Positions 1-64,000 of a stretch of DNA of 64,000 nucleotides are shown piece after piece. The stretch's first letter is position 1. Every line of letters begins with the position of its first letter. The position numbers were made by a program, and so were the translations under genes. Below the pieces are notes generated by a model, which was not told where the DNA came from, searched no databases, and worked only from the letters and a program-made list of their open reading frames with translations. Origin of the DNA: Bacillota bacterium (GTDB lineage: Bacteria > Bacillota > Clostridia > Peptostreptococcales > Anaerovoracaceae); NCBI GenBank assembly GCA_022770665.1, contig JALEHL010000005.1, positions 13,028-77,027 of the forward strand, in the 5' to 3' direction.

Positions 1-921
1 AGCACCGAAAATCGCGATCAGCTGCGTCGCCAGAATCAGTCCGCCGCCTGCATTTCCGAAGAGAGACTTCGCGACTTCCGTGCCCAGATACAGGTTATCA
101 TTGTTAATCATATCTACAACCTGTTCATGCGGCAGAACTCTGTAAATTGCAAAATTAAACAGAGTGTACAGCACGGTGATGGCGCTGATCCCGATGATCA
201 GTGCTCTCGGCAGATCTCTGCCGGGATTCTTCATTTCTTCCGCAACCGGGTTCAGATTGGTCCATCCTTCATATGCCCAGAGTGTTGCTACAGTAGCAAA
301 AGCGATCATGCCCAGCATGCTGCCGAAGCTTACGTCTGTGCCTTCCGGAACGAGGGACAGGTCCGGAGTCTGTTTGCCCAGGAACAGACCTGCCAGCAGA
401 ATAATTGCAATTGGGATCATCTTGGCAACCATGGACACATTCTGAAGAATCGAGCCCATCTTAATACCAAGACAGTTATATGCCGTCAGACCGATGATCA
501 GTACAATGGCAATCACCTTAACAGCAACATCGGATAAATCAACAAAGTTTCTCAGTGCGGTCGGAAGGGCAATCGCCAGCGCCGCAATGGAACCGGAACC
601 ACTGATGATCCAGCTGGTAAATCCAAAGCTGTAACCTACAGATGGGTGAAACGCCCGGTTCAGATATACAACCATTCCGCCGGACTTCGGATCGCAGGCT
701 CCAAGCTCTGCGAAGCAGAGTCCGCCCAGAATAGATACGATACCACCGATGATCCAGCAAAGAAGTGCCAGACCCATGCTCATCCCGGTTCTCTGTAATA
801 CATAAGAACCCAGATAGAAAATACCTGAGCCGATCATAATGCCGCCGATAATACTGATGCCACCGAATACGCCGATTTCTTTTTTCATCTCGACTTTGGC
901 CGGTTTATTATCCGTACTCAT
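1..921 (-). CDS. APC-superfamily amino acid permease, N-terminal part (gene runs off the window start)
   Basis: Own translation of the minus strand from ATG 921..919: MSTDNKPAKVEMKKEIGVFGGISIIGGIMIGSGIFYLGSYVLQRTG... AAGGAG RBS 7 nt upstream. Not in the ORF track because there is no stop in the window. Confidence 0.75.
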   Translation of the reverse strand, partial: MSTDNKPAKVEMKKEIGVFGGISIIGGIMIGSGIFYLGSYVLQRTGMSMGLALLCWIIGGIVSILGGLCFAELGACDPKSGGMVVYLNRAFHPSVGYSFGFTSWIISGSGSIAALAIALPTALRNFVDLSDVAVKVIAIVLIIGLTAYNCLGIKMGSILQNVSMVAKMIPIAIILLAGLFLGKQTPDLSLVPEGTDVSFGSMLGMIAFATVATLWAYEGWTNLNPVAEEMKNPGRDLPRALIIGISAITVLYTLFNFAIYRVLPHEQVVDMINNDNLYLGTEVAKSLFGNAGGGLILATQLIAIFGA

Positions 922-1282
922 GTTTTTTCTCCTTTCTTTCTTTCGTGCATTGATGTGAAGTGATCGATCTTTTGTACGTACGGAATACAATTAAGCAAGA
1001 ACCATGCCAACGTGTCTTTTGGGTTTTATGAAATAAAAATTACATATACAGTAAATTGAGTCGGTTTTCATCTTATTTCTTTTCTTTTTATCCCTTTTAT
1101 CCTTGTTTTTTATTTACAGATAGAAAAGAACGTGCGATATTTTCCATCTCTTCATTATGCAAAATGATGGAGTATGCCGTGCTGCTTACTGCAAATGGCA
1201 GCACCACGAAATGACGCAAAGGGAAGCGGAAAGCTGAAATTATTTTGAACAGAGAATTTACTGCGGATGCCTCGAAGCAGCA

Positions 1283-1314
1283 TAAAAATACCAGCTGGAA
1301 TTATCCAGCTGGCA
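1283..1314 (-). terminator. Rho-independent terminator downstream of cstA
   Basis: CCAGCTGG-N6-CCAGCTGG hairpin (1291..1312), followed on the minus strand by TATTTTTAT. Confidence 0.5.
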
Positions 1315-1403
1315 GAAAAATAGATATTTTTTTCATTGTTTGCTTGACGGGCAGCAGTCCATTCATTCATGTCACAGGCCCTTCAAATTCAAGAAATTGC
1401 GTC

Positions 1404-3059
1404 CTATTTTGCAGGTGCAGCTTCTTCCTTTCCGAACAGTACCTTGAAGCCATCCACAACCAGGATAACAGCAAGTACCAGAACCGGAACGATGATGACG
1501 CACTGCAGACCTTCCACAATGGCAGCACCTTCGCCGGCCAGCAGGATCTTCACATTGCTGATGAACTTCAGAACCAGTGCGGAGCCGGAAGTGATCAGCA
1601 TGAACACCAGCGGAATGTAGAACATGCTGTGCTTTCTGCCGATCTTCTTGAGGAAGCATGCCGCTGCCAGGAATGCCGGAACAGCAACCAGCTGATTGCA
1701 GGCACCGAACAGAGGCCAGATCTTGACGTATCCGGCGATCGTCAGCAGAGCAGCCGCACCGATGGTGATTGCCGTTGCCACATACATGTTTCCAAGGATA
1801 TTCTTGCTGCCGTCCTTATTGGTAGCAAACAGTTCCTGGAACAGGAACCGGCCCAGTCTGGTCGCGGTGTCCAGAGAAGTCAGCGCAAATGCGGAAATTG
1901 CCAGAAGCAGCACCGTGTGTGCAGTTCCTTCCGGGAATCCCAGCTTGCCGAGCATTGCGGAAATACCGCCTGCGAATACCTGCGGCGGCGTCATGCCGGA
2001 CCAGTTGTCCATAGATGCGCTGCCGACAGCGATCAGAGCGATCACAGCCAGTACGCATTCGATCAGCATGGAGCCGTAACCGATCATCTTGGCATCGCCC
2101 TCGTTGTTCAGCTGCTTTGCAGTGGTACCGGATGAGATCAAGCTGTGGAAGCCGGAAATCGCACCGCAGGCTACCGTTACAAACAGATAAGGGAACAGGC
2201 TTCCGATGGAGGATGTCCAGCCGTTGAAGGCATTCAGCTCCATCGTCGGGTTCGTGAATAAGATACCGATAGTTGCAGCGATGATCATGAAGTACAGCAG
2301 GAAGCTGTTCAGATAATCTCTCGGTTGCAGCAGGATCCACACCGGAGTGACGGAAGCGATGAAGATGTAGATAAATACTACGATCAGCCAGGTCGTCTTC
2401 GGCAGGAAGATCGGGCAGTTGATACCGATCGCGATGCAGGCGATCAGCAGAGCCACACCGACAACCGTGCTGACTGCCAGGTGTGGAGATTTTCTGTTAA
2501 ACAGACCGAAGCAGACCGCCAGAGGGATGAACAGCAGAGATGCCATTGCAACGGAACCGTTTGCCGGAACCGCATCGCCGTCGGCGTTGAAGCCTGCAAA
2601 GGTGCCTGCCACGATATCTGCAAATGCGGCGACAACCAGAATCAGTACCAGCCATGCGAAAACGGTAAAGCACATTTTCGTTCTGTGGCTGATGTTGATT
2701 TCGATGATCTCGCCCAGAGATTTTCCTTTATGACGGATCGATGCAAACAGTGCGGAGAAGTCCTGCACGGCACCGAAGAAAATACCGCCGAGCACGATCC
2801 ACAGCAGGACAGGAACCCAGCCGAACACGGCTGCCTGAATCGGTCCGTTGATCGGGCCGGCACCTGCGATGGACGAGAAATGATGTCCTAACAGTACAGC
2901 TTTATTTGCCGGAACATAGTCAACACCGTCTTCCATTTCATGGGCCGGTGTTTCTCTTTTCGGGTCAATGCCCCATGATTTCGCAAGGTATGAACCATAC
3001 GTCGCGTATGCGATGATGAACACAGCAATGGAAACCAGAAGAAGTACTACGCTACTCAT
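1404..3059 (-). CDS. cstA: Carbon starvation protein A family peptide/pyruvate transporter
   Basis: 551-aa polytopic ORF. N-terminus ...GIDPKRETPAHEMEDGVDYVPANKAVLLGHHFSSIAGAGPINGPIQAAVFGW is the CstA signature region. Confidence 0.9.
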   Translation of the reverse strand: MSSVVLLLVSIAVFIIAYATYGSYLAKSWGIDPKRETPAHEMEDGVDYVPANKAVLLGHHFSSIAGAGPINGPIQAAVFGWVPVLLWIVLGGIFFGAVQDFSALFASIRHKGKSLGEIIEINISHRTKMCFTVFAWLVLILVVAAFADIVAGTFAGFNADGDAVPANGSVAMASLLFIPLAVCFGLFNRKSPHLAVSTVVGVALLIACIAIGINCPIFLPKTTWLIVVFIYIFIASVTPVWILLQPRDYLNSFLLYFMIIAATIGILFTNPTMELNAFNGWTSSIGSLFPYLFVTVACGAISGFHSLISSGTTAKQLNNEGDAKMIGYGSMLIECVLAVIALIAVGSASMDNWSGMTPPQVFAGGISAMLGKLGFPEGTAHTVLLLAISAFALTSLDTATRLGRFLFQELFATNKDGSKNILGNMYVATAITIGAAALLTIAGYVKIWPLFGACNQLVAVPAFLAAACFLKKIGRKHSMFYIPLVFMLITSGSALVLKFISNVKILLAGEGAAIVEGLQCVIIVPVLVLAVILVVDGFKVLFGKEEAAPAK

Positions 3060-3105
3060 GTTAAAAAATTCCTCCTGATTTAAATAAAAATAATAGCTAT
3101 AAATA

Positions 3106-3639
3106 TTACCCCATCAGCTTCTGGTAAGTCTTTTTCAGTTCCTTGCCCATCTGATTGGTTGTAACCTGATGTTCTTTCATGGAAACCAGCACCAGTCTGG
3201 TCTCCAGATAGCCGCGGAAATTAAACAGATACGTCTTTCCGAACTTGTATTTCTTCGCAAAGCGGATCGTCTCATCCTCAATCGCTCCGTCAGTGACGAC
3301 GATCAGCGTCAGAAACGAATACATATGGTCCTTCGGCGGATATTTTTCTCCTTTCCGCACATAGCGGGGTTCTGCTTCCTCCTCCAGCGGGCGGATCAGC
3401 TGCTGGAGCTTCTCCGGCGTCAGAGGCCCTTCCTCCGCCTTCCAGTTCCGAATGAAAAGATGCTCCTGGCTGTTGGCCTCCCACAGCTTGGCCTTCTTCA
3501 CCAGCACGTAGCGGGAACTGTCCACATTGAAGTGGCCGTATACATCATAAACTTCCCCTCCAAGCCGGTGATCCGGCTCCAGATCAAACGTGGAAGTATA
3601 AAAGTTTTTCAGTTTTTCTACAAACTGTTCCGCCTGCAT
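3106..3639 (-). CDS. Hypothetical cytoplasmic protein, no family recognised
   Basis: 177-aa ORF with coding-like composition, 46 nt upstream of cstA on the same strand. AGGAG RBS before the ATG. Confidence 0.6.
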   Translation of the reverse strand: MQAEQFVEKLKNFYTSTFDLEPDHRLGGEVYDVYGHFNVDSSRYVLVKKAKLWEANSQEHLFIRNWKAEEGPLTPEKLQQLIRPLEEEAEPRYVRKGEKYPPKDHMYSFLTLIVVTDGAIEDETIRFAKKYKFGKTYLFNFRGYLETRLVLVSMKEHQVTTNQMGKELKKTYQKLMG

Positions 3640-3767
3640 CTTTTACTCCTGCTTAACAATTTTTCATGTATTTTTTTGTTTCAATCCACAACTTGAATTT
3701 TACACACCTTATAATCTATCATGTTTTCAGAAAATGTCAATAGGTTCTTGCAAAAAACCTTTCTATT

Positions 3768-4655
3768 TCAATGTTTTTCGACAGATACATCCGCTTCCTC
3801 CCGGTCAGCCCGGCAGAGGAAACTGTAGAAATGACGGATGTTCATATCCTTCGGAATCCGTTTTCCGTGTGTGCCCGGCGGAAGAACGCTTCTGTGACAT
3901 CCATGATCCGGCGCGAAGGCAAGGACGGTGTTGTGCTCCGTCCACTGCTGCCGGATCGCATCGTGGATTCTGCAGAAAGTTTCCACATTTTCCGAAAGTT
4001 CCCGCAGAGATCTTTTCGATTCCGGTCCGAAGCGGTGCATGGCCCAGTCATAGTTTCCGTTATACAGGACGATCATGTCATGCTGGTCTTCTTCAATCAG
4101 CTCCATCGCCTTCAGATTGCAGAGATGCCTGTCCCCATAGATAAAGTAGTCGATCTGCCGGTCTTTAAAAATCTCCGCAATGGAATCGCCGGCTGTACAG
4201 ACAATGGCGACTTTTTTCCCTGCCGCTGCCAGATCATCGAAGATCGTGTTGACCTTCAGCACCGGCTTCTCATACTTCCGGATTCCGTGCTCCGACGGCG
4301 TCAGCCCGGAGTACATGGTTGCAAAGCATACCGGCGTCACAGGCGGTTCCATGGAGCAGAGGTTTACCGACAGCCCCGCCCGTTCCAGAAGAGGCCTGAA
4401 AATATCCGGATGCCGCTCTACAATCCATTCACCGATTGCGTCCGGATTGAATACAAAAACCCGGTCGCAGTCGATAACCCGCTGCGCTCTTTCTCCGAAT
4501 TTCAGTTTCGCCGTAGCAAGGACTCTGTCCAGAGGCTGTACCGTATAACCCGATGCACGAGTGGTTTTCAGGCCGGTCAGAGTTTCCAGTGTCGGCCGCA
4601 CCGCTGTCAGATCAGCAGGATGAAATGCCGACGAATCAAAATCTTTCTTCATCAT
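3768..4655 (-). CDS. Alkaline-phosphatase-superfamily enzyme (nucleotide pyrophosphatase/phosphodiesterase-like)
   Basis: Motifs ...VTPVCFATMYSGLTPSEHGI... and ...LAFAPDHGCH... resemble AP-superfamily metal/nucleophile regions. Start moved to MMKKDF (4655), which has a GGAGG RBS. The ORF-track N-terminal extension overlaps the upstream permease. Confidence 0.55.
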   Translation of the reverse strand: MMKKDFDSSAFHPADLTAVRPTLETLTGLKTTRASGYTVQPLDRVLATAKLKFGERAQRVIDCDRVFVFNPDAIGEWIVERHPDIFRPLLERAGLSVNLCSMEPPVTPVCFATMYSGLTPSEHGIRKYEKPVLKVNTIFDDLAAAGKKVAIVCTAGDSIAEIFKDRQIDYFIYGDRHLCNLKAMELIEEDQHDMIVLYNGNYDWAMHRFGPESKRSLRELSENVETFCRIHDAIRQQWTEHNTVLAFAPDHGCHRSVLPPGTHGKRIPKDMNIRHFYSFLCRADREEADVSVEKH

Positions 4656-4668
4656 ATACACCTCCGGA

Positions 4669-5823
4669 TTAAACGATTTTGAGAAGGGCTCCTGCGGTCG
4701 CCGCAAGGGAACCTGCTGCAACGAGAATCTGGAACGGCAGCGTACCGAGCCTGCCGCAGATCGGACTGCTGCCCGTCCGTTTCCGCGCGTGATGATATGC
4801 GGCGATCACGCCAAGGCCTGTCAGCACCTGCACCACGCTGGCCAGACGGGAAAAGCCCACGAAGCTGGTCAGCCCCAGCAGGGCGATAAACAGGCACGGA
4901 AGTGAAGTGATCAGCCAGCTGGTGCGGTTGTGCATCCCGGTCTGTTCTGCGAACACATCCCGTAGATTCAGGGTGTTGGCCCAGAACGACGTAGCCAGAG
5001 CCAGCAGAGAAAATACGTAGCCCACGACACTGACCCAGCCGCCCAGTTTCGACGCCAGATCAACCAGCGCGCCGTTTTCCGTGATCGCGCTGCCCACGCT
5101 ATATAATGTAATAAATGTAATTACACCGACCAGAGCCAGATTGACACCGGTTCCCGCCGCGATGGCTCCGGCGACTTTTTTCCGGTCACCGCCCAGTCCT
5201 TTCACCACCTGCGGTACCGACATGACGGCCGACAGGGAAAAAGACACCATACTGTACAGGGCCATCACATTGGTCCACGCCACGCGGCTTCCTGCAAATT
5301 CCGCACTTCCCTGCCGCAGCCCTGCGATGACCAGCACGCCGACGACTGCAGCCATGGACAGCACAGCAAATTTTTCACAGATTCCCACCAGCTTCATGCC
5401 GAAAAAGACCACAGCCGCTGCTGCAAGATAGAAAACCGTCATGGCTGCCCAGGTCGGCATCCCCAGCCATGAGATCAGCACCGCGCCGCCGCCGGTGATA
5501 AAACCGCTGACATTGATGATCACGGAAAGTCCGAGCAGGCCAAAGGCCGCCCAGGTGAGAAATCTGCCGTATTTTCCGACAAACAGATCCTTTTCAAAGC
5601 ATTTGATGAACTGTGCTCCGCCGTTATGCAGGGAAAGCTCTGCGATCATGAAATGCAGGAGAAGATTCACACAGTAAACCAGGGCCAGGATCCAGAGCAG
5701 GTCTCCGATGCTGTTTCTCGAAGCGATATACGGCACGGACAGGATTCCGGCCCCGACGCCATGGCCGACGATCAGGCTGGCCGCTTCAAAAAACGTCAGT
5801 TTTGCTTCACTTTTTATTTCCAT
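4669..5823 (-). CDS. Amino acid permease (Trp/Tyr-permease, HAAAP-like)
   Basis: Polytopic protein starting MEIKSEAKLTFFEAASLIVGHGVGAGILSVPYIAS... Start chosen at MEIKSE. The ORF-track extension to 5934 lies in the leader. Confidence 0.65.
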   Translation of the reverse strand: MEIKSEAKLTFFEAASLIVGHGVGAGILSVPYIASRNSIGDLLWILALVYCVNLLLHFMIAELSLHNGGAQFIKCFEKDLFVGKYGRFLTWAAFGLLGLSVIINVSGFITGGGAVLISWLGMPTWAAMTVFYLAAAAVVFFGMKLVGICEKFAVLSMAAVVGVLVIAGLRQGSAEFAGSRVAWTNVMALYSMVSFSLSAVMSVPQVVKGLGGDRKKVAGAIAAGTGVNLALVGVITFITLYSVGSAITENGALVDLASKLGGWVSVVGYVFSLLALATSFWANTLNLRDVFAEQTGMHNRTSWLITSLPCLFIALLGLTSFVGFSRLASVVQVLTGLGVIAAYHHARKRTGSSPICGRLGTLPFQILVAAGSLAATAGALLKIV

Positions 5824-5906
5824 ACAGTTTAACGTATTCCTTTCTTCCTGAAATTGCTTAAGCCGCTTATGCTGGCAGATCTCCCCGCACCCCAGCATTC
5901 CGGCAT

Positions 5907-5947
5907 TCCGATCCACCGGCACCCTCCGATCCACCGAAAATCCACCC
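5907..5947 (-). repeat. Direct repeats CGGTGGATCGGA x2 plus partial GGGTGGA in the permease 5' leader
   Basis: Plus-strand tccgatccaccg at 5907..5918 and 5925..5936, tccaccc at 5941..5947. Located between the predicted promoter and the start codon. Confidence 0.6.
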
Positions 5948-5949
5948 TT

Positions 5950-5979
5950 ATTCTACCGTGAGGCTCTATGGCTTGTCAA
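5950..5979 (-). promoter_or_regulatory. SigA-type promoter for the permease/AP-family operon
   Basis: Minus strand TTGACA-N18-TAGAAT. Confidence 0.5.
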
Positions 5980-5980
5980 T

Positions 5981-6048
5981 AAAAAGAAGCCGTCCGGTAC
6001 GCCAATCGGATTGAAACGAGGCATTTGGCGTCCCTTTCGGCCGGACAG
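5981..6048 (-). terminator. Long imperfect hairpin plus T-run downstream of the 5-FCL gene
   Basis: Minus strand ...GTCCGGCCGAAAGGGACGCCAA...TTGGCGTACCGGACGGCTTCTTTTT. Confidence 0.45.
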
Positions 6049-6118
6049 GCAGCTCGGCGGACTCGGCTGGCGCAGACGGCCGAAGACGGCCATCGCCACA
6101 TCATCTTTCTCGCCCCTC

Positions 6119-6697
6119 TCAGACCGCGCCATACACCGTCTTTTCCGTGAACACCAGCTCCATGGGCCGGTCCCAGGGCTCCATGGGTATGCGTTCTGCT
6201 TTCTGCGCTTCGAAGGCCACCGCCGCAATGTGCGCATTCATGCAACGCGACAGATACCGGTCATAAAATCCGGCGCCCATGCCCATCCGTCCCCCCTGCG
6301 AATCGAACACCGTGCACGGGCAGATGACCAGGTCAATCTCTTCCGGCCGGATTTCGACCGACTTTTCCCGCACCGGCTCCGGTATGCCGCAGTATCCGGT
6401 CTTCCAGGCATCCTCTCCCAGGGGCTGCAGGGCGATCATCTCCGTTTTGCTGATGCAGAGCGGATAGGCCAGCCGTTTCTTCGCAAAATCTTTCCGCACG
6501 GCCTCTTCCAGTGCCTCCAGGCGGACTTCTCCCCGGATGCCTTTATAGATCAGAATCGTCTCCGCCTGACGGAATACCCGAGACGCGCAGATCCGCGCGG
6601 CGATGGACGTGGAGAAGCGGTCCCGCTGCTGCGGGCTCAGGCCGTCTCTTGCGGAAATGCCGGACGCCCGCAGCGCGTTTCTCTCTTCGGACTGCAT
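6119..6697 (-). CDS. 5-formyltetrahydrofolate cyclo-ligase
   Basis: 192 aa. C-terminal ...CPCTVFDSQGGRMGMGAGFYDRYL... matches the 5-FCL signature. Immediately downstream of folT. Confidence 0.85.
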   Translation of the reverse strand: MQSEERNALRASGISARDGLSPQQRDRFSTSIAARICASRVFRQAETILIYKGIRGEVRLEALEEAVRKDFAKKRLAYPLCISKTEMIALQPLGEDAWKTGYCGIPEPVREKSVEIRPEEIDLVICPCTVFDSQGGRMGMGAGFYDRYLSRCMNAHIAAVAFEAQKAERIPMEPWDRPMELVFTEKTVYGAV

Positions 6698-6708
6698 CGA
6701 AAACTCCC

Positions 6709-7242
6709 TTACTGCAGCTGGCGGCGCACTGCCCCGGTAATGCCCGGCAGAACCAGGCCAAAGGCCGCTGCTTTCACAACGCAGATGATCAGACGCGGCA
6801 CCAGGCTTCCAAAGATAAATGCCGCCGAATAGTACCCGTAGATATGACTGTCAATATAGAGGACGCCGGTGTTCAGGACGGTGATCAGCAGCTCGTTCAG
6901 GATCACCAGCACCATGACCTGGCGGCCGGACAGGGAAAACCCGTTCTTCTTTGCATACCAGCCAGCCAGAAGACCGCACACGATATAGGGAAGCATCCAC
7001 AGCGGCGTGGTGATGCTTACCCCGTAGCGGAGCAGCTGATAGATCAGCGTCCCGATCCCTCCGACGATCATTCCGTCAGCCGGTCCGAAGAGCAGTGCAC
7101 TGACCAGGATCGGCAGACTTTCGAAGGTCACCTTCAGATTCCCCAAGTCCAGGGACAGATATCCCAGTACAGCGCACATGGCCGCCATAATGGCATTCAT
7201 GGACAATTGTCTGACTTTCTGAGAATGGTTTGTTTTTGGCAT
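6709..7242 (-). CDS. folT: ECF transporter S component, folate family
   Basis: Small 5-6 TM protein starting MPKTNHSQKVRQLSMNAIMAAMCAVLGYLSLDLGNLKVTFESLPILV... Preceded by a THF riboswitch. Start set to ATG 7242 with an AAAGGAG RBS. The ORF-track extension to 7353 runs into the riboswitch. Confidence 0.8.
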   Translation of the reverse strand: MPKTNHSQKVRQLSMNAIMAAMCAVLGYLSLDLGNLKVTFESLPILVSALLFGPADGMIVGGIGTLIYQLLRYGVSITTPLWMLPYIVCGLLAGWYAKKNGFSLSGRQVMVLVILNELLITVLNTGVLYIDSHIYGYYSAAFIFGSLVPRLIICVVKAAAFGLVLPGITGAVRRQLQ

Positions 7243-7294
7243 AATAATACTCCTTTCATGACAGTGCCACAAAAGGAGCTTCTGCTTTCCTCCC

Positions 7295-7428
7295 GTGGCA
7301 GCGGACGCAGGCACAGCACCGCGAACGGATAATACGATCCATGATCCTGTCATGAACGTCTCCGTCCTTCGTCCGTCGGCAACATCCCATCCGACGGCAC
7401 TTGACGCGCTGTCCTTACTCTGACAACA
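7295..7428 (-). promoter_or_regulatory. THF (tetrahydrofolate) riboswitch with SD-sequestering helix
   Basis: Minus strand reads AGAGTAAGGACAGCGCGTCAAGTGCCGTCGGATGGGATGTTGCCGACGGACGAAGG...CGCGGTGCTGTGCCTGCGTCCGCTG. It shares the conserved GCGCGU.AAGUG / AUGGGAUGU / ACGAAG / GCGGUG / UCCGCU blocks of the folT motif. Downstream, CTCCTTT...AAAGGAG can pair with the RBS. Confidence 0.85.
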
Positions 7429-7455
7429 GAAATAACGTATGAACCCGTTTCGGGG

Positions 7456-8070
7456 TTATTTTATTTTTCGCAGCAGCGGAAGGATCCATCCGCCCGCGGC
7501 ATTTCCTGCTGTATTCACCAGAAGGAACAGCAGAGCTCTGCCGCTCCAGGCACCGGCCATGGATATGTAGAACATATTCGCCACGCAGTGCTCAAACCCG
7601 CAGAGGATAAACACCATCACGCCAAAGAACAGGGCCAGATATTTTCCCACTTCATGGGGATTGTTCCGGAACCCGTCCACTGCGATAAAAATCAGAAAAT
7701 TACAGAAAACGGACAGGATAAAAATGCTGAGCAGGCTGTCGTTCAGCTTGCTTTCGCACATCTCTGCCGCCCGCGCGGAGATTCCCGCGATCCGGGTCTG
7801 CTGCAGCAGCATGGCGGTCAGCCAGGTCCCGGCCAGATTTCCCAACCAGATCGGGATCAGCTGCAGCGCGTAGCGCCTGTCGTTTTCAAAGAGATAGCAC
7901 ACCTTTCCGGTGAAAAGATTCAGCCCGAAAGTGCAGATTGTAAAGAGCCCCACCGTAAAGAACAGCGCTCCGATCACTTTATTTTCCACGGACAGGAATA
8001 CCGTGCCGCCGATGGCGATACAGATTCCTGCCGCGACTCCATAAAGAAAGGTCTTCAGACCGTTTCCCAT
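7456..8070 (-). CDS. Formate/nitrite transporter (FNT) family channel, short form
   Basis: 204 aa with FCNFLIFIAV and GFEHCVANMF motifs, matching the FNT signatures (CN.LVC / GFEHSIANM). Confidence 0.75.
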   Translation of the reverse strand: MGNGLKTFLYGVAAGICIAIGGTVFLSVENKVIGALFFTVGLFTICTFGLNLFTGKVCYLFENDRRYALQLIPIWLGNLAGTWLTAMLLQQTRIAGISARAAEMCESKLNDSLLSIFILSVFCNFLIFIAVDGFRNNPHEVGKYLALFFGVMVFILCGFEHCVANMFYISMAGAWSGRALLFLLVNTAGNAAGGWILPLLRKIK

Positions 8071-8138
8071 AAATCAGATTCCTCCTGCATGTATTTCATT
8101 CGTGTATTTCATTCGCATATTGGAACGGCGCATTCTTC

Positions 8139-8996
8139 TCAGCACCCGGCTTTTCGTGCCGCAGCTTCCACCACATGGGAAACCAGCACGCTGGTAGTCA
8201 CCGTTCCGACACCGCCCGGCACCGGCGTGACAGCCGCCACAAGCGGCTCTGCCTCTTCAAACTTCACATCGCCGCAGAGCTTTCCTTTCTCTTCATTCCA
8301 GCCGATGCCCACATCGATGACCACCTGGCCCTCCCGCAGGTACTGTGCGCCGATGGTCTCCATCCTGCCTGCGCAGACAATCAGAATGTCCACCTCCCGT
8401 GTGACAGACGGCATATCCTGCGTCTTCGTGTGGCAAACAGTCACCGTGGCGTTCCTGTGCATCAGCATCAGAGCTGCAGGACGCCCCACCACCAGAGAAC
8501 GGCCAATCACGGCTGCCCGTTTCCCGGTGCAATCGATGCCGTAATAATCCAGAATCTCCATGGCAGCCTGCGCTGTGCACGGCGGGAATCCGTTTTTCGT
8601 ATTGGTGAAAACGCCTGCCAGCGAACCGTCCGTGCAGCCGTCCACGTCTTTTTCCGGAGAAAGCATCTGCCGCGCCCTCTCATTATCCAGCTGAGCCGGC
8701 AGAGGACGGAACAAAAGGATGCCGTGGACACTGTCATCCTCGTTGAGCTCTTCCAGCGCCCGGTCAAAATCCGCCTGGCCGACATCTTCCGGCAGCACGA
8801 CGTTTCTGACGTTTACGCCCACTGCGGCGCATCGCTTCGCGGCACCTCTCTCATAAGACAGATCGTCCGGCCGTTCTCCGACCCGCAGAATCGCCAGTGT
8901 CGGAATCACACCCTGTTTCTTCAGTGCAGCAGCCTTCGCCGCCATCTTCTCATTCAGCGCCGCAGTGACCGGCGCCCCTTTTAATATTTCAGCCAT
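8139..8996 (-). CDS. folD: Bifunctional methylene-THF dehydrogenase / methenyl-THF cyclohydrolase
   Basis: 285 aa starting MAEILKGAPVTAALNEKM... with ...GVIPTLAILRVGERPDDLSYERG... and ...VTPVPGGVGTVTT. Confidence 0.95.
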   Translation of the reverse strand: MAEILKGAPVTAALNEKMAAKAAALKKQGVIPTLAILRVGERPDDLSYERGAAKRCAAVGVNVRNVVLPEDVGQADFDRALEELNEDDSVHGILLFRPLPAQLDNERARQMLSPEKDVDGCTDGSLAGVFTNTKNGFPPCTAQAAMEILDYYGIDCTGKRAAVIGRSLVVGRPAALMLMHRNATVTVCHTKTQDMPSVTREVDILIVCAGRMETIGAQYLREGQVVIDVGIGWNEEKGKLCGDVKFEEAEPLVAAVTPVPGGVGTVTTSVLVSHVVEAAARKAGC

Positions 8997-19146: not shown

Positions 19147-19345
19147 GTCTTTTTACCTGAAAGATTCTCCTCCATTTCCTGAACGATCCTCCCGTACCAG
19201 CCGATCGCGGGTCCGGTTCCGGAATCGGAGGATTGCTTCTTGGGTGAAATTCTTTCCAGAGTGCCGTCCGAATCTGGTCCTTTTGCCTGAGAGTTTACTG
19301 CCACTTCACCTTCGGCGCCGTCTCACGACGATCTCTCCCGGATTC
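19147..19345 (-). promoter_or_regulatory. Tandem glycine riboswitch (two aptamers)
   Basis: Aptamer 1: CGGGAGAG...GCGCCGAAGGTGAAG...CTCAGGCAAAAGGAC. Aptamer 2: CTCTGGAAAG...CACCCAAGAAGCAA...TTCAGGTAAAAAGAC. Located upstream of gcvT. Confidence 0.88.
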
Positions 19346-19389
19346 TTCAGCCGGCATATTCAGTTACAGGAGGTAAACTCCTTACTTTC

Positions 19390-19418
19390 TTTTTAGCAGA
19401 TAAGGAAGCGTTTGTCAA
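19390..19418 (-). promoter_or_regulatory. Candidate SigA promoter for the glycine riboswitch-gcv operon
   Basis: Minus strand TTGACA-N17-TAAAAA. Confidence 0.45.
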
Positions 19419-19449
19419 TACTTCCGCTGTGTATACATGTTTTTTGTTT

Positions 19450-19818
19450 TCATCGTTCCTGCAGCACGCCGCTGGTCACGATCACATTGACGCCCAGGCC
19501 GAGAAGATCCTCCAGGACCACGTCGCCGATTCCCGCCGGCCGGTCCACGGTGATCTGGCCGATGGCGTTCATCGCATCCCGGATCTTCTCCTTCGGCACG
19601 GTGCCGTCCACACGGACCGGAAGCACCGGGCAGTCCTTATATACCGTCCGCACCGTGGTGCACAGGGTCCGCACCGGATGTGCGATCTCGCTCTTCGCAA
19701 AATCCGCCCCCTTCGGACACCGGTTTCCGCTCACGCCGGTCACCTGGCCCGCCTCGTCTGCCGTCACCTCCATCAGGCAGCTGTTGGGACAGGTAATGCA
19801 TACGATTTCCCGGTTCAT
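19450..19818 (-). CDS. DUF1667 domain protein (small Cys-containing subunit of GlpA-like oxidoreductase sets)
   Basis: 122 aa starting MNREIVCITCPNSCLMEVT...GNRCPKGADFAKSE... 4-nt overlap with the upstream gene. Confidence 0.8.
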   Translation of the reverse strand: MNREIVCITCPNSCLMEVTADEAGQVTGVSGNRCPKGADFAKSEIAHPVRTLCTTVRTVYKDCPVLPVRVDGTVPKEKIRDAMNAIGQITVDRPAGIGDVVLEDLLGLGVNVIVTSGVLQER

Positions 19819-20828
19819 TTCTCTGCCTCCCTTCTTCCTTTAGCCGAAAGGCTCCATGCGGCGGCAGCCCTGCCGGCCTGCTCGCCGTCTTCCGATACAT
19901 CATCCACCAGGTCGAATACCCGGAAAGAATTTCCGCAGCTGAAGACGCCCGGTACACTGGTCATTTTGCTGCTGTCTGCAGCCGGTCCGCGGGTCGCCGG
20001 ATCCATCTGCACGCCCAGACTCTCTGCCAGTTCGTTTTCCGGAATCAGACCGACAGAAAGGATCACGCTGTCGCATTCGATTCGTTCTTCCGTTCCTGCC
20101 ACCGGCTGCATCCGGTCATCGACCCTGCATACTTCAGCGGCTTCGACTCGTTCTTCTCCGAAAACCCGGGTCACGGTGGTGGAAAGATGTAGCGGAATCC
20201 CGAAGTCATAGAGGCACTGGTGCAGGTTCCGCACCAGCCCGGAAGGCCGGGGTCTGGCCTCATAAACGCCGACCACCTCTGCGCCTTCCAGGGTCAGGCG
20301 CCTTGCCATGATCAGCCCGATATCGCCGCTGCCCAGAATCACGCAGCGGCGGGTCGGCATCTGCCCCTGCAGATTGATCAGATGCTGCGCCGTTCCCGCC
20401 GTAAAGATCCCGGCCGGCCGGCTGCCATGGAGAAAGACCTGCCGTGCTGTCCGCTCCCGGCAGCCCGTGGCCAGCACCAGGGAAGAGGATTTCAGAAGGA
20501 GCATTCCTTCCCGGCTGGATGCCGTCAGGCAGAAGGTCCCGTCCGGCTGCGGCTTCTCGATTTTCGTCACAAAGGTCTCCGTCATCGCCTCGATCCCCAG
20601 TGCATGAAACCGGTCGATAAAACGCTGTGCATACTCCGGTCCGGACAGCTTCTCCCCGTACCGGATCAGGCCGAACCCGTCGTGAATGCACTGTTTCAGG
20701 ATGCCCCCGAGGCGACTTTCCCGCTCCAGAAGCAGAACATCCGCTCCTGCCTCGCGGGCCGCGATGGCAGCGGCAAGGCCCGCAGGGCCGCCGCCGATGA
20801 CGATGACATCCGCTTCCCTATATTTCAT
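19815..20828 (-). CDS. FAD/NAD(P)-binding pyridine nucleotide-disulfide oxidoreductase family protein
   Basis: MKYREADVIVIGGGPAGLAAAIAAREAG... plus a second dinucleotide fold ...RCVILGSGDIGLIMARRL... Start set to MKYRE. Confidence 0.8.
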   Translation of the reverse strand: MKYREADVIVIGGGPAGLAAAIAAREAGADVLLLERESRLGGILKQCIHDGFGLIRYGEKLSGPEYAQRFIDRFHALGIEAMTETFVTKIEKPQPDGTFCLTASSREGMLLLKSSSLVLATGCRERTARQVFLHGSRPAGIFTAGTAQHLINLQGQMPTRRCVILGSGDIGLIMARRLTLEGAEVVGVYEARPRPSGLVRNLHQCLYDFGIPLHLSTTVTRVFGEERVEAAEVCRVDDRMQPVAGTEERIECDSVILSVGLIPENELAESLGVQMDPATRGPAADSSKMTSVPGVFSCGNSFRVFDLVDDVSEDGEQAGRAAAAWSLSAKGRREAEK

Positions 20829-22662
20829 CTTCCCTGCCCCCTTTCGTATCTCCAAACGTGATCACCGAACCCGGCGTGCTCTTTCGTACTTCCGACAGCG
20901 GCACGCCCAGGAAGTCCGCGATAATCTGCATGACGAGAGGCTGGCAGAAACCGCCCTGACACCGCCCCATGCCCGGCCGGAGACGCCGCTTGATGCCATC
21001 CACGGTCGGTACGCAGAGTCCGCTTCGAAGCGCATCCAGAATCTCCCCTTTGCTGATCTCCTCGCAACGGCAGACGATCACACCATAGTCCGGATTTTCA
21101 CGGATCAGCGCATCCCTTTCCTCGACAGAAAGCTCCCGCAGTCTCGGCGGCGCCTTCCGCACCGGATCAAAATCCGGATTCGACAGCACGGCCTTGCCGC
21201 ACAGATTTTCCAGGGATTCGCAGGCCCACTTCGCCAGATCCGCGCCGATGGCAGGCGCTGCCGTAACACCTGGAGACTGGATACCCGCCGCCTCCAGAAT
21301 ATTATCCGTAAAGATTCCCTTCCGCACCACGAAATCCTCTTCATAGGTCGGTGCCCGCACACCGGTGAAGTAGGCGATCACATCACCAGCCGAAAGATCC
21401 GGCGACAGTTTCTGCTGCATGGCGATGATGTCCTCCACTTCCTTCCGGTAGGTGTTCCGGTCTTCCCGGTCCGGTGTCTCGACGGCGTTGGGACCGATGA
21501 GCATATTGCCGTGGACAGAATGAATGAGGCCAACCCCCTTCGTATGGCTACTTCCGTTAAAAGCTCTGATCAGCAGACGGACCCTGGCTGCCGGGCCGCT
21601 TGCCATCTGCGCCCGGTCCTGGGGCAGAATGCTGAACGGGGCTTTGGCCATGCTGGTTCGCACCAGATGGCCCGCTTTCTGATCCATAATGATATCCGTA
21701 CCCCGCCGCGGGTGAATGGTAAAAGTCCTGTCATCGGCCATCTCCGCGATTTCATCGGCATGGACACCTGCCGCATTGATGATGACCTTCGGATAGATTC
21801 TGCCGCGATTTGTTTTCACACAGGTGATATGCTTCATTTCGCCGTATGCGCCGCTCCGGCACGACGGTTCCAGCTCCATCTCTTCCACTGCCGTGTCAAA
21901 CACGATACGGACGCCGTTTTTCACTGCGTTTTCCGCCAGTGCAATGGTCATTTCGTACGGGCTGGTGATGCCGCCGATAGGCATGTACATGCCGCCGTCG
22001 ATGAAATCGGGAATTTCCGGCTCCACCTTTCGCAGCTCATCCCGCTTCAGATACCGTACGCCGGGAATTCCCAGACGCTTTCCGTTCTGCCGCAGAAACC
22101 AGACCGGAATCCTCTCCCATTTCTCGCAGCAGAGCATCACCTGTCCCTTCTGCTCCAGCGGCACGTCCAGCTCCTCGGAAAGCTGGCGGTACATGGCGTT
22201 CCCGATCTGATTATAGTGATGTTTCTGGGAATTCTTCCCGAAATTGATTCCCACATGGATCACACCGCCGTTGGCTTTCGATGCGCCGGACGCCACGTCC
22301 GATCCTTTTTCCACCAGAAGCACAGAAAGAGCATGCCGGGAAAGTTCTCTGGCCGCGCTGCATCCGGTGATGCCGCCGCCGATGATCAGCACGTCGGGGC
22401 TGGCCCCTTCCAGCAGATCGTCATGCAGCGACGGTTTTCCCTTCGCCGCTGCCGCTTCATAATCAAATCCTTCCAGACGTATATCATTGATGACTCCCAG
22501 ATACCGCTTTTGATCCACCGCCAGCTGCCCGGCCTTCACAGCCGTATTCCATTCCTTCACCGTGCCGCGCAGCACAATGCAGCCTCTTTCCTCCGTGACT
22601 TCCATCGCGTCGCCTTCCGGCAGTGCCTGTATTTTTTTTCTGATTTTCTCCAGTTTGCTCAT
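20818..22662 (-). CDS. FAD-dependent (GlpA/DAO-family) dehydrogenase with BFD-like [2Fe-2S] domain and N-terminal BON-like extension
   Basis: 614 aa. DVLIIGGGITGCSAARELS...ASKANGGVIHVG (DAO fold). C-terminal CRCEEISKGEILDAL...RRLRPGMGRCQGGFC (BFD-like). About 95 extra N-terminal residues ...MEVTEERGCIVLRGTVKEWNTAVKAGQLAVDQKRYLGVINDIRLEG. Confidence 0.8.
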   Translation of the reverse strand: MSKLEKIRKKIQALPEGDAMEVTEERGCIVLRGTVKEWNTAVKAGQLAVDQKRYLGVINDIRLEGFDYEAAAAKGKPSLHDDLLEGASPDVLIIGGGITGCSAARELSRHALSVLLVEKGSDVASGASKANGGVIHVGINFGKNSQKHHYNQIGNAMYRQLSEELDVPLEQKGQVMLCCEKWERIPVWFLRQNGKRLGIPGVRYLKRDELRKVEPEIPDFIDGGMYMPIGGITSPYEMTIALAENAVKNGVRIVFDTAVEEMELEPSCRSGAYGEMKHITCVKTNRGRIYPKVIINAAGVHADEIAEMADDRTFTIHPRRGTDIIMDQKAGHLVRTSMAKAPFSILPQDRAQMASGPAARVRLLIRAFNGSSHTKGVGLIHSVHGNMLIGPNAVETPDREDRNTYRKEVEDIIAMQQKLSPDLSAGDVIAYFTGVRAPTYEEDFVVRKGIFTDNILEAAGIQSPGVTAAPAIGADLAKWACESLENLCGKAVLSNPDFDPVRKAPPRLRELSVEERDALIRENPDYGVIVCRCEEISKGEILDALRSGLCVPTVDGIKRRLRPGMGRCQGGFCQPLVMQIIADFLGVPLSEVRKSTPGSVITFGDTKGGREDEI

Positions 22663-22680
22663 GGTCTTTTCCCCTGCCTT

Positions 22681-23565
22681 TTATGCCTGCTGCGCCAGCT
22701 CCTCCCGGATCTTTCTCTGCAGATCGTCCGTTTCACTCTCGATGCACCATACCCCGAGCCGCACAATGAGGAACGGCAGCCGCCACGGCGCGATTTCCTC
22801 GTCGGTCATGCCGCTGGCCGCCTTGTAGCGTTTCAGATACTTTTTGCAGATGGTTTTTCGCAGGAATTCCATCACTGCCGCCACGGCCGGATTCAGCCCC
22901 GGGATCATTTCTCCTTCGTTCAGCAGATACAGGGTCGCCGCCACGTCCGCTGCCGGCGCGCCGCTGGCGGCTGTCATATAGTCGATCACGCTGATATGCT
23001 CGCCGTCAGACATGATGTTGTCCGGATGGTAATCCAGATGCAGGATGCTGTCGCCGTCCGGCAGGGCGTCCAGTCTCCGCAGGATCTCCGTTCTCTCGCT
23101 TTCCGTCAGGAAATCCATCACCGGCTTGTTCAGGCAGTCCCGCACCATCTCTTTATAGCTGCGGATCACTTTCGTATGGGTCCGGTGAAGCGCCATCTGC
23201 TGCTCTGCCATGATCTTCGGCGCCGCAAACAGGGTCTCCGGGTGCTTCAGCACTCTGGCGATCAGCGTCTGCCCCGGAATCTTTTTCAGCAGGATCCCGC
23301 TGCGCACCGTTCCGTTGAGCGAAACGACCCGGACCTGGCCGTAGCAGGCCACGGCGGAAACGCCCTTCGCATAGGTTTCCTTCGTATTGATCTCCTCCTG
23401 ATCGATCATCTTCTGATCGACACCGGGGCGGAACAGTTTCAGGAGCACTTCCTCCTCCCGGTCATAGTCCTCCCAGTAAAAAACTTCTGATGACCTGCTG
23501 GTGAACAGGGGGGATCCCAGTTCTTCGATTTGATATAATTTCTCTTCTGCTGCTTTTTCTGCCAT
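22681..23565 (-). CDS. Aminoglycoside-phosphotransferase (APH/choline kinase) family kinase
   Basis: ...ILHLDYHPDNIM... (HxDxxxxN catalytic loop) and ...VIDYMTA... Start set to MAEKAAEE. Confidence 0.7.
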   Translation of the reverse strand: MAEKAAEEKLYQIEELGSPLFTSRSSEVFYWEDYDREEEVLLKLFRPGVDQKMIDQEEINTKETYAKGVSAVACYGQVRVVSLNGTVRSGILLKKIPGQTLIARVLKHPETLFAAPKIMAEQQMALHRTHTKVIRSYKEMVRDCLNKPVMDFLTESERTEILRRLDALPDGDSILHLDYHPDNIMSDGEHISVIDYMTAASGAPAADVAATLYLLNEGEMIPGLNPAVAAVMEFLRKTICKKYLKRYKAASGMTDEEIAPWRLPFLIVRLGVWCIESETDDLQRKIREELAQQA

Positions 23566-23607
23566 GTTCTGACCTCCCAGTGTCCGTTTTTTTATTACTA
23601 CAATGTT

Positions 23608-23649
23608 ATTCTTCCGGCAGCAGAAAGTCAACGCTGCCGGAAGAATTTT
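23608..23649 (+). other. Perfect 14-bp inverted repeat followed by TTTT on the plus strand
   Basis: ATTCTTCCGGCAGC-N11-GCTGCCGGAAGAAT then TTT. Lies between two minus-strand genes. Confidence 0.6.
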
Positions 23650-23721
23650 CACATTGATGCAGAGAAAAAGTGCTGCAATGTGGAAGCGGGCATTCTCTAC
23701 ATCGCGATTCGCCTCTCCAGC

Positions 23722-24669
23722 TTAACCATTTTCTGTTTTCCTGTGCTTTTCCGGGCAGCTGAGGAGCACGATCGCGCAGATGGTCAGCGCCATGCCGCAG
23801 ACCATAAGCACCGTCGGCCTCTCATCAAACAGCAGGAAGCCGAACACCATGGCCGCTGCCGGTTCGGAAGACGCAAGAATCGATGCCTTTCCCGCATCCA
23901 TGTAGGTCATGGCAAAGGTATAGATCACATAAGGCAGGACAGCCGCACAGAGGCTGTGTGCCAGAAGGAAGATTCCATCTGATACGGGAGCCTGCGCGAC
24001 ATAAGCGCCCATCTGCTTCCAGTCGGTCATCGGCGCCAGGAGCAGTGTGACCAGCGCCATGAAATAAAAGGTAATCGTGATGGAACTGTATCCCCGGTTC
24101 CTGGCAGTCTTGGTAAAAATGCTGTACAGCGCATAGCAGAATGCCGCCAGCAGTCCAGTCAGCACGCCCAAGGCTGAAATCCGGACGGATCCGCCCGGCG
24201 AATTGCCGCCGGGAAGCAGACCGCTTTCCAGAATTCCGCTTTCCAGGATTCCGCTGACCAGCACGCAGCCGGTAAAGGCCAGCACCATGCAGCCAGCCTT
24301 TTTCCCTGTAAACGGCTCGTGAAACAGCACCGCCGACAGCAGCATCACGAACACCGGGAAGGTGCAGAGAAGCACCGCGGCAAACGCCATGCTCAGCTGG
24401 TTGATGGCCTCCGTATAAAAATAGCTGAGGCCAAAATTCCCCAGGATCCCCCCGCCCAGAAAAATCCACCAGTCCTTCCGTCGGATTTTGAGAAGCGACG
24501 GATTGACGAGCAGACAGCCTGCTGCCAGGATCACGGTGCCGATCAGCATACGCGTTTCCAGTATTGTGGCATTATTCATGCCGTAAGCATTCAGAATCCG
24601 GGTGAATACGCCGGTGGCGCCCCACATGATCCCGGCCAGTGTGGGGAAAAGGATAATGATCTTCTTCAA
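23722..24669 (-). CDS. EamA/DMT-family transporter
   Basis: 315-aa, roughly 10-TM protein with duplicated EamA-like halves. Central SGILESGILESGLL repeat. Confidence 0.8.
   Translation of the reverse strand: MKKIIILFPTLAGIMWGATGVFTRILNAYGMNNATILETRMLIGTVILAAGCLLVNPSLLKIRRKDWWIFLGGGILGNFGLSYFYTEAINQLSMAFAAVLLCTFPVFVMLLSAVLFHEPFTGKKAGCMVLAFTGCVLVSGILESGILESGLLPGGNSPGGSVRISALGVLTGLLAAFCYALYSIFTKTARNRGYSSITITFYFMALVTLLLAPMTDWKQMGAYVAQAPVSDGIFLLAHSLCAAVLPYVIYTFAMTYMDAGKASILASSEPAAAMVFGFLLFDERPTVLMVCGMALTICAIVLLSCPEKHRKTENG
24221..24255 (-). repeat. In-frame 15-nt tandem duplication in the EamA gene (SGILE SGILE)
   Basis: Plus strand ccgctttccagaatt / ccgctttccaggatt / ccgct. Confidence 0.8.
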
Positions 24670-24711
24670 TTTCTCTGACTCTCTTTCTTTTTCGCACTTT
24701 TTCCATTATAC

Positions 24712-24746
24712 AGAAAAACTCCCCGGACTGCAAGGTCCGGAGAGTC
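24712..24746 (-). terminator. Terminator after the secreted-protein gene
   Basis: Minus strand ACTCTCCGGACCTTGCAGTCCGGGGAGTTTTTCTG. Confidence 0.7.
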
Positions 24747-24764
24747 TGTGTTCTGCCGCTGCCG

Positions 24765-25859
24765 CTATTTCGCCACGGCGCTGACGGTGCTGCTGTACTT
24801 CGTATAAACTTTTCTGCCGCCGACTTCCACATAGCCTCTTACTTTATAGTAATATCTCGTGCCTTTTTTCAGATTCTGCCTGTTGATCACATACGATCTG
24901 GACGCCGGCTTGTCAGCCAGCTTTCTGAAGCCGTAATACTTGCTGTCGGAACGGTAGATGGTGTAGCCGTCCAGGTTCAGGCTGCTCTTTCTGTTCCATT
25001 TCACCGTCACGGCTCCCTTCTTCACAGAGGTCTTCACGCCGGAGATCTTTGCAGCGCGCACCGGCTGCACGACATCATCCGCATCCGCCCACTGGGCATA
25101 CACATCCACAATATCCAGCGGATCTGCTGTCAGCAGCAGTTCGGCCGTCAGCGGATCCCCGGGTTCCAGTGCGGTGCCGGTGCCGTCAGCCTTCGTGTTC
25201 CAGCCGGTAAACATCTGGTTCTTGCTCTTGATACCCTCTGCATCCCAGACCTTGGCAAAATCTTTCGCTCCTTCCGACTGCAGCTGATCCATGGTCACTG
25301 TATCGGTGTGAAAGCCCACGCAGCCAAGTTTCTCGCACTTGACGGAATTGCAGTGGTAAACCACCTTGAATTCAATCTGACGCGGCTCCACGACGATCTT
25401 TCGAAGACCGGTGGCATTCTCGTCGGAAGTTTCCCAGAAATCCGTGTCAGTGACCTCTTTGATCACCAGTTCCTGCCCCAGATCGAGGAATTCATCCGGA
25501 TAGAAGCACTGTCCGTCATCGTAGTAATATTCCGGCGCACCCTTCTTTCCCTTCGCAGGACCGGTGTACAGAGTGCCGTCTCCGCCCACTCCGCCGCCGT
25601 TGGGTGCCAGAATCTCCCCTTTCGTGTTGACGATATAGAATCCGCCCACACTGGTTTCCGCTTTGGAATTGATCAGCTTTTCCTCATGGCGCAGCACGTC
25701 GCCTGCATGAATGCCGTCTTCCGCCTGACCGTTTTCTGAAGCAGAATAATAATTCCGGATTCCCTGCTCCGCGAACGCCGGCGCTGCCGTCATCGTCAGT
25801 ACCAGCGCCGCTGCCAGACCGGCCGAAATCATTCTCTTCCACATTTTGTTTCTGTTCAT
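24765..25859 (-). CDS. Secreted protein with Listeria-Bacteroides (Flg_new-type) repeat and C-terminal FN3-like domain
   Basis: Signal peptide MNRNKMWKRMISAGLAAALVLTMTAAPAFAEQ. ...FTGWNTKADGTGTALEPGD... ...VKWNRKSSLNLDGYTIYRS...YYYKVRGY... Confidence 0.65.
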   Translation of the reverse strand: MNRNKMWKRMISAGLAAALVLTMTAAPAFAEQGIRNYYSASENGQAEDGIHAGDVLRHEEKLINSKAETSVGGFYIVNTKGEILAPNGGGVGGDGTLYTGPAKGKKGAPEYYYDDGQCFYPDEFLDLGQELVIKEVTDTDFWETSDENATGLRKIVVEPRQIEFKVVYHCNSVKCEKLGCVGFHTDTVTMDQLQSEGAKDFAKVWDAEGIKSKNQMFTGWNTKADGTGTALEPGDPLTAELLLTADPLDIVDVYAQWADADDVVQPVRAAKISGVKTSVKKGAVTVKWNRKSSLNLDGYTIYRSDSKYYGFRKLADKPASRSYVINRQNLKKGTRYYYKVRGYVEVGGRKVYTKYSSTVSAVAK

Positions 25860-25921
25860 TTTCTCATTTCCTCCCTTTTCTTTTTTACTCGATTCTCTTC
25901 GCAAAATCTCTCATCCGCATT

Positions 25922-26872
25922 CTAGCCGACGTCTCCCTGCATCGGTGTGTACAGAATTTCTGCCATCTCTTTCAGCATATCTTCCGATGCCCCGCTGTCC
26001 ACAGACAGGCTGTAGACCAGACCGGGAGCGAGATCCAGCCACAGAATTTTCCCGTTCTTTCCCTCATTCCAGAAAATCTGCGCCTGACACCATCCCAGCT
26101 CTGCGCTGCTCTGTTTTTCGTAGGATGTTCCGGCTGTGCCGGAAAGATCCTGCAGTTCTGTTTTTGTGGCTGCCGCTGTCCGGTAAATATACCGCTGCCC
26201 CTGCAGTGTAAATTCTGTCTCAGCAACATGCAGCGGTTCCGAACCGTCCTGCAGATCCAGCGTGAAGATGGTATAGGAAACCTTCTGTGCACCTTCCAGC
26301 GCCACTTCCATGTCATAGCCCAGAGACTCCATGATCTCCCGAGCAGTGGTCTGCAGCGCGGGGCTACTGATACCGCCTTCTGCATCCGAACCTTCCTGTG
26401 TTTCCGATGCGAACAGACTGTAATGCACCTGATCCTCTTCATTATACCAGGACACCCAGTCCGCTTCCCCTGCTTTCCCCTCCGGCGGCAGTGCTTTCGC
26501 ATCTTTGGAAACGATACAGGTGTATTCTTCCCCCTTCAGAGTGAATTCCGCTTTCACCGTATCGCCATCATCCAGCATTTCATAGGTGGCCGCCTCTGCT
26601 TCCTCAGGCAGAATCAGGCGAAACCCCAGAGATACCAGATCCCCCGCTGAAATCCGCCTTCCGTCGGAATCCTTCCGTACGCTGCTGAAAAATGCGCAGG
26701 TCACGACCAGACAGATGCAGACTGCCGCTGCGCCCCATCGCAGCAGACGGATCATTCTCTTCTTTCCCGCCGTCTCTGGCGTCACAGCCGTCTGTCCAGG
26801 CGCCGCAAAGGCCTCTTCCAGATAGGATTCATCGATTTCCTGCATAAACTTCTGGAACAGATCCCGATTCAT
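25922..26872 (-). CDS. Putative anti-sigma factor (single-pass membrane protein)
   Basis: 4-nt overlap with the upstream sigma gene. Cytoplasmic N-terminus, then TM segment LLRWGAAAVCICLVVTCAFF, then an extracellular domain. Confidence 0.6.
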   Translation of the reverse strand: MNRDLFQKFMQEIDESYLEEAFAAPGQTAVTPETAGKKRMIRLLRWGAAAVCICLVVTCAFFSSVRKDSDGRRISAGDLVSLGFRLILPEEAEAATYEMLDDGDTVKAEFTLKGEEYTCIVSKDAKALPPEGKAGEADWVSWYNEEDQVHYSLFASETQEGSDAEGGISSPALQTTAREIMESLGYDMEVALEGAQKVSYTIFTLDLQDGSEPLHVAETEFTLQGQRYIYRTAAATKTELQDLSGTAGTSYEKQSSAELGWCQAQIFWNEGKNGKILWLDLAPGLVYSLSVDSGASEDMLKEMAEILYTPMQGDVG

Positions 26873-34344: not shown

Positions 34345-36750
34345 TTACTCCTTGAGTTTCACGATGGTGACACCCTCACCACCTTCATTATACGCGCCCT
34401 TCCGGAACGAGGCCACATGCCGGTTCCGCTTCAGCTGGCTCCGGATTCCGTCTTTCAGAATTCCCTCTCCGCGGCCGTGAATAATCGTCACTTCCTTCAG
34501 GCCTGCCATATAGGCATCATCCAGATATTTATCCACATGGAAGCAGGCATCCTCCAGATTCTGTCCCTGCACATTGCAGGTGATGGAAATGGACATGGCT
34601 TTCTGCTTGTACATGCTTCCGTATCCGGCTGCCCTTCCGCCGGACTTGCCGGCCGGGTTCTTCTTCTTCCGGGTTCCGTCATTGATCAGCACCAGATCCT
34701 TCAGATTGGCACCGATTTTCATAATGCCCACCTGCACCATCAGGTCGCCTTTCTCATCGGGCAGCGTCAGAATCTCTCCGTTCTGATCCAGCGTCAGCAG
34801 CTTCACCCGGTCTCCCACCTTCAGATCTGCCGCCGCAACCGGGTTCGCGTTATTCACTTCCCGGATCGTGCGGCGCTGCGCATACTCATTGTCCTTTTCG
34901 CGGATCTTTTTCCGGCTCTTCTCAAACCGGCGGGTTCGTTCTCCCAGGCTGTCCAGTTTCGCTAGCTCTTTCAGCTCCTTCTGCACCTCTGCCGCGGTTT
35001 CTTTCGCATCCTTCATGAGAAGCCGGGCTTCTTCCCGGGCTTTTTCCAGGATCTCTCTCTTCTGCTTCTCCAGTGCTTCCTGCTGCCGCTTCAGCTCATT
35101 TCGCATCTGCTCGGCATCTGCGCGGAGTACAGCCGCTTCGTCCCGCTCTGCCTCCGCCTGTTTCCGGTCGGCTTCAATGGCGGAAATCACATCTTCAAAT
35201 TCGATGTCCCCCCGCTCGATCAGTGCCGCCGCCCGATCGATGATCTCCGCCGGCAGTCCCAGCTTCCGGGAGATCTCGAAAGCATTGGACTTTCCCGGAA
35301 TGCCGATGGACAGTCTGTATGTCGGACTCAGGGTCTCCACATCAAATTCCATGGATGCATTCTCCACGCCTTCTGTGGACAGCGCATACTTTTTCAGTTC
35401 GTTATAATGGGTCGTGGCGATGGTTGTCGCGCCCTGACGCCGGAGCCGCTCGAGAACGGCAATCGCCAGCGCCGCACCTTCTGTCGGATCGGTTCCTGCT
35501 CCCAGCTCATCCAGAAGCACCAGGGTATCCGGTCCTGTCTCCTTCACCACCTCCACGATGTTTTTCATGTGGGAAGAAAACGTGGACAGGCTCTGCTCGA
35601 TGCTCTGCTCATCGCCGATATCAGCGAAAATATGCCGGAAGACCGGAAGCTGGCTGGTGGACAGTGCCGGAATATGCAGGCCGCTCTGGGCCATCATTGC
35701 CAGCAGCCCGACAGTCTTCAGCGTCACTGTCTTGCCGCCGGTGTTGGGTCCGGTCACCACCAGAGTCCGGTATCCGCTGCTTCCCCCGGCTGTCACATGG
35801 ATCGGCACTACTTTTTTCGGGTCGATCAGCGGATGCCGGGCCTGTTTCAGATCGATCAGACCGCTTTCATTGATTGCAGGCTCTTCTCCGCGCATCAGAA
35901 CGGACAGTTTCCCCTTGGCAAAGATCACATCCATCTGGATCAGCAGTTTCTGATTATTCATCAGATCATGGAAATGCTCAGCCACACTGGAGGAAAGCTC
36001 TGCCAGGATCCGCTCGATTTCCGCCTTTTCTGCAAGTTCCAGCTCCCGCAGCTCGTTATTCAGATTGACGATGACCTGCGGCTCGATGAAAATGGTCGCG
36101 CCGGTGGATGACTGGTCATGGACGATGCCTGGAATTCTGCTCCGGTGCTCTGCCTTAACCGGCACCACATAGCGTCCGTCCCGCATGGTCACAATGGCAT
36201 CCTGCAGATACGTCTTGTTATCGGTGGATGTGATGATCTGTGCCAGACGGCTGCGGATCGCTTCATTCTGCCGGACCATGCTCCGGCGGATATCCCGCAG
36301 CTGCGGCGAGGCATTATCCGCCATTTCATCTTCTGACAGAATGCACCGGTCGATCTGATCAGCCAGCCCCGGAAAAGTCACCAGCACTTCTGCCATGGCC
36401 TGAAGAATGGGAAGTTCCGGCAGATCACTGCGAAACCAGGAGGAGACATTCGCAGCCACCCGGATATTATACAGCACCTGCAGAAGCTGCTTCATCGTCA
36501 GGCTTCCGCCTTTCCGGCAGAACTGAAGCGCCGGTTCGATTTCATAGATTTCTCCCAGCGGCGCGGCGCCTTTATGGACAATCGCATTCACCGCTTCGCT
36601 GGTTTCCGCCAGTCCTTCACGGATCTGGCGGATATCTGTAACGGGCCGCAGTGCGCCGGCGATCTCTTTCGCCATCGCGCTGCCGGCCTGCTGTCGGAGC
36701 AGATCGATGATCCGGTCATACTCCAGTACCCTTTGTGTCTTCTTGTTCAT
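34345..36750 (-). CDS. mutS2: Endonuclease MutS2
   Basis: About 801 aa. ...TGPNTGGKTVTLKTVGL... Walker A, coiled-coil linker, C-terminal Smr domain (...IIHGRGEGILK...). Start MNKKTQRVLEYD overlaps the zapA 3' end by about 35 nt. Confidence 0.93.
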   Translation of the reverse strand: MNKKTQRVLEYDRIIDLLRQQAGSAMAKEIAGALRPVTDIRQIREGLAETSEAVNAIVHKGAAPLGEIYEIEPALQFCRKGGSLTMKQLLQVLYNIRVAANVSSWFRSDLPELPILQAMAEVLVTFPGLADQIDRCILSEDEMADNASPQLRDIRRSMVRQNEAIRSRLAQIITSTDNKTYLQDAIVTMRDGRYVVPVKAEHRSRIPGIVHDQSSTGATIFIEPQVIVNLNNELRELELAEKAEIERILAELSSSVAEHFHDLMNNQKLLIQMDVIFAKGKLSVLMRGEEPAINESGLIDLKQARHPLIDPKKVVPIHVTAGGSSGYRTLVVTGPNTGGKTVTLKTVGLLAMMAQSGLHIPALSTSQLPVFRHIFADIGDEQSIEQSLSTFSSHMKNIVEVVKETGPDTLVLLDELGAGTDPTEGAALAIAVLERLRRQGATTIATTHYNELKKYALSTEGVENASMEFDVETLSPTYRLSIGIPGKSNAFEISRKLGLPAEIIDRAAALIERGDIEFEDVISAIEADRKQAEAERDEAAVLRADAEQMRNELKRQQEALEKQKREILEKAREEARLLMKDAKETAAEVQKELKELAKLDSLGERTRRFEKSRKKIREKDNEYAQRRTIREVNNANPVAAADLKVGDRVKLLTLDQNGEILTLPDEKGDLMVQVGIMKIGANLKDLVLINDGTRKKKNPAGKSGGRAAGYGSMYKQKAMSISITCNVQGQNLEDACFHVDKYLDDAYMAGLKEVTIIHGRGEGILKDGIRSQLKRNRHVASFRKGAYNEGGEGVTIVKLKE

Positions 36751-37219
36751 TTGATCTCCTGTATTTATCCAGTTCACTTTTCAGTCTGATATTTTCCATC
36801 TGGAGGTCAAAGAAGGAATTTTCAAATTCGCTGCATTTTTCCTGCAGCTGACGGTAGCGTTCTTCCGTCTCTTTTTTCTCTTCGCTGGTTCTGGCCGCGC
36901 TTTCCTTATACTGAAGGAAGCTCTTTTTCGCCTCATCCCACATTTTCAGATAATGCTGGGCGTCTTTTTCCAGCTGCTCCTTCGCGGCAGTGAGCTCTTC
37001 GATCTCTTCCTTCGCACGGAAATATTCATCTGCGATATTGACAGAAGCAAGCACTGCCAGGGAACCCTGGGCATTGGTGGCAAAATTCCGCCCCACTTCC
37101 CGCATTTTCTCATCCACATAGCCGGCAATCCGCCGGATCGTCTCCTCATCCCGGTCGCCGGCTATGGTGTAGTCCTGCCCGTAGATCCGGACTTTTACTC
37201 TGGTCTCTGCTTCATCCAT
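36716..37219 (-). CDS. zapA: Cell division protein ZapA with coiled-coil tail
   Basis: ...VKVRIYGQDYTIAGDRDEETIRRIAGYVDEKMREV...LAVLASVNIADEY... Confidence 0.85.
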   Translation of the reverse strand: MDEAETRVKVRIYGQDYTIAGDRDEETIRRIAGYVDEKMREVGRNFATNAQGSLAVLASVNIADEYFRAKEEIEELTAAKEQLEKDAQHYLKMWDEAKKSFLQYKESAARTSEEKKETEERYRQLQEKCSEFENSFFDLQMENIRLKSELDKYRRSNEQEDTKGTGV

Positions 37220-37231
37220 GTTCTTCTTCTC

Positions 37232-39694
37232 CTACATGTCGCGCAGTACTGCGTCCAGTTTGTCTTTCAGCGCATCCAGAACTCTGCTGTGGGCTGCAGC
37301 CACATCCTCATCGGTCAGCGTCCGGTCATTATGGCGGTAAGTCAGGTTGAAGGCCACGCTCTTCTTTCCTTCTTCTACCTGTTTTCCTCTATATATATCA
37401 AACAGTTTAATGTTTTTCAGAATTTCTGTTCCGGCTTCCCGGATCACGTCTTCGATCTCTCCGACCGTGACATCTTCATCGACCAGCAGTGCGATATCTC
37501 TGGTGGTCGACGGATACTTCGGCAACGGCGCGTAGACTTTTTCCAGATCCGCCAGCTCCGTTACCGTGTTGAACATGAGCTCTGCGGCATAGCAGCGGGT
37601 GCCGATGCCGTATTTCTCTGCAACCTGCGGGTGCACTTCACCCAGGATGCCCAGTTCCACTTCTTCCACTGCCGGACCGCTCTCCAGCTGGATCTCATGA
37701 CGTGCCACAACCCGTGCGCACCGGCCCGGATGATAGACGCCGTACTCACTTTCGGCGATGAACTCCAGATCGCGGATTCCCAGCTTGTACAGCAAGGATT
37801 CCACCATGCCCTTCAGGTAGAAGAAGTCCGCACCGCCGCCGTACACGCCGATGCACAGGTTGTCCTGTTCCTCCGGAAGTCCGTCCGGATCCAGCAGATT
37901 CGTCGTGAAGGTGTTTCCGATCTCAAAGGCCCGCACCGACTCGATATTTCTGGAATAATTTCTTCCCAGGACTTCCATCATGCCCGGCGTCAGGATCGTG
38001 CGCATCACGGACGTATCTTCGCCCAGCGGATTGAGGATCTTCACGAAGGCTCTCTCCCAGGAGTCTTCATCGATCCGCACATTGTCCACTCCCTTCGGGC
38101 TGACAAAGGAATAAGTCTGAATCTCTGTCGCGCCCAGGCCGCAGAGGGTATCTCTGGCCAGATCCTTCAGACTTCTTTCATACGTCTGTCCGGACTCATT
38201 ATTTCCTCGCGGAATGGTCACCGGGATTCGGTCGTAGCCGTAAAGCCGGGCCACCTCTTCTGCCAGGTCCTCTTCAATCTGAATATCCTGCCGCACCGTC
38301 GGCGCAGTGACATACATGTCGTCTCCCTCGCCGGTCACGGTCATTTCCAGGCTTTCAAAATAGTTTACCATCTCTTCCCGGGAAATATCCAGTCCCAGAA
38401 TCTTATTGATCCGGCTGACCCGTCCATGAACCGGCACGGCTTTCTCCACCTGCGGATAAATATCCACACTTCCGCCGACGACAGTTCCTGCACCGATCAT
38501 CTCGATCAGTGCGCAGACACGGTCTGCTGCCGCTTCACAGAGATTCGGGTCGATGCCCTTTTCATAGCGGCCGGAGGCCTCGGTTCTCAGCTTCAGCTTC
38601 GAGGAAGTGGAGCGGACACTGGACCCCAGGAAGTTGGCGGATTCCACGACGATCGTTTTCGTGTCGGCTTCGATCTCCGAATTGAGACCGCCCATGACAC
38701 CGGCAACCGCGACGGATTTTTCGCCGTCTTTGATCATCAGCATGTCGGAAGTCAGAGTTCGCTCGGTTCCGTCCAGCGTCGTGAACACTTCTCCGTCTTC
38801 GGCGGTATCCACGATAATCTTATGTCCGGCGATGCTGTTGATGTCAAACGCATGGAGCGGCTGGCCGTATTCCAGCATCACGAAATTGGTAATATCCACG
38901 ATATTATTGATCGGGCGCATTCCTGCATGGATCAGCCGTCTCTGCAGCCACCACGGGGAATCACAGATCTTCACGTCCTTTACAATTCTGGCAGTATACC
39001 GCTTGCAGAGCGGAGACTTCACCTCCACGCTGATATAATCAGATGCATCTCCTTCTGTATGCTCACAGCCGGTCTTCGGATAACGGAGCTGTGTTCCGAA
39101 GGTGGCAGCCGCTTCTCTGGCCATGCCGATCATAGACAGGCAGTCCGGACGGTTCGGCGTGATCTCGAAATCAATGATGGTATCCTTCAGCTGCAGCGCC
39201 TCCGCAAAATCCGCCCCCACGGGGTATTCTCCGTCCAGAATCCAGATGCCGTCCCTCTGGTTGACCGGCACGACTTTATCTTCGAATCCCAGCTCGCCGA
39301 AAGAGCAGAGCATGCCGTTGGAAACAACGCCCCGGAGTTTTCCTTTCGTGATCTTCACGCCACCTTCCTGCTTCGGCTGGCCGTGAAGCGGTCCCGGAAT
39401 CCGGCTGTTATGGAGTGCGACCGGAACATAGGCTCCTTCGAACACATTCGGTGCACCGGTGACGATCTGAAGCAGCTCTTCCTGTCCTACATCCAGCTGG
39501 CAGACGACCAGCTTGTCGGCATCCGGATGCTTTTCGATCCTGACGATTCTGCCGACAACGACCTTCTCCATATCACCGCCGACCTGCTCGCAGGTCTCCA
39601 GATTCGATCCGGAAAGGATCATGCCGTCGCAGAACTGCTGCGGATCCACCTGAATATCTGTATAATCTTTTAACCATTCTAATGAAACTATCAT
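37232..39694 (-). CDS. pheT: Phenylalanine--tRNA ligase beta subunit
   Basis: 820 aa starting MIVSLEWLKDYTDI..., with tRNA-binding, B3/4, B5 and FDX-ACB-like regions. Confidence 0.95.
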   Translation of the reverse strand: MIVSLEWLKDYTDIQVDPQQFCDGMILSGSNLETCEQVGGDMEKVVVGRIVRIEKHPDADKLVVCQLDVGQEELLQIVTGAPNVFEGAYVPVALHNSRIPGPLHGQPKQEGGVKITKGKLRGVVSNGMLCSFGELGFEDKVVPVNQRDGIWILDGEYPVGADFAEALQLKDTIIDFEITPNRPDCLSMIGMAREAAATFGTQLRYPKTGCEHTEGDASDYISVEVKSPLCKRYTARIVKDVKICDSPWWLQRRLIHAGMRPINNIVDITNFVMLEYGQPLHAFDINSIAGHKIIVDTAEDGEVFTTLDGTERTLTSDMLMIKDGEKSVAVAGVMGGLNSEIEADTKTIVVESANFLGSSVRSTSSKLKLRTEASGRYEKGIDPNLCEAAADRVCALIEMIGAGTVVGGSVDIYPQVEKAVPVHGRVSRINKILGLDISREEMVNYFESLEMTVTGEGDDMYVTAPTVRQDIQIEEDLAEEVARLYGYDRIPVTIPRGNNESGQTYERSLKDLARDTLCGLGATEIQTYSFVSPKGVDNVRIDEDSWERAFVKILNPLGEDTSVMRTILTPGMMEVLGRNYSRNIESVRAFEIGNTFTTNLLDPDGLPEEQDNLCIGVYGGGADFFYLKGMVESLLYKLGIRDLEFIAESEYGVYHPGRCARVVARHEIQLESGPAVEEVELGILGEVHPQVAEKYGIGTRCYAAELMFNTVTELADLEKVYAPLPKYPSTTRDIALLVDEDVTVGEIEDVIREAGTEILKNIKLFDIYRGKQVEEGKKSVAFNLTYRHNDRTLTDEDVAAAHSRVLDALKDKLDAVLRDM

Positions 39695-39712
39695 ATCTCG
39701 CTGCCTCCCCTG

Positions 39713-40735
39713 TTATTTGAACTGATTGATGAACCGCATGTCATTTTCGTACATCAGACGGATGTCGTCAATGCCGTATTTCAGCATGGCCACACGCTCC
39801 ACACCGATACCGAACGCAAAGCCTGTGTACTTTTCCGTATCGATGCCGCCGACTTTCAGCACGTTCGGGTGCACCATGCCGCAGCCGAGGATCTCGATCC
39901 ATCCGCTGCCTTTGCAGACGCGGCAGCCTTTTCCTCCGCATTTGAAGCAGGAAACGTCCATTTCCGCAGATGGTTCCGTGAACGGGAAATGATGCGGACG
40001 GAACTTGGTTCTGGTTTCCGGTCCGAACATCTGCTTGGCGAACCGGTCCAGCGCGCCTTTCAGGTCGGCCATGGTAATGCCTTCATCCACCACCAGACCT
40101 TCCACCTGATGGAACATCGGGGAATGGGTGGCATCCGGAGTGTCACAGCGGAAGCAGCGTCCCGGAGCGAACACGCGGATCGGCGGCTTCTGGGTCTGCA
40201 GGGTTCTGACCTGCACGCAGGAAGTCTGTGTCCGCAGCAGCACATCATCAGAGATGTAGAAGGTATCGGTCCAGTCTCTGGCCGGATGATCCGGACCGGC
40301 ATTCAGCGCATCGAAGTTATTGAACACCGTTTCCACTTCCGGTCCTTCTACCAGGGAGTATCCCATCGATTTAAACACTCTGGACATTTCTTCTATCGTA
40401 ATGGTGATCGGATGCTTGTTTCCCATTTCAAAGGATCTGCCCGGCTCCGTCACATCGATTTTTTCCGCAGCAAATTTCGCTTCCTGGGCTTTTTCCTTCA
40501 GATGTGCGAAGGTCTCCTCCAGACGCGCTTCGATTTCAGCGCGAACCTGGTTGGCCGCCTGCCCCAGTTCTTTTCTTTCTTCCGGCGACAGTTTTCCCAT
40601 GCCGCGGAGGATCTCCGTCAGCTGGCCTTTCTTTCCCAGTACCTTTACTCTGACCTCTTCCGCGTCCTGCAGAGAAGCCGCATTCTTCAGCTGTTCCTTG
40701 GATTCTTCCAGAATCTGTCTAAGTCTTTCTTGCAT
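39713..40735 (-). CDS. pheS: Phenylalanine--tRNA ligase alpha subunit
   Basis: 340 aa. ...GHPARDWTDTFY... and ...FRPHHFPFTEPSAEMD... class II motifs. Confidence 0.95.
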   Translation of the reverse strand: MQERLRQILEESKEQLKNAASLQDAEEVRVKVLGKKGQLTEILRGMGKLSPEERKELGQAANQVRAEIEARLEETFAHLKEKAQEAKFAAEKIDVTEPGRSFEMGNKHPITITIEEMSRVFKSMGYSLVEGPEVETVFNNFDALNAGPDHPARDWTDTFYISDDVLLRTQTSCVQVRTLQTQKPPIRVFAPGRCFRCDTPDATHSPMFHQVEGLVVDEGITMADLKGALDRFAKQMFGPETRTKFRPHHFPFTEPSAEMDVSCFKCGGKGCRVCKGSGWIEILGCGMVHPNVLKVGGIDTEKYTGFAFGIGVERVAMLKYGIDDIRLMYENDMRFINQFK

Positions 40736-40758
40736 TTTTCTTTTAACCTCTCGTCATG

Positions 40759-41568
40759 TTAGTGATTTCCTGATGTATGACACATTTCCCCCTGCCGGGC
40801 TCTCTGCCGTACGGTCTCATACATGAGCACCGCTGCAGCCACCGCCGCATTCAGCGACTCGATGCTGCCCGCCATCGGGATTTTGATCTTGATATCCGCT
40901 CTTCCGATCAGTTCCGGTGAGATGCCGTTTCCTTCATTTCCTATGATCAGCGCCACATTCTCCCGGAGATCTTCCTCATAATAATACCTGTCCGTGTCGA
41001 AACAGGTGGCTGCCAGTTTAACGCCTGCTGCCCTTACGAATGTTACCAGCTCATCGTAATCATTCATAAAAACAACCGGCACCCTAAACAGTGAGCCTGC
41101 CGCAGCCCGGACCACTTTCGGCGAAAAGACATCCGCAGTTCCTTTCATGACGGCCACCAGGCCGTAGCCTGCAGCATCTGCAGTCCGGATAATGGTTCCT
41201 ATATTTCCCGGATCCTGCAGCCTGTCCAGAACAACAAAATTTCCCGCAGCGCCCTGCTCCAGCAGTGCTTTCCGGGAAACTTCCGGTTTTTTCACAATGG
41301 CCAGACTCCCCTGACTGGTATCGGTCAGAGACAGCTTCCGGAACAGTCCGTCTCCGAGGATATAGGTCCTGTCCTCCAGTCCCGGCGGAATTTTCCTGCA
41401 GTCCCTGCGTATCAGCACCGTTTCCACAGCTGCTCCCTCCTGGACGGCTTCCTCCAGCAGGTTTTCTCCCTCGATCAGGTAAAGACCCAGCCGGTCCCGG
41501 TACTTTCTGGCGGCAAGCTGCTCACACAGTTTCACTATTTTATTGTCTTTCGAAGTGATCTCACGCAT
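40759..41568 (-). CDS. TrmH/SpoU-family RNA 2'-O-methyltransferase
   Basis: 269 aa. ...LDRLQDPGNIGTIIRTADAAG... and ...GNEGNGISPEL...IPMAGSIESLNAAVAAAV... Confidence 0.85.
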   Translation of the reverse strand: MREITSKDNKIVKLCEQLAARKYRDRLGLYLIEGENLLEEAVQEGAAVETVLIRRDCRKIPPGLEDRTYILGDGLFRKLSLTDTSQGSLAIVKKPEVSRKALLEQGAAGNFVVLDRLQDPGNIGTIIRTADAAGYGLVAVMKGTADVFSPKVVRAAAGSLFRVPVVFMNDYDELVTFVRAAGVKLAATCFDTDRYYYEEDLRENVALIIGNEGNGISPELIGRADIKIKIPMAGSIESLNAAVAAAVLMYETVRQRARQGEMCHTSGNH

Positions 41569-41593
41569 GAAAATGCCGCCGCCTTTCTTTAAC

Positions 41594-41616
41594 CGAAAAG
41601 CCGGCTCATCACCGGC
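41594..41616 (-). terminator. Short hairpin plus T-run after ftsZ
   Basis: Minus strand GCCGGTGATGAGCCGGCTTTTCGG. Confidence 0.4.
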
Positions 41617-41628
41617 TCATTCAGCTGT

Positions 41629-42789
41629 TTACTTTAAAAACTTCGGAATTTCAAATCTGGAAGGAGTCTGGTCCTCTTCTTCCAAGATATCCGGCAGGTT
41701 GACCTCTCTGCCCTGCACGCCGTCAATTCTTCCGAACACATCGTCATTTCCGGAAGACTTCGGTGCAGCCGGCTCCGGCTTCTTTTCCCCGCCTTCCGCG
41801 CCGCCTTCCTGTCCGCTGATCGCCCGGTTCTCCAGACCTTCGTCGAATCCGGTGGCGATTACCGTGATGGAAATTTCATCTTCCATTTCTTCGTTTACCG
41901 CAGCGCCGAAGATCAGGATGCAGTCGCGGTCAGCCTGCTCTTCCACCATGCTGGCGATTTCGCTGACTTCCAGCATGCCCAGATCGTAGCCGCCTGCCAC
42001 ATAGAGCAGGATCGCCTTGGCGCCTTCGATGGTGGTCTCCAGCAGTGGGCTTTCGATGGCTTCCTTGACCGCATGTTTCGCCCGGTCGTCTCCGGAGGCA
42101 TGTCCCACACCCATATGCGCCACACCCCGATCGGTCATGACAGACTTCACATCGGCGAAATCCACATTGATCAGCGCGAAATCGGAGATCAGATCCGAAA
42201 TACCCTGTACGCCCTGCCGCAGCACATCGTCTGCCATCTGGAACGCCTGCACCATGGTCGTATTCTTCTCGCAGTTCTGCAGCAGCTTGTCGTTCGGCAC
42301 GATGACCAGAGAGTCCACATATTTTTTCAGAAAGCTGATGCCCAGCTCCGCCTGTCTTCTTCTCTTGGCGCCTTCAAAAGTAAACGGCTTGGTGACGACA
42401 CCCACCGTGAGGATGCCCATATCCTTGGCCGCCTTGGCGATGATCGGCGCAGCGCCGGTTCCTGTGCCGCCGCCCATTCCGGCTGTCAGGAACACCATGT
42501 CGGCACCTTCCAGCAGCGCTGTGATCTCATCCAGAGTCTCTTCAGCGGCTTTCTGCCCGATCTCCGGATTGGCGCCCGCACCCAGTCCGCGGGTCAGCTT
42601 TTCTCCGATCTGAATCTTCGTCTCGGAGAGGCAGCGGTTCAGAGCCTGGCGGTCTGTATTCACTGCGATGAACTCCACGCCCTTCAGATCGGCTTCCACC
42701 ATGCGGTTCACTGCGTTGCAGCCGCCGCCGCCCACGCCGATGACCTTGATGACTGCGGATTTATCTAAATTTGTCTCAAATTGTAACAT
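41629..42789 (-). CDS. ftsZ: Cell division GTPase FtsZ
   Basis: [30 protein letters not shown]...[10 protein letters not shown]. Start set to MLQFE with a GAGGAGG RBS. The ORF-track extension is leader sequence. Confidence 0.95.
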
Positions 42790-42850
42790 ACTGATCTTAT
42801 CCTCCTCGGTATATCCCCTGTATGGCCGTGAAATGGCCTGTAATAGAAAT

Positions 42851-42859
42851 ATTGTACCA
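42851..42859 (-). promoter_or_regulatory. Extended -10 element upstream of ftsZ
   Basis: Minus strand TGGTACAAT (TGnTAnAAT), about 60 nt upstream of the ftsZ start. Confidence 0.45.
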
Positions 42860-42933
42860 TATATCCGCAGGAAATGCATCTTTTTTCGCTTAAAAAATGA
42901 TGCTAATTTCCCGTTTTTTCACTGGCGCTCCGC

Positions 42934-43692
42934 CTAATCGATCTTCGGTGTGAAAGAGATGTAGTTTCCGCCGCTGACCTGGATCGTTCCCCGTTCGATC
43001 TCCCGGTCATACAGTTCCTGGATCACAACCTGCAGCTTGCCGGAATCGATGGCCTCCAGCAGGTTCTCCGGAGTGCCCTGACAGATCAGACTGTCATAGA
43101 CATAAGCCCGGATCTGGACTTTCGAAAGTTCCACCTTTTTAAAGAACATGTCCCCTTTTTCCATCGATGCCAGCATCTGCAGCGTCTGCCGCAGCAGGAC
43201 CTTCTCTTCCGCCTCGACCGGCTCTCCGACCGTCAGACGGCTGATCGTCAGGCCGCGGATGATGGTGATCTTCGGTTCCACACTGGTCTTCCGCAGCACG
43301 ACGCCCTCGCTGTCGATGACCACATAGTTGTCCCCGTACACGATCGCTGCCGTCTGCTTCCGCTCTTTGATCTCAATCCGGATCGTATCCGGCAGCTGCC
43401 GGTGCACCGTCACTTCCTCCATATATGCATCTCTGGAAAGCCGCTGCCGGATGTCTGACAGCCCGGCCTTCCAGAAAATATTTCCGCCTGTTTTACAGTT
43501 CCCCATGACCAGGATCTCCTCGTCAGAATAATAGCTGTTTCCCTCCACCTCATAGTTCGTGATCTGAAACATCGGGGAAGACAGAAACGCCAGAGACGCC
43601 CCTGCGATCAGAAGAACTGCCGCCAGCTTCAGCAGCGGGCTTTTCCGTTTCCTTCGTTTTTCTCTCATCGTGTTTTTCGATATTTCCTCCAA
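42934..43692 (-). CDS. ftsQ: Cell division protein FtsQ/DivIB (POTRA)
   Basis: Basic N-terminus, TM segment LLKLAAVLLIAGASLAFLSSPMF, then ...ITNYEVEGNSYYSDEEI... POTRA start. An alternative start at 43668 is possible. Confidence 0.8.
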   Translation of the reverse strand: MEEISKNTMREKRRKRKSPLLKLAAVLLIAGASLAFLSSPMFQITNYEVEGNSYYSDEEILVMGNCKTGGNIFWKAGLSDIRQRLSRDAYMEEVTVHRQLPDTIRIEIKERKQTAAIVYGDNYVVIDSEGVVLRKTSVEPKITIIRGLTISRLTVGEPVEAEEKVLLRQTLQMLASMEKGDMFFKKVELSKVQIRAYVYDSLICQGTPENLLEAIDSGKLQVVIQELYDREIERGTIQVSGGNYISFTPKID

Positions 43693-44929
43693 GCTCCCGC
43701 AGACCCTGCTCCAGTGTCTCGTAGCCTCTTTCTATATGCTCGATTCCTGTCACCGCAGTGGTTCCCTCCGCCATCAGACCTGCCAGAACCAGTGCGGCAC
43801 CTCCCCGCAGATCCTGCGCGCATACTTCCGCACCAAGCAGAGAGGTGATCCCTTTTATTATAGCATTTTTCCCGGACGTTTCAATATTTGCGCCCATTTT
43901 CGCCAGTTCTTTTTTATGGGAAAACCGGCTTTCGAAAATTTCTTCCCGGATCCGGGTTCTTCCTTCCGCGCAGGCTGCCAGCGTGAGAAGCTGCGGCTGG
44001 CAGTCTGTAGGAAACCCCGGATACGGCGCGGTAACGACACACCCGGGACTCTGCAGCCGCCGCGGCGCTTCCAGGGCGATCCGGTCCTCAAAACTGCGGA
44101 TCCTGCATCCCATCTGTTCGAGAACTTCCAGAACGGAAGTCAGATAGATGCTGCGGATCCCAGACAGGACACCCTTTCCTCCGGTGCCGGCCAGGGCCAT
44201 CAGATAGGTGGCCGCTTCAATCCGGTCCTCCATGATAAAGTACATGGTGTCCCTGCCGGTGCTGCAGTCTGACCTGCCTGCCCCTTCCACGAGAATGGTC
44301 CTGCCTCCCGCGCCGGCCACGCTGTATCCGAGGGTCCGCAGGAAGCCCTGCAGATCCGCGATCTCCGGCTCCATCGCGCAGTTTTCCAGCACCGTCAGAC
44401 TGTCTCCGGACAGTGCTGCCATCATCAGATTCTCTGTCGCACCGACGCTGGGATACGGCAGCACATACCGGCCTCCCCGGCAGGTTCCGCGGCAGACGAT
44501 TTTTTCTTCCTCTTCCCTGACTTCAAAGCCCAGACAGCGCAGGCCATCAATATGTATGTCCACAGGACGCTTTCCGATCCGGCAACCTCCCGGACGCCAG
44601 ATTTCTGCCTCTCCGGTCCGCATCAGAAGACTTCCCATCAGAAAGACAGAAGACCGCATCTTCGCCATCAGCTCTCTGGGCACCTGCGCAGAGTCCAGCC
44701 GGCGGCTGTCCACCATCAGACGGTCTTCTTCCCACTGGCACCTGGCGCCCAGTACTTCCAGTATTTCCGTCATCCATCGTACATCGCCGATTCGCGGGCA
44801 TCCACAGATCTCATGGACCCCGCTCCGGCAGACCGAGGCCGCAAGCACCGGCAGCGCTGCATTTTTCGCGCCTTTCACCGAATATTCTCCCCGAAGCGGT
44901 ATCCCGCCCCGTATATGATACCATTCCAA
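43550..44929 (-). CDS. murA: UDP-N-acetylglucosamine 1-carboxyvinyltransferase with about 40-aa C-terminal extension
   Basis: MEWYHIRGGIPLRGEYSVKGAKNAALPVLAAS... The body ends near ...LRELGGNIEK, but the frame stays open for about 40 more codons, overlapping ftsQ. Confidence 0.88.
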   Translation of the reverse strand: MEWYHIRGGIPLRGEYSVKGAKNAALPVLAASVCRSGVHEICGCPRIGDVRWMTEILEVLGARCQWEEDRLMVDSRRLDSAQVPRELMAKMRSSVFLMGSLLMRTGEAEIWRPGGCRIGKRPVDIHIDGLRCLGFEVREEEEKIVCRGTCRGGRYVLPYPSVGATENLMMAALSGDSLTVLENCAMEPEIADLQGFLRTLGYSVAGAGGRTILVEGAGRSDCSTGRDTMYFIMEDRIEAATYLMALAGTGGKGVLSGIRSIYLTSVLEVLEQMGCRIRSFEDRIALEAPRRLQSPGCVVTAPYPGFPTDCQPQLLTLAACAEGRTRIREEIFESRFSHKKELAKMGANIETSGKNAIIKGITSLLGAEVCAQDLRGGAALVLAGLMAEGTTAVTGIEHIERGYETLEQGLRELGGNIEKHDERKTKETEKPAAEAGGSSSDRRGVSGVSVFPDVSDHEL

Positions 44930-45015
44930 TTCCGCCCACCTCCTGCTCTGCTTCCATAATATGCAGGCGGCCTTGTCCGGGTTCCGGCGCAGACCGGATC
45001 GCCGGTCGCCGGAAA

Positions 45016-45063
45016 GCTGGATCGCCGGAAAGTACAGAAGCTGGATCGCCGGAAAGTACAGAA
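45016..45063. repeat. 24-bp perfect tandem duplication in the murG-murA spacer
   Basis: GCTGGATCGCCGGAAAGTACAGAA x2, with a partial degenerate copy upstream. Confidence 0.85.
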
Positions 45064-45107
45064 AAAGCAGCCTGAAACCGGAAATTCCGGCCTGCAGGCT
45101 GCTTTTT
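45062..45107 (-). terminator. Terminator after murG (A/T tracts on both sides)
   Basis: AAAAAGCAGCCTG...CAGGCTGCTTTTT. Confidence 0.75.
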
Positions 45108-45208
45108 CTGTGCAGATTCTATAAAACGCGTCCCGCCGAATTAACCCGAAATCAGAAAATGCATCATTGCGGTTACTTTCTCGCAGCGCGCTCTGCCCGA
45201 CCGCTTTC

Positions 45209-46309
45209 TCACAGATCCTTCCGGATGGTATCATAGATGATATCCAGCGCCCGGTCCGGCGCGCAGGCCCGGCTGGCCCGGCTCATGGCCGCCAGCTGAT
45301 CCGGATGGTTTTTCAGGCGAAGCACCTCTTCAATGAGTTTTTCAGAGGTCAGATCCTTCTCCTCGATCAGGATCGCGCCGCCCCGGTCCGCCACGGCCTT
45401 CGCATTATAGTACTGATGGTTCCCCGTCACATTCGGCGAAGGGATCAGCACGGCAGCCTTGCCGCACACCGTCGTCTCCGCCACAGACAGCGCGCCGGCC
45501 CGGCTGATCACCACATCGCAGGCTGCCAGATACTGATCCATCGGATCAATGTAATCTTTTACCAGCACATTGTCCCGGATCGTGATCCCCTTTTCACGGG
45601 CCTTCTCCAGCGTCGCATCATAGTACCAGTTTCCGGTGCCGAAGATCAGCATGACCTTTTCTTGGCCGTTGACCGCTTCCATCAGGTCGAAGGCCACTTC
45701 ATTGATCTTTTCCGCTCCCAGACTGCCGCCGAAAGAGAGAACAATAAAGGCATCCTGCGGGAAGCCCAGCTTTTTCCGCGCTTCCGCCTTCGTCAGCTGA
45801 AAAAAGCTCTTCCGGACGGGATTTCCCGCCTCCACCAGCTTCTCCGGCTCCTTGAAATACCGGGCGGCGTCGGGAAATCCCAGAAAAATATGTTTCACAT
45901 ACCGCTCCAGGAAACGGTTCGCCACTCCCGGAAACGCATTCTGTTCATGTAAGTAAGTGCGGGCACCGTACTGCTTTCCCGCCAGAAGCACCGGCACACA
46001 GACATAGCCTCCCGTGCCGATGACCACATCCGGGCGGAATCGCTTCATGATCCGCCGGGCCTCCGCCGTGCCCTTCAGAACACCCCAGCCGGTCTTGAAG
46101 ATTTTGAGAAGGTGGCTCCGGTCCAGCCACATGGCCGTAACCATCTCGAAATCATAACCCGCTTTCGGCACGATATCCTTCTCCAGTCCGGTGTCATTTC
46201 CGATATACAGGATCTCCGAGTCCGGCTCCATTTCTCTGATTTTATCTGCAATGGCGATGGCCGGGTAAATATGTCCGCCGGTGCCGCCGCCTGTCACGAT
46301 CACTCTCAT
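45209..46309 (-). CDS. murG: Undecaprenyldiphospho-muramoylpentapeptide beta-N-acetylglucosaminyltransferase
   Basis: MRVIVTGGGTGGHIYPAIAIA... Confidence 0.95.
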   Translation of the reverse strand: MRVIVTGGGTGGHIYPAIAIADKIREMEPDSEILYIGNDTGLEKDIVPKAGYDFEMVTAMWLDRSHLLKIFKTGWGVLKGTAEARRIMKRFRPDVVIGTGGYVCVPVLLAGKQYGARTYLHEQNAFPGVANRFLERYVKHIFLGFPDAARYFKEPEKLVEAGNPVRKSFFQLTKAEARKKLGFPQDAFIVLSFGGSLGAEKINEVAFDLMEAVNGQEKVMLIFGTGNWYYDATLEKAREKGITIRDNVLVKDYIDPMDQYLAACDVVISRAGALSVAETTVCGKAAVLIPSPNVTGNHQYYNAKAVADRGGAILIEEKDLTSEKLIEEVLRLKNHPDQLAAMSRASRACAPDRALDIIYDTIRKDL

Positions 46310-46377
46310 ACGCAGTGCTCCTTCTCTCTGTAATTACGATCTCTGCCTTCCTGGCTTTCCGTTTTTCCGTCCCTAGG

Positions 46378-47652
46378 TCACAGGTCCGCATGCCGCGAGA
46401 CATTCAGAAGAATCCCTGCCGAGGCCATGAACAGCATCAGCGCGTTTCCTCCATAACTGATAAACGGCAGGATAATTCCTGTCGGCGGCATGGACGAAGT
46501 GACAACCGCCACATTGATCGCCACCTGCACACCGATCATGATCGTAATGCCTCCTGCCAGCATCATGCCCAGAAAATCCGGCGCATTCATCGCCACATGG
46601 CATCCGCGCCAGATCAGGATCAGGTAGACGATCATCAGTGCCAGCACACCGAGAAATCCCAGCTCTTCTCCGATGATCGCCAGGATAAAGTCGTTCATCG
46701 GCTCCGGCAGATACAGATTCTTCTGGATGCTGTTTCCCAGACCGAGTCCGGTCAGCCCGCCGGTTCCAAGCGCCAGCAGGGACTGCACCACCTGCCATCC
46801 GTCTCCCAGCATATCCGCGAAAGGATCCAGGAAGCTGAGCAGCCGGTTATACCGGTATCCCCCCTCATCCGCAAAGATCAGAACTACGCCGCCGACAAAC
46901 GCGATGCCGATCAGGGCCGCCAGATGCTGCCACTTCGCGCCGGCAATCATCAGCATACCGCCGACGATAATGCACAGCGTCATCGCCGTGGACATGTTCG
47001 GCTGCTTCATGATCAGTCCGAAATACAGGACCGCCACAGCCAGAACCGGCATCAGGCCGCGCCATACGTTTTCTACCATGCGTGGATTTCTGTCCAGATA
47101 GCCTGCGGTAAAGATGATGGCAGCCACCTTGGCGCATTCGCCCGGCATGATCGTGAACGGAACGCCCCGGATCCCGAGCCACCGGGTCGCACCCATGTCC
47201 GTGATTCCCAGCGGTGTGAAGACCAGAAGCAGCAGCAGCAGGCCCACACCAAAAGCAAGCAGATAGATCTTCCCCCATACGTGATAATCGATCTTATAGC
47301 AGAGCCACAGGAGAACCGTCCCTGCCGCGACCCAGATCAGCTGCTTTTTCAGATACGCGTAAGGGTCTCCGCTTTCCGCGATCGCCGTGTAATAGCTTGC
47401 GCTGAAGATCATCACGGTACCGAAGATCACCAGCACCGCAATGAGACCCATAATAATGAAGTCGCCGGAATGGGCCTTTCCCTTTCCGCCCGCCGCAGTT
47501 CCCGCGTCCGATGCCAGCCTTGTGCCCGAAGCAGGCCCCATGCCCGGGGCGGCATAGCCGGCAGAACGGGACATGGCCGACTCGCCCTGCATCCCGGAAG
47601 CTGCTGCAGAGACAGAATATGAAGTTGTTCTTCCAGAACGACGTTTTCTCAT
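46378..47652 (-). CDS. ftsW: SEDS-family peptidoglycan glycosyltransferase FtsW/RodA
   Basis: 424 aa. Low-complexity N-terminus, then 10 TM. ...LPEPMNDFILAIIGEELGF... and ...SYGGNALM... Confidence 0.88.
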   Translation of the reverse strand: MRKRRSGRTTSYSVSAAASGMQGESAMSRSAGYAAPGMGPASGTRLASDAGTAAGGKGKAHSGDFIIMGLIAVLVIFGTVMIFSASYYTAIAESGDPYAYLKKQLIWVAAGTVLLWLCYKIDYHVWGKIYLLAFGVGLLLLLLVFTPLGITDMGATRWLGIRGVPFTIMPGECAKVAAIIFTAGYLDRNPRMVENVWRGLMPVLAVAVLYFGLIMKQPNMSTAMTLCIIVGGMLMIAGAKWQHLAALIGIAFVGGVVLIFADEGGYRYNRLLSFLDPFADMLGDGWQVVQSLLALGTGGLTGLGLGNSIQKNLYLPEPMNDFILAIIGEELGFLGVLALMIVYLILIWRGCHVAMNAPDFLGMMLAGGITIMIGVQVAINVAVVTSSMPPTGIILPFISYGGNALMLFMASAGILLNVSRHADL

Positions 47653-47670
47653 ACATCAAACCCCTTTTTA

Positions 47671-49080
47671 TCAGGAACCCAGGTGTGCCACGCAGTCTTT
47701 GAAGTGGTCGCCCCGCTGCTCGAAATTGTCATACATATCCCAGCTTGCACAGGCAGGGGAGAGCAGGACCGTATCACCAGGCACCGCCATCTCGCTGGCC
47801 TTCTGCACGCATTCGTTCATATCCCTGGCGTAAGAATAATTTTTGAAACCGCACCGGTCTGCCGCTTCCGCGATCAGCCTGCCGTCCCGGCCCAGCAGGA
47901 TCATATGCTTCACGCTGCCGTGGAACTGGCGGATCAGCTCGTCAAACGTCTGTCCCTTTCCGTCGCCGCCGGCGATCAGGATGATGTTCTTCTCAATGGC
48001 GCGCAGTGCCGTAACCGTGGCATCCACGTTGGTTCCCTTCGAATCGTTATAATATTTTACGCCGTTAATCTCGCCGGAGAACTCGATTCTGTGCGGCACG
48101 CCGCGGAAGTTCCGCAAAGTATCCCCAATGACCTGCGGATCCACTCCGGCGAAGTAGGAAACCGCCGCTGCGGCCAGGGCGTTTTCCACATTGTGGCCGC
48201 CGATGATCTGCAGCTCCTCCGTGCCGCAGAAAGTGATCAGCTCGCCTTCCTCATTCCGCAGCACCATCTTTCCGTCCTTCACGAAAGCACCGAATTCCAG
48301 CTCCTCTTTCCGGCTGAACGGGACCACCTTCGCTTTGCATCCGTATTTCTGCGGAAGGGCGAAACAGTCCTTATCGTCAAAGTTGACCACGCAGTAGCCT
48401 GACGCGTCCTGATTGGCGAACACCTTCGCCTTGGCCTCTCCGTACTGCTCCATGGTATGATGGCGGTTCAGATGATCCGGCGTCAGATTCAGAATCGCCG
48501 AAACCACCGGCTTGAAATAGCGGGTGGTCTGCAGCTGGAAGCTGCTGGTCTCCGTCACCAGCCAGTCGTCTTCGTCTGCGTCCAGCGCCTTGGAGATCAC
48601 TGCCACTCCGATATTTCCCACCACATGGGTGCTCCGTCCCGATGCCCTGAAAATCTCTCCGGTCAGCGTCGTGGTGGTCGTCTTGCCGTTGGTGCCCGTT
48701 ATGGCGATGAAATGGCCGCGGCCGATCCGGTAGGCGATCTCCAGCTCCCCGATGATCTCCACACCGGCTTCTTCCGCCTCCCGGATGAACGGCAGTTCCG
48801 GACTGACGCCCGGGCTGAGGATCATCATGTCGAACTGGCTCATATCTTCCGGCACGCAGCCCAGATACAGTCCCAGATTCTCCCCTCCCAGAGAGCCGGT
48901 CAGGAAATTGATCAGCTGACCGTCGATCTCATCCTGTGACTTGGCATCCTGCACCGAGACCTCCGCGCCCAGCTTCAGCATGGCCTGAACTGCAGCGATG
49001 CCGGATTTTCCGAGGCCAACAACAAGTACTTTTTTTCCTCTGATATTCTCTAGATTTCCATTCATGTTTCTGTTTTCCAT
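47671..49080 (-). CDS. murD: UDP-N-acetylmuramoylalanine--D-glutamate ligase
   Basis: ...KKVLVVGLGKSGIAA... and ...AITGTNGKTTTTTL... Confidence 0.95.
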   Translation of the reverse strand: MENRNMNGNLENIRGKKVLVVGLGKSGIAAVQAMLKLGAEVSVQDAKSQDEIDGQLINFLTGSLGGENLGLYLGCVPEDMSQFDMMILSPGVSPELPFIREAEEAGVEIIGELEIAYRIGRGHFIAITGTNGKTTTTTLTGEIFRASGRSTHVVGNIGVAVISKALDADEDDWLVTETSSFQLQTTRYFKPVVSAILNLTPDHLNRHHTMEQYGEAKAKVFANQDASGYCVVNFDDKDCFALPQKYGCKAKVVPFSRKEELEFGAFVKDGKMVLRNEEGELITFCGTEELQIIGGHNVENALAAAAVSYFAGVDPQVIGDTLRNFRGVPHRIEFSGEINGVKYYNDSKGTNVDATVTALRAIEKNIILIAGGDGKGQTFDELIRQFHGSVKHMILLGRDGRLIAEAADRCGFKNYSYARDMNECVQKASEMAVPGDTVLLSPACASWDMYDNFEQRGDHFKDCVAHLGS

Positions 49081-49160
49081 TCTTTTTCACCTCGACTTTC
49101 TCTAAAACTGACAGGCGGCGCACAGGCACCCTACCCGCGTAGACGCCCGCCGGCGCCGGA

Positions 49161-50153
49161 TCAGATATTCATCACCAGAAGCGCCAGCAGGCAGAACAGC
49201 AGCGTCAGTCCCCAGAACATCGCCACCACTTTCCGCTCCTCCATGCCGGACAGCTCGAAATGATGATGCAGCGGAGCCATCTTGAACACCCGTTTTCCCG
49301 TCTTTTTAAACACGGCCACCTGAATGATCACAGACAGTGCCTCCAGCACGTAGATCAGTCCGGCTATCGCCAGCAGAAATTCCATTTTCATCATCACCGC
49401 ACCGGCGGCCAGCGCACCGCCCAGCGCCATGGAACCGGTATCGCCCATGAAGATTTTCGCCGGATTCCGGTTATACATCAGGAATCCCAGGCAGCCTCCC
49501 GCGATCCCGCCGAAAAACAGGACCTCCGCGGAGAAACCGAACGCGATCCCCCCGACGACCATAAAGAATGCCACCAGCGCCGTCACGCCGGAGGCCAGAC
49601 CGTCCAGACCGTCGGTCAGGTTCACCGCGTTGCTCATCGCCACCATGACAAAAACTATAAACGGCACATACAGCCATCCGAAGTCCACATACACATCTGC
49701 AAACGGGATCCACACTTCCGTTCCGCCGCCCAGGCTGCCACCGGAGAAATACGCGGCGTACACTGCAAAGCCCAGGGAAAAGACCAGCTGCATCACGATC
49801 TTCTGCTTCGGGTTCAGACCCAGATTGTTCTTCTTAATGGCTTTCTCATAGTCATCAATGAATCCGATCAGCGCGAAAAGCACCATCACGACCATCGGAA
49901 CCAGTATTTTCACGGACATGCTCCCCAGCGCCGTGTTCACCAGCAGGCTGGACACAATCGCGCCGGTAATGATCGCAATACCGCCCATGCTCGGCGTCCC
50001 CGTCTTTTTCAGATGTGACTGCGGCCCCTCTTCCCGGACATACTGCTGAAACTGCTTCTTTTTCAGAAACGGGATCAGCTTCGACGTGACAAACGCGCTG
50101 ATGACCCATCCTGTGACTAACGTGATTACTGCATACATAAGGGGTGTATCCAT
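49161..50153 (-). CDS. mraY: Phospho-N-acetylmuramoyl-pentapeptide transferase
   Basis: 330 aa. ...GTPSMGG..., ...NAVNLTDGLDGLA..., ...MGDTGS..., ...APLHHHFE... Confidence 0.95.
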   Translation of the reverse strand: MDTPLMYAVITLVTGWVISAFVTSKLIPFLKKKQFQQYVREEGPQSHLKKTGTPSMGGIAIITGAIVSSLLVNTALGSMSVKILVPMVVMVLFALIGFIDDYEKAIKKNNLGLNPKQKIVMQLVFSLGFAVYAAYFSGGSLGGGTEVWIPFADVYVDFGWLYVPFIVFVMVAMSNAVNLTDGLDGLASGVTALVAFFMVVGGIAFGFSAEVLFFGGIAGGCLGFLMYNRNPAKIFMGDTGSMALGGALAAGAVMMKMEFLLAIAGLIYVLEALSVIIQVAVFKKTGKRVFKMAPLHHHFELSGMEERKVVAMFWGLTLLFCLLALLVMNI

Positions 50154-50161
50154 AGTTTTTT

Positions 50162-51577
50162 CTACTCCTGTTCCTCAAATATTTTTTTCACGACGTTTTC
50201 CATCTCCATCGCCCGGGATCCCTTCACCAGCACCACGTCCCCCGGACGGATCATCTGGCGGATTTCCTTCATCAGATCATCCCTGGATCCATAGTGCTTC
50301 ACGCAGTCCGCACCGAGAAACGGTGCCGCGCCCTCTCCGATAAACCGGGCCTGCTCTCCCACGGTGATCAGAAAATCGATCCGATGACTTCCCGCATAGG
50401 CGCCGACTTCCCGATGATACTTCTCGCTTTCCGGTCCCAGCTCCTTCATATCGCTGAGGATCGCCACCTTGCGGATCCCTCGGGTTGCGACCAGCGTATT
50501 GATGGCAGACCGCATGGACTCCGGCGCGGCATTATAGGTGTCGTCGATGACCTTGATGCCGTTCTTTCCCCGGATATTCAGGCGCTTGGCAGTCAGCTCC
50601 GCATTCTGCAGGCCGGCGATCGCCGTTTCCAGATCGATCCCCAGGATTTCACCCGCTGCGAGAGCCAGCGTGGCATTCATCGCATTATGGGCGCCGGGCA
50701 CCGGAAGCGCCACTTCATACTGTTTATGATTGCGGTCCAATGTGTATTTTATACCTTTATCTCCGAAATCGCAAACATTTGAGACAACAAAATCACTTTT
50801 TCCGTCATTTCCCGCTGTAACAACCCGGTAGTTTCCGCTGACCATATCTTTCTGCAGCAGATCGCAGCTCTGATTCACCACCAGAACCGAATCCGGCGTG
50901 AAATATCCGGTCACCTCCATCTTTGCCTTGCGGATTCCTTCCCGGCTTCCCAGATTTTCGATATGCGAAATGCCGATGGTGGTGATCACCGCGATATCCG
51001 GCCGCACGATGTCCGCCAGCGTATCAATCTCTCCGAAGCTGTCCATGCCCATTTCCAGCACCGCCACTTCCAGGTCCTCATCGAAGGACAGAATCGTCAG
51101 CGGCAGGCCGAACTCATTGTTATAGTTTTTTTCATTCCGCCCCGTCTTATACCGGGTGGAGGCCACATAATAAAGCATATCCCGGGTGCTGGTCTTGCCC
51201 ACGCTTCCGGTGACCGCGATCTTCTTTTTCAGCGGAAGCTGCGCGATGTAGTATTTCGCCAGCTGCTGGAGCGCCTTCAGCGTATCCGGCACCAGAATGA
51301 TGCTGACGTCTTCTTTTTTCAGCCCCGCCCCTCTCAAAACAGATTCGTCCGGCGCTTTTTCTTCGTCGGAGATGACCAGAATCCGGCATCCCTTCTTCAG
51401 CACGTCGCCCAGATACGCGTGTCCGTCTGTCTTCTCCCCTTTCATCGCGAAGAACCCGTTTTCCGGCTGCACCTGTCTCGAATCGATACAGGCCCCCTTC
51501 ATGCTCCTGTCCGTGCTTCCCTGCAGCAGCCTGCCTCCGGTCTCCTGCAGAATCTCTTTCACTGTAATTGCCTTCAT
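50162..51577 (-). CDS. murF: UDP-N-acetylmuramoyl-tripeptide--D-alanyl-D-alanine ligase
   Basis: MKAITVKEILQETGGRLL... and ...VTGSVGKTSTRDM... Start set to MKAITV. Overlaps the murE 3' end by about 20 nt. Confidence 0.92.
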   Translation of the reverse strand: MKAITVKEILQETGGRLLQGSTDRSMKGACIDSRQVQPENGFFAMKGEKTDGHAYLGDVLKKGCRILVISDEEKAPDESVLRGAGLKKEDVSIILVPDTLKALQQLAKYYIAQLPLKKKIAVTGSVGKTSTRDMLYYVASTRYKTGRNEKNYNNEFGLPLTILSFDEDLEVAVLEMGMDSFGEIDTLADIVRPDIAVITTIGISHIENLGSREGIRKAKMEVTGYFTPDSVLVVNQSCDLLQKDMVSGNYRVVTAGNDGKSDFVVSNVCDFGDKGIKYTLDRNHKQYEVALPVPGAHNAMNATLALAAGEILGIDLETAIAGLQNAELTAKRLNIRGKNGIKVIDDTYNAAPESMRSAINTLVATRGIRKVAILSDMKELGPESEKYHREVGAYAGSHRIDFLITVGEQARFIGEGAAPFLGADCVKHYGSRDDLMKEIRQMIRPGDVVLVKGSRAMEMENVVKKIFEEQE

Positions 51578-51593
51578 GTTTTCTTTTCCCCCA

Positions 51594-53198
51594 TCATGTA
51601 GGATCCGGCCAGATTGATCGAACGATCTCCCTGTCATCAAAACGGATCCTGTTTTTTCCCACATACTGCCATGTTTCATGGCCTTTGCCTGCGATCAGGA
51701 TCAGGTCCTCCGGCCCGCCCTGCCGGACCGCTTCCCGGATGGCAGACGCCCTGTCACAGATGACCTGCCAGCTGCCCCGGCACATTCCTTCTCTTTCTGT
51801 TTCCTCCATGGATGCGGTAATCTCCCGGAGGATGGACTGCGGATCTTCTGTTCGCGGATTATCGGATGTGACGATGCTCAGATCCGCCAGCTCCGCCGCG
51901 GCTCTTCCCATTTCCCGCCGTCGGCTTCTGTCCCGGCAGCCGCCGCAGCCGAAGACAACGATCAGCCGTGACGGCCCGCAGGCCCGCAGATCCGTCAGCA
52001 GCTGCCGCAGCGCCGTGCCGTTATGGGCATAATCCACCAGCACACGGGTCCTGCCTCCGGTATCCACCGGCTCGACTCTGCCCGGCACGCGGACCTGCCG
52101 CAGCGCCCGGCAGATGTCCGGCCAGCAGATCCCCGCGGCCCGCGCGGCGGCTGCCGCGCCGGCCGCGTTGGCACCGTTAAACAGCCCCGGCATGGAAAGA
52201 CGGATTTCCCATTCCGTTTCCGAAGCACCTTCCTCCAGCAGGAAGAAGGTGCCGGGCGGTTCTTTTTTCCGGTCCGTCTGCAGATACCGGCACCGGCAGT
52301 CTGCCTTTTCGTTCTGCCCGAACGAAAGGACCTGCTCCGGCATGCCCGTCTCGGCTCTGCGGACCGTCAGAAGCTGACGCCAGAGCGGCGTGTCCTCATG
52401 GATGACCGCAGTCCGGCACTGGCGAAACAGTTTACTCTTCCAGTACACATAGTCTGCGAAATCTTCATGCTCCCCCTCGCCGATATGATCCGGCGTCAGG
52501 TTCGTGAAAATACCCAGGTCAAACCGGATGCCCTCCACGCGGCTCTGCATGAGTCCCTGACTGGACACTTCCATCACCACCGCACGGCAGCCGGCCTGTT
52601 CCATATCACGGCACCACCGCTGCACATCCGACGACTGGGGCGTCGTCTGCTCCGCCTCCTGAAAATGGCCCTCCCAGCCGTTTTCCACGGTGCCGATCAG
52701 ACCGGTCCGGATGCCCCCCTCCTCAAGGGCCGCCCGCAGCATATATGCGGTGCTGGTCTTTCCCTTGGTCCCTGTGATGCCGATCATATACAGTCTGCTG
52801 CAGGGATCCTGATAAAAGCGGATGCTCATAAGAGCCAGCGCCCTGCGCACATTCTCCACCAGCAGGATCGTGACAGTCCGCCCCTGCCCGGACGCCCGGC
52901 CCGGCAGATTTTGCGAAACCGCGTCTGCGACCTCATCTGAGATCGCGTCGGAAACCGCGTCTGAGATCGCGTCTGAAACGGACTCTGGCAGAGGCTCCTG
53001 CACAATCAGGACCTCCGCCCCCCGGCGCACCGCCTCCCCCGCATGCAGAATCCCGTTTTCCTTCCTGCCCGGGATCGCGAAAAACGCCGCTCCCGGCCCG
53101 GCTTTCTCTGAAAAGTAAATCAGCGAAGTCACTTCCTTTTCTATGGTGCCCTGCAGCAGTGTATACTGCAGATTCCCGGTCAGATCCGTCAGCTTCAT
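51594..53198 (-). CDS. murE: UDP-N-acetylmuramoyl-L-alanyl-D-glutamate--2,6-diaminopimelate (or L-Lys) ligase with repeat insertion
   Basis: 534 aa. ...GITGTKGKTSTAYM... and ...DNPRTEDP... N-domain insertion SVSDAISDAVSDAISDEVADAVSQ. Confidence 0.9.
   Translation of the reverse strand: MKLTDLTGNLQYTLLQGTIEKEVTSLIYFSEKAGPGAAFFAIPGRKENGILHAGEAVRRGAEVLIVQEPLPESVSDAISDAVSDAISDEVADAVSQNLPGRASGQGRTVTILLVENVRRALALMSIRFYQDPCSRLYMIGITGTKGKTSTAYMLRAALEEGGIRTGLIGTVENGWEGHFQEAEQTTPQSSDVQRWCRDMEQAGCRAVVMEVSSQGLMQSRVEGIRFDLGIFTNLTPDHIGEGEHEDFADYVYWKSKLFRQCRTAVIHEDTPLWRQLLTVRRAETGMPEQVLSFGQNEKADCRCRYLQTDRKKEPPGTFFLLEEGASETEWEIRLSMPGLFNGANAAGAAAAARAAGICWPDICRALRQVRVPGRVEPVDTGGRTRVLVDYAHNGTALRQLLTDLRACGPSRLIVVFGCGGCRDRSRRREMGRAAAELADLSIVTSDNPRTEDPQSILREITASMEETEREGMCRGSWQVICDRASAIREAVRQGGPEDLILIAGKGHETWQYVGKNRIRFDDREIVRSIWPDPT
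52921..52992 (-). repeat. In-frame 12-nt tandem repeat (about 6 units) encoding (SDAI/SDAV)n in murE
   Basis: Plus strand gcgtctgcgacc tcatctgagatc gcgtcggaaacc gcgtctgagatc gcgtctgaaacg gactctggcaga. Confidence 0.85.
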
Positions 53199-53241
53199 GC
53201 TTTGATTTCCTTTCTGTTTCAGGACTCTCTAGTTCCGGATT

Positions 53242-55254
53242 TTATTCTTTATAAATGTAAACCACCGCGTTTTTCTTCACCTTGGTGCCTGCCTTCGGAT
53301 ACTGGGCCGCCACGATGAAGTTGTCATCGTCCCGCGTGTCCTTCGGCCGGCTGTATTTCAGCTCCTTGCCGCCGATGATGCCGACTGCCTCGCTGAACTC
53401 TTTTCCGACCACATCCGGCACGACAGTGTAGTTGCCCTCCATGGCCGCCTGCTCCTCTTCCGTATATTCCGGCTCCACGCCCAGATACCGCAGCGTATCC
53501 TGCAGAACGGACTTCGCGATCGGCGCTGCCACCTGAGATCCGTAGAAAGCGCCTTTCGGACTGTCTACCACCACCAGAATGGAAACCTGCGGATCATCCA
53601 TCGGCGCCATGCCCAGAAACGATGCATAGTAGTACTGGCCGTACTTTCCGGTTCCTTCATCGACCCGGTTGGCCGTTCCGGTCTTGCCGCCGACCCGGTA
53701 GCCGGGGATCTTCGCATTTCCGCCGCCGCCTTCCGAAACCACATATTCCATGATATCCCGCATTTCACGGGCGGTCTTGGAAGAAAGGACTTTGCGGACA
53801 ATGGTCTTGTCGTATTCTTTTACCACATTGCCTTCGGAATCTGTCAGCGCCTTCACATAGTGCGGCTGCAGCAGATCCCCGCCGTTTCCGATGGCGTTCA
53901 CGGCAGTCAGCAGCTGGACCGGTGTCACGGAGATACTGTGTCCGTAGCCCATGGTCGCCAGTTCCACCTGCCCCACATCGTCGATATTGTACATGATCGA
54001 GCTGGTTTCTCCCGGATAGTCCACGCCGGTCTTATCGGTGATGCCGTACAGATTCAGGTATTTATAAAACCGTTCCTTCCCCATTTTCAGCGCGATTTTG
54101 GCATGAGCCGGATTGCAGGAATTTCCCACAGCCTCCTTCACTGTCTGGGTTCCGTGATCCCGCGGACTCCAGCAGTGCAGCTTCACGCCGGATACATCCA
54201 CATAGGTGTTGCAGCTGAAGGTGTCTGACGTGGAGATGACTCGCTCCTCCAGCGCCGAGGAGACGGTGATCAGCTTGAACGTGGATCCCGGCTCGTACGT
54301 GTCGCTGACAATCGGGTTGCGCCAGAGTTTGAACAGATACTGATTCTGCTCCTCCGTGCTCAGCTTCGAGAACTCCTCTTTCTGCGCCTCGTCATCCGGA
54401 ACCGTCGCATGGTTCGGATCAAATCCCGGCGATACCACATTCGCCAGAATTTCCCCGGTGTCCGGATCCATCACCAGGCACATGATCCGGCTGGCATTGG
54501 TCTTTTCCATCCCTTCTGCCACCGCTTTCTCCGCATAATACTGGATCGCCTCGTCGATGGTCAGAACCACATTCAGCCCGTCTTTCGCTTCATGATACTC
54601 TTCGGATCCGTCCACCAGCTCATTGCCGGCCACATCGATGTTTCTGACCCACCGGCCGGAAACACCGCTGAGATACTGGTCATATTCCAGCTCGATCCCG
54701 GTCCGTCCGGTATTATCGTCTGTCACGCTTCCCAGAACCTGCGAAGCGAAGTTTCCCAGGGAATAGTACCGCCGGTTGTCCTCCGAGATCTGCACGCCGG
54801 AAAGCTTCAGCGCCCGCACCTGATCGGCCGTCTCCTTATCCAGATATTTCGCCACCTTGACCAGCGCCTGTTTCCGGGTGATAAGCTCCCGGACCTCCTC
54901 CGCCTCCTGTCCGGTGATCTTCGCCAGTTTCTCCGCGATGGAAGTGACCTTTTCCTCCGGCAGCGCGTTTCCGTCGCTGTCTTTCAGCAGCTGCGCCGGA
55001 CGGACCCATACGGAATAGCAGGTGATGCTGCTGGCCAGCTCCTTGCCGTTGCGGTCATAGATGGTGCCCCGCTTCGCAGCGATCGGCACATCCTGCGTCT
55101 GCTGCTCCCTGGCTTTCTCCGTCAGTTCATCCGCCCGCACGATCTGATGCCAGCCGATCCGGAACGTCAGTCCCACCAGAAGCAGACACAGCAGCAGAAA
55201 ACCCAGCGCAATTCTCTTTTTCTGTTTTACCGATACCTTTCTTTTCTGATTCAT
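53242..55254 (-). CDS. Class B penicillin-binding protein (FtsI/PBP2B-type) with C-terminal PASTA domain
   Basis: 670 aa. N-terminal TM, ...EPGSTFKLITVSSALE... (SxxK), ...GKTGTA... (KTG), C-terminal ...YTVVPDVVGKEFSEAV... Confidence 0.9.
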   Translation of the reverse strand: MNQKRKVSVKQKKRIALGFLLLCLLLVGLTFRIGWHQIVRADELTEKAREQQTQDVPIAAKRGTIYDRNGKELASSITCYSVWVRPAQLLKDSDGNALPEEKVTSIAEKLAKITGQEAEEVRELITRKQALVKVAKYLDKETADQVRALKLSGVQISEDNRRYYSLGNFASQVLGSVTDDNTGRTGIELEYDQYLSGVSGRWVRNIDVAGNELVDGSEEYHEAKDGLNVVLTIDEAIQYYAEKAVAEGMEKTNASRIMCLVMDPDTGEILANVVSPGFDPNHATVPDDEAQKEEFSKLSTEEQNQYLFKLWRNPIVSDTYEPGSTFKLITVSSALEERVISTSDTFSCNTYVDVSGVKLHCWSPRDHGTQTVKEAVGNSCNPAHAKIALKMGKERFYKYLNLYGITDKTGVDYPGETSSIMYNIDDVGQVELATMGYGHSISVTPVQLLTAVNAIGNGGDLLQPHYVKALTDSEGNVVKEYDKTIVRKVLSSKTAREMRDIMEYVVSEGGGGNAKIPGYRVGGKTGTANRVDEGTGKYGQYYYASFLGMAPMDDPQVSILVVVDSPKGAFYGSQVAAPIAKSVLQDTLRYLGVEPEYTEEEQAAMEGNYTVVPDVVGKEFSEAVGIIGGKELKYSRPKDTRDDDNFIVAAQYPKAGTKVKKNAVVYIYKE

Positions 55255-55329
55255 ATTTCCCTTTCAGATGATAAAAAGCCAGACCGCGAGATTTCTATGC
55301 AGTTGTCTGGCTTGTTGATTTCTATGAAA

Positions 55330-55839
55330 TTATTTTTTCTGCCCGGCGTATGCCTTCTGCCGGAGAACCTGCCCAAAATTGTCCATCAGCTTCGTGTCCT
55401 CCTCGATGTAGATGCACTGGCTGCTCTTCGGATACCGCATATGGAGCTCTTTCATCGCGTAGGATTCGATCTGCTCGATGCTGGTGCTTTCATCGATCTT
55501 CATATTCAGCACATCAATCTCGTCTTCCAGACTCATGTTGGCCTTCGTCAGGCTGTTGATGCTGCACTGGATATTGGCCGCATACGCATTCAGAACCAGT
55601 GTCCCGATCAGAAGCACCGCCACGAAAACCGTCACCCCGATCAGCTGCCGAAGCTCCCCGGCCGTCAGGCTCTGGGTCTTTTTCTCCTGCTGCCGCGCCG
55701 GTTCCGGCCGTTTCCTGGACCGCGGAATCCTGCTGTCTCCAGGCTCCCGCCCCGGATAGCTCCCCGGGTACGGCTGCTGCAGATCCTGTCTGTACGTATA
55801 TTCATATTGTTCGTCACGGGCTCTTTCGCTTGCTGCCAT
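55330..55839 (-). CDS. ftsL: FtsL-like cell division protein
   Basis: Position between rsmH and the PBP gene. Single TM segment IGVTVFVAVLLIGTLVLNAYA followed by a coiled coil. Pro/Arg-rich N-terminus. Confidence 0.7.
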   Translation of the reverse strand: MAASERARDEQYEYTYRQDLQQPYPGSYPGREPGDSRIPRSRKRPEPARQQEKKTQSLTAGELRQLIGVTVFVAVLLIGTLVLNAYAANIQCSINSLTKANMSLEDEIDVLNMKIDESTSIEQIESYAMKELHMRYPKSSQCIYIEEDTKLMDNFGQVLRQKAYAGQKK

Positions 55840-55859
55840 GATTGTGTACTCCTCAAAAT

Positions 55860-56804
55860 CTATTTTTTCTGCAGTTTCTCTGCGATGCGCAGTTTGGCGC
55901 TTCTTGCGCGCGGATTCTTCTCAAGCTCCTCCGCGGAAGGTGTGACAGGCTTGCCGGTCACTTTCCGGATATCCGGTTTCTTTCCGCAGACACAGACCGG
56001 AAATTCTTTCGGACAGGTGCACGGATTCACATGCCGTGCGATAATATCCTTCACGATCCGGTCCTCCAGGGAATGGAACGTGATAATACAGAGCCTTCCG
56101 CCCGGCGCCAGCACGTCGCAGAAGTCCTCCACGGCCCTCTCCAGCTGGCCCAGTTCATCATTGACCTCGATGCGGATCGCCTGAAACGTCCGCTTGGCCG
56201 GATGGGGTCCATCTCTTCGCGCAGAGGCCGGAATCGCCGCCTTGATGACATCCACCAGCTCAAAGGTGGTTTCCAGGGGCTTTTCTTTTCGCCGTTTCAC
56301 GATAAACTGCGCGATGCGAGAAGCCCAGCGCTCTTCGCCGTATTTTGAAATGATCTCTCTCAGTTCTTTCTCATCGTATTCATTCACCACATCCCAGGCC
56401 GTAAGCGGATCCTGCTGATTCATCCGCATATCCAGCGGCGCATCCTGCATATAGGAGAAGCCCCGCTCCGGATTGTCCAGCTGAAACGACGAAACGCCCA
56501 GATCCAGCAGCGCGCCGTCGATCTGTCCGATCCCCAGCTCCTGCAGAACTTCTTTGATATCCGCATAGTTGCTCTGCACGAACTCTTTGCGGCAGGGATA
56601 TTCTTCCAGACGCTTCCGGGCTGCCCGGTGCGCATCCTCATCCCGGTCAATGCCGATAAACAGGCCGTCTTTTCCCAGTCTGCCGCAGATGCCGCTGCTG
56701 TGTCCGCCGCCGCCCATGGTGCCGTCCACATAGATCCCGTCTTCCCGGATCCGGAGGCCTTCCATGCACTCGTCGAAAAGTACAGAAGTATGTCTGAATT
56801 CCAT
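55860..56804 (-). CDS. rsmH: 16S rRNA (cytosine1402-N4)-methyltransferase
   Basis: [17 protein letters not shown]...[12 protein letters not shown]...[11 protein letters not shown]... Confidence 0.95.
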
Positions 56805-56847
56805 CTTCTTTTCTCCTCCTTATCGTCCGGTTTCGTCACCGGGTTTC

Positions 56848-57279
56848 TCAGAAATGATATTCCTTCAGCGCATCGGCAAAGGCTGCAGTGTCCATCTTGC
56901 TTCCGTTCTCCGGCGCATCCCATACGCTGCGGCTCCAGACTTCGATCTTGGACATGGCGCCCAGGGTCACCAGTTCCCGGCTGATCTGCGCGTAGTCCTT
57001 CAGTTCCTGCGGGATCACGATCCGTCCCTGTTTATCCAGCTCGCACTCCACCGCATTGCCGCAGAAGTGCCGGATAAAGGCCCGGACCTTCGGATCCGAT
57101 TCCGGAAGCTGCGCCACTTTTTCCATCTGCTTTTCCCAGTCTGTCATGGTGTAGATGTTCAGGCAGGTGTCCAGTCCCCGGGTCACAACGCACCGGTTCC
57201 CCAGCTCTGTCCGCAGACGGGAAGGAACGATCATGCGGTTCTTCTCATCGATGGAATTGTACGTGGTTCCCATGAACAT
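56848..57279 (-). CDS. mraZ: Transcriptional regulator MraZ
   Basis: MFMGTTYNSIDEKNRMIVPSRLR... and a second SpoVT/AbrB-like repeat ...LDKQGRIVIPQELK... Start set to MFMGT. The ORF-track extension covers the operator. Confidence 0.92.
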   Translation of the reverse strand: MFMGTTYNSIDEKNRMIVPSRLRTELGNRCVVTRGLDTCLNIYTMTDWEKQMEKVAQLPESDPKVRAFIRHFCGNAVECELDKQGRIVIPQELKDYAQISRELVTLGAMSKIEVWSRSVWDAPENGSKMDTAAFADALKEYHF

Positions 57280-57313
57280 AGAGACAGTCCCCCAACCTAA
57301 ATCATATACTATC

Positions 57314-57338
57314 TCCACTATACACCACTTTCATCCAC
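57314..57338 (-). promoter_or_regulatory. MraZ operator: three direct GTGG(A/T) repeats at 10-bp spacing
   Basis: Minus strand GTGGATGAAAGTGGTGTATAGTGGAG, immediately upstream of mraZ. Confidence 0.75.
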
Positions 57339-57375
57339 ATAGCAAGAATTTTTGCCGGTTTTTTGAGATTTTTTC

Positions 57376-57403
57376 ACCACCAAAATCCGGAAAGCATAGA
57401 ATA
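57376..57403 (+). promoter_or_regulatory. Candidate SigK-type (late mother-cell) promoter for the Cys-rich gene
   Basis: AC-N17-CATAGAATA matches the B. subtilis SigK consensus AC-N16-17-CATANNNTA. No good TTGACA-type -35 for the embedded TAGAAT. Confidence 0.3.
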
Positions 57404-57462
57404 TGGTAAGTCAGTTTCCTGACGAAACACCTGGAAATTCAGAAAGGAAAGAGGTTGATTCC

Positions 57463-58632
57463 ATGCATGATAATACAGTCTATCTGAACAAAATATTCTT
57501 CGAGGGGAATCAGGTTTCCTGCCCGATTCTTTCTCCGCTGATCACCAGTGATGAAACGTTCACCCGCCAGATCGCCTTCAGCCCGCTGCAGGACCGCTGC
57601 AGCCCGTCCCGTCATGACCGGCACGACTGCAGAAGCGGCCGGACCAGCGGGTGCGGCTGTCAGTGCGGCGGCGAGTGCGGCCGCGGATGTGAATGCGAAT
57701 GGGGATGCGGATGCTGCTCCCCGTGCGGCTGCAGCTCTCCATGCGGCTGCAGCTCCGCATGCTGTGATTTTACATTTGATGAGGATACTGAATTTACCGT
57801 AGAAGATGCGGTCATCACGGTGACAGGATTTCACCTGAGCCCGTCTTCTTCCTTCGGCAGAAACCAGGTCACGATCGACGGATTCCCGGTAACCGATCTG
57901 ACCCTGGTAAACGGCCAGTACCTGGCGGATCTGTCCGGTATTATGGACGAGATCACCAGATGTCCGCAGACGGAGCGTCATCGCTGCCGCAGCTGTTTTT
58001 CGGATGATCGCTGCCGCATCGAGTGCAGCAATGACGGCCATTTCTTCCTGGCACAGGTTCCCGGACCGTGGATTCTTTCCGCGGCCATCGTCCTGGAAGG
58101 AACTGCCTCCAGCGGTTCCCGCACCTGTCATTTCCGCGCCTGCTTCCGGACCCGTTCTGACACCTGCATGCCCGGCATCTCCGTTGCCGGCAGCGACAAC
58201 TTCGCGCTGCAGTGTGTGGAAATCCCGTGTCAGGCAGCAGGCATCGCTCCGACACTGCTCTTTGACTTCGACGCCTGCGCTTCGCTGCTGAACCCGCGGC
58301 TGACCGTGGCCGGCTCCGGAGAATCCGCGCACCTTCGCCTTTCCGGCACTCTGGTCCTGACGCCGGAGATCCGTCTGCAGGTAACCCGTCCAGCCCGCTT
58401 CCAGATTTCCGCCAAAGAACTGGATATGCACTGTGACAACCTGGGACAGTGTGATCCGTGTGCCATGGACTGCTGCTGCGAGGAAGAAGAAGAGACTTCT
58501 TCCCGTCCGTCCGGCTCATCCGGTTCATCCGGCTCGTCCGGCTCGTCCGGCTGCGGCAGCTGCGGCAGGCAGACGGCAGCCTGCCAAACATCTGCCTGCC
58601 AGTGCTGTGAAACCAACGGCTATCGCTTCTGA
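57463..58632 (+). CDS. Orphan cysteine-rich protein (41 Cys in 389 aa by my count), function unknown
   Basis: ORF 57403..58632. Start set to MHDNTV (ATG 57463), 8 nt after GGAAAGAGG. Cys clusters CGCQCGGECGRGCECEWGCGCCSPCGCSSPCGCSSACC and CDNLGQCDPCAMDCCC...CGSCGRQTAACQTSACQCC. Own terminator. No signal peptide or TM seen. Confidence 0.75.
   Translation: MHDNTVYLNKIFFEGNQVSCPILSPLITSDETFTRQIAFSPLQDRCSPSRHDRHDCRSGRTSGCGCQCGGECGRGCECEWGCGCCSPCGCSSPCGCSSACCDFTFDEDTEFTVEDAVITVTGFHLSPSSSFGRNQVTIDGFPVTDLTLVNGQYLADLSGIMDEITRCPQTERHRCRSCFSDDRCRIECSNDGHFFLAQVPGPWILSAAIVLEGTASSGSRTCHFRACFRTRSDTCMPGISVAGSDNFALQCVEIPCQAAGIAPTLLFDFDACASLLNPRLTVAGSGESAHLRLSGTLVLTPEIRLQVTRPARFQISAKELDMHCDNLGQCDPCAMDCCCEEEEETSSRPSGSSGSSGSSGSSGCGSCGRQTAACQTSACQCCETNGYRF
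58510..58554 (+). repeat. In-frame 9-nt tandem repeat (5 units) encoding (SGS)n
   Basis: tccggctca tccggttca tccggctcg tccggctcg tccggctgc. Confidence 0.85.
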
Positions 58633-58661
58633 TCCGGCCCCGGATACACGATCCCGCAGGC

Positions 58662-58700
58662 CCGCCGGCATTCACGGATCCCGTGAATGCCGGCGTTTTT
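58662..58700 (+). terminator. Rho-independent terminator of the Cys-rich gene
   Basis: CGCCGGCATTCACGG-ATC-CCGTGAATGCCGGCG followed by TTTTTT. Confidence 0.85.
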
Positions 58701-58921
58701 TCCAGCCTGGTAGAGCCGTTCCCGTAAACCAAATCCAGGGAAAAATCGAAAACAGGTTAACACGAATCCGCCCATACAGCGTCTGACGGGCTCCTGGCGC
58801 CGCAAAAAGCAAAAAAAATAAACCAAACTGCAGTTTTTTCCTGCAAGTGGTTTATAAAATCCTGCGGCAGGGGCGGCGGAAGCCCGATTGTGTTAACCAG
58901 AAATGCAAAATGAACGAAAAT

Positions 58922-59079
58922 GGTTAACCGGGCTACTCAGGTTCGCCAGACTGCTCAAGTTAACCGGGCTGCCGGGTTAACCGGGCTACTCAGGTTCGCC
59001 AGGCTGACAAGTTAACCGAGCTGCCGGGTTAACCGGGCTACTCAGGTTCGCCAGACTGCTCAAGTTAACCGAGCTGCCG
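58922..59079. repeat. Three tandem copies of a 52-53-bp non-coding unit, each carrying two GTTAACC sites
   Basis: Unit GGTTAACCGGGCTACTCAGGTTCGCCAGACTGCTCAAGTTAACCG(G/A)GCTGCCG at 58922..58974, 58975..59026, 59027..59079. All frames are interrupted by stops. Confidence 0.9.
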
Positions 59080-59154
59080 GATTCTCCGGACTGCCGGCAG
59101 CCGACGATGGAAATAAAGTCCGCAAGCAAAAAAGGACGCCAATCGAATCGAAAT

Positions 59155-59992
59155 GGTAAGGGTCAAATTGCGGGCACATCAGATCTAAAATTTAAGCCCC
59201 TTGTTAGTCAGAGCATAAACTGACATGCAAGGGGCTTTTCTCTAGTCTGTTTCTTCTTTTCTTCTGCATTCATCCGGTACTTCATCAGACCATGGCAGGA
59301 TTCGGTCGATGGCTGCCTTATCTGCCAAATCGATTCTGCGCACCTGATCCAGAAGGTAATTCAAATATTCAAATGGCAGAAGATCATTTTCCATTGCTGT
59401 TACCACGATACTGTAGAGTACTGCACTGGACTGCGCTCCGCGTGCCGTGTTGCAGAACAGCCAGTTCTTTCTTCCCATAACAAATGGTTTGATTGCCCGT
59501 TCTCCTCGGTTGTTCCATACCTCCAGCCGTTCATCCAGCAGGCTGTTCCTCAGGAAATTTTCGTTGTTCACTGTGTAGTTCAGCGCCTCCAGATACAGGC
59601 TTTTCGGCGGCATTTTTCTCAGCTCATTTTCTGCCCATGCAAAGAACGCCTCGAATGTTTCCCACATTCGGGTTTGTCTGAATTTTATTCGCTCTTCCGC
59701 AGTTTTCAGGCTGCGGCATTGGGCATCGAGTGCAAAGATCTTATCACACCAGATGACACCCTGCTGTATGCGTTTCGCCCGGGGACTTTCCTTTTCGGTC
59801 AGCCCGTTCAGTGCATCGGCATAGCGTCTTCTCGTATGTGCCAGACAGCCGACTCGTATGACATCTTTGCCTGCGTGATTGTAGGCTTTGTATCCGTCTG
59901 TCTGCAGATATCCGCAGTAGCCCTGCAGGAAGGACTCCGGAACGAAACCCGCTCTGCTTCCGCGGTCGTATCGAAGCTTTTTTCGCCGGAAA
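59155..59992 (-). mobile_element. Truncated IS66-family element (right end only)
   Basis: Terminal sequence GTAAGGGTCAAATTGCGGGCAC at 59155 resembles IS66-type GTAAG-starting inverted repeats. Contains only the C-terminal half of a transposase. No left end, tnpA or tnpB seen. Confidence 0.6.
59242..59975 (-). pseudogene. IS66-family transposase, C-terminal fragment
   Basis: ORF-track 141 aa (...NRGERAIKPFVMGRKNWLFCNTARGAQSSAVLYSIVVTAMENDLLPFEYLNYLL...). My in-frame upstream extension reads ...YDRGSRAGFVPESFLQGYCGYLQTDGYKAYNHAGKDVIRVGCLAHTRRRY... without a start codon. Confidence 0.75.
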
Positions 59993-60017
59993 TTACCTGC
60001 TTTCCGGCGAAAAAAGC
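59976..60017. other. Perfect 17-bp inverted repeat at the IS66 truncation point
   Basis: GCTTTTTTCGCCGGAAA-N8-TTTCCGGCGAAAAAAGC. Confidence 0.7.
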
Positions 60018-60040
60018 ATTCATATTATTGTTGAACGACA

Positions 60041-60105
60041 GAAAAAGAGCAGGGCCATCGGGTCCGCTCACGGCCGAACGTGAACGGCGGACCCGATGGC
60101 CCTGC
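60041..60105 (-). terminator. Strong terminator after the small membrane protein gene
   Basis: 19-bp perfect stem GCAGGGCCATCGGGTCCGC...GCGGACCCGATGGCCCTGC, followed on the minus strand by TCTTTTTCT. Confidence 0.75.
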
Positions 60106-60134
60106 TTCCGCACCAAAACCGGTCAGCATCAGCA

Positions 60135-60350
60135 TCAGTATTTGATATTCTTCTTTCCCAGGCGGCTCTTGTATTTATTCCGGCTGTTGCTGAAGATCGC
60201 GTGCTTTCTCCGTTCCGCACGCTCGGTCAGACGTTTTATCACCACCACCAGAATCAGAACTGCCAGAACCGCAGCCGCAGCGCAGAGCAGCCCCTCCTGC
60301 ACGGACCAGACACCGTCGATCTGAATTCCGATTTTTTCCGCAAATGTCAT
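60135..60350 (-). CDS. Small single-pass membrane protein (71 aa), unknown function
   Basis: MTFAEKIGIQIDGVWSVQEGLLCAAAAVLAVLILVVVIKRLTERAERRK... AGGGAG RBS and a dedicated terminator. Confidence 0.5.
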   Translation of the reverse strand: MTFAEKIGIQIDGVWSVQEGLLCAAAAVLAVLILVVVIKRLTERAERRKHAIFSNSRNKYKSRLGKKNIKY

Positions 60351-60459
60351 ATCTGTTTCTCCCTGATTTCATGAATTCAAAATATTGTAAAGCATATTCT
60401 TCTTTTTCCACTGAAATACTAACTACAGTATACCATAAAAACGTCAAGGGAGTGTGAAA

Positions 60460-61587
60460 ATGCGTCAAATTTTTTATCAGACAAAAAATATTTCCGGCAT
60501 GATTCTGGTCCTCAGTCCGCTTCTGGGCAGTGCTGCAGCGCACTGGCCCTTTTTCTTCTATCTGATACTGCTGGCCGGTGCCGCCTGCGCCCTGCCCCTC
60601 TCCTGTGCGGCGCTGCAGCATCTCCCCTTCCGGATCTGGCGCCGCCTCTCCGCCCTGTCCGCCTGCCTGGCACTGCTCCTGCTCTCTCTCACCGTTTCCC
60701 GCCCGCTGCAGAATCCCGCAATCCTGTGGAGCGGAGCCTTTCTGCTGGGGATCTCCTGCAGCAGACTGCTTCTGCTTTTCCCACCCCTTGTGGCCGTGGG
60801 ATGGTATCGCCGCAGTCCGGCCGCGGCCCTCGGCATCCTCTGGTCCGGCAGTTTTCTTCTTCTGCCTTTCTGGCGCTTTCTGCTTCACACCGCGCCGGGC
60901 TTTTTTTTCTGCGCCGCGTCCGTGTGCCTGCTCACGGGGCTCTTTGGTTTTCTCCGGCAGCCGCCGGTTGACTGCCGCCGCCTGGAGAATCCCATGACCC
61001 AGGGCAGAACCGGGATCTTTGCCCGTCCATCCCTGTTCACCGGCGCGATTTCCGCTTCTCTGGGCATGGGTCTTGCCATGGTGCTGCGCGCGGATCAGAC
61101 AGACAGTCCCATGGCAGGGCGTATCCTCTCCCCGGCCTTTCCGCTGATTTTCTGCCTTGCCCTGGCTGCCGGCTCCCTCTTTACCGCCCGCTTCATCGAA
61201 AGGAAAGGGATCTTCAGCGGCTGCATTCTGCTGCTTTTCCTGTGTGAAAGTGCCGCAGCCTGCCTGGGAAACCCGGACCGCCCGCTGCTGTCTGCTGCCG
61301 GGCTGTATCTCCTGGCTGGCGCCGCCGGAAGCGTGCCGGTCATTCTTCCGGTCCTGACCCTTTATCTTTACGGCATCATCGCTTACCCGCAAAATCTGTG
61401 CCGCCTTCTCTTTTTCTTTCCTGCCGGGCTGCTGTGCGCCCTTCCCTTCTGCTACCTGGCACTAGAGGGGCAGCTGGCTGCCGAGGAACCGGCGGTCTTT
61501 CTTCTCTTCCTGCTGGTAGGCAGTTTTTTCTGCATATTTTCTGCATGGAAACACCGTTTCATCATATTAAAGAACCGGATTTTGTGA
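60460..61587 (+). CDS. Polytopic membrane protein (MFS-like topology), unknown function
   Basis: About 375 aa, very hydrophobic, with roughly 10-12 predicted helices. Start set to ATG 60460, 7 nt after AAGGGAG. The antisense 405-aa ORF is low complexity and was rejected. Confidence 0.6.
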   Translation: MRQIFYQTKNISGMILVLSPLLGSAAAHWPFFFYLILLAGAACALPLSCAALQHLPFRIWRRLSALSACLALLLLSLTVSRPLQNPAILWSGAFLLGISCSRLLLLFPPLVAVGWYRRSPAAALGILWSGSFLLLPFWRFLLHTAPGFFFCAASVCLLTGLFGFLRQPPVDCRRLENPMTQGRTGIFARPSLFTGAISASLGMGLAMVLRADQTDSPMAGRILSPAFPLIFCLALAAGSLFTARFIERKGIFSGCILLLFLCESAAACLGNPDRPLLSAAGLYLLAGAAGSVPVILPVLTLYLYGIIAYPQNLCRLLFFFPAGLLCALPFCYLALEGQLAAEEPAVFLLFLLVGSFFCIFSAWKHRFIILKNRIL

Positions 61588-61686
61588 TATAATCTTTTTA
61601 ATATTATATCGGTTACGTCCTATCCGTGAAGAATAGGAAGCCAATGCGGAAGATTACCAGGAAACGCAGGAGGAATTCTAGAAAAA

Positions 61687-62391
61687 ATGAGTGCATTTGT
61701 ATCGTTCGAACATGTAAAGAAAGTTTATCAGATGGGAGAAGTTTCCATCGAGGCGCTCCGGGATGCGACCTTCGAGATTGAAAAAGGAGAGATCTGTGTG
61801 ATCGTCGGCGCCTCCGGCGCCGGCAAAACCACTCTTCTGAACATTCTCGGCGGCATGGACAGCCTCACTTCCGGCAGAGTCTTTCTGGACGGCCAGGAGA
61901 TCTCCAGCCTCAATGCCCGTCAGCTGACTACATACCGCCGGTACGAAATCGGATTTGTTTTCCAGTTCTATAACCTGGTCCAGAATCTGACTGCCGTGGA
62001 GAACGTATCCCTGGCCACCCAGATCTGCAAGAACCCCATGGACTCAGAGGAAGCACTGCGAAAAGTCGGCCTCGGCGACCGGCTGTACAATTTCCCGGCA
62101 CAGCTTTCCGGCGGAGAACAGCAGCGGGTAGCCATCGCCCGCGCTCTGGCGAAGAATCCGAAACTGCTTCTCTGCGATGAACCCACCGGCGCACTGGACT
62201 ACAACACCGGCAAATCGATCCTCAAGCTGCTGCAGGATACGGCCCGCAGCACCGGCATGACCGTGGTCATCATCACCCACAATCAGGCCATCACACCGAT
62301 GGCAGACCGCATTATCCATGTGAAGAGCGGCATCGTCTCCTCGGTGGAGATCAACCAGCACCGTGTCCCGGTCGAAGAAATTGAATGGTAG
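61687..62391 (+). CDS. ABC transporter ATP-binding protein (MacB/LolD/FtsE-like)
   Basis: ...[13 protein letters not shown]... (Walker A), ...[15 protein letters not shown]... (signature), ...[12 protein letters not shown]... (Walker B). Confidence 0.93.
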
Positions 62392-62402
62392 GTGGATGCG
62401 CA

Positions 62403-64000: not shown

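Follow-up and report, generated by a model that had tools for sequence, protein, structure and literature searches.

Cysteine-rich, self-assembling proteins are load-bearing material of the bacterial spore surface, where they set resistance, permeability and interaction with the host. Characterised examples are few (ExsY/CotY, CdeC, CdeM and CsxA/CsxC), and all come from cultured pathogens or model organisms. The strategy proposed for ExsY-type proteins is that a cysteine-rich protein is made in the mother cell, self-assembles, and is then cross-linked cooperatively by disulfides. CsxA and CsxC, the SPOCS/DUF3794 lattice proteins of C. sporogenes and C. botulinum, self-assemble into the spore envelope and are cross-linked by disulfides; CsxA has 25 cysteines in 299 aa. 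The SPOCS fold has two three-stranded sheets arranged as a beta-barrel, and it assembles into an intertwined, tripod-shaped trimer (bioRxiv 10.64898/2026.09.03.749163), and CdeC is said in the literature to have this fold. The signature motifs of CdeC are KKNKRR, HHH, a sixfold NPC repeat, CCRQGKGK and CNECC (PMC7677010). Both cdeC (CD1067) and cdeM (CD1581) belong to the C. difficile sigma-K regulon, in which promoters carry AC at -35 and CATATAAT at -10; sigma-E promoters are told apart by ATA at -35 (PMC3789822).

Here we describe a gene from the window, the 64,000-nucleotide stretch of DNA that was analysed, whose product we think is probably, though by no means certainly, a late mother-cell, disulfide-cross-linked structural protein of the spore coat or exosporium, working like CdeC, CsxA and ExsY. 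The first-pass annotation of this DNA had left the choice open between a spore-surface structural protein and a metal- or sulfide-binding protein. The first of these is favoured by a sigma-K-type promoter, by the gene cluster around the distant homolog P0134, by a small acid-soluble spore protein (SASP) gene near another homolog and by a CdeC-like layout; the second is weakened by the variability of the cysteine-rich tracts. If our reading is correct, the family is a candidate for a major component of the spore envelope in Anaerovoracaceae/Family XIII, a group that is widespread in gut and rumen, almost entirely uncultured, and disputed as to its ability to sporulate.

The coding sequence and its family

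The coding sequence (57463..58632, + strand) specifies 389 aa and then a stop codon, as had been read initially, and the translation has the 41 cysteines (10.5%) originally counted. A ribosome-binding site, GAAAGAGGT, lies at 57447..57455 (+), 7 nt before the ATG, and homologous loci keep GAAA[AT]GAGGT there. Downstream is an intrinsic terminator (58663..58701, +) with a 15-bp stem at 58663-58695 that includes 11 GC pairs, a 3-nt loop, and then TTTTTT. The gene thus has both the ribosome-binding site of its own and the strong terminator that had been ascribed to it. An alternative ATG upstream, at 57403, would give a longer ORF; we rejected this ORF on account of the promoter position and a weak ribosome-binding site. 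Because the -10 box of this promoter, which is conserved, reaches to 57402, the transcript should begin downstream of the ATG at 57403, with a start predicted near 57409-57411; this favours translation from 57463.

Two lines of evidence indicate that the gene is real rather than a chance ORF of GC-rich DNA: its product has full-length homologs that are 33-67% identical, and nucleotide differences are concentrated at the third codon position (59/42/133 differences at positions 1/2/3 between the window coding sequence and L001). Long antisense ORFs, e.g., 57439..58431 (-), are by-products of composition, and are ruled out by the same codon-position bias.

Homologs form 53 clusters, with 91 representatives among 1.84 billion proteins, every one of them from uncultured Bacillota and predominantly from Anaerovoracaceae/Family XIII. 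The protein had been called an orphan; this does not hold in the strict sense, given relatives in at least 90 sequence clusters, but no curated family covers it. Searches of Pfam and NCBIfam (both at E≤10), PHROGs and PDB sequences gave no match, consistent with the earlier failure to place the protein in any family by eye, and the homologs likewise lack a Pfam or NCBIfam match. A cluster look-up of 10 distant relatives returned only "hypothetical protein" entries from Family XIII/Anaerovoracaceae MAGs, and an AT-rich distant subfamily had four matches in a large protein search, all of them unnamed. The protein defines a previously unnamed family, new in itself but of a kind already known.

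A sigma-K-type promoter and a probable sporulation context

Upstream of the gene is a sigma-K-type promoter (57376..57402, +), with a -35 AC at 57376-57377, a 17-nt spacer, and CATAGAAT as the -10 box at 57395-57402. We scored this motif against the C. difficile sigma-K consensus (PMC3789822); the window sequence has the AC, the spacer of ~17 nt and the CATA(T/n)A(n)T expected of promoters in that regulon. Of 32 distinct loci, 26 carry the pattern AC-N17-CATAnnnT at a distance of 77-132 nt ahead of the conserved N-terminal motif, and the relaxed pattern AC-N17-CATA occurs in about 30 of the 32 distinct upstream regions, compared with a chance rate of about 0.015 per 220 nt; the 32 loci are phylogenetically related, and these counts are not of independent events. 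The family consensus is tCACc-N15-gCATATAaT (boxes AC-N17-CATATAnT). Spacer sequences differ between loci, suggesting that selection acts only on the two promoter boxes. A match to AC-N17-CATA is present in the P0064 and P0126 lineages, and no clean match to this pattern was found upstream of the distant homologs P0101 and P0134. Two observations count against the spore-envelope reading: a weak sigma-A-like promoter, TTCACC-18-TAGAAT, can also be read from these bases in the window and in its closest relatives, and the -10 box CATATAAT contains TATAAT. A second sigma-K-like match, at 57284-57310, lacks conservation in relatives and was treated as chance.

The genomic surroundings of distant relatives also point to sporulation. 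P0134 is homologous to the window family (hhalign 99.8% for its subfamily against the window family; library-wide E-value 4e-6), and it sits among six PF12673 (SipL/SPOCS) proteins, DUF11/CLIPPER proteins and small cysteine-rich proteins; PF12673 and DUF11-type domains have been described for exosporium and spore-appendage anchoring. In another MAG, an alpha/beta-type SASP gene is found at a distance of 2 kb from the homolog P0103. A tblastn search for SASP genes across 54 sequences found none other than the SASP gene in L053. No sporulation genes were found within the 64-kb window: spoIIGA-sigE-sigG is absent after ftsZ, and the best matches of the penicillin-binding protein (PBP) and FtsW, to SpoVD (618.7 bits versus a cut-off of 688) and SpoVE (366 versus 448.8), are below threshold. 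Cultured Anaerovoracaceae are for the most part described as unable to sporulate, and one predictor classes most Peptostreptococcales MAGs in the same way; like the negative search of the window, this speaks against a spore protein. In its favour, spores of an uncultivated member of the Anaerovoracaceae have been imaged (PMC12357932). The gene, together with its conserved sigma-K-type promoter, could mark sporulation capacity in Anaerovoracaceae/Family XIII MAGs.

The promoter and the P0134 cluster would be equally compatible with a morphogenetic organiser of the spore envelope, i.e., a scaffold that recruits coat proteins in the manner of CotE or SipL, rather than a bulk cross-linked component; indeed, the literature has a single fold class filling both roles. 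Nonetheless, the published organisers of this fold class are cysteine-poor and its structural members cysteine-rich, and the window family has 8-12% cysteine. Moreover, a late sigma-K promoter suits components of the outer layers better than it does early, sigma-E-dependent organisers. We therefore consider an organiser role improbable.

Protein architecture and comparison with described proteins

Structure prediction, one of the checks that had been suggested, gives an AF2 model with an all-beta core (pLDDT >90) and disordered Cys/Gly-rich tracts. The conserved N-terminal strands, defined from the window-family alignment A1 and the AF2 model, span residues 4-40 (57472..57582, +; motif NxVYLNKIFyD...SCP); the model has strands at residues 5-18, 22-27 and 33-40, with pLDDT about 90, that pack into the beta core. 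After these first three strands, the core is split by a variable, disordered Cys/Gly-rich tract, tract 1 (residues 46-101; 57598..57765, +), which has 17 cysteines and pLDDT <50. The first cysteine cluster, CGCQCGGECGRGCECEWGCGCCSPCGCSSPCGCSSACC, occupies residues 64-101 within this tract; it has the 15 cysteines reported in the first-pass annotation, in 38 residues instead of 37. The conserved all-beta core then extends over residues 102-335 (57766..58467, +; alignment A1, AF2 pLDDT mostly >90) and closes with a long C-terminal beta hairpin at residues 264-314. Seven cysteines in the core are invariant in alignment A1 (C167, C184, C188, C256, C272, C324 and C330), as is C337 just beyond it. 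Tract 2 is a C-terminal tail (residues 337-389; 58471..58629, +) made up of a variable acidic/Ser-Gly linker and a second cysteine tract, with a conserved end, ACQCCeTNGYxF. Both the linker, EEEEE plus SGSSGSSGSSGSSG, and the second cysteine cluster, CGSCGRQTAACQTSACQCC at residues 364-382, are present in the translation as first described. Across orthologs, tract 1 varies from 13 to 61 aa with 5-18 cysteines, and tract 2 from 1 to 52 aa with 1-11 cysteines; the cysteine content of family members is 8.3-12.4%. We found no signal peptide or transmembrane helix in the window protein, in line with the initial reading: the Kyte-Doolittle mean over 19 residues peaks at 1.46, within the beta core. 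This fits synthesis in the mother cell.

CdeC is similar to the window protein in length (405 aa versus 389 aa), in cysteine content (about 9-10% in both) and in having no signal peptide, and its AF2 model likewise has a disordered cysteine-rich N-terminal region, a beta core with strands of at least 20 residues, and a disordered tail. The hosts belong to the same order, Peptostreptococcales, and the sigma-K dependence of CdeC, established by experiment, is paralleled by the sigma-K-type promoter of the window family. By contrast, the cysteine-rich region of CdeC precedes the whole core, whereas tract 1 of the window protein comes after three strands of its core; and NCBIfam names CdeC homologs, whereas the window protein has no NCBIfam match. 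The first-pass annotation had named CdeC and CdeM as known proteins of this type; a link to them as relatives was not supported. Comparison by hhalign with a CdeC alignment (A2) gave a probability of 0.4% for A1 and 0.2% for alignment A3, and when 103 family sequences were aligned and compared with 117 of CdeC, the value was 0.3%; there was no HMM match, and the translation of the window protein has none of the CdeC signature motifs. We therefore rejected membership of the CdeC family. Given profile-profile probabilities below 1%, the likeness to CdeC is functional and architectural, and is not demonstrated homology. The AT-rich subfamily scored higher against CdeC, with a probability of 13.8% (E 2e-3) that rose to 64.8% (E 6e-5) with larger alignments, but compositional bias is likely, and the confident stretch covers only ~50 columns, comprising a cysteine-rich segment and one strand ("AIEANRIFD" / "TYMDVIYDE").

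CsxA and CsxC are, by their descriptions, likewise cysteine-rich and all-beta, and P0134 lies in a cluster rich in PF12673 and DUF11 proteins. The window protein differs in having no PF12673 match: at E≤10 there was none for it or for six relatives, and there was also none for genuine CdeC or a Romboutsia CdeC homolog, both of which are credited with the SPOCS fold in the literature, so that this search has little power. Similarly, seven PF12673 proteins from L048 gave hhalign probabilities of 0.1-1.0% against alignments A1, A3 and A4, and the CdeC control (A2) also reached only 0.2%, which shows that hhalign misses the relationship even in a case where it is claimed. A Foldseek search of the PDB with the AF2 model returned only noise (best E 0.08, TM <0.11) from a library in which no SPOCS structure was retrievable, and a control search of the same library with the CdeC AF2 model was equally empty, such that the result carries no weight for or against SPOCS membership. 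With ExsY, CotY and CotZ of Bacillus (PF10612) the window protein would share a physico-chemical strategy, by analogy only; they are about 160 aa, compared with 389 aa, and belong to a different fold class, and the window protein has no PF10612 match (0 Pfam families at E≤10). A further point against a spore-envelope role is that the hhalign comparisons with CdeC and PF12673 proteins demonstrated no homology to any coat or exosporium protein that has been characterised by experiment.

We propose that sigma-K RNA polymerase transcribes the gene late in the mother cell from AC-N17-CATAGAAT, as the conservation of this motif suggests. The protein would then stay in the mother-cell cytoplasm, to judge from a sequence that has no signal peptide. 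By analogy with the systems above, and in view of the long terminal beta hairpin, the all-beta core may self-associate on the forespore surface. Conserved cysteines of the core and those of the two flexible Cys/Gly-rich tracts would then join molecules through disulfides and fix the assembled protein in a resistant layer, in the way described for CdeC, CsxA and ExsY. The family could have diverged strongly from within the cysteine-rich SPOCS-fold proteins (CsxA/CsxC/CdeC), or it could have a fold of its own. A more specific form of the latter possibility is that Anaerovoracaceae have a new fold for a disulfide-cross-linked spore lattice, convergent with ExsY/CotY, SPOCS and CdeM, and that the position of the gene beside mraZ reflects regulatory coupling of the division/cell-wall operon to late gene expression in the mother cell; we regard this combination as unlikely. 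The window protein is tractable for recombinant self-assembly, and would also show whether the SPOCS scaffold extends into this clade or another convergent fold has arisen there.

A cytoplasmic metallothionein-like or redox-buffering protein, in which the CxC/CC tracts chelate Zn, Cu, Cd or Fe-S/sulfide in a homeostatic role, would account for the CGC, CxC and CC runs, which are typical of metal-thiolate clusters and are shared with metallothioneins, and the eight invariant cysteines associated with the folded core could make a defined site. However, conservation is lowest in the cysteine tracts, which are predicted to be disordered; unlike in metallothioneins, their length and pattern are not conserved, with 4- to 5-fold variation in tract length and cysteine number among orthologs. 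A large folded beta core of 250 residues is also foreign to metallothioneins, and no metallothionein or other metal-binding family in Pfam was matched, even at E≤10. Lastly, metal binding leaves unexplained both the conserved sigma-K-type promoter and the spore-gene cluster around the homolog. Thus, we consider this explanation quite unlikely, and retain the disulfide-cross-linked structural protein as the preferred one.

The intergenic region shared with mraZ

The divergent neighbour of the cysteine-rich gene is mraZ (56848..57279, -), the first gene of a dcw cluster with the order mraZ-rsmH-ftsL-PBP-murE-murF-mraY-murD-ftsW-murG-murA-ftsQ-ftsZ. The true start of mraZ is at 57279 (MFMGTT...), such that the two genes are head-to-head across a 183-bp intergenic region. 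A sigma-A-type promoter for mraZ, TTGCTA-17-TATAGT (57315..57345, -), is overlapped by three GTGG boxes with a 10-nt period, at 57338, 57328 and 57318, which we take, with E. coli MraZ in mind, to be a probable MraZ operator. The unusual position of the gene, divergent from the dcw promoter, had been noted from the window alone; the case for it is now stronger, since the adjacency to mraZ is kept in every Anaerovoracaceae-type locus examined with upstream DNA present. In the unlikely event that the position reflects regulatory coupling, sigma-K RNA polymerase or MraZ occupying the shared 183-bp region might affect both promoters.

A cell-envelope or division protein tied to the dcw cluster, and sharing regulation with MraZ, or regulated by it, through the common 183-bp region, could be proposed from this adjacency, which is steadier than downstream synteny and survives inversion of the gene in the P0064 lineage, and from the GTGG boxes and a conserved intergenic CCACCAC element (the window -35 AC falls within CACCACC), but we think it very unlikely, given that the window protein has no signal peptide, transmembrane segment or wall-binding domain, that the conserved promoter boxes are of sigma-K rather than sigma-A type, that the distance from CCACCAC to the promoter varies among loci, that the distant homologs P0134 and P0126 do not adjoin mraZ, and that vertical inheritance within one family-level clade suffices to explain the synteny.

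The cysteine-rich gene and its family

The gene at 57463-58632 (+) encodes 389 residues, 41 of them cysteine (10.5%), as the first-pass annotation had read and as translation again gave; the product also contains 46 Ser, 36 Gly and just 2 Lys. The run of 15 Cys described earlier is present, but spans 38 residues (residues 64-101) rather than 37, and the second Cys cluster is the C-terminal run CGSCGRQTAACQTSACQCC at residues 364-382. The gene has its own RBS (GAAAGAGGT, 7 nt upstream of the ATG) and a strong terminator (a 15-bp stem and T-run at 58663-58701, +), both as claimed. Also in agreement with the earlier reading, hydrophobicity over 19-residue windows nowhere reaches what a TM helix needs, and the start of the protein does not resemble a signal peptide. 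The gene is real, since its GC3 (0.69) is the same as that of its neighbours, its homologs align over their full length, and substitutions relative to five homologs are concentrated at codon position 3 (e.g. 59/42/133 at positions 1/2/3). This bias lies in the sense frame; we regard a 330-aa antisense ORF as a by-product of composition.

Searches of Pfam, as the first-pass annotation had suggested, and of NCBIfam, PHROGs and PDB sequences gave no match. Its description of the protein as an orphan holds insofar as the family is unnamed and the curated libraries are empty, but relatives exist: 53 clusters of homologs among 5.8 billion clustered proteins (E-values 1e-142 to 1e-49; 318-426 aa), none with a Pfam domain or informative name, and just 91 matches at E<=1e-3 when 1.84 billion representatives were searched by HMM without filters. 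A genome-collection scan yielded 44 loci, all in uncultured Bacillota MAGs from the guts of humans, goat, buffalo, chicken and other hosts, labelled, where a label is given, as Anaerovoracaceae, Family XIII, Ca. Fimisoma, CAG:238 or CAG:145; we take the names Bacteroides and Absicoccus on a few bins to be binning errors. By these searches, the family is small and restricted to one lineage. More distant members have about 30-35% identity and the motif NLVYMDKVYSYN. The most distant subfamily, of 291-371 aa and from AT-rich organisms, is clearly homologous by profile comparison (hhalign probability 99.8%, E 7e-30).

Alignment of the close homologs (A1) divides the protein into five parts. A conserved segment at the N-terminus (NxVYLNKIFyD...SCP) is followed by a Cys/Gly tract that varies (13-61 residues, with 5-18 Cys across homologs). 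Then come the conserved core, about 235 residues long, in which C167, C184, C188, C256, C272, C324, C330 and C337 are invariant; a variable acidic/Ser-Gly/Cys linker containing the second tract (1-52 residues, 1-11 Cys); and a conserved tail (ACQCCeTNGYxF). The AlphaFold2 model (mean pLDDT 70.5, pTM 0.64, 158 residues >90) places the N-terminal strands and residues 110-320 in an all-beta domain that closes with a hairpin of 20- and 25-residue strands, and both Cys tracts are disordered (pLDDT <50). A Foldseek search of solved structures (PDB) with this model found none that is similar (best E 0.08, TM <0.11).

The intergenic region shared with mraZ

The gene diverges from mraZ (-), whose start at 57279, placed from homolog lengths and the N-terminal sequence MFMGTT, leaves 183 bp between the two. 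Aligned upstream regions share two conserved elements, the RBS and a box gCATATAaT, with AC exactly 17 nt upstream of CATA (consensus tCACc-N15-gCATATAaT). Of 32 non-identical upstream regions, 26 have the strict motif AC-N17-CATAnnnT, for which the remaining sequence of the loci gives a background of 0.015 per 220 nt, and 30 have the relaxed AC-N17-CATA; the loci are related by descent, so these counts are not independent. At an additional locus, L015, the strict motif lies just beyond the 175-nt search range. The 17-nt spacers vary freely among loci, so it is the two boxes that are under selection. In the window, this putative sigma-K-type promoter consists of AC at 57376-57377 and CATAGAAT at 57395-57402 (+), from which the 5' UTR should be about 50 nt long; an upstream ATG at 57403 is thereby excluded as the start. 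By this conserved motif, the gene would be transcribed late in the mother cell by sigma-K RNA polymerase. For C. difficile, Saujet et al. (PMC3789822) describe sigma-K promoters by a -35 AC together with a -10 box, tell sigma-E promoters apart by a -35 ATA, and assign cdeC (CD1067) and cdeM (CD1581) to the sigma-K regulon.

The promoter DNA also gives a weak sigma-A score (TTCACC-18-TAGAAT) in the window and in its nearest relatives, and CATATAAT includes TATAAT; against this reading, a TTGACA-like -35 is absent from most loci, and the CA 5' of TATA is kept in all aligned loci. A second match, AC-N17-CATATACT at 57284-57310 (+), overlaps the mraZ 5' UTR and start and is the sole exact AC-N17-CATATAnT match in the 64-kb window (0.09 expected); we rejected it as a promoter, since the closest relatives do not keep it and it is probably due to chance.

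The mraZ promoter (TTGCTA-17-TATAGT, 57315-57345, -) is overlapped by three GTGG boxes (57338, 57328 and 57318) with an exact 10-nt period, which we take to resemble the triple-repeat MraZ operator of E. coli. A conserved CCACCAC element lies at 57373-57379; in the window, the -35 AC of the Cys-rich gene's sigma-K-type promoter falls within it.

The position beside the mraZ/dcw promoter, called unusual in the first-pass annotation, is a stable trait: all genome-scan loci with upstream DNA have the gene running divergently from mraZ (gap usually about 200-300 bp, and about 1 kb in a few), and this arrangement is common to the metagenomic contigs examined. Among distant homologs, P0101 and P0157 are likewise divergent from mraZ, and P0103 has mraZ four genes off. 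In the P0064 lineage (loci L045-L047, Family XIII MAGs), inversion has put the gene immediately 5' of mraZ, both on one strand and about 257 bp apart; an AC-N17-GCATATATT box is retained 108 nt before the start of the inverted gene. Linkage to mraZ is more stable than downstream synteny, since the downstream block is replaced in one subclade.

Links to spores and comparison with CdeC

The AT-rich subfamily member P0134 sits in a spore-surface-type cluster (L048, Logan DRR526061 contig, 1-12260). Six paralogous proteins of about 157-161 aa are encoded there, and PF12673 (SipL/SPOCS) matches four of them; the cluster also has a 400-aa protein combining DUF11/CLIPPER with SipL domains, a CLIPPER protein of 1304 aa, and several small proteins rich in Cys, including one of 79 aa with 13 Cys and one of 185 aa with 16. 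DUF11 with a CsxA-like domain is the architecture of the F-ENA-3 spore-appendage anchor (PMC12357932). A typical alpha/beta-type SASP gene (MTANKKSTAKPALDSMKTEIANELG...GYVGGYMTKKLVEMAEQQL; L053, 11043-11246, -) lies 2 kb from P0103, evidence that this MAG, at least, comes from an endospore former. Sporulation is barely documented in the host clade: spores have been imaged for an uncultivated member of the Anaerovoracaceae (PMC12357932), and in a machine-learning survey most MAGs of Peptostreptococcales were classed as non-sporulating, with a single exception from Anaerovoracaceae.

The relation to CdeC raised in the first-pass annotation was not borne out. We retrieved and aligned the genuine CdeC family; because profile-profile comparison (hhalign) gave only 0.2-0.4% probability (0.3% with large alignments) and the CdeC motifs are absent from the window protein, the latter does not appear to be a CdeC family member. 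Against CdeC, the AT-rich subfamily alone yields a weak signal (14% and 65%, E 2e-3 and 6e-5), confident over about 50 columns that cover a Cys-rich stretch and the strand AIEANRIFD / TYMDVIYDE; compositional bias is the likely source, and we treat the signal as a lead only.

A 2026 preprint proposes that CsxA, CsxC and CdeC are Cys-rich proteins of the SPOCS/DUF3794 fold that form disulfide-stabilised lattices (bioRxiv 10.64898/2026.09.03.749163). Pfam PF12673 matches neither the window family nor CdeC, hhalign against seven genuine PF12673 proteins gave no match for the window family or the CdeC control, and a PDB structure search with an AF2 model of CdeC found no match, like that with the window model. 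In both models the Cys-rich tracts are disordered, the core is all-beta and there are strands of at least 20 residues. Within the CdeC family (P0162 / P0172), a Romboutsia ortholog is named 'DUF3794 domain-containing protein' in UniRef, yet with a cut-off as loose as E<=10 PF12673 matches neither it nor C. difficile CdeC. This fold class is clearly under-detected by sequence models.

We consider it probable that the Cys-rich protein is a disulfide-cross-linked structural protein of the coat or exosporium, because five lines of evidence agree: the late mother-cell type promoter, the absence of an export signal, the self-contained predicted beta core with its long terminal hairpin, the flexible Cys-rich tracts whose Cys number drifts freely, and the distant relatives within spore-surface clusters. 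The protein would localise to the coat or exosporium and self-assemble there, and its Cys-rich tracts may be cross-linked by disulfides. It is unlikely to be a morphogenetic organiser rather than a structural component. The first-pass annotation had left open a choice between a spore-surface protein and a metal binder; the promoter and genomic contexts favour the former, and a metallothionein-like binder, to which the abundant Cys might point, is doubtful given that the tracts are not conserved. An envelope function linked to dcw or MraZ is improbable, as vertical inheritance is enough to explain the adjacency. Cys-rich, sigma-K-dependent spore-envelope proteins are an already known kind of protein; what is new is the family, which has no curated model, detectable characterised homolog or PDB fold match. 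Its significance would grow should its fold turn out to be new or its linkage to mraZ to be regulatory.

Surroundings of the gene

We found no recognisable sporulation gene in the 64-kb window. The dcw cluster (40759-57279, -) includes murA, ftsZ, ftsW and one PBP gene. The PBP is matched best by SpoVD (618.7 bits, below the cut-off of 688) and FtsW by SpoVE (366 bits, below 448.8); ftsZ is followed by an RlmB-like methyltransferase gene and pheST, and spoIIGA-sigE-sigG is not there.

On the other side, the block kept in 26-27 related loci comprises a small convergent single-TM ORF (71 aa, 60135-60350, -), a 377-aa polytopic membrane protein with no family match (60454-61587, +), an ABC ATPase (61687-62391, +) and a very long FtsX-type permease (62385-end, +; about 1000 aa in relatives). 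The enlarged intergenic region 3' of the Cys-rich gene contains three tandem 53-bp units (GGTTAACCGGGCTACTCAGGTTCGCCAGACTGCTCAAGTTAACCGAGCTGCCG, 93% matches) at 58922-59080. It also contains, at 59242-59667 (-), an insertion remnant: 141 aa from the C-terminus of an IS66-family transposase, matching positions 284-386 of the 387 in the model. Together, the remnant and repeats put the next conserved gene 1.8 kb away, compared with about 50-470 bp in relatives.
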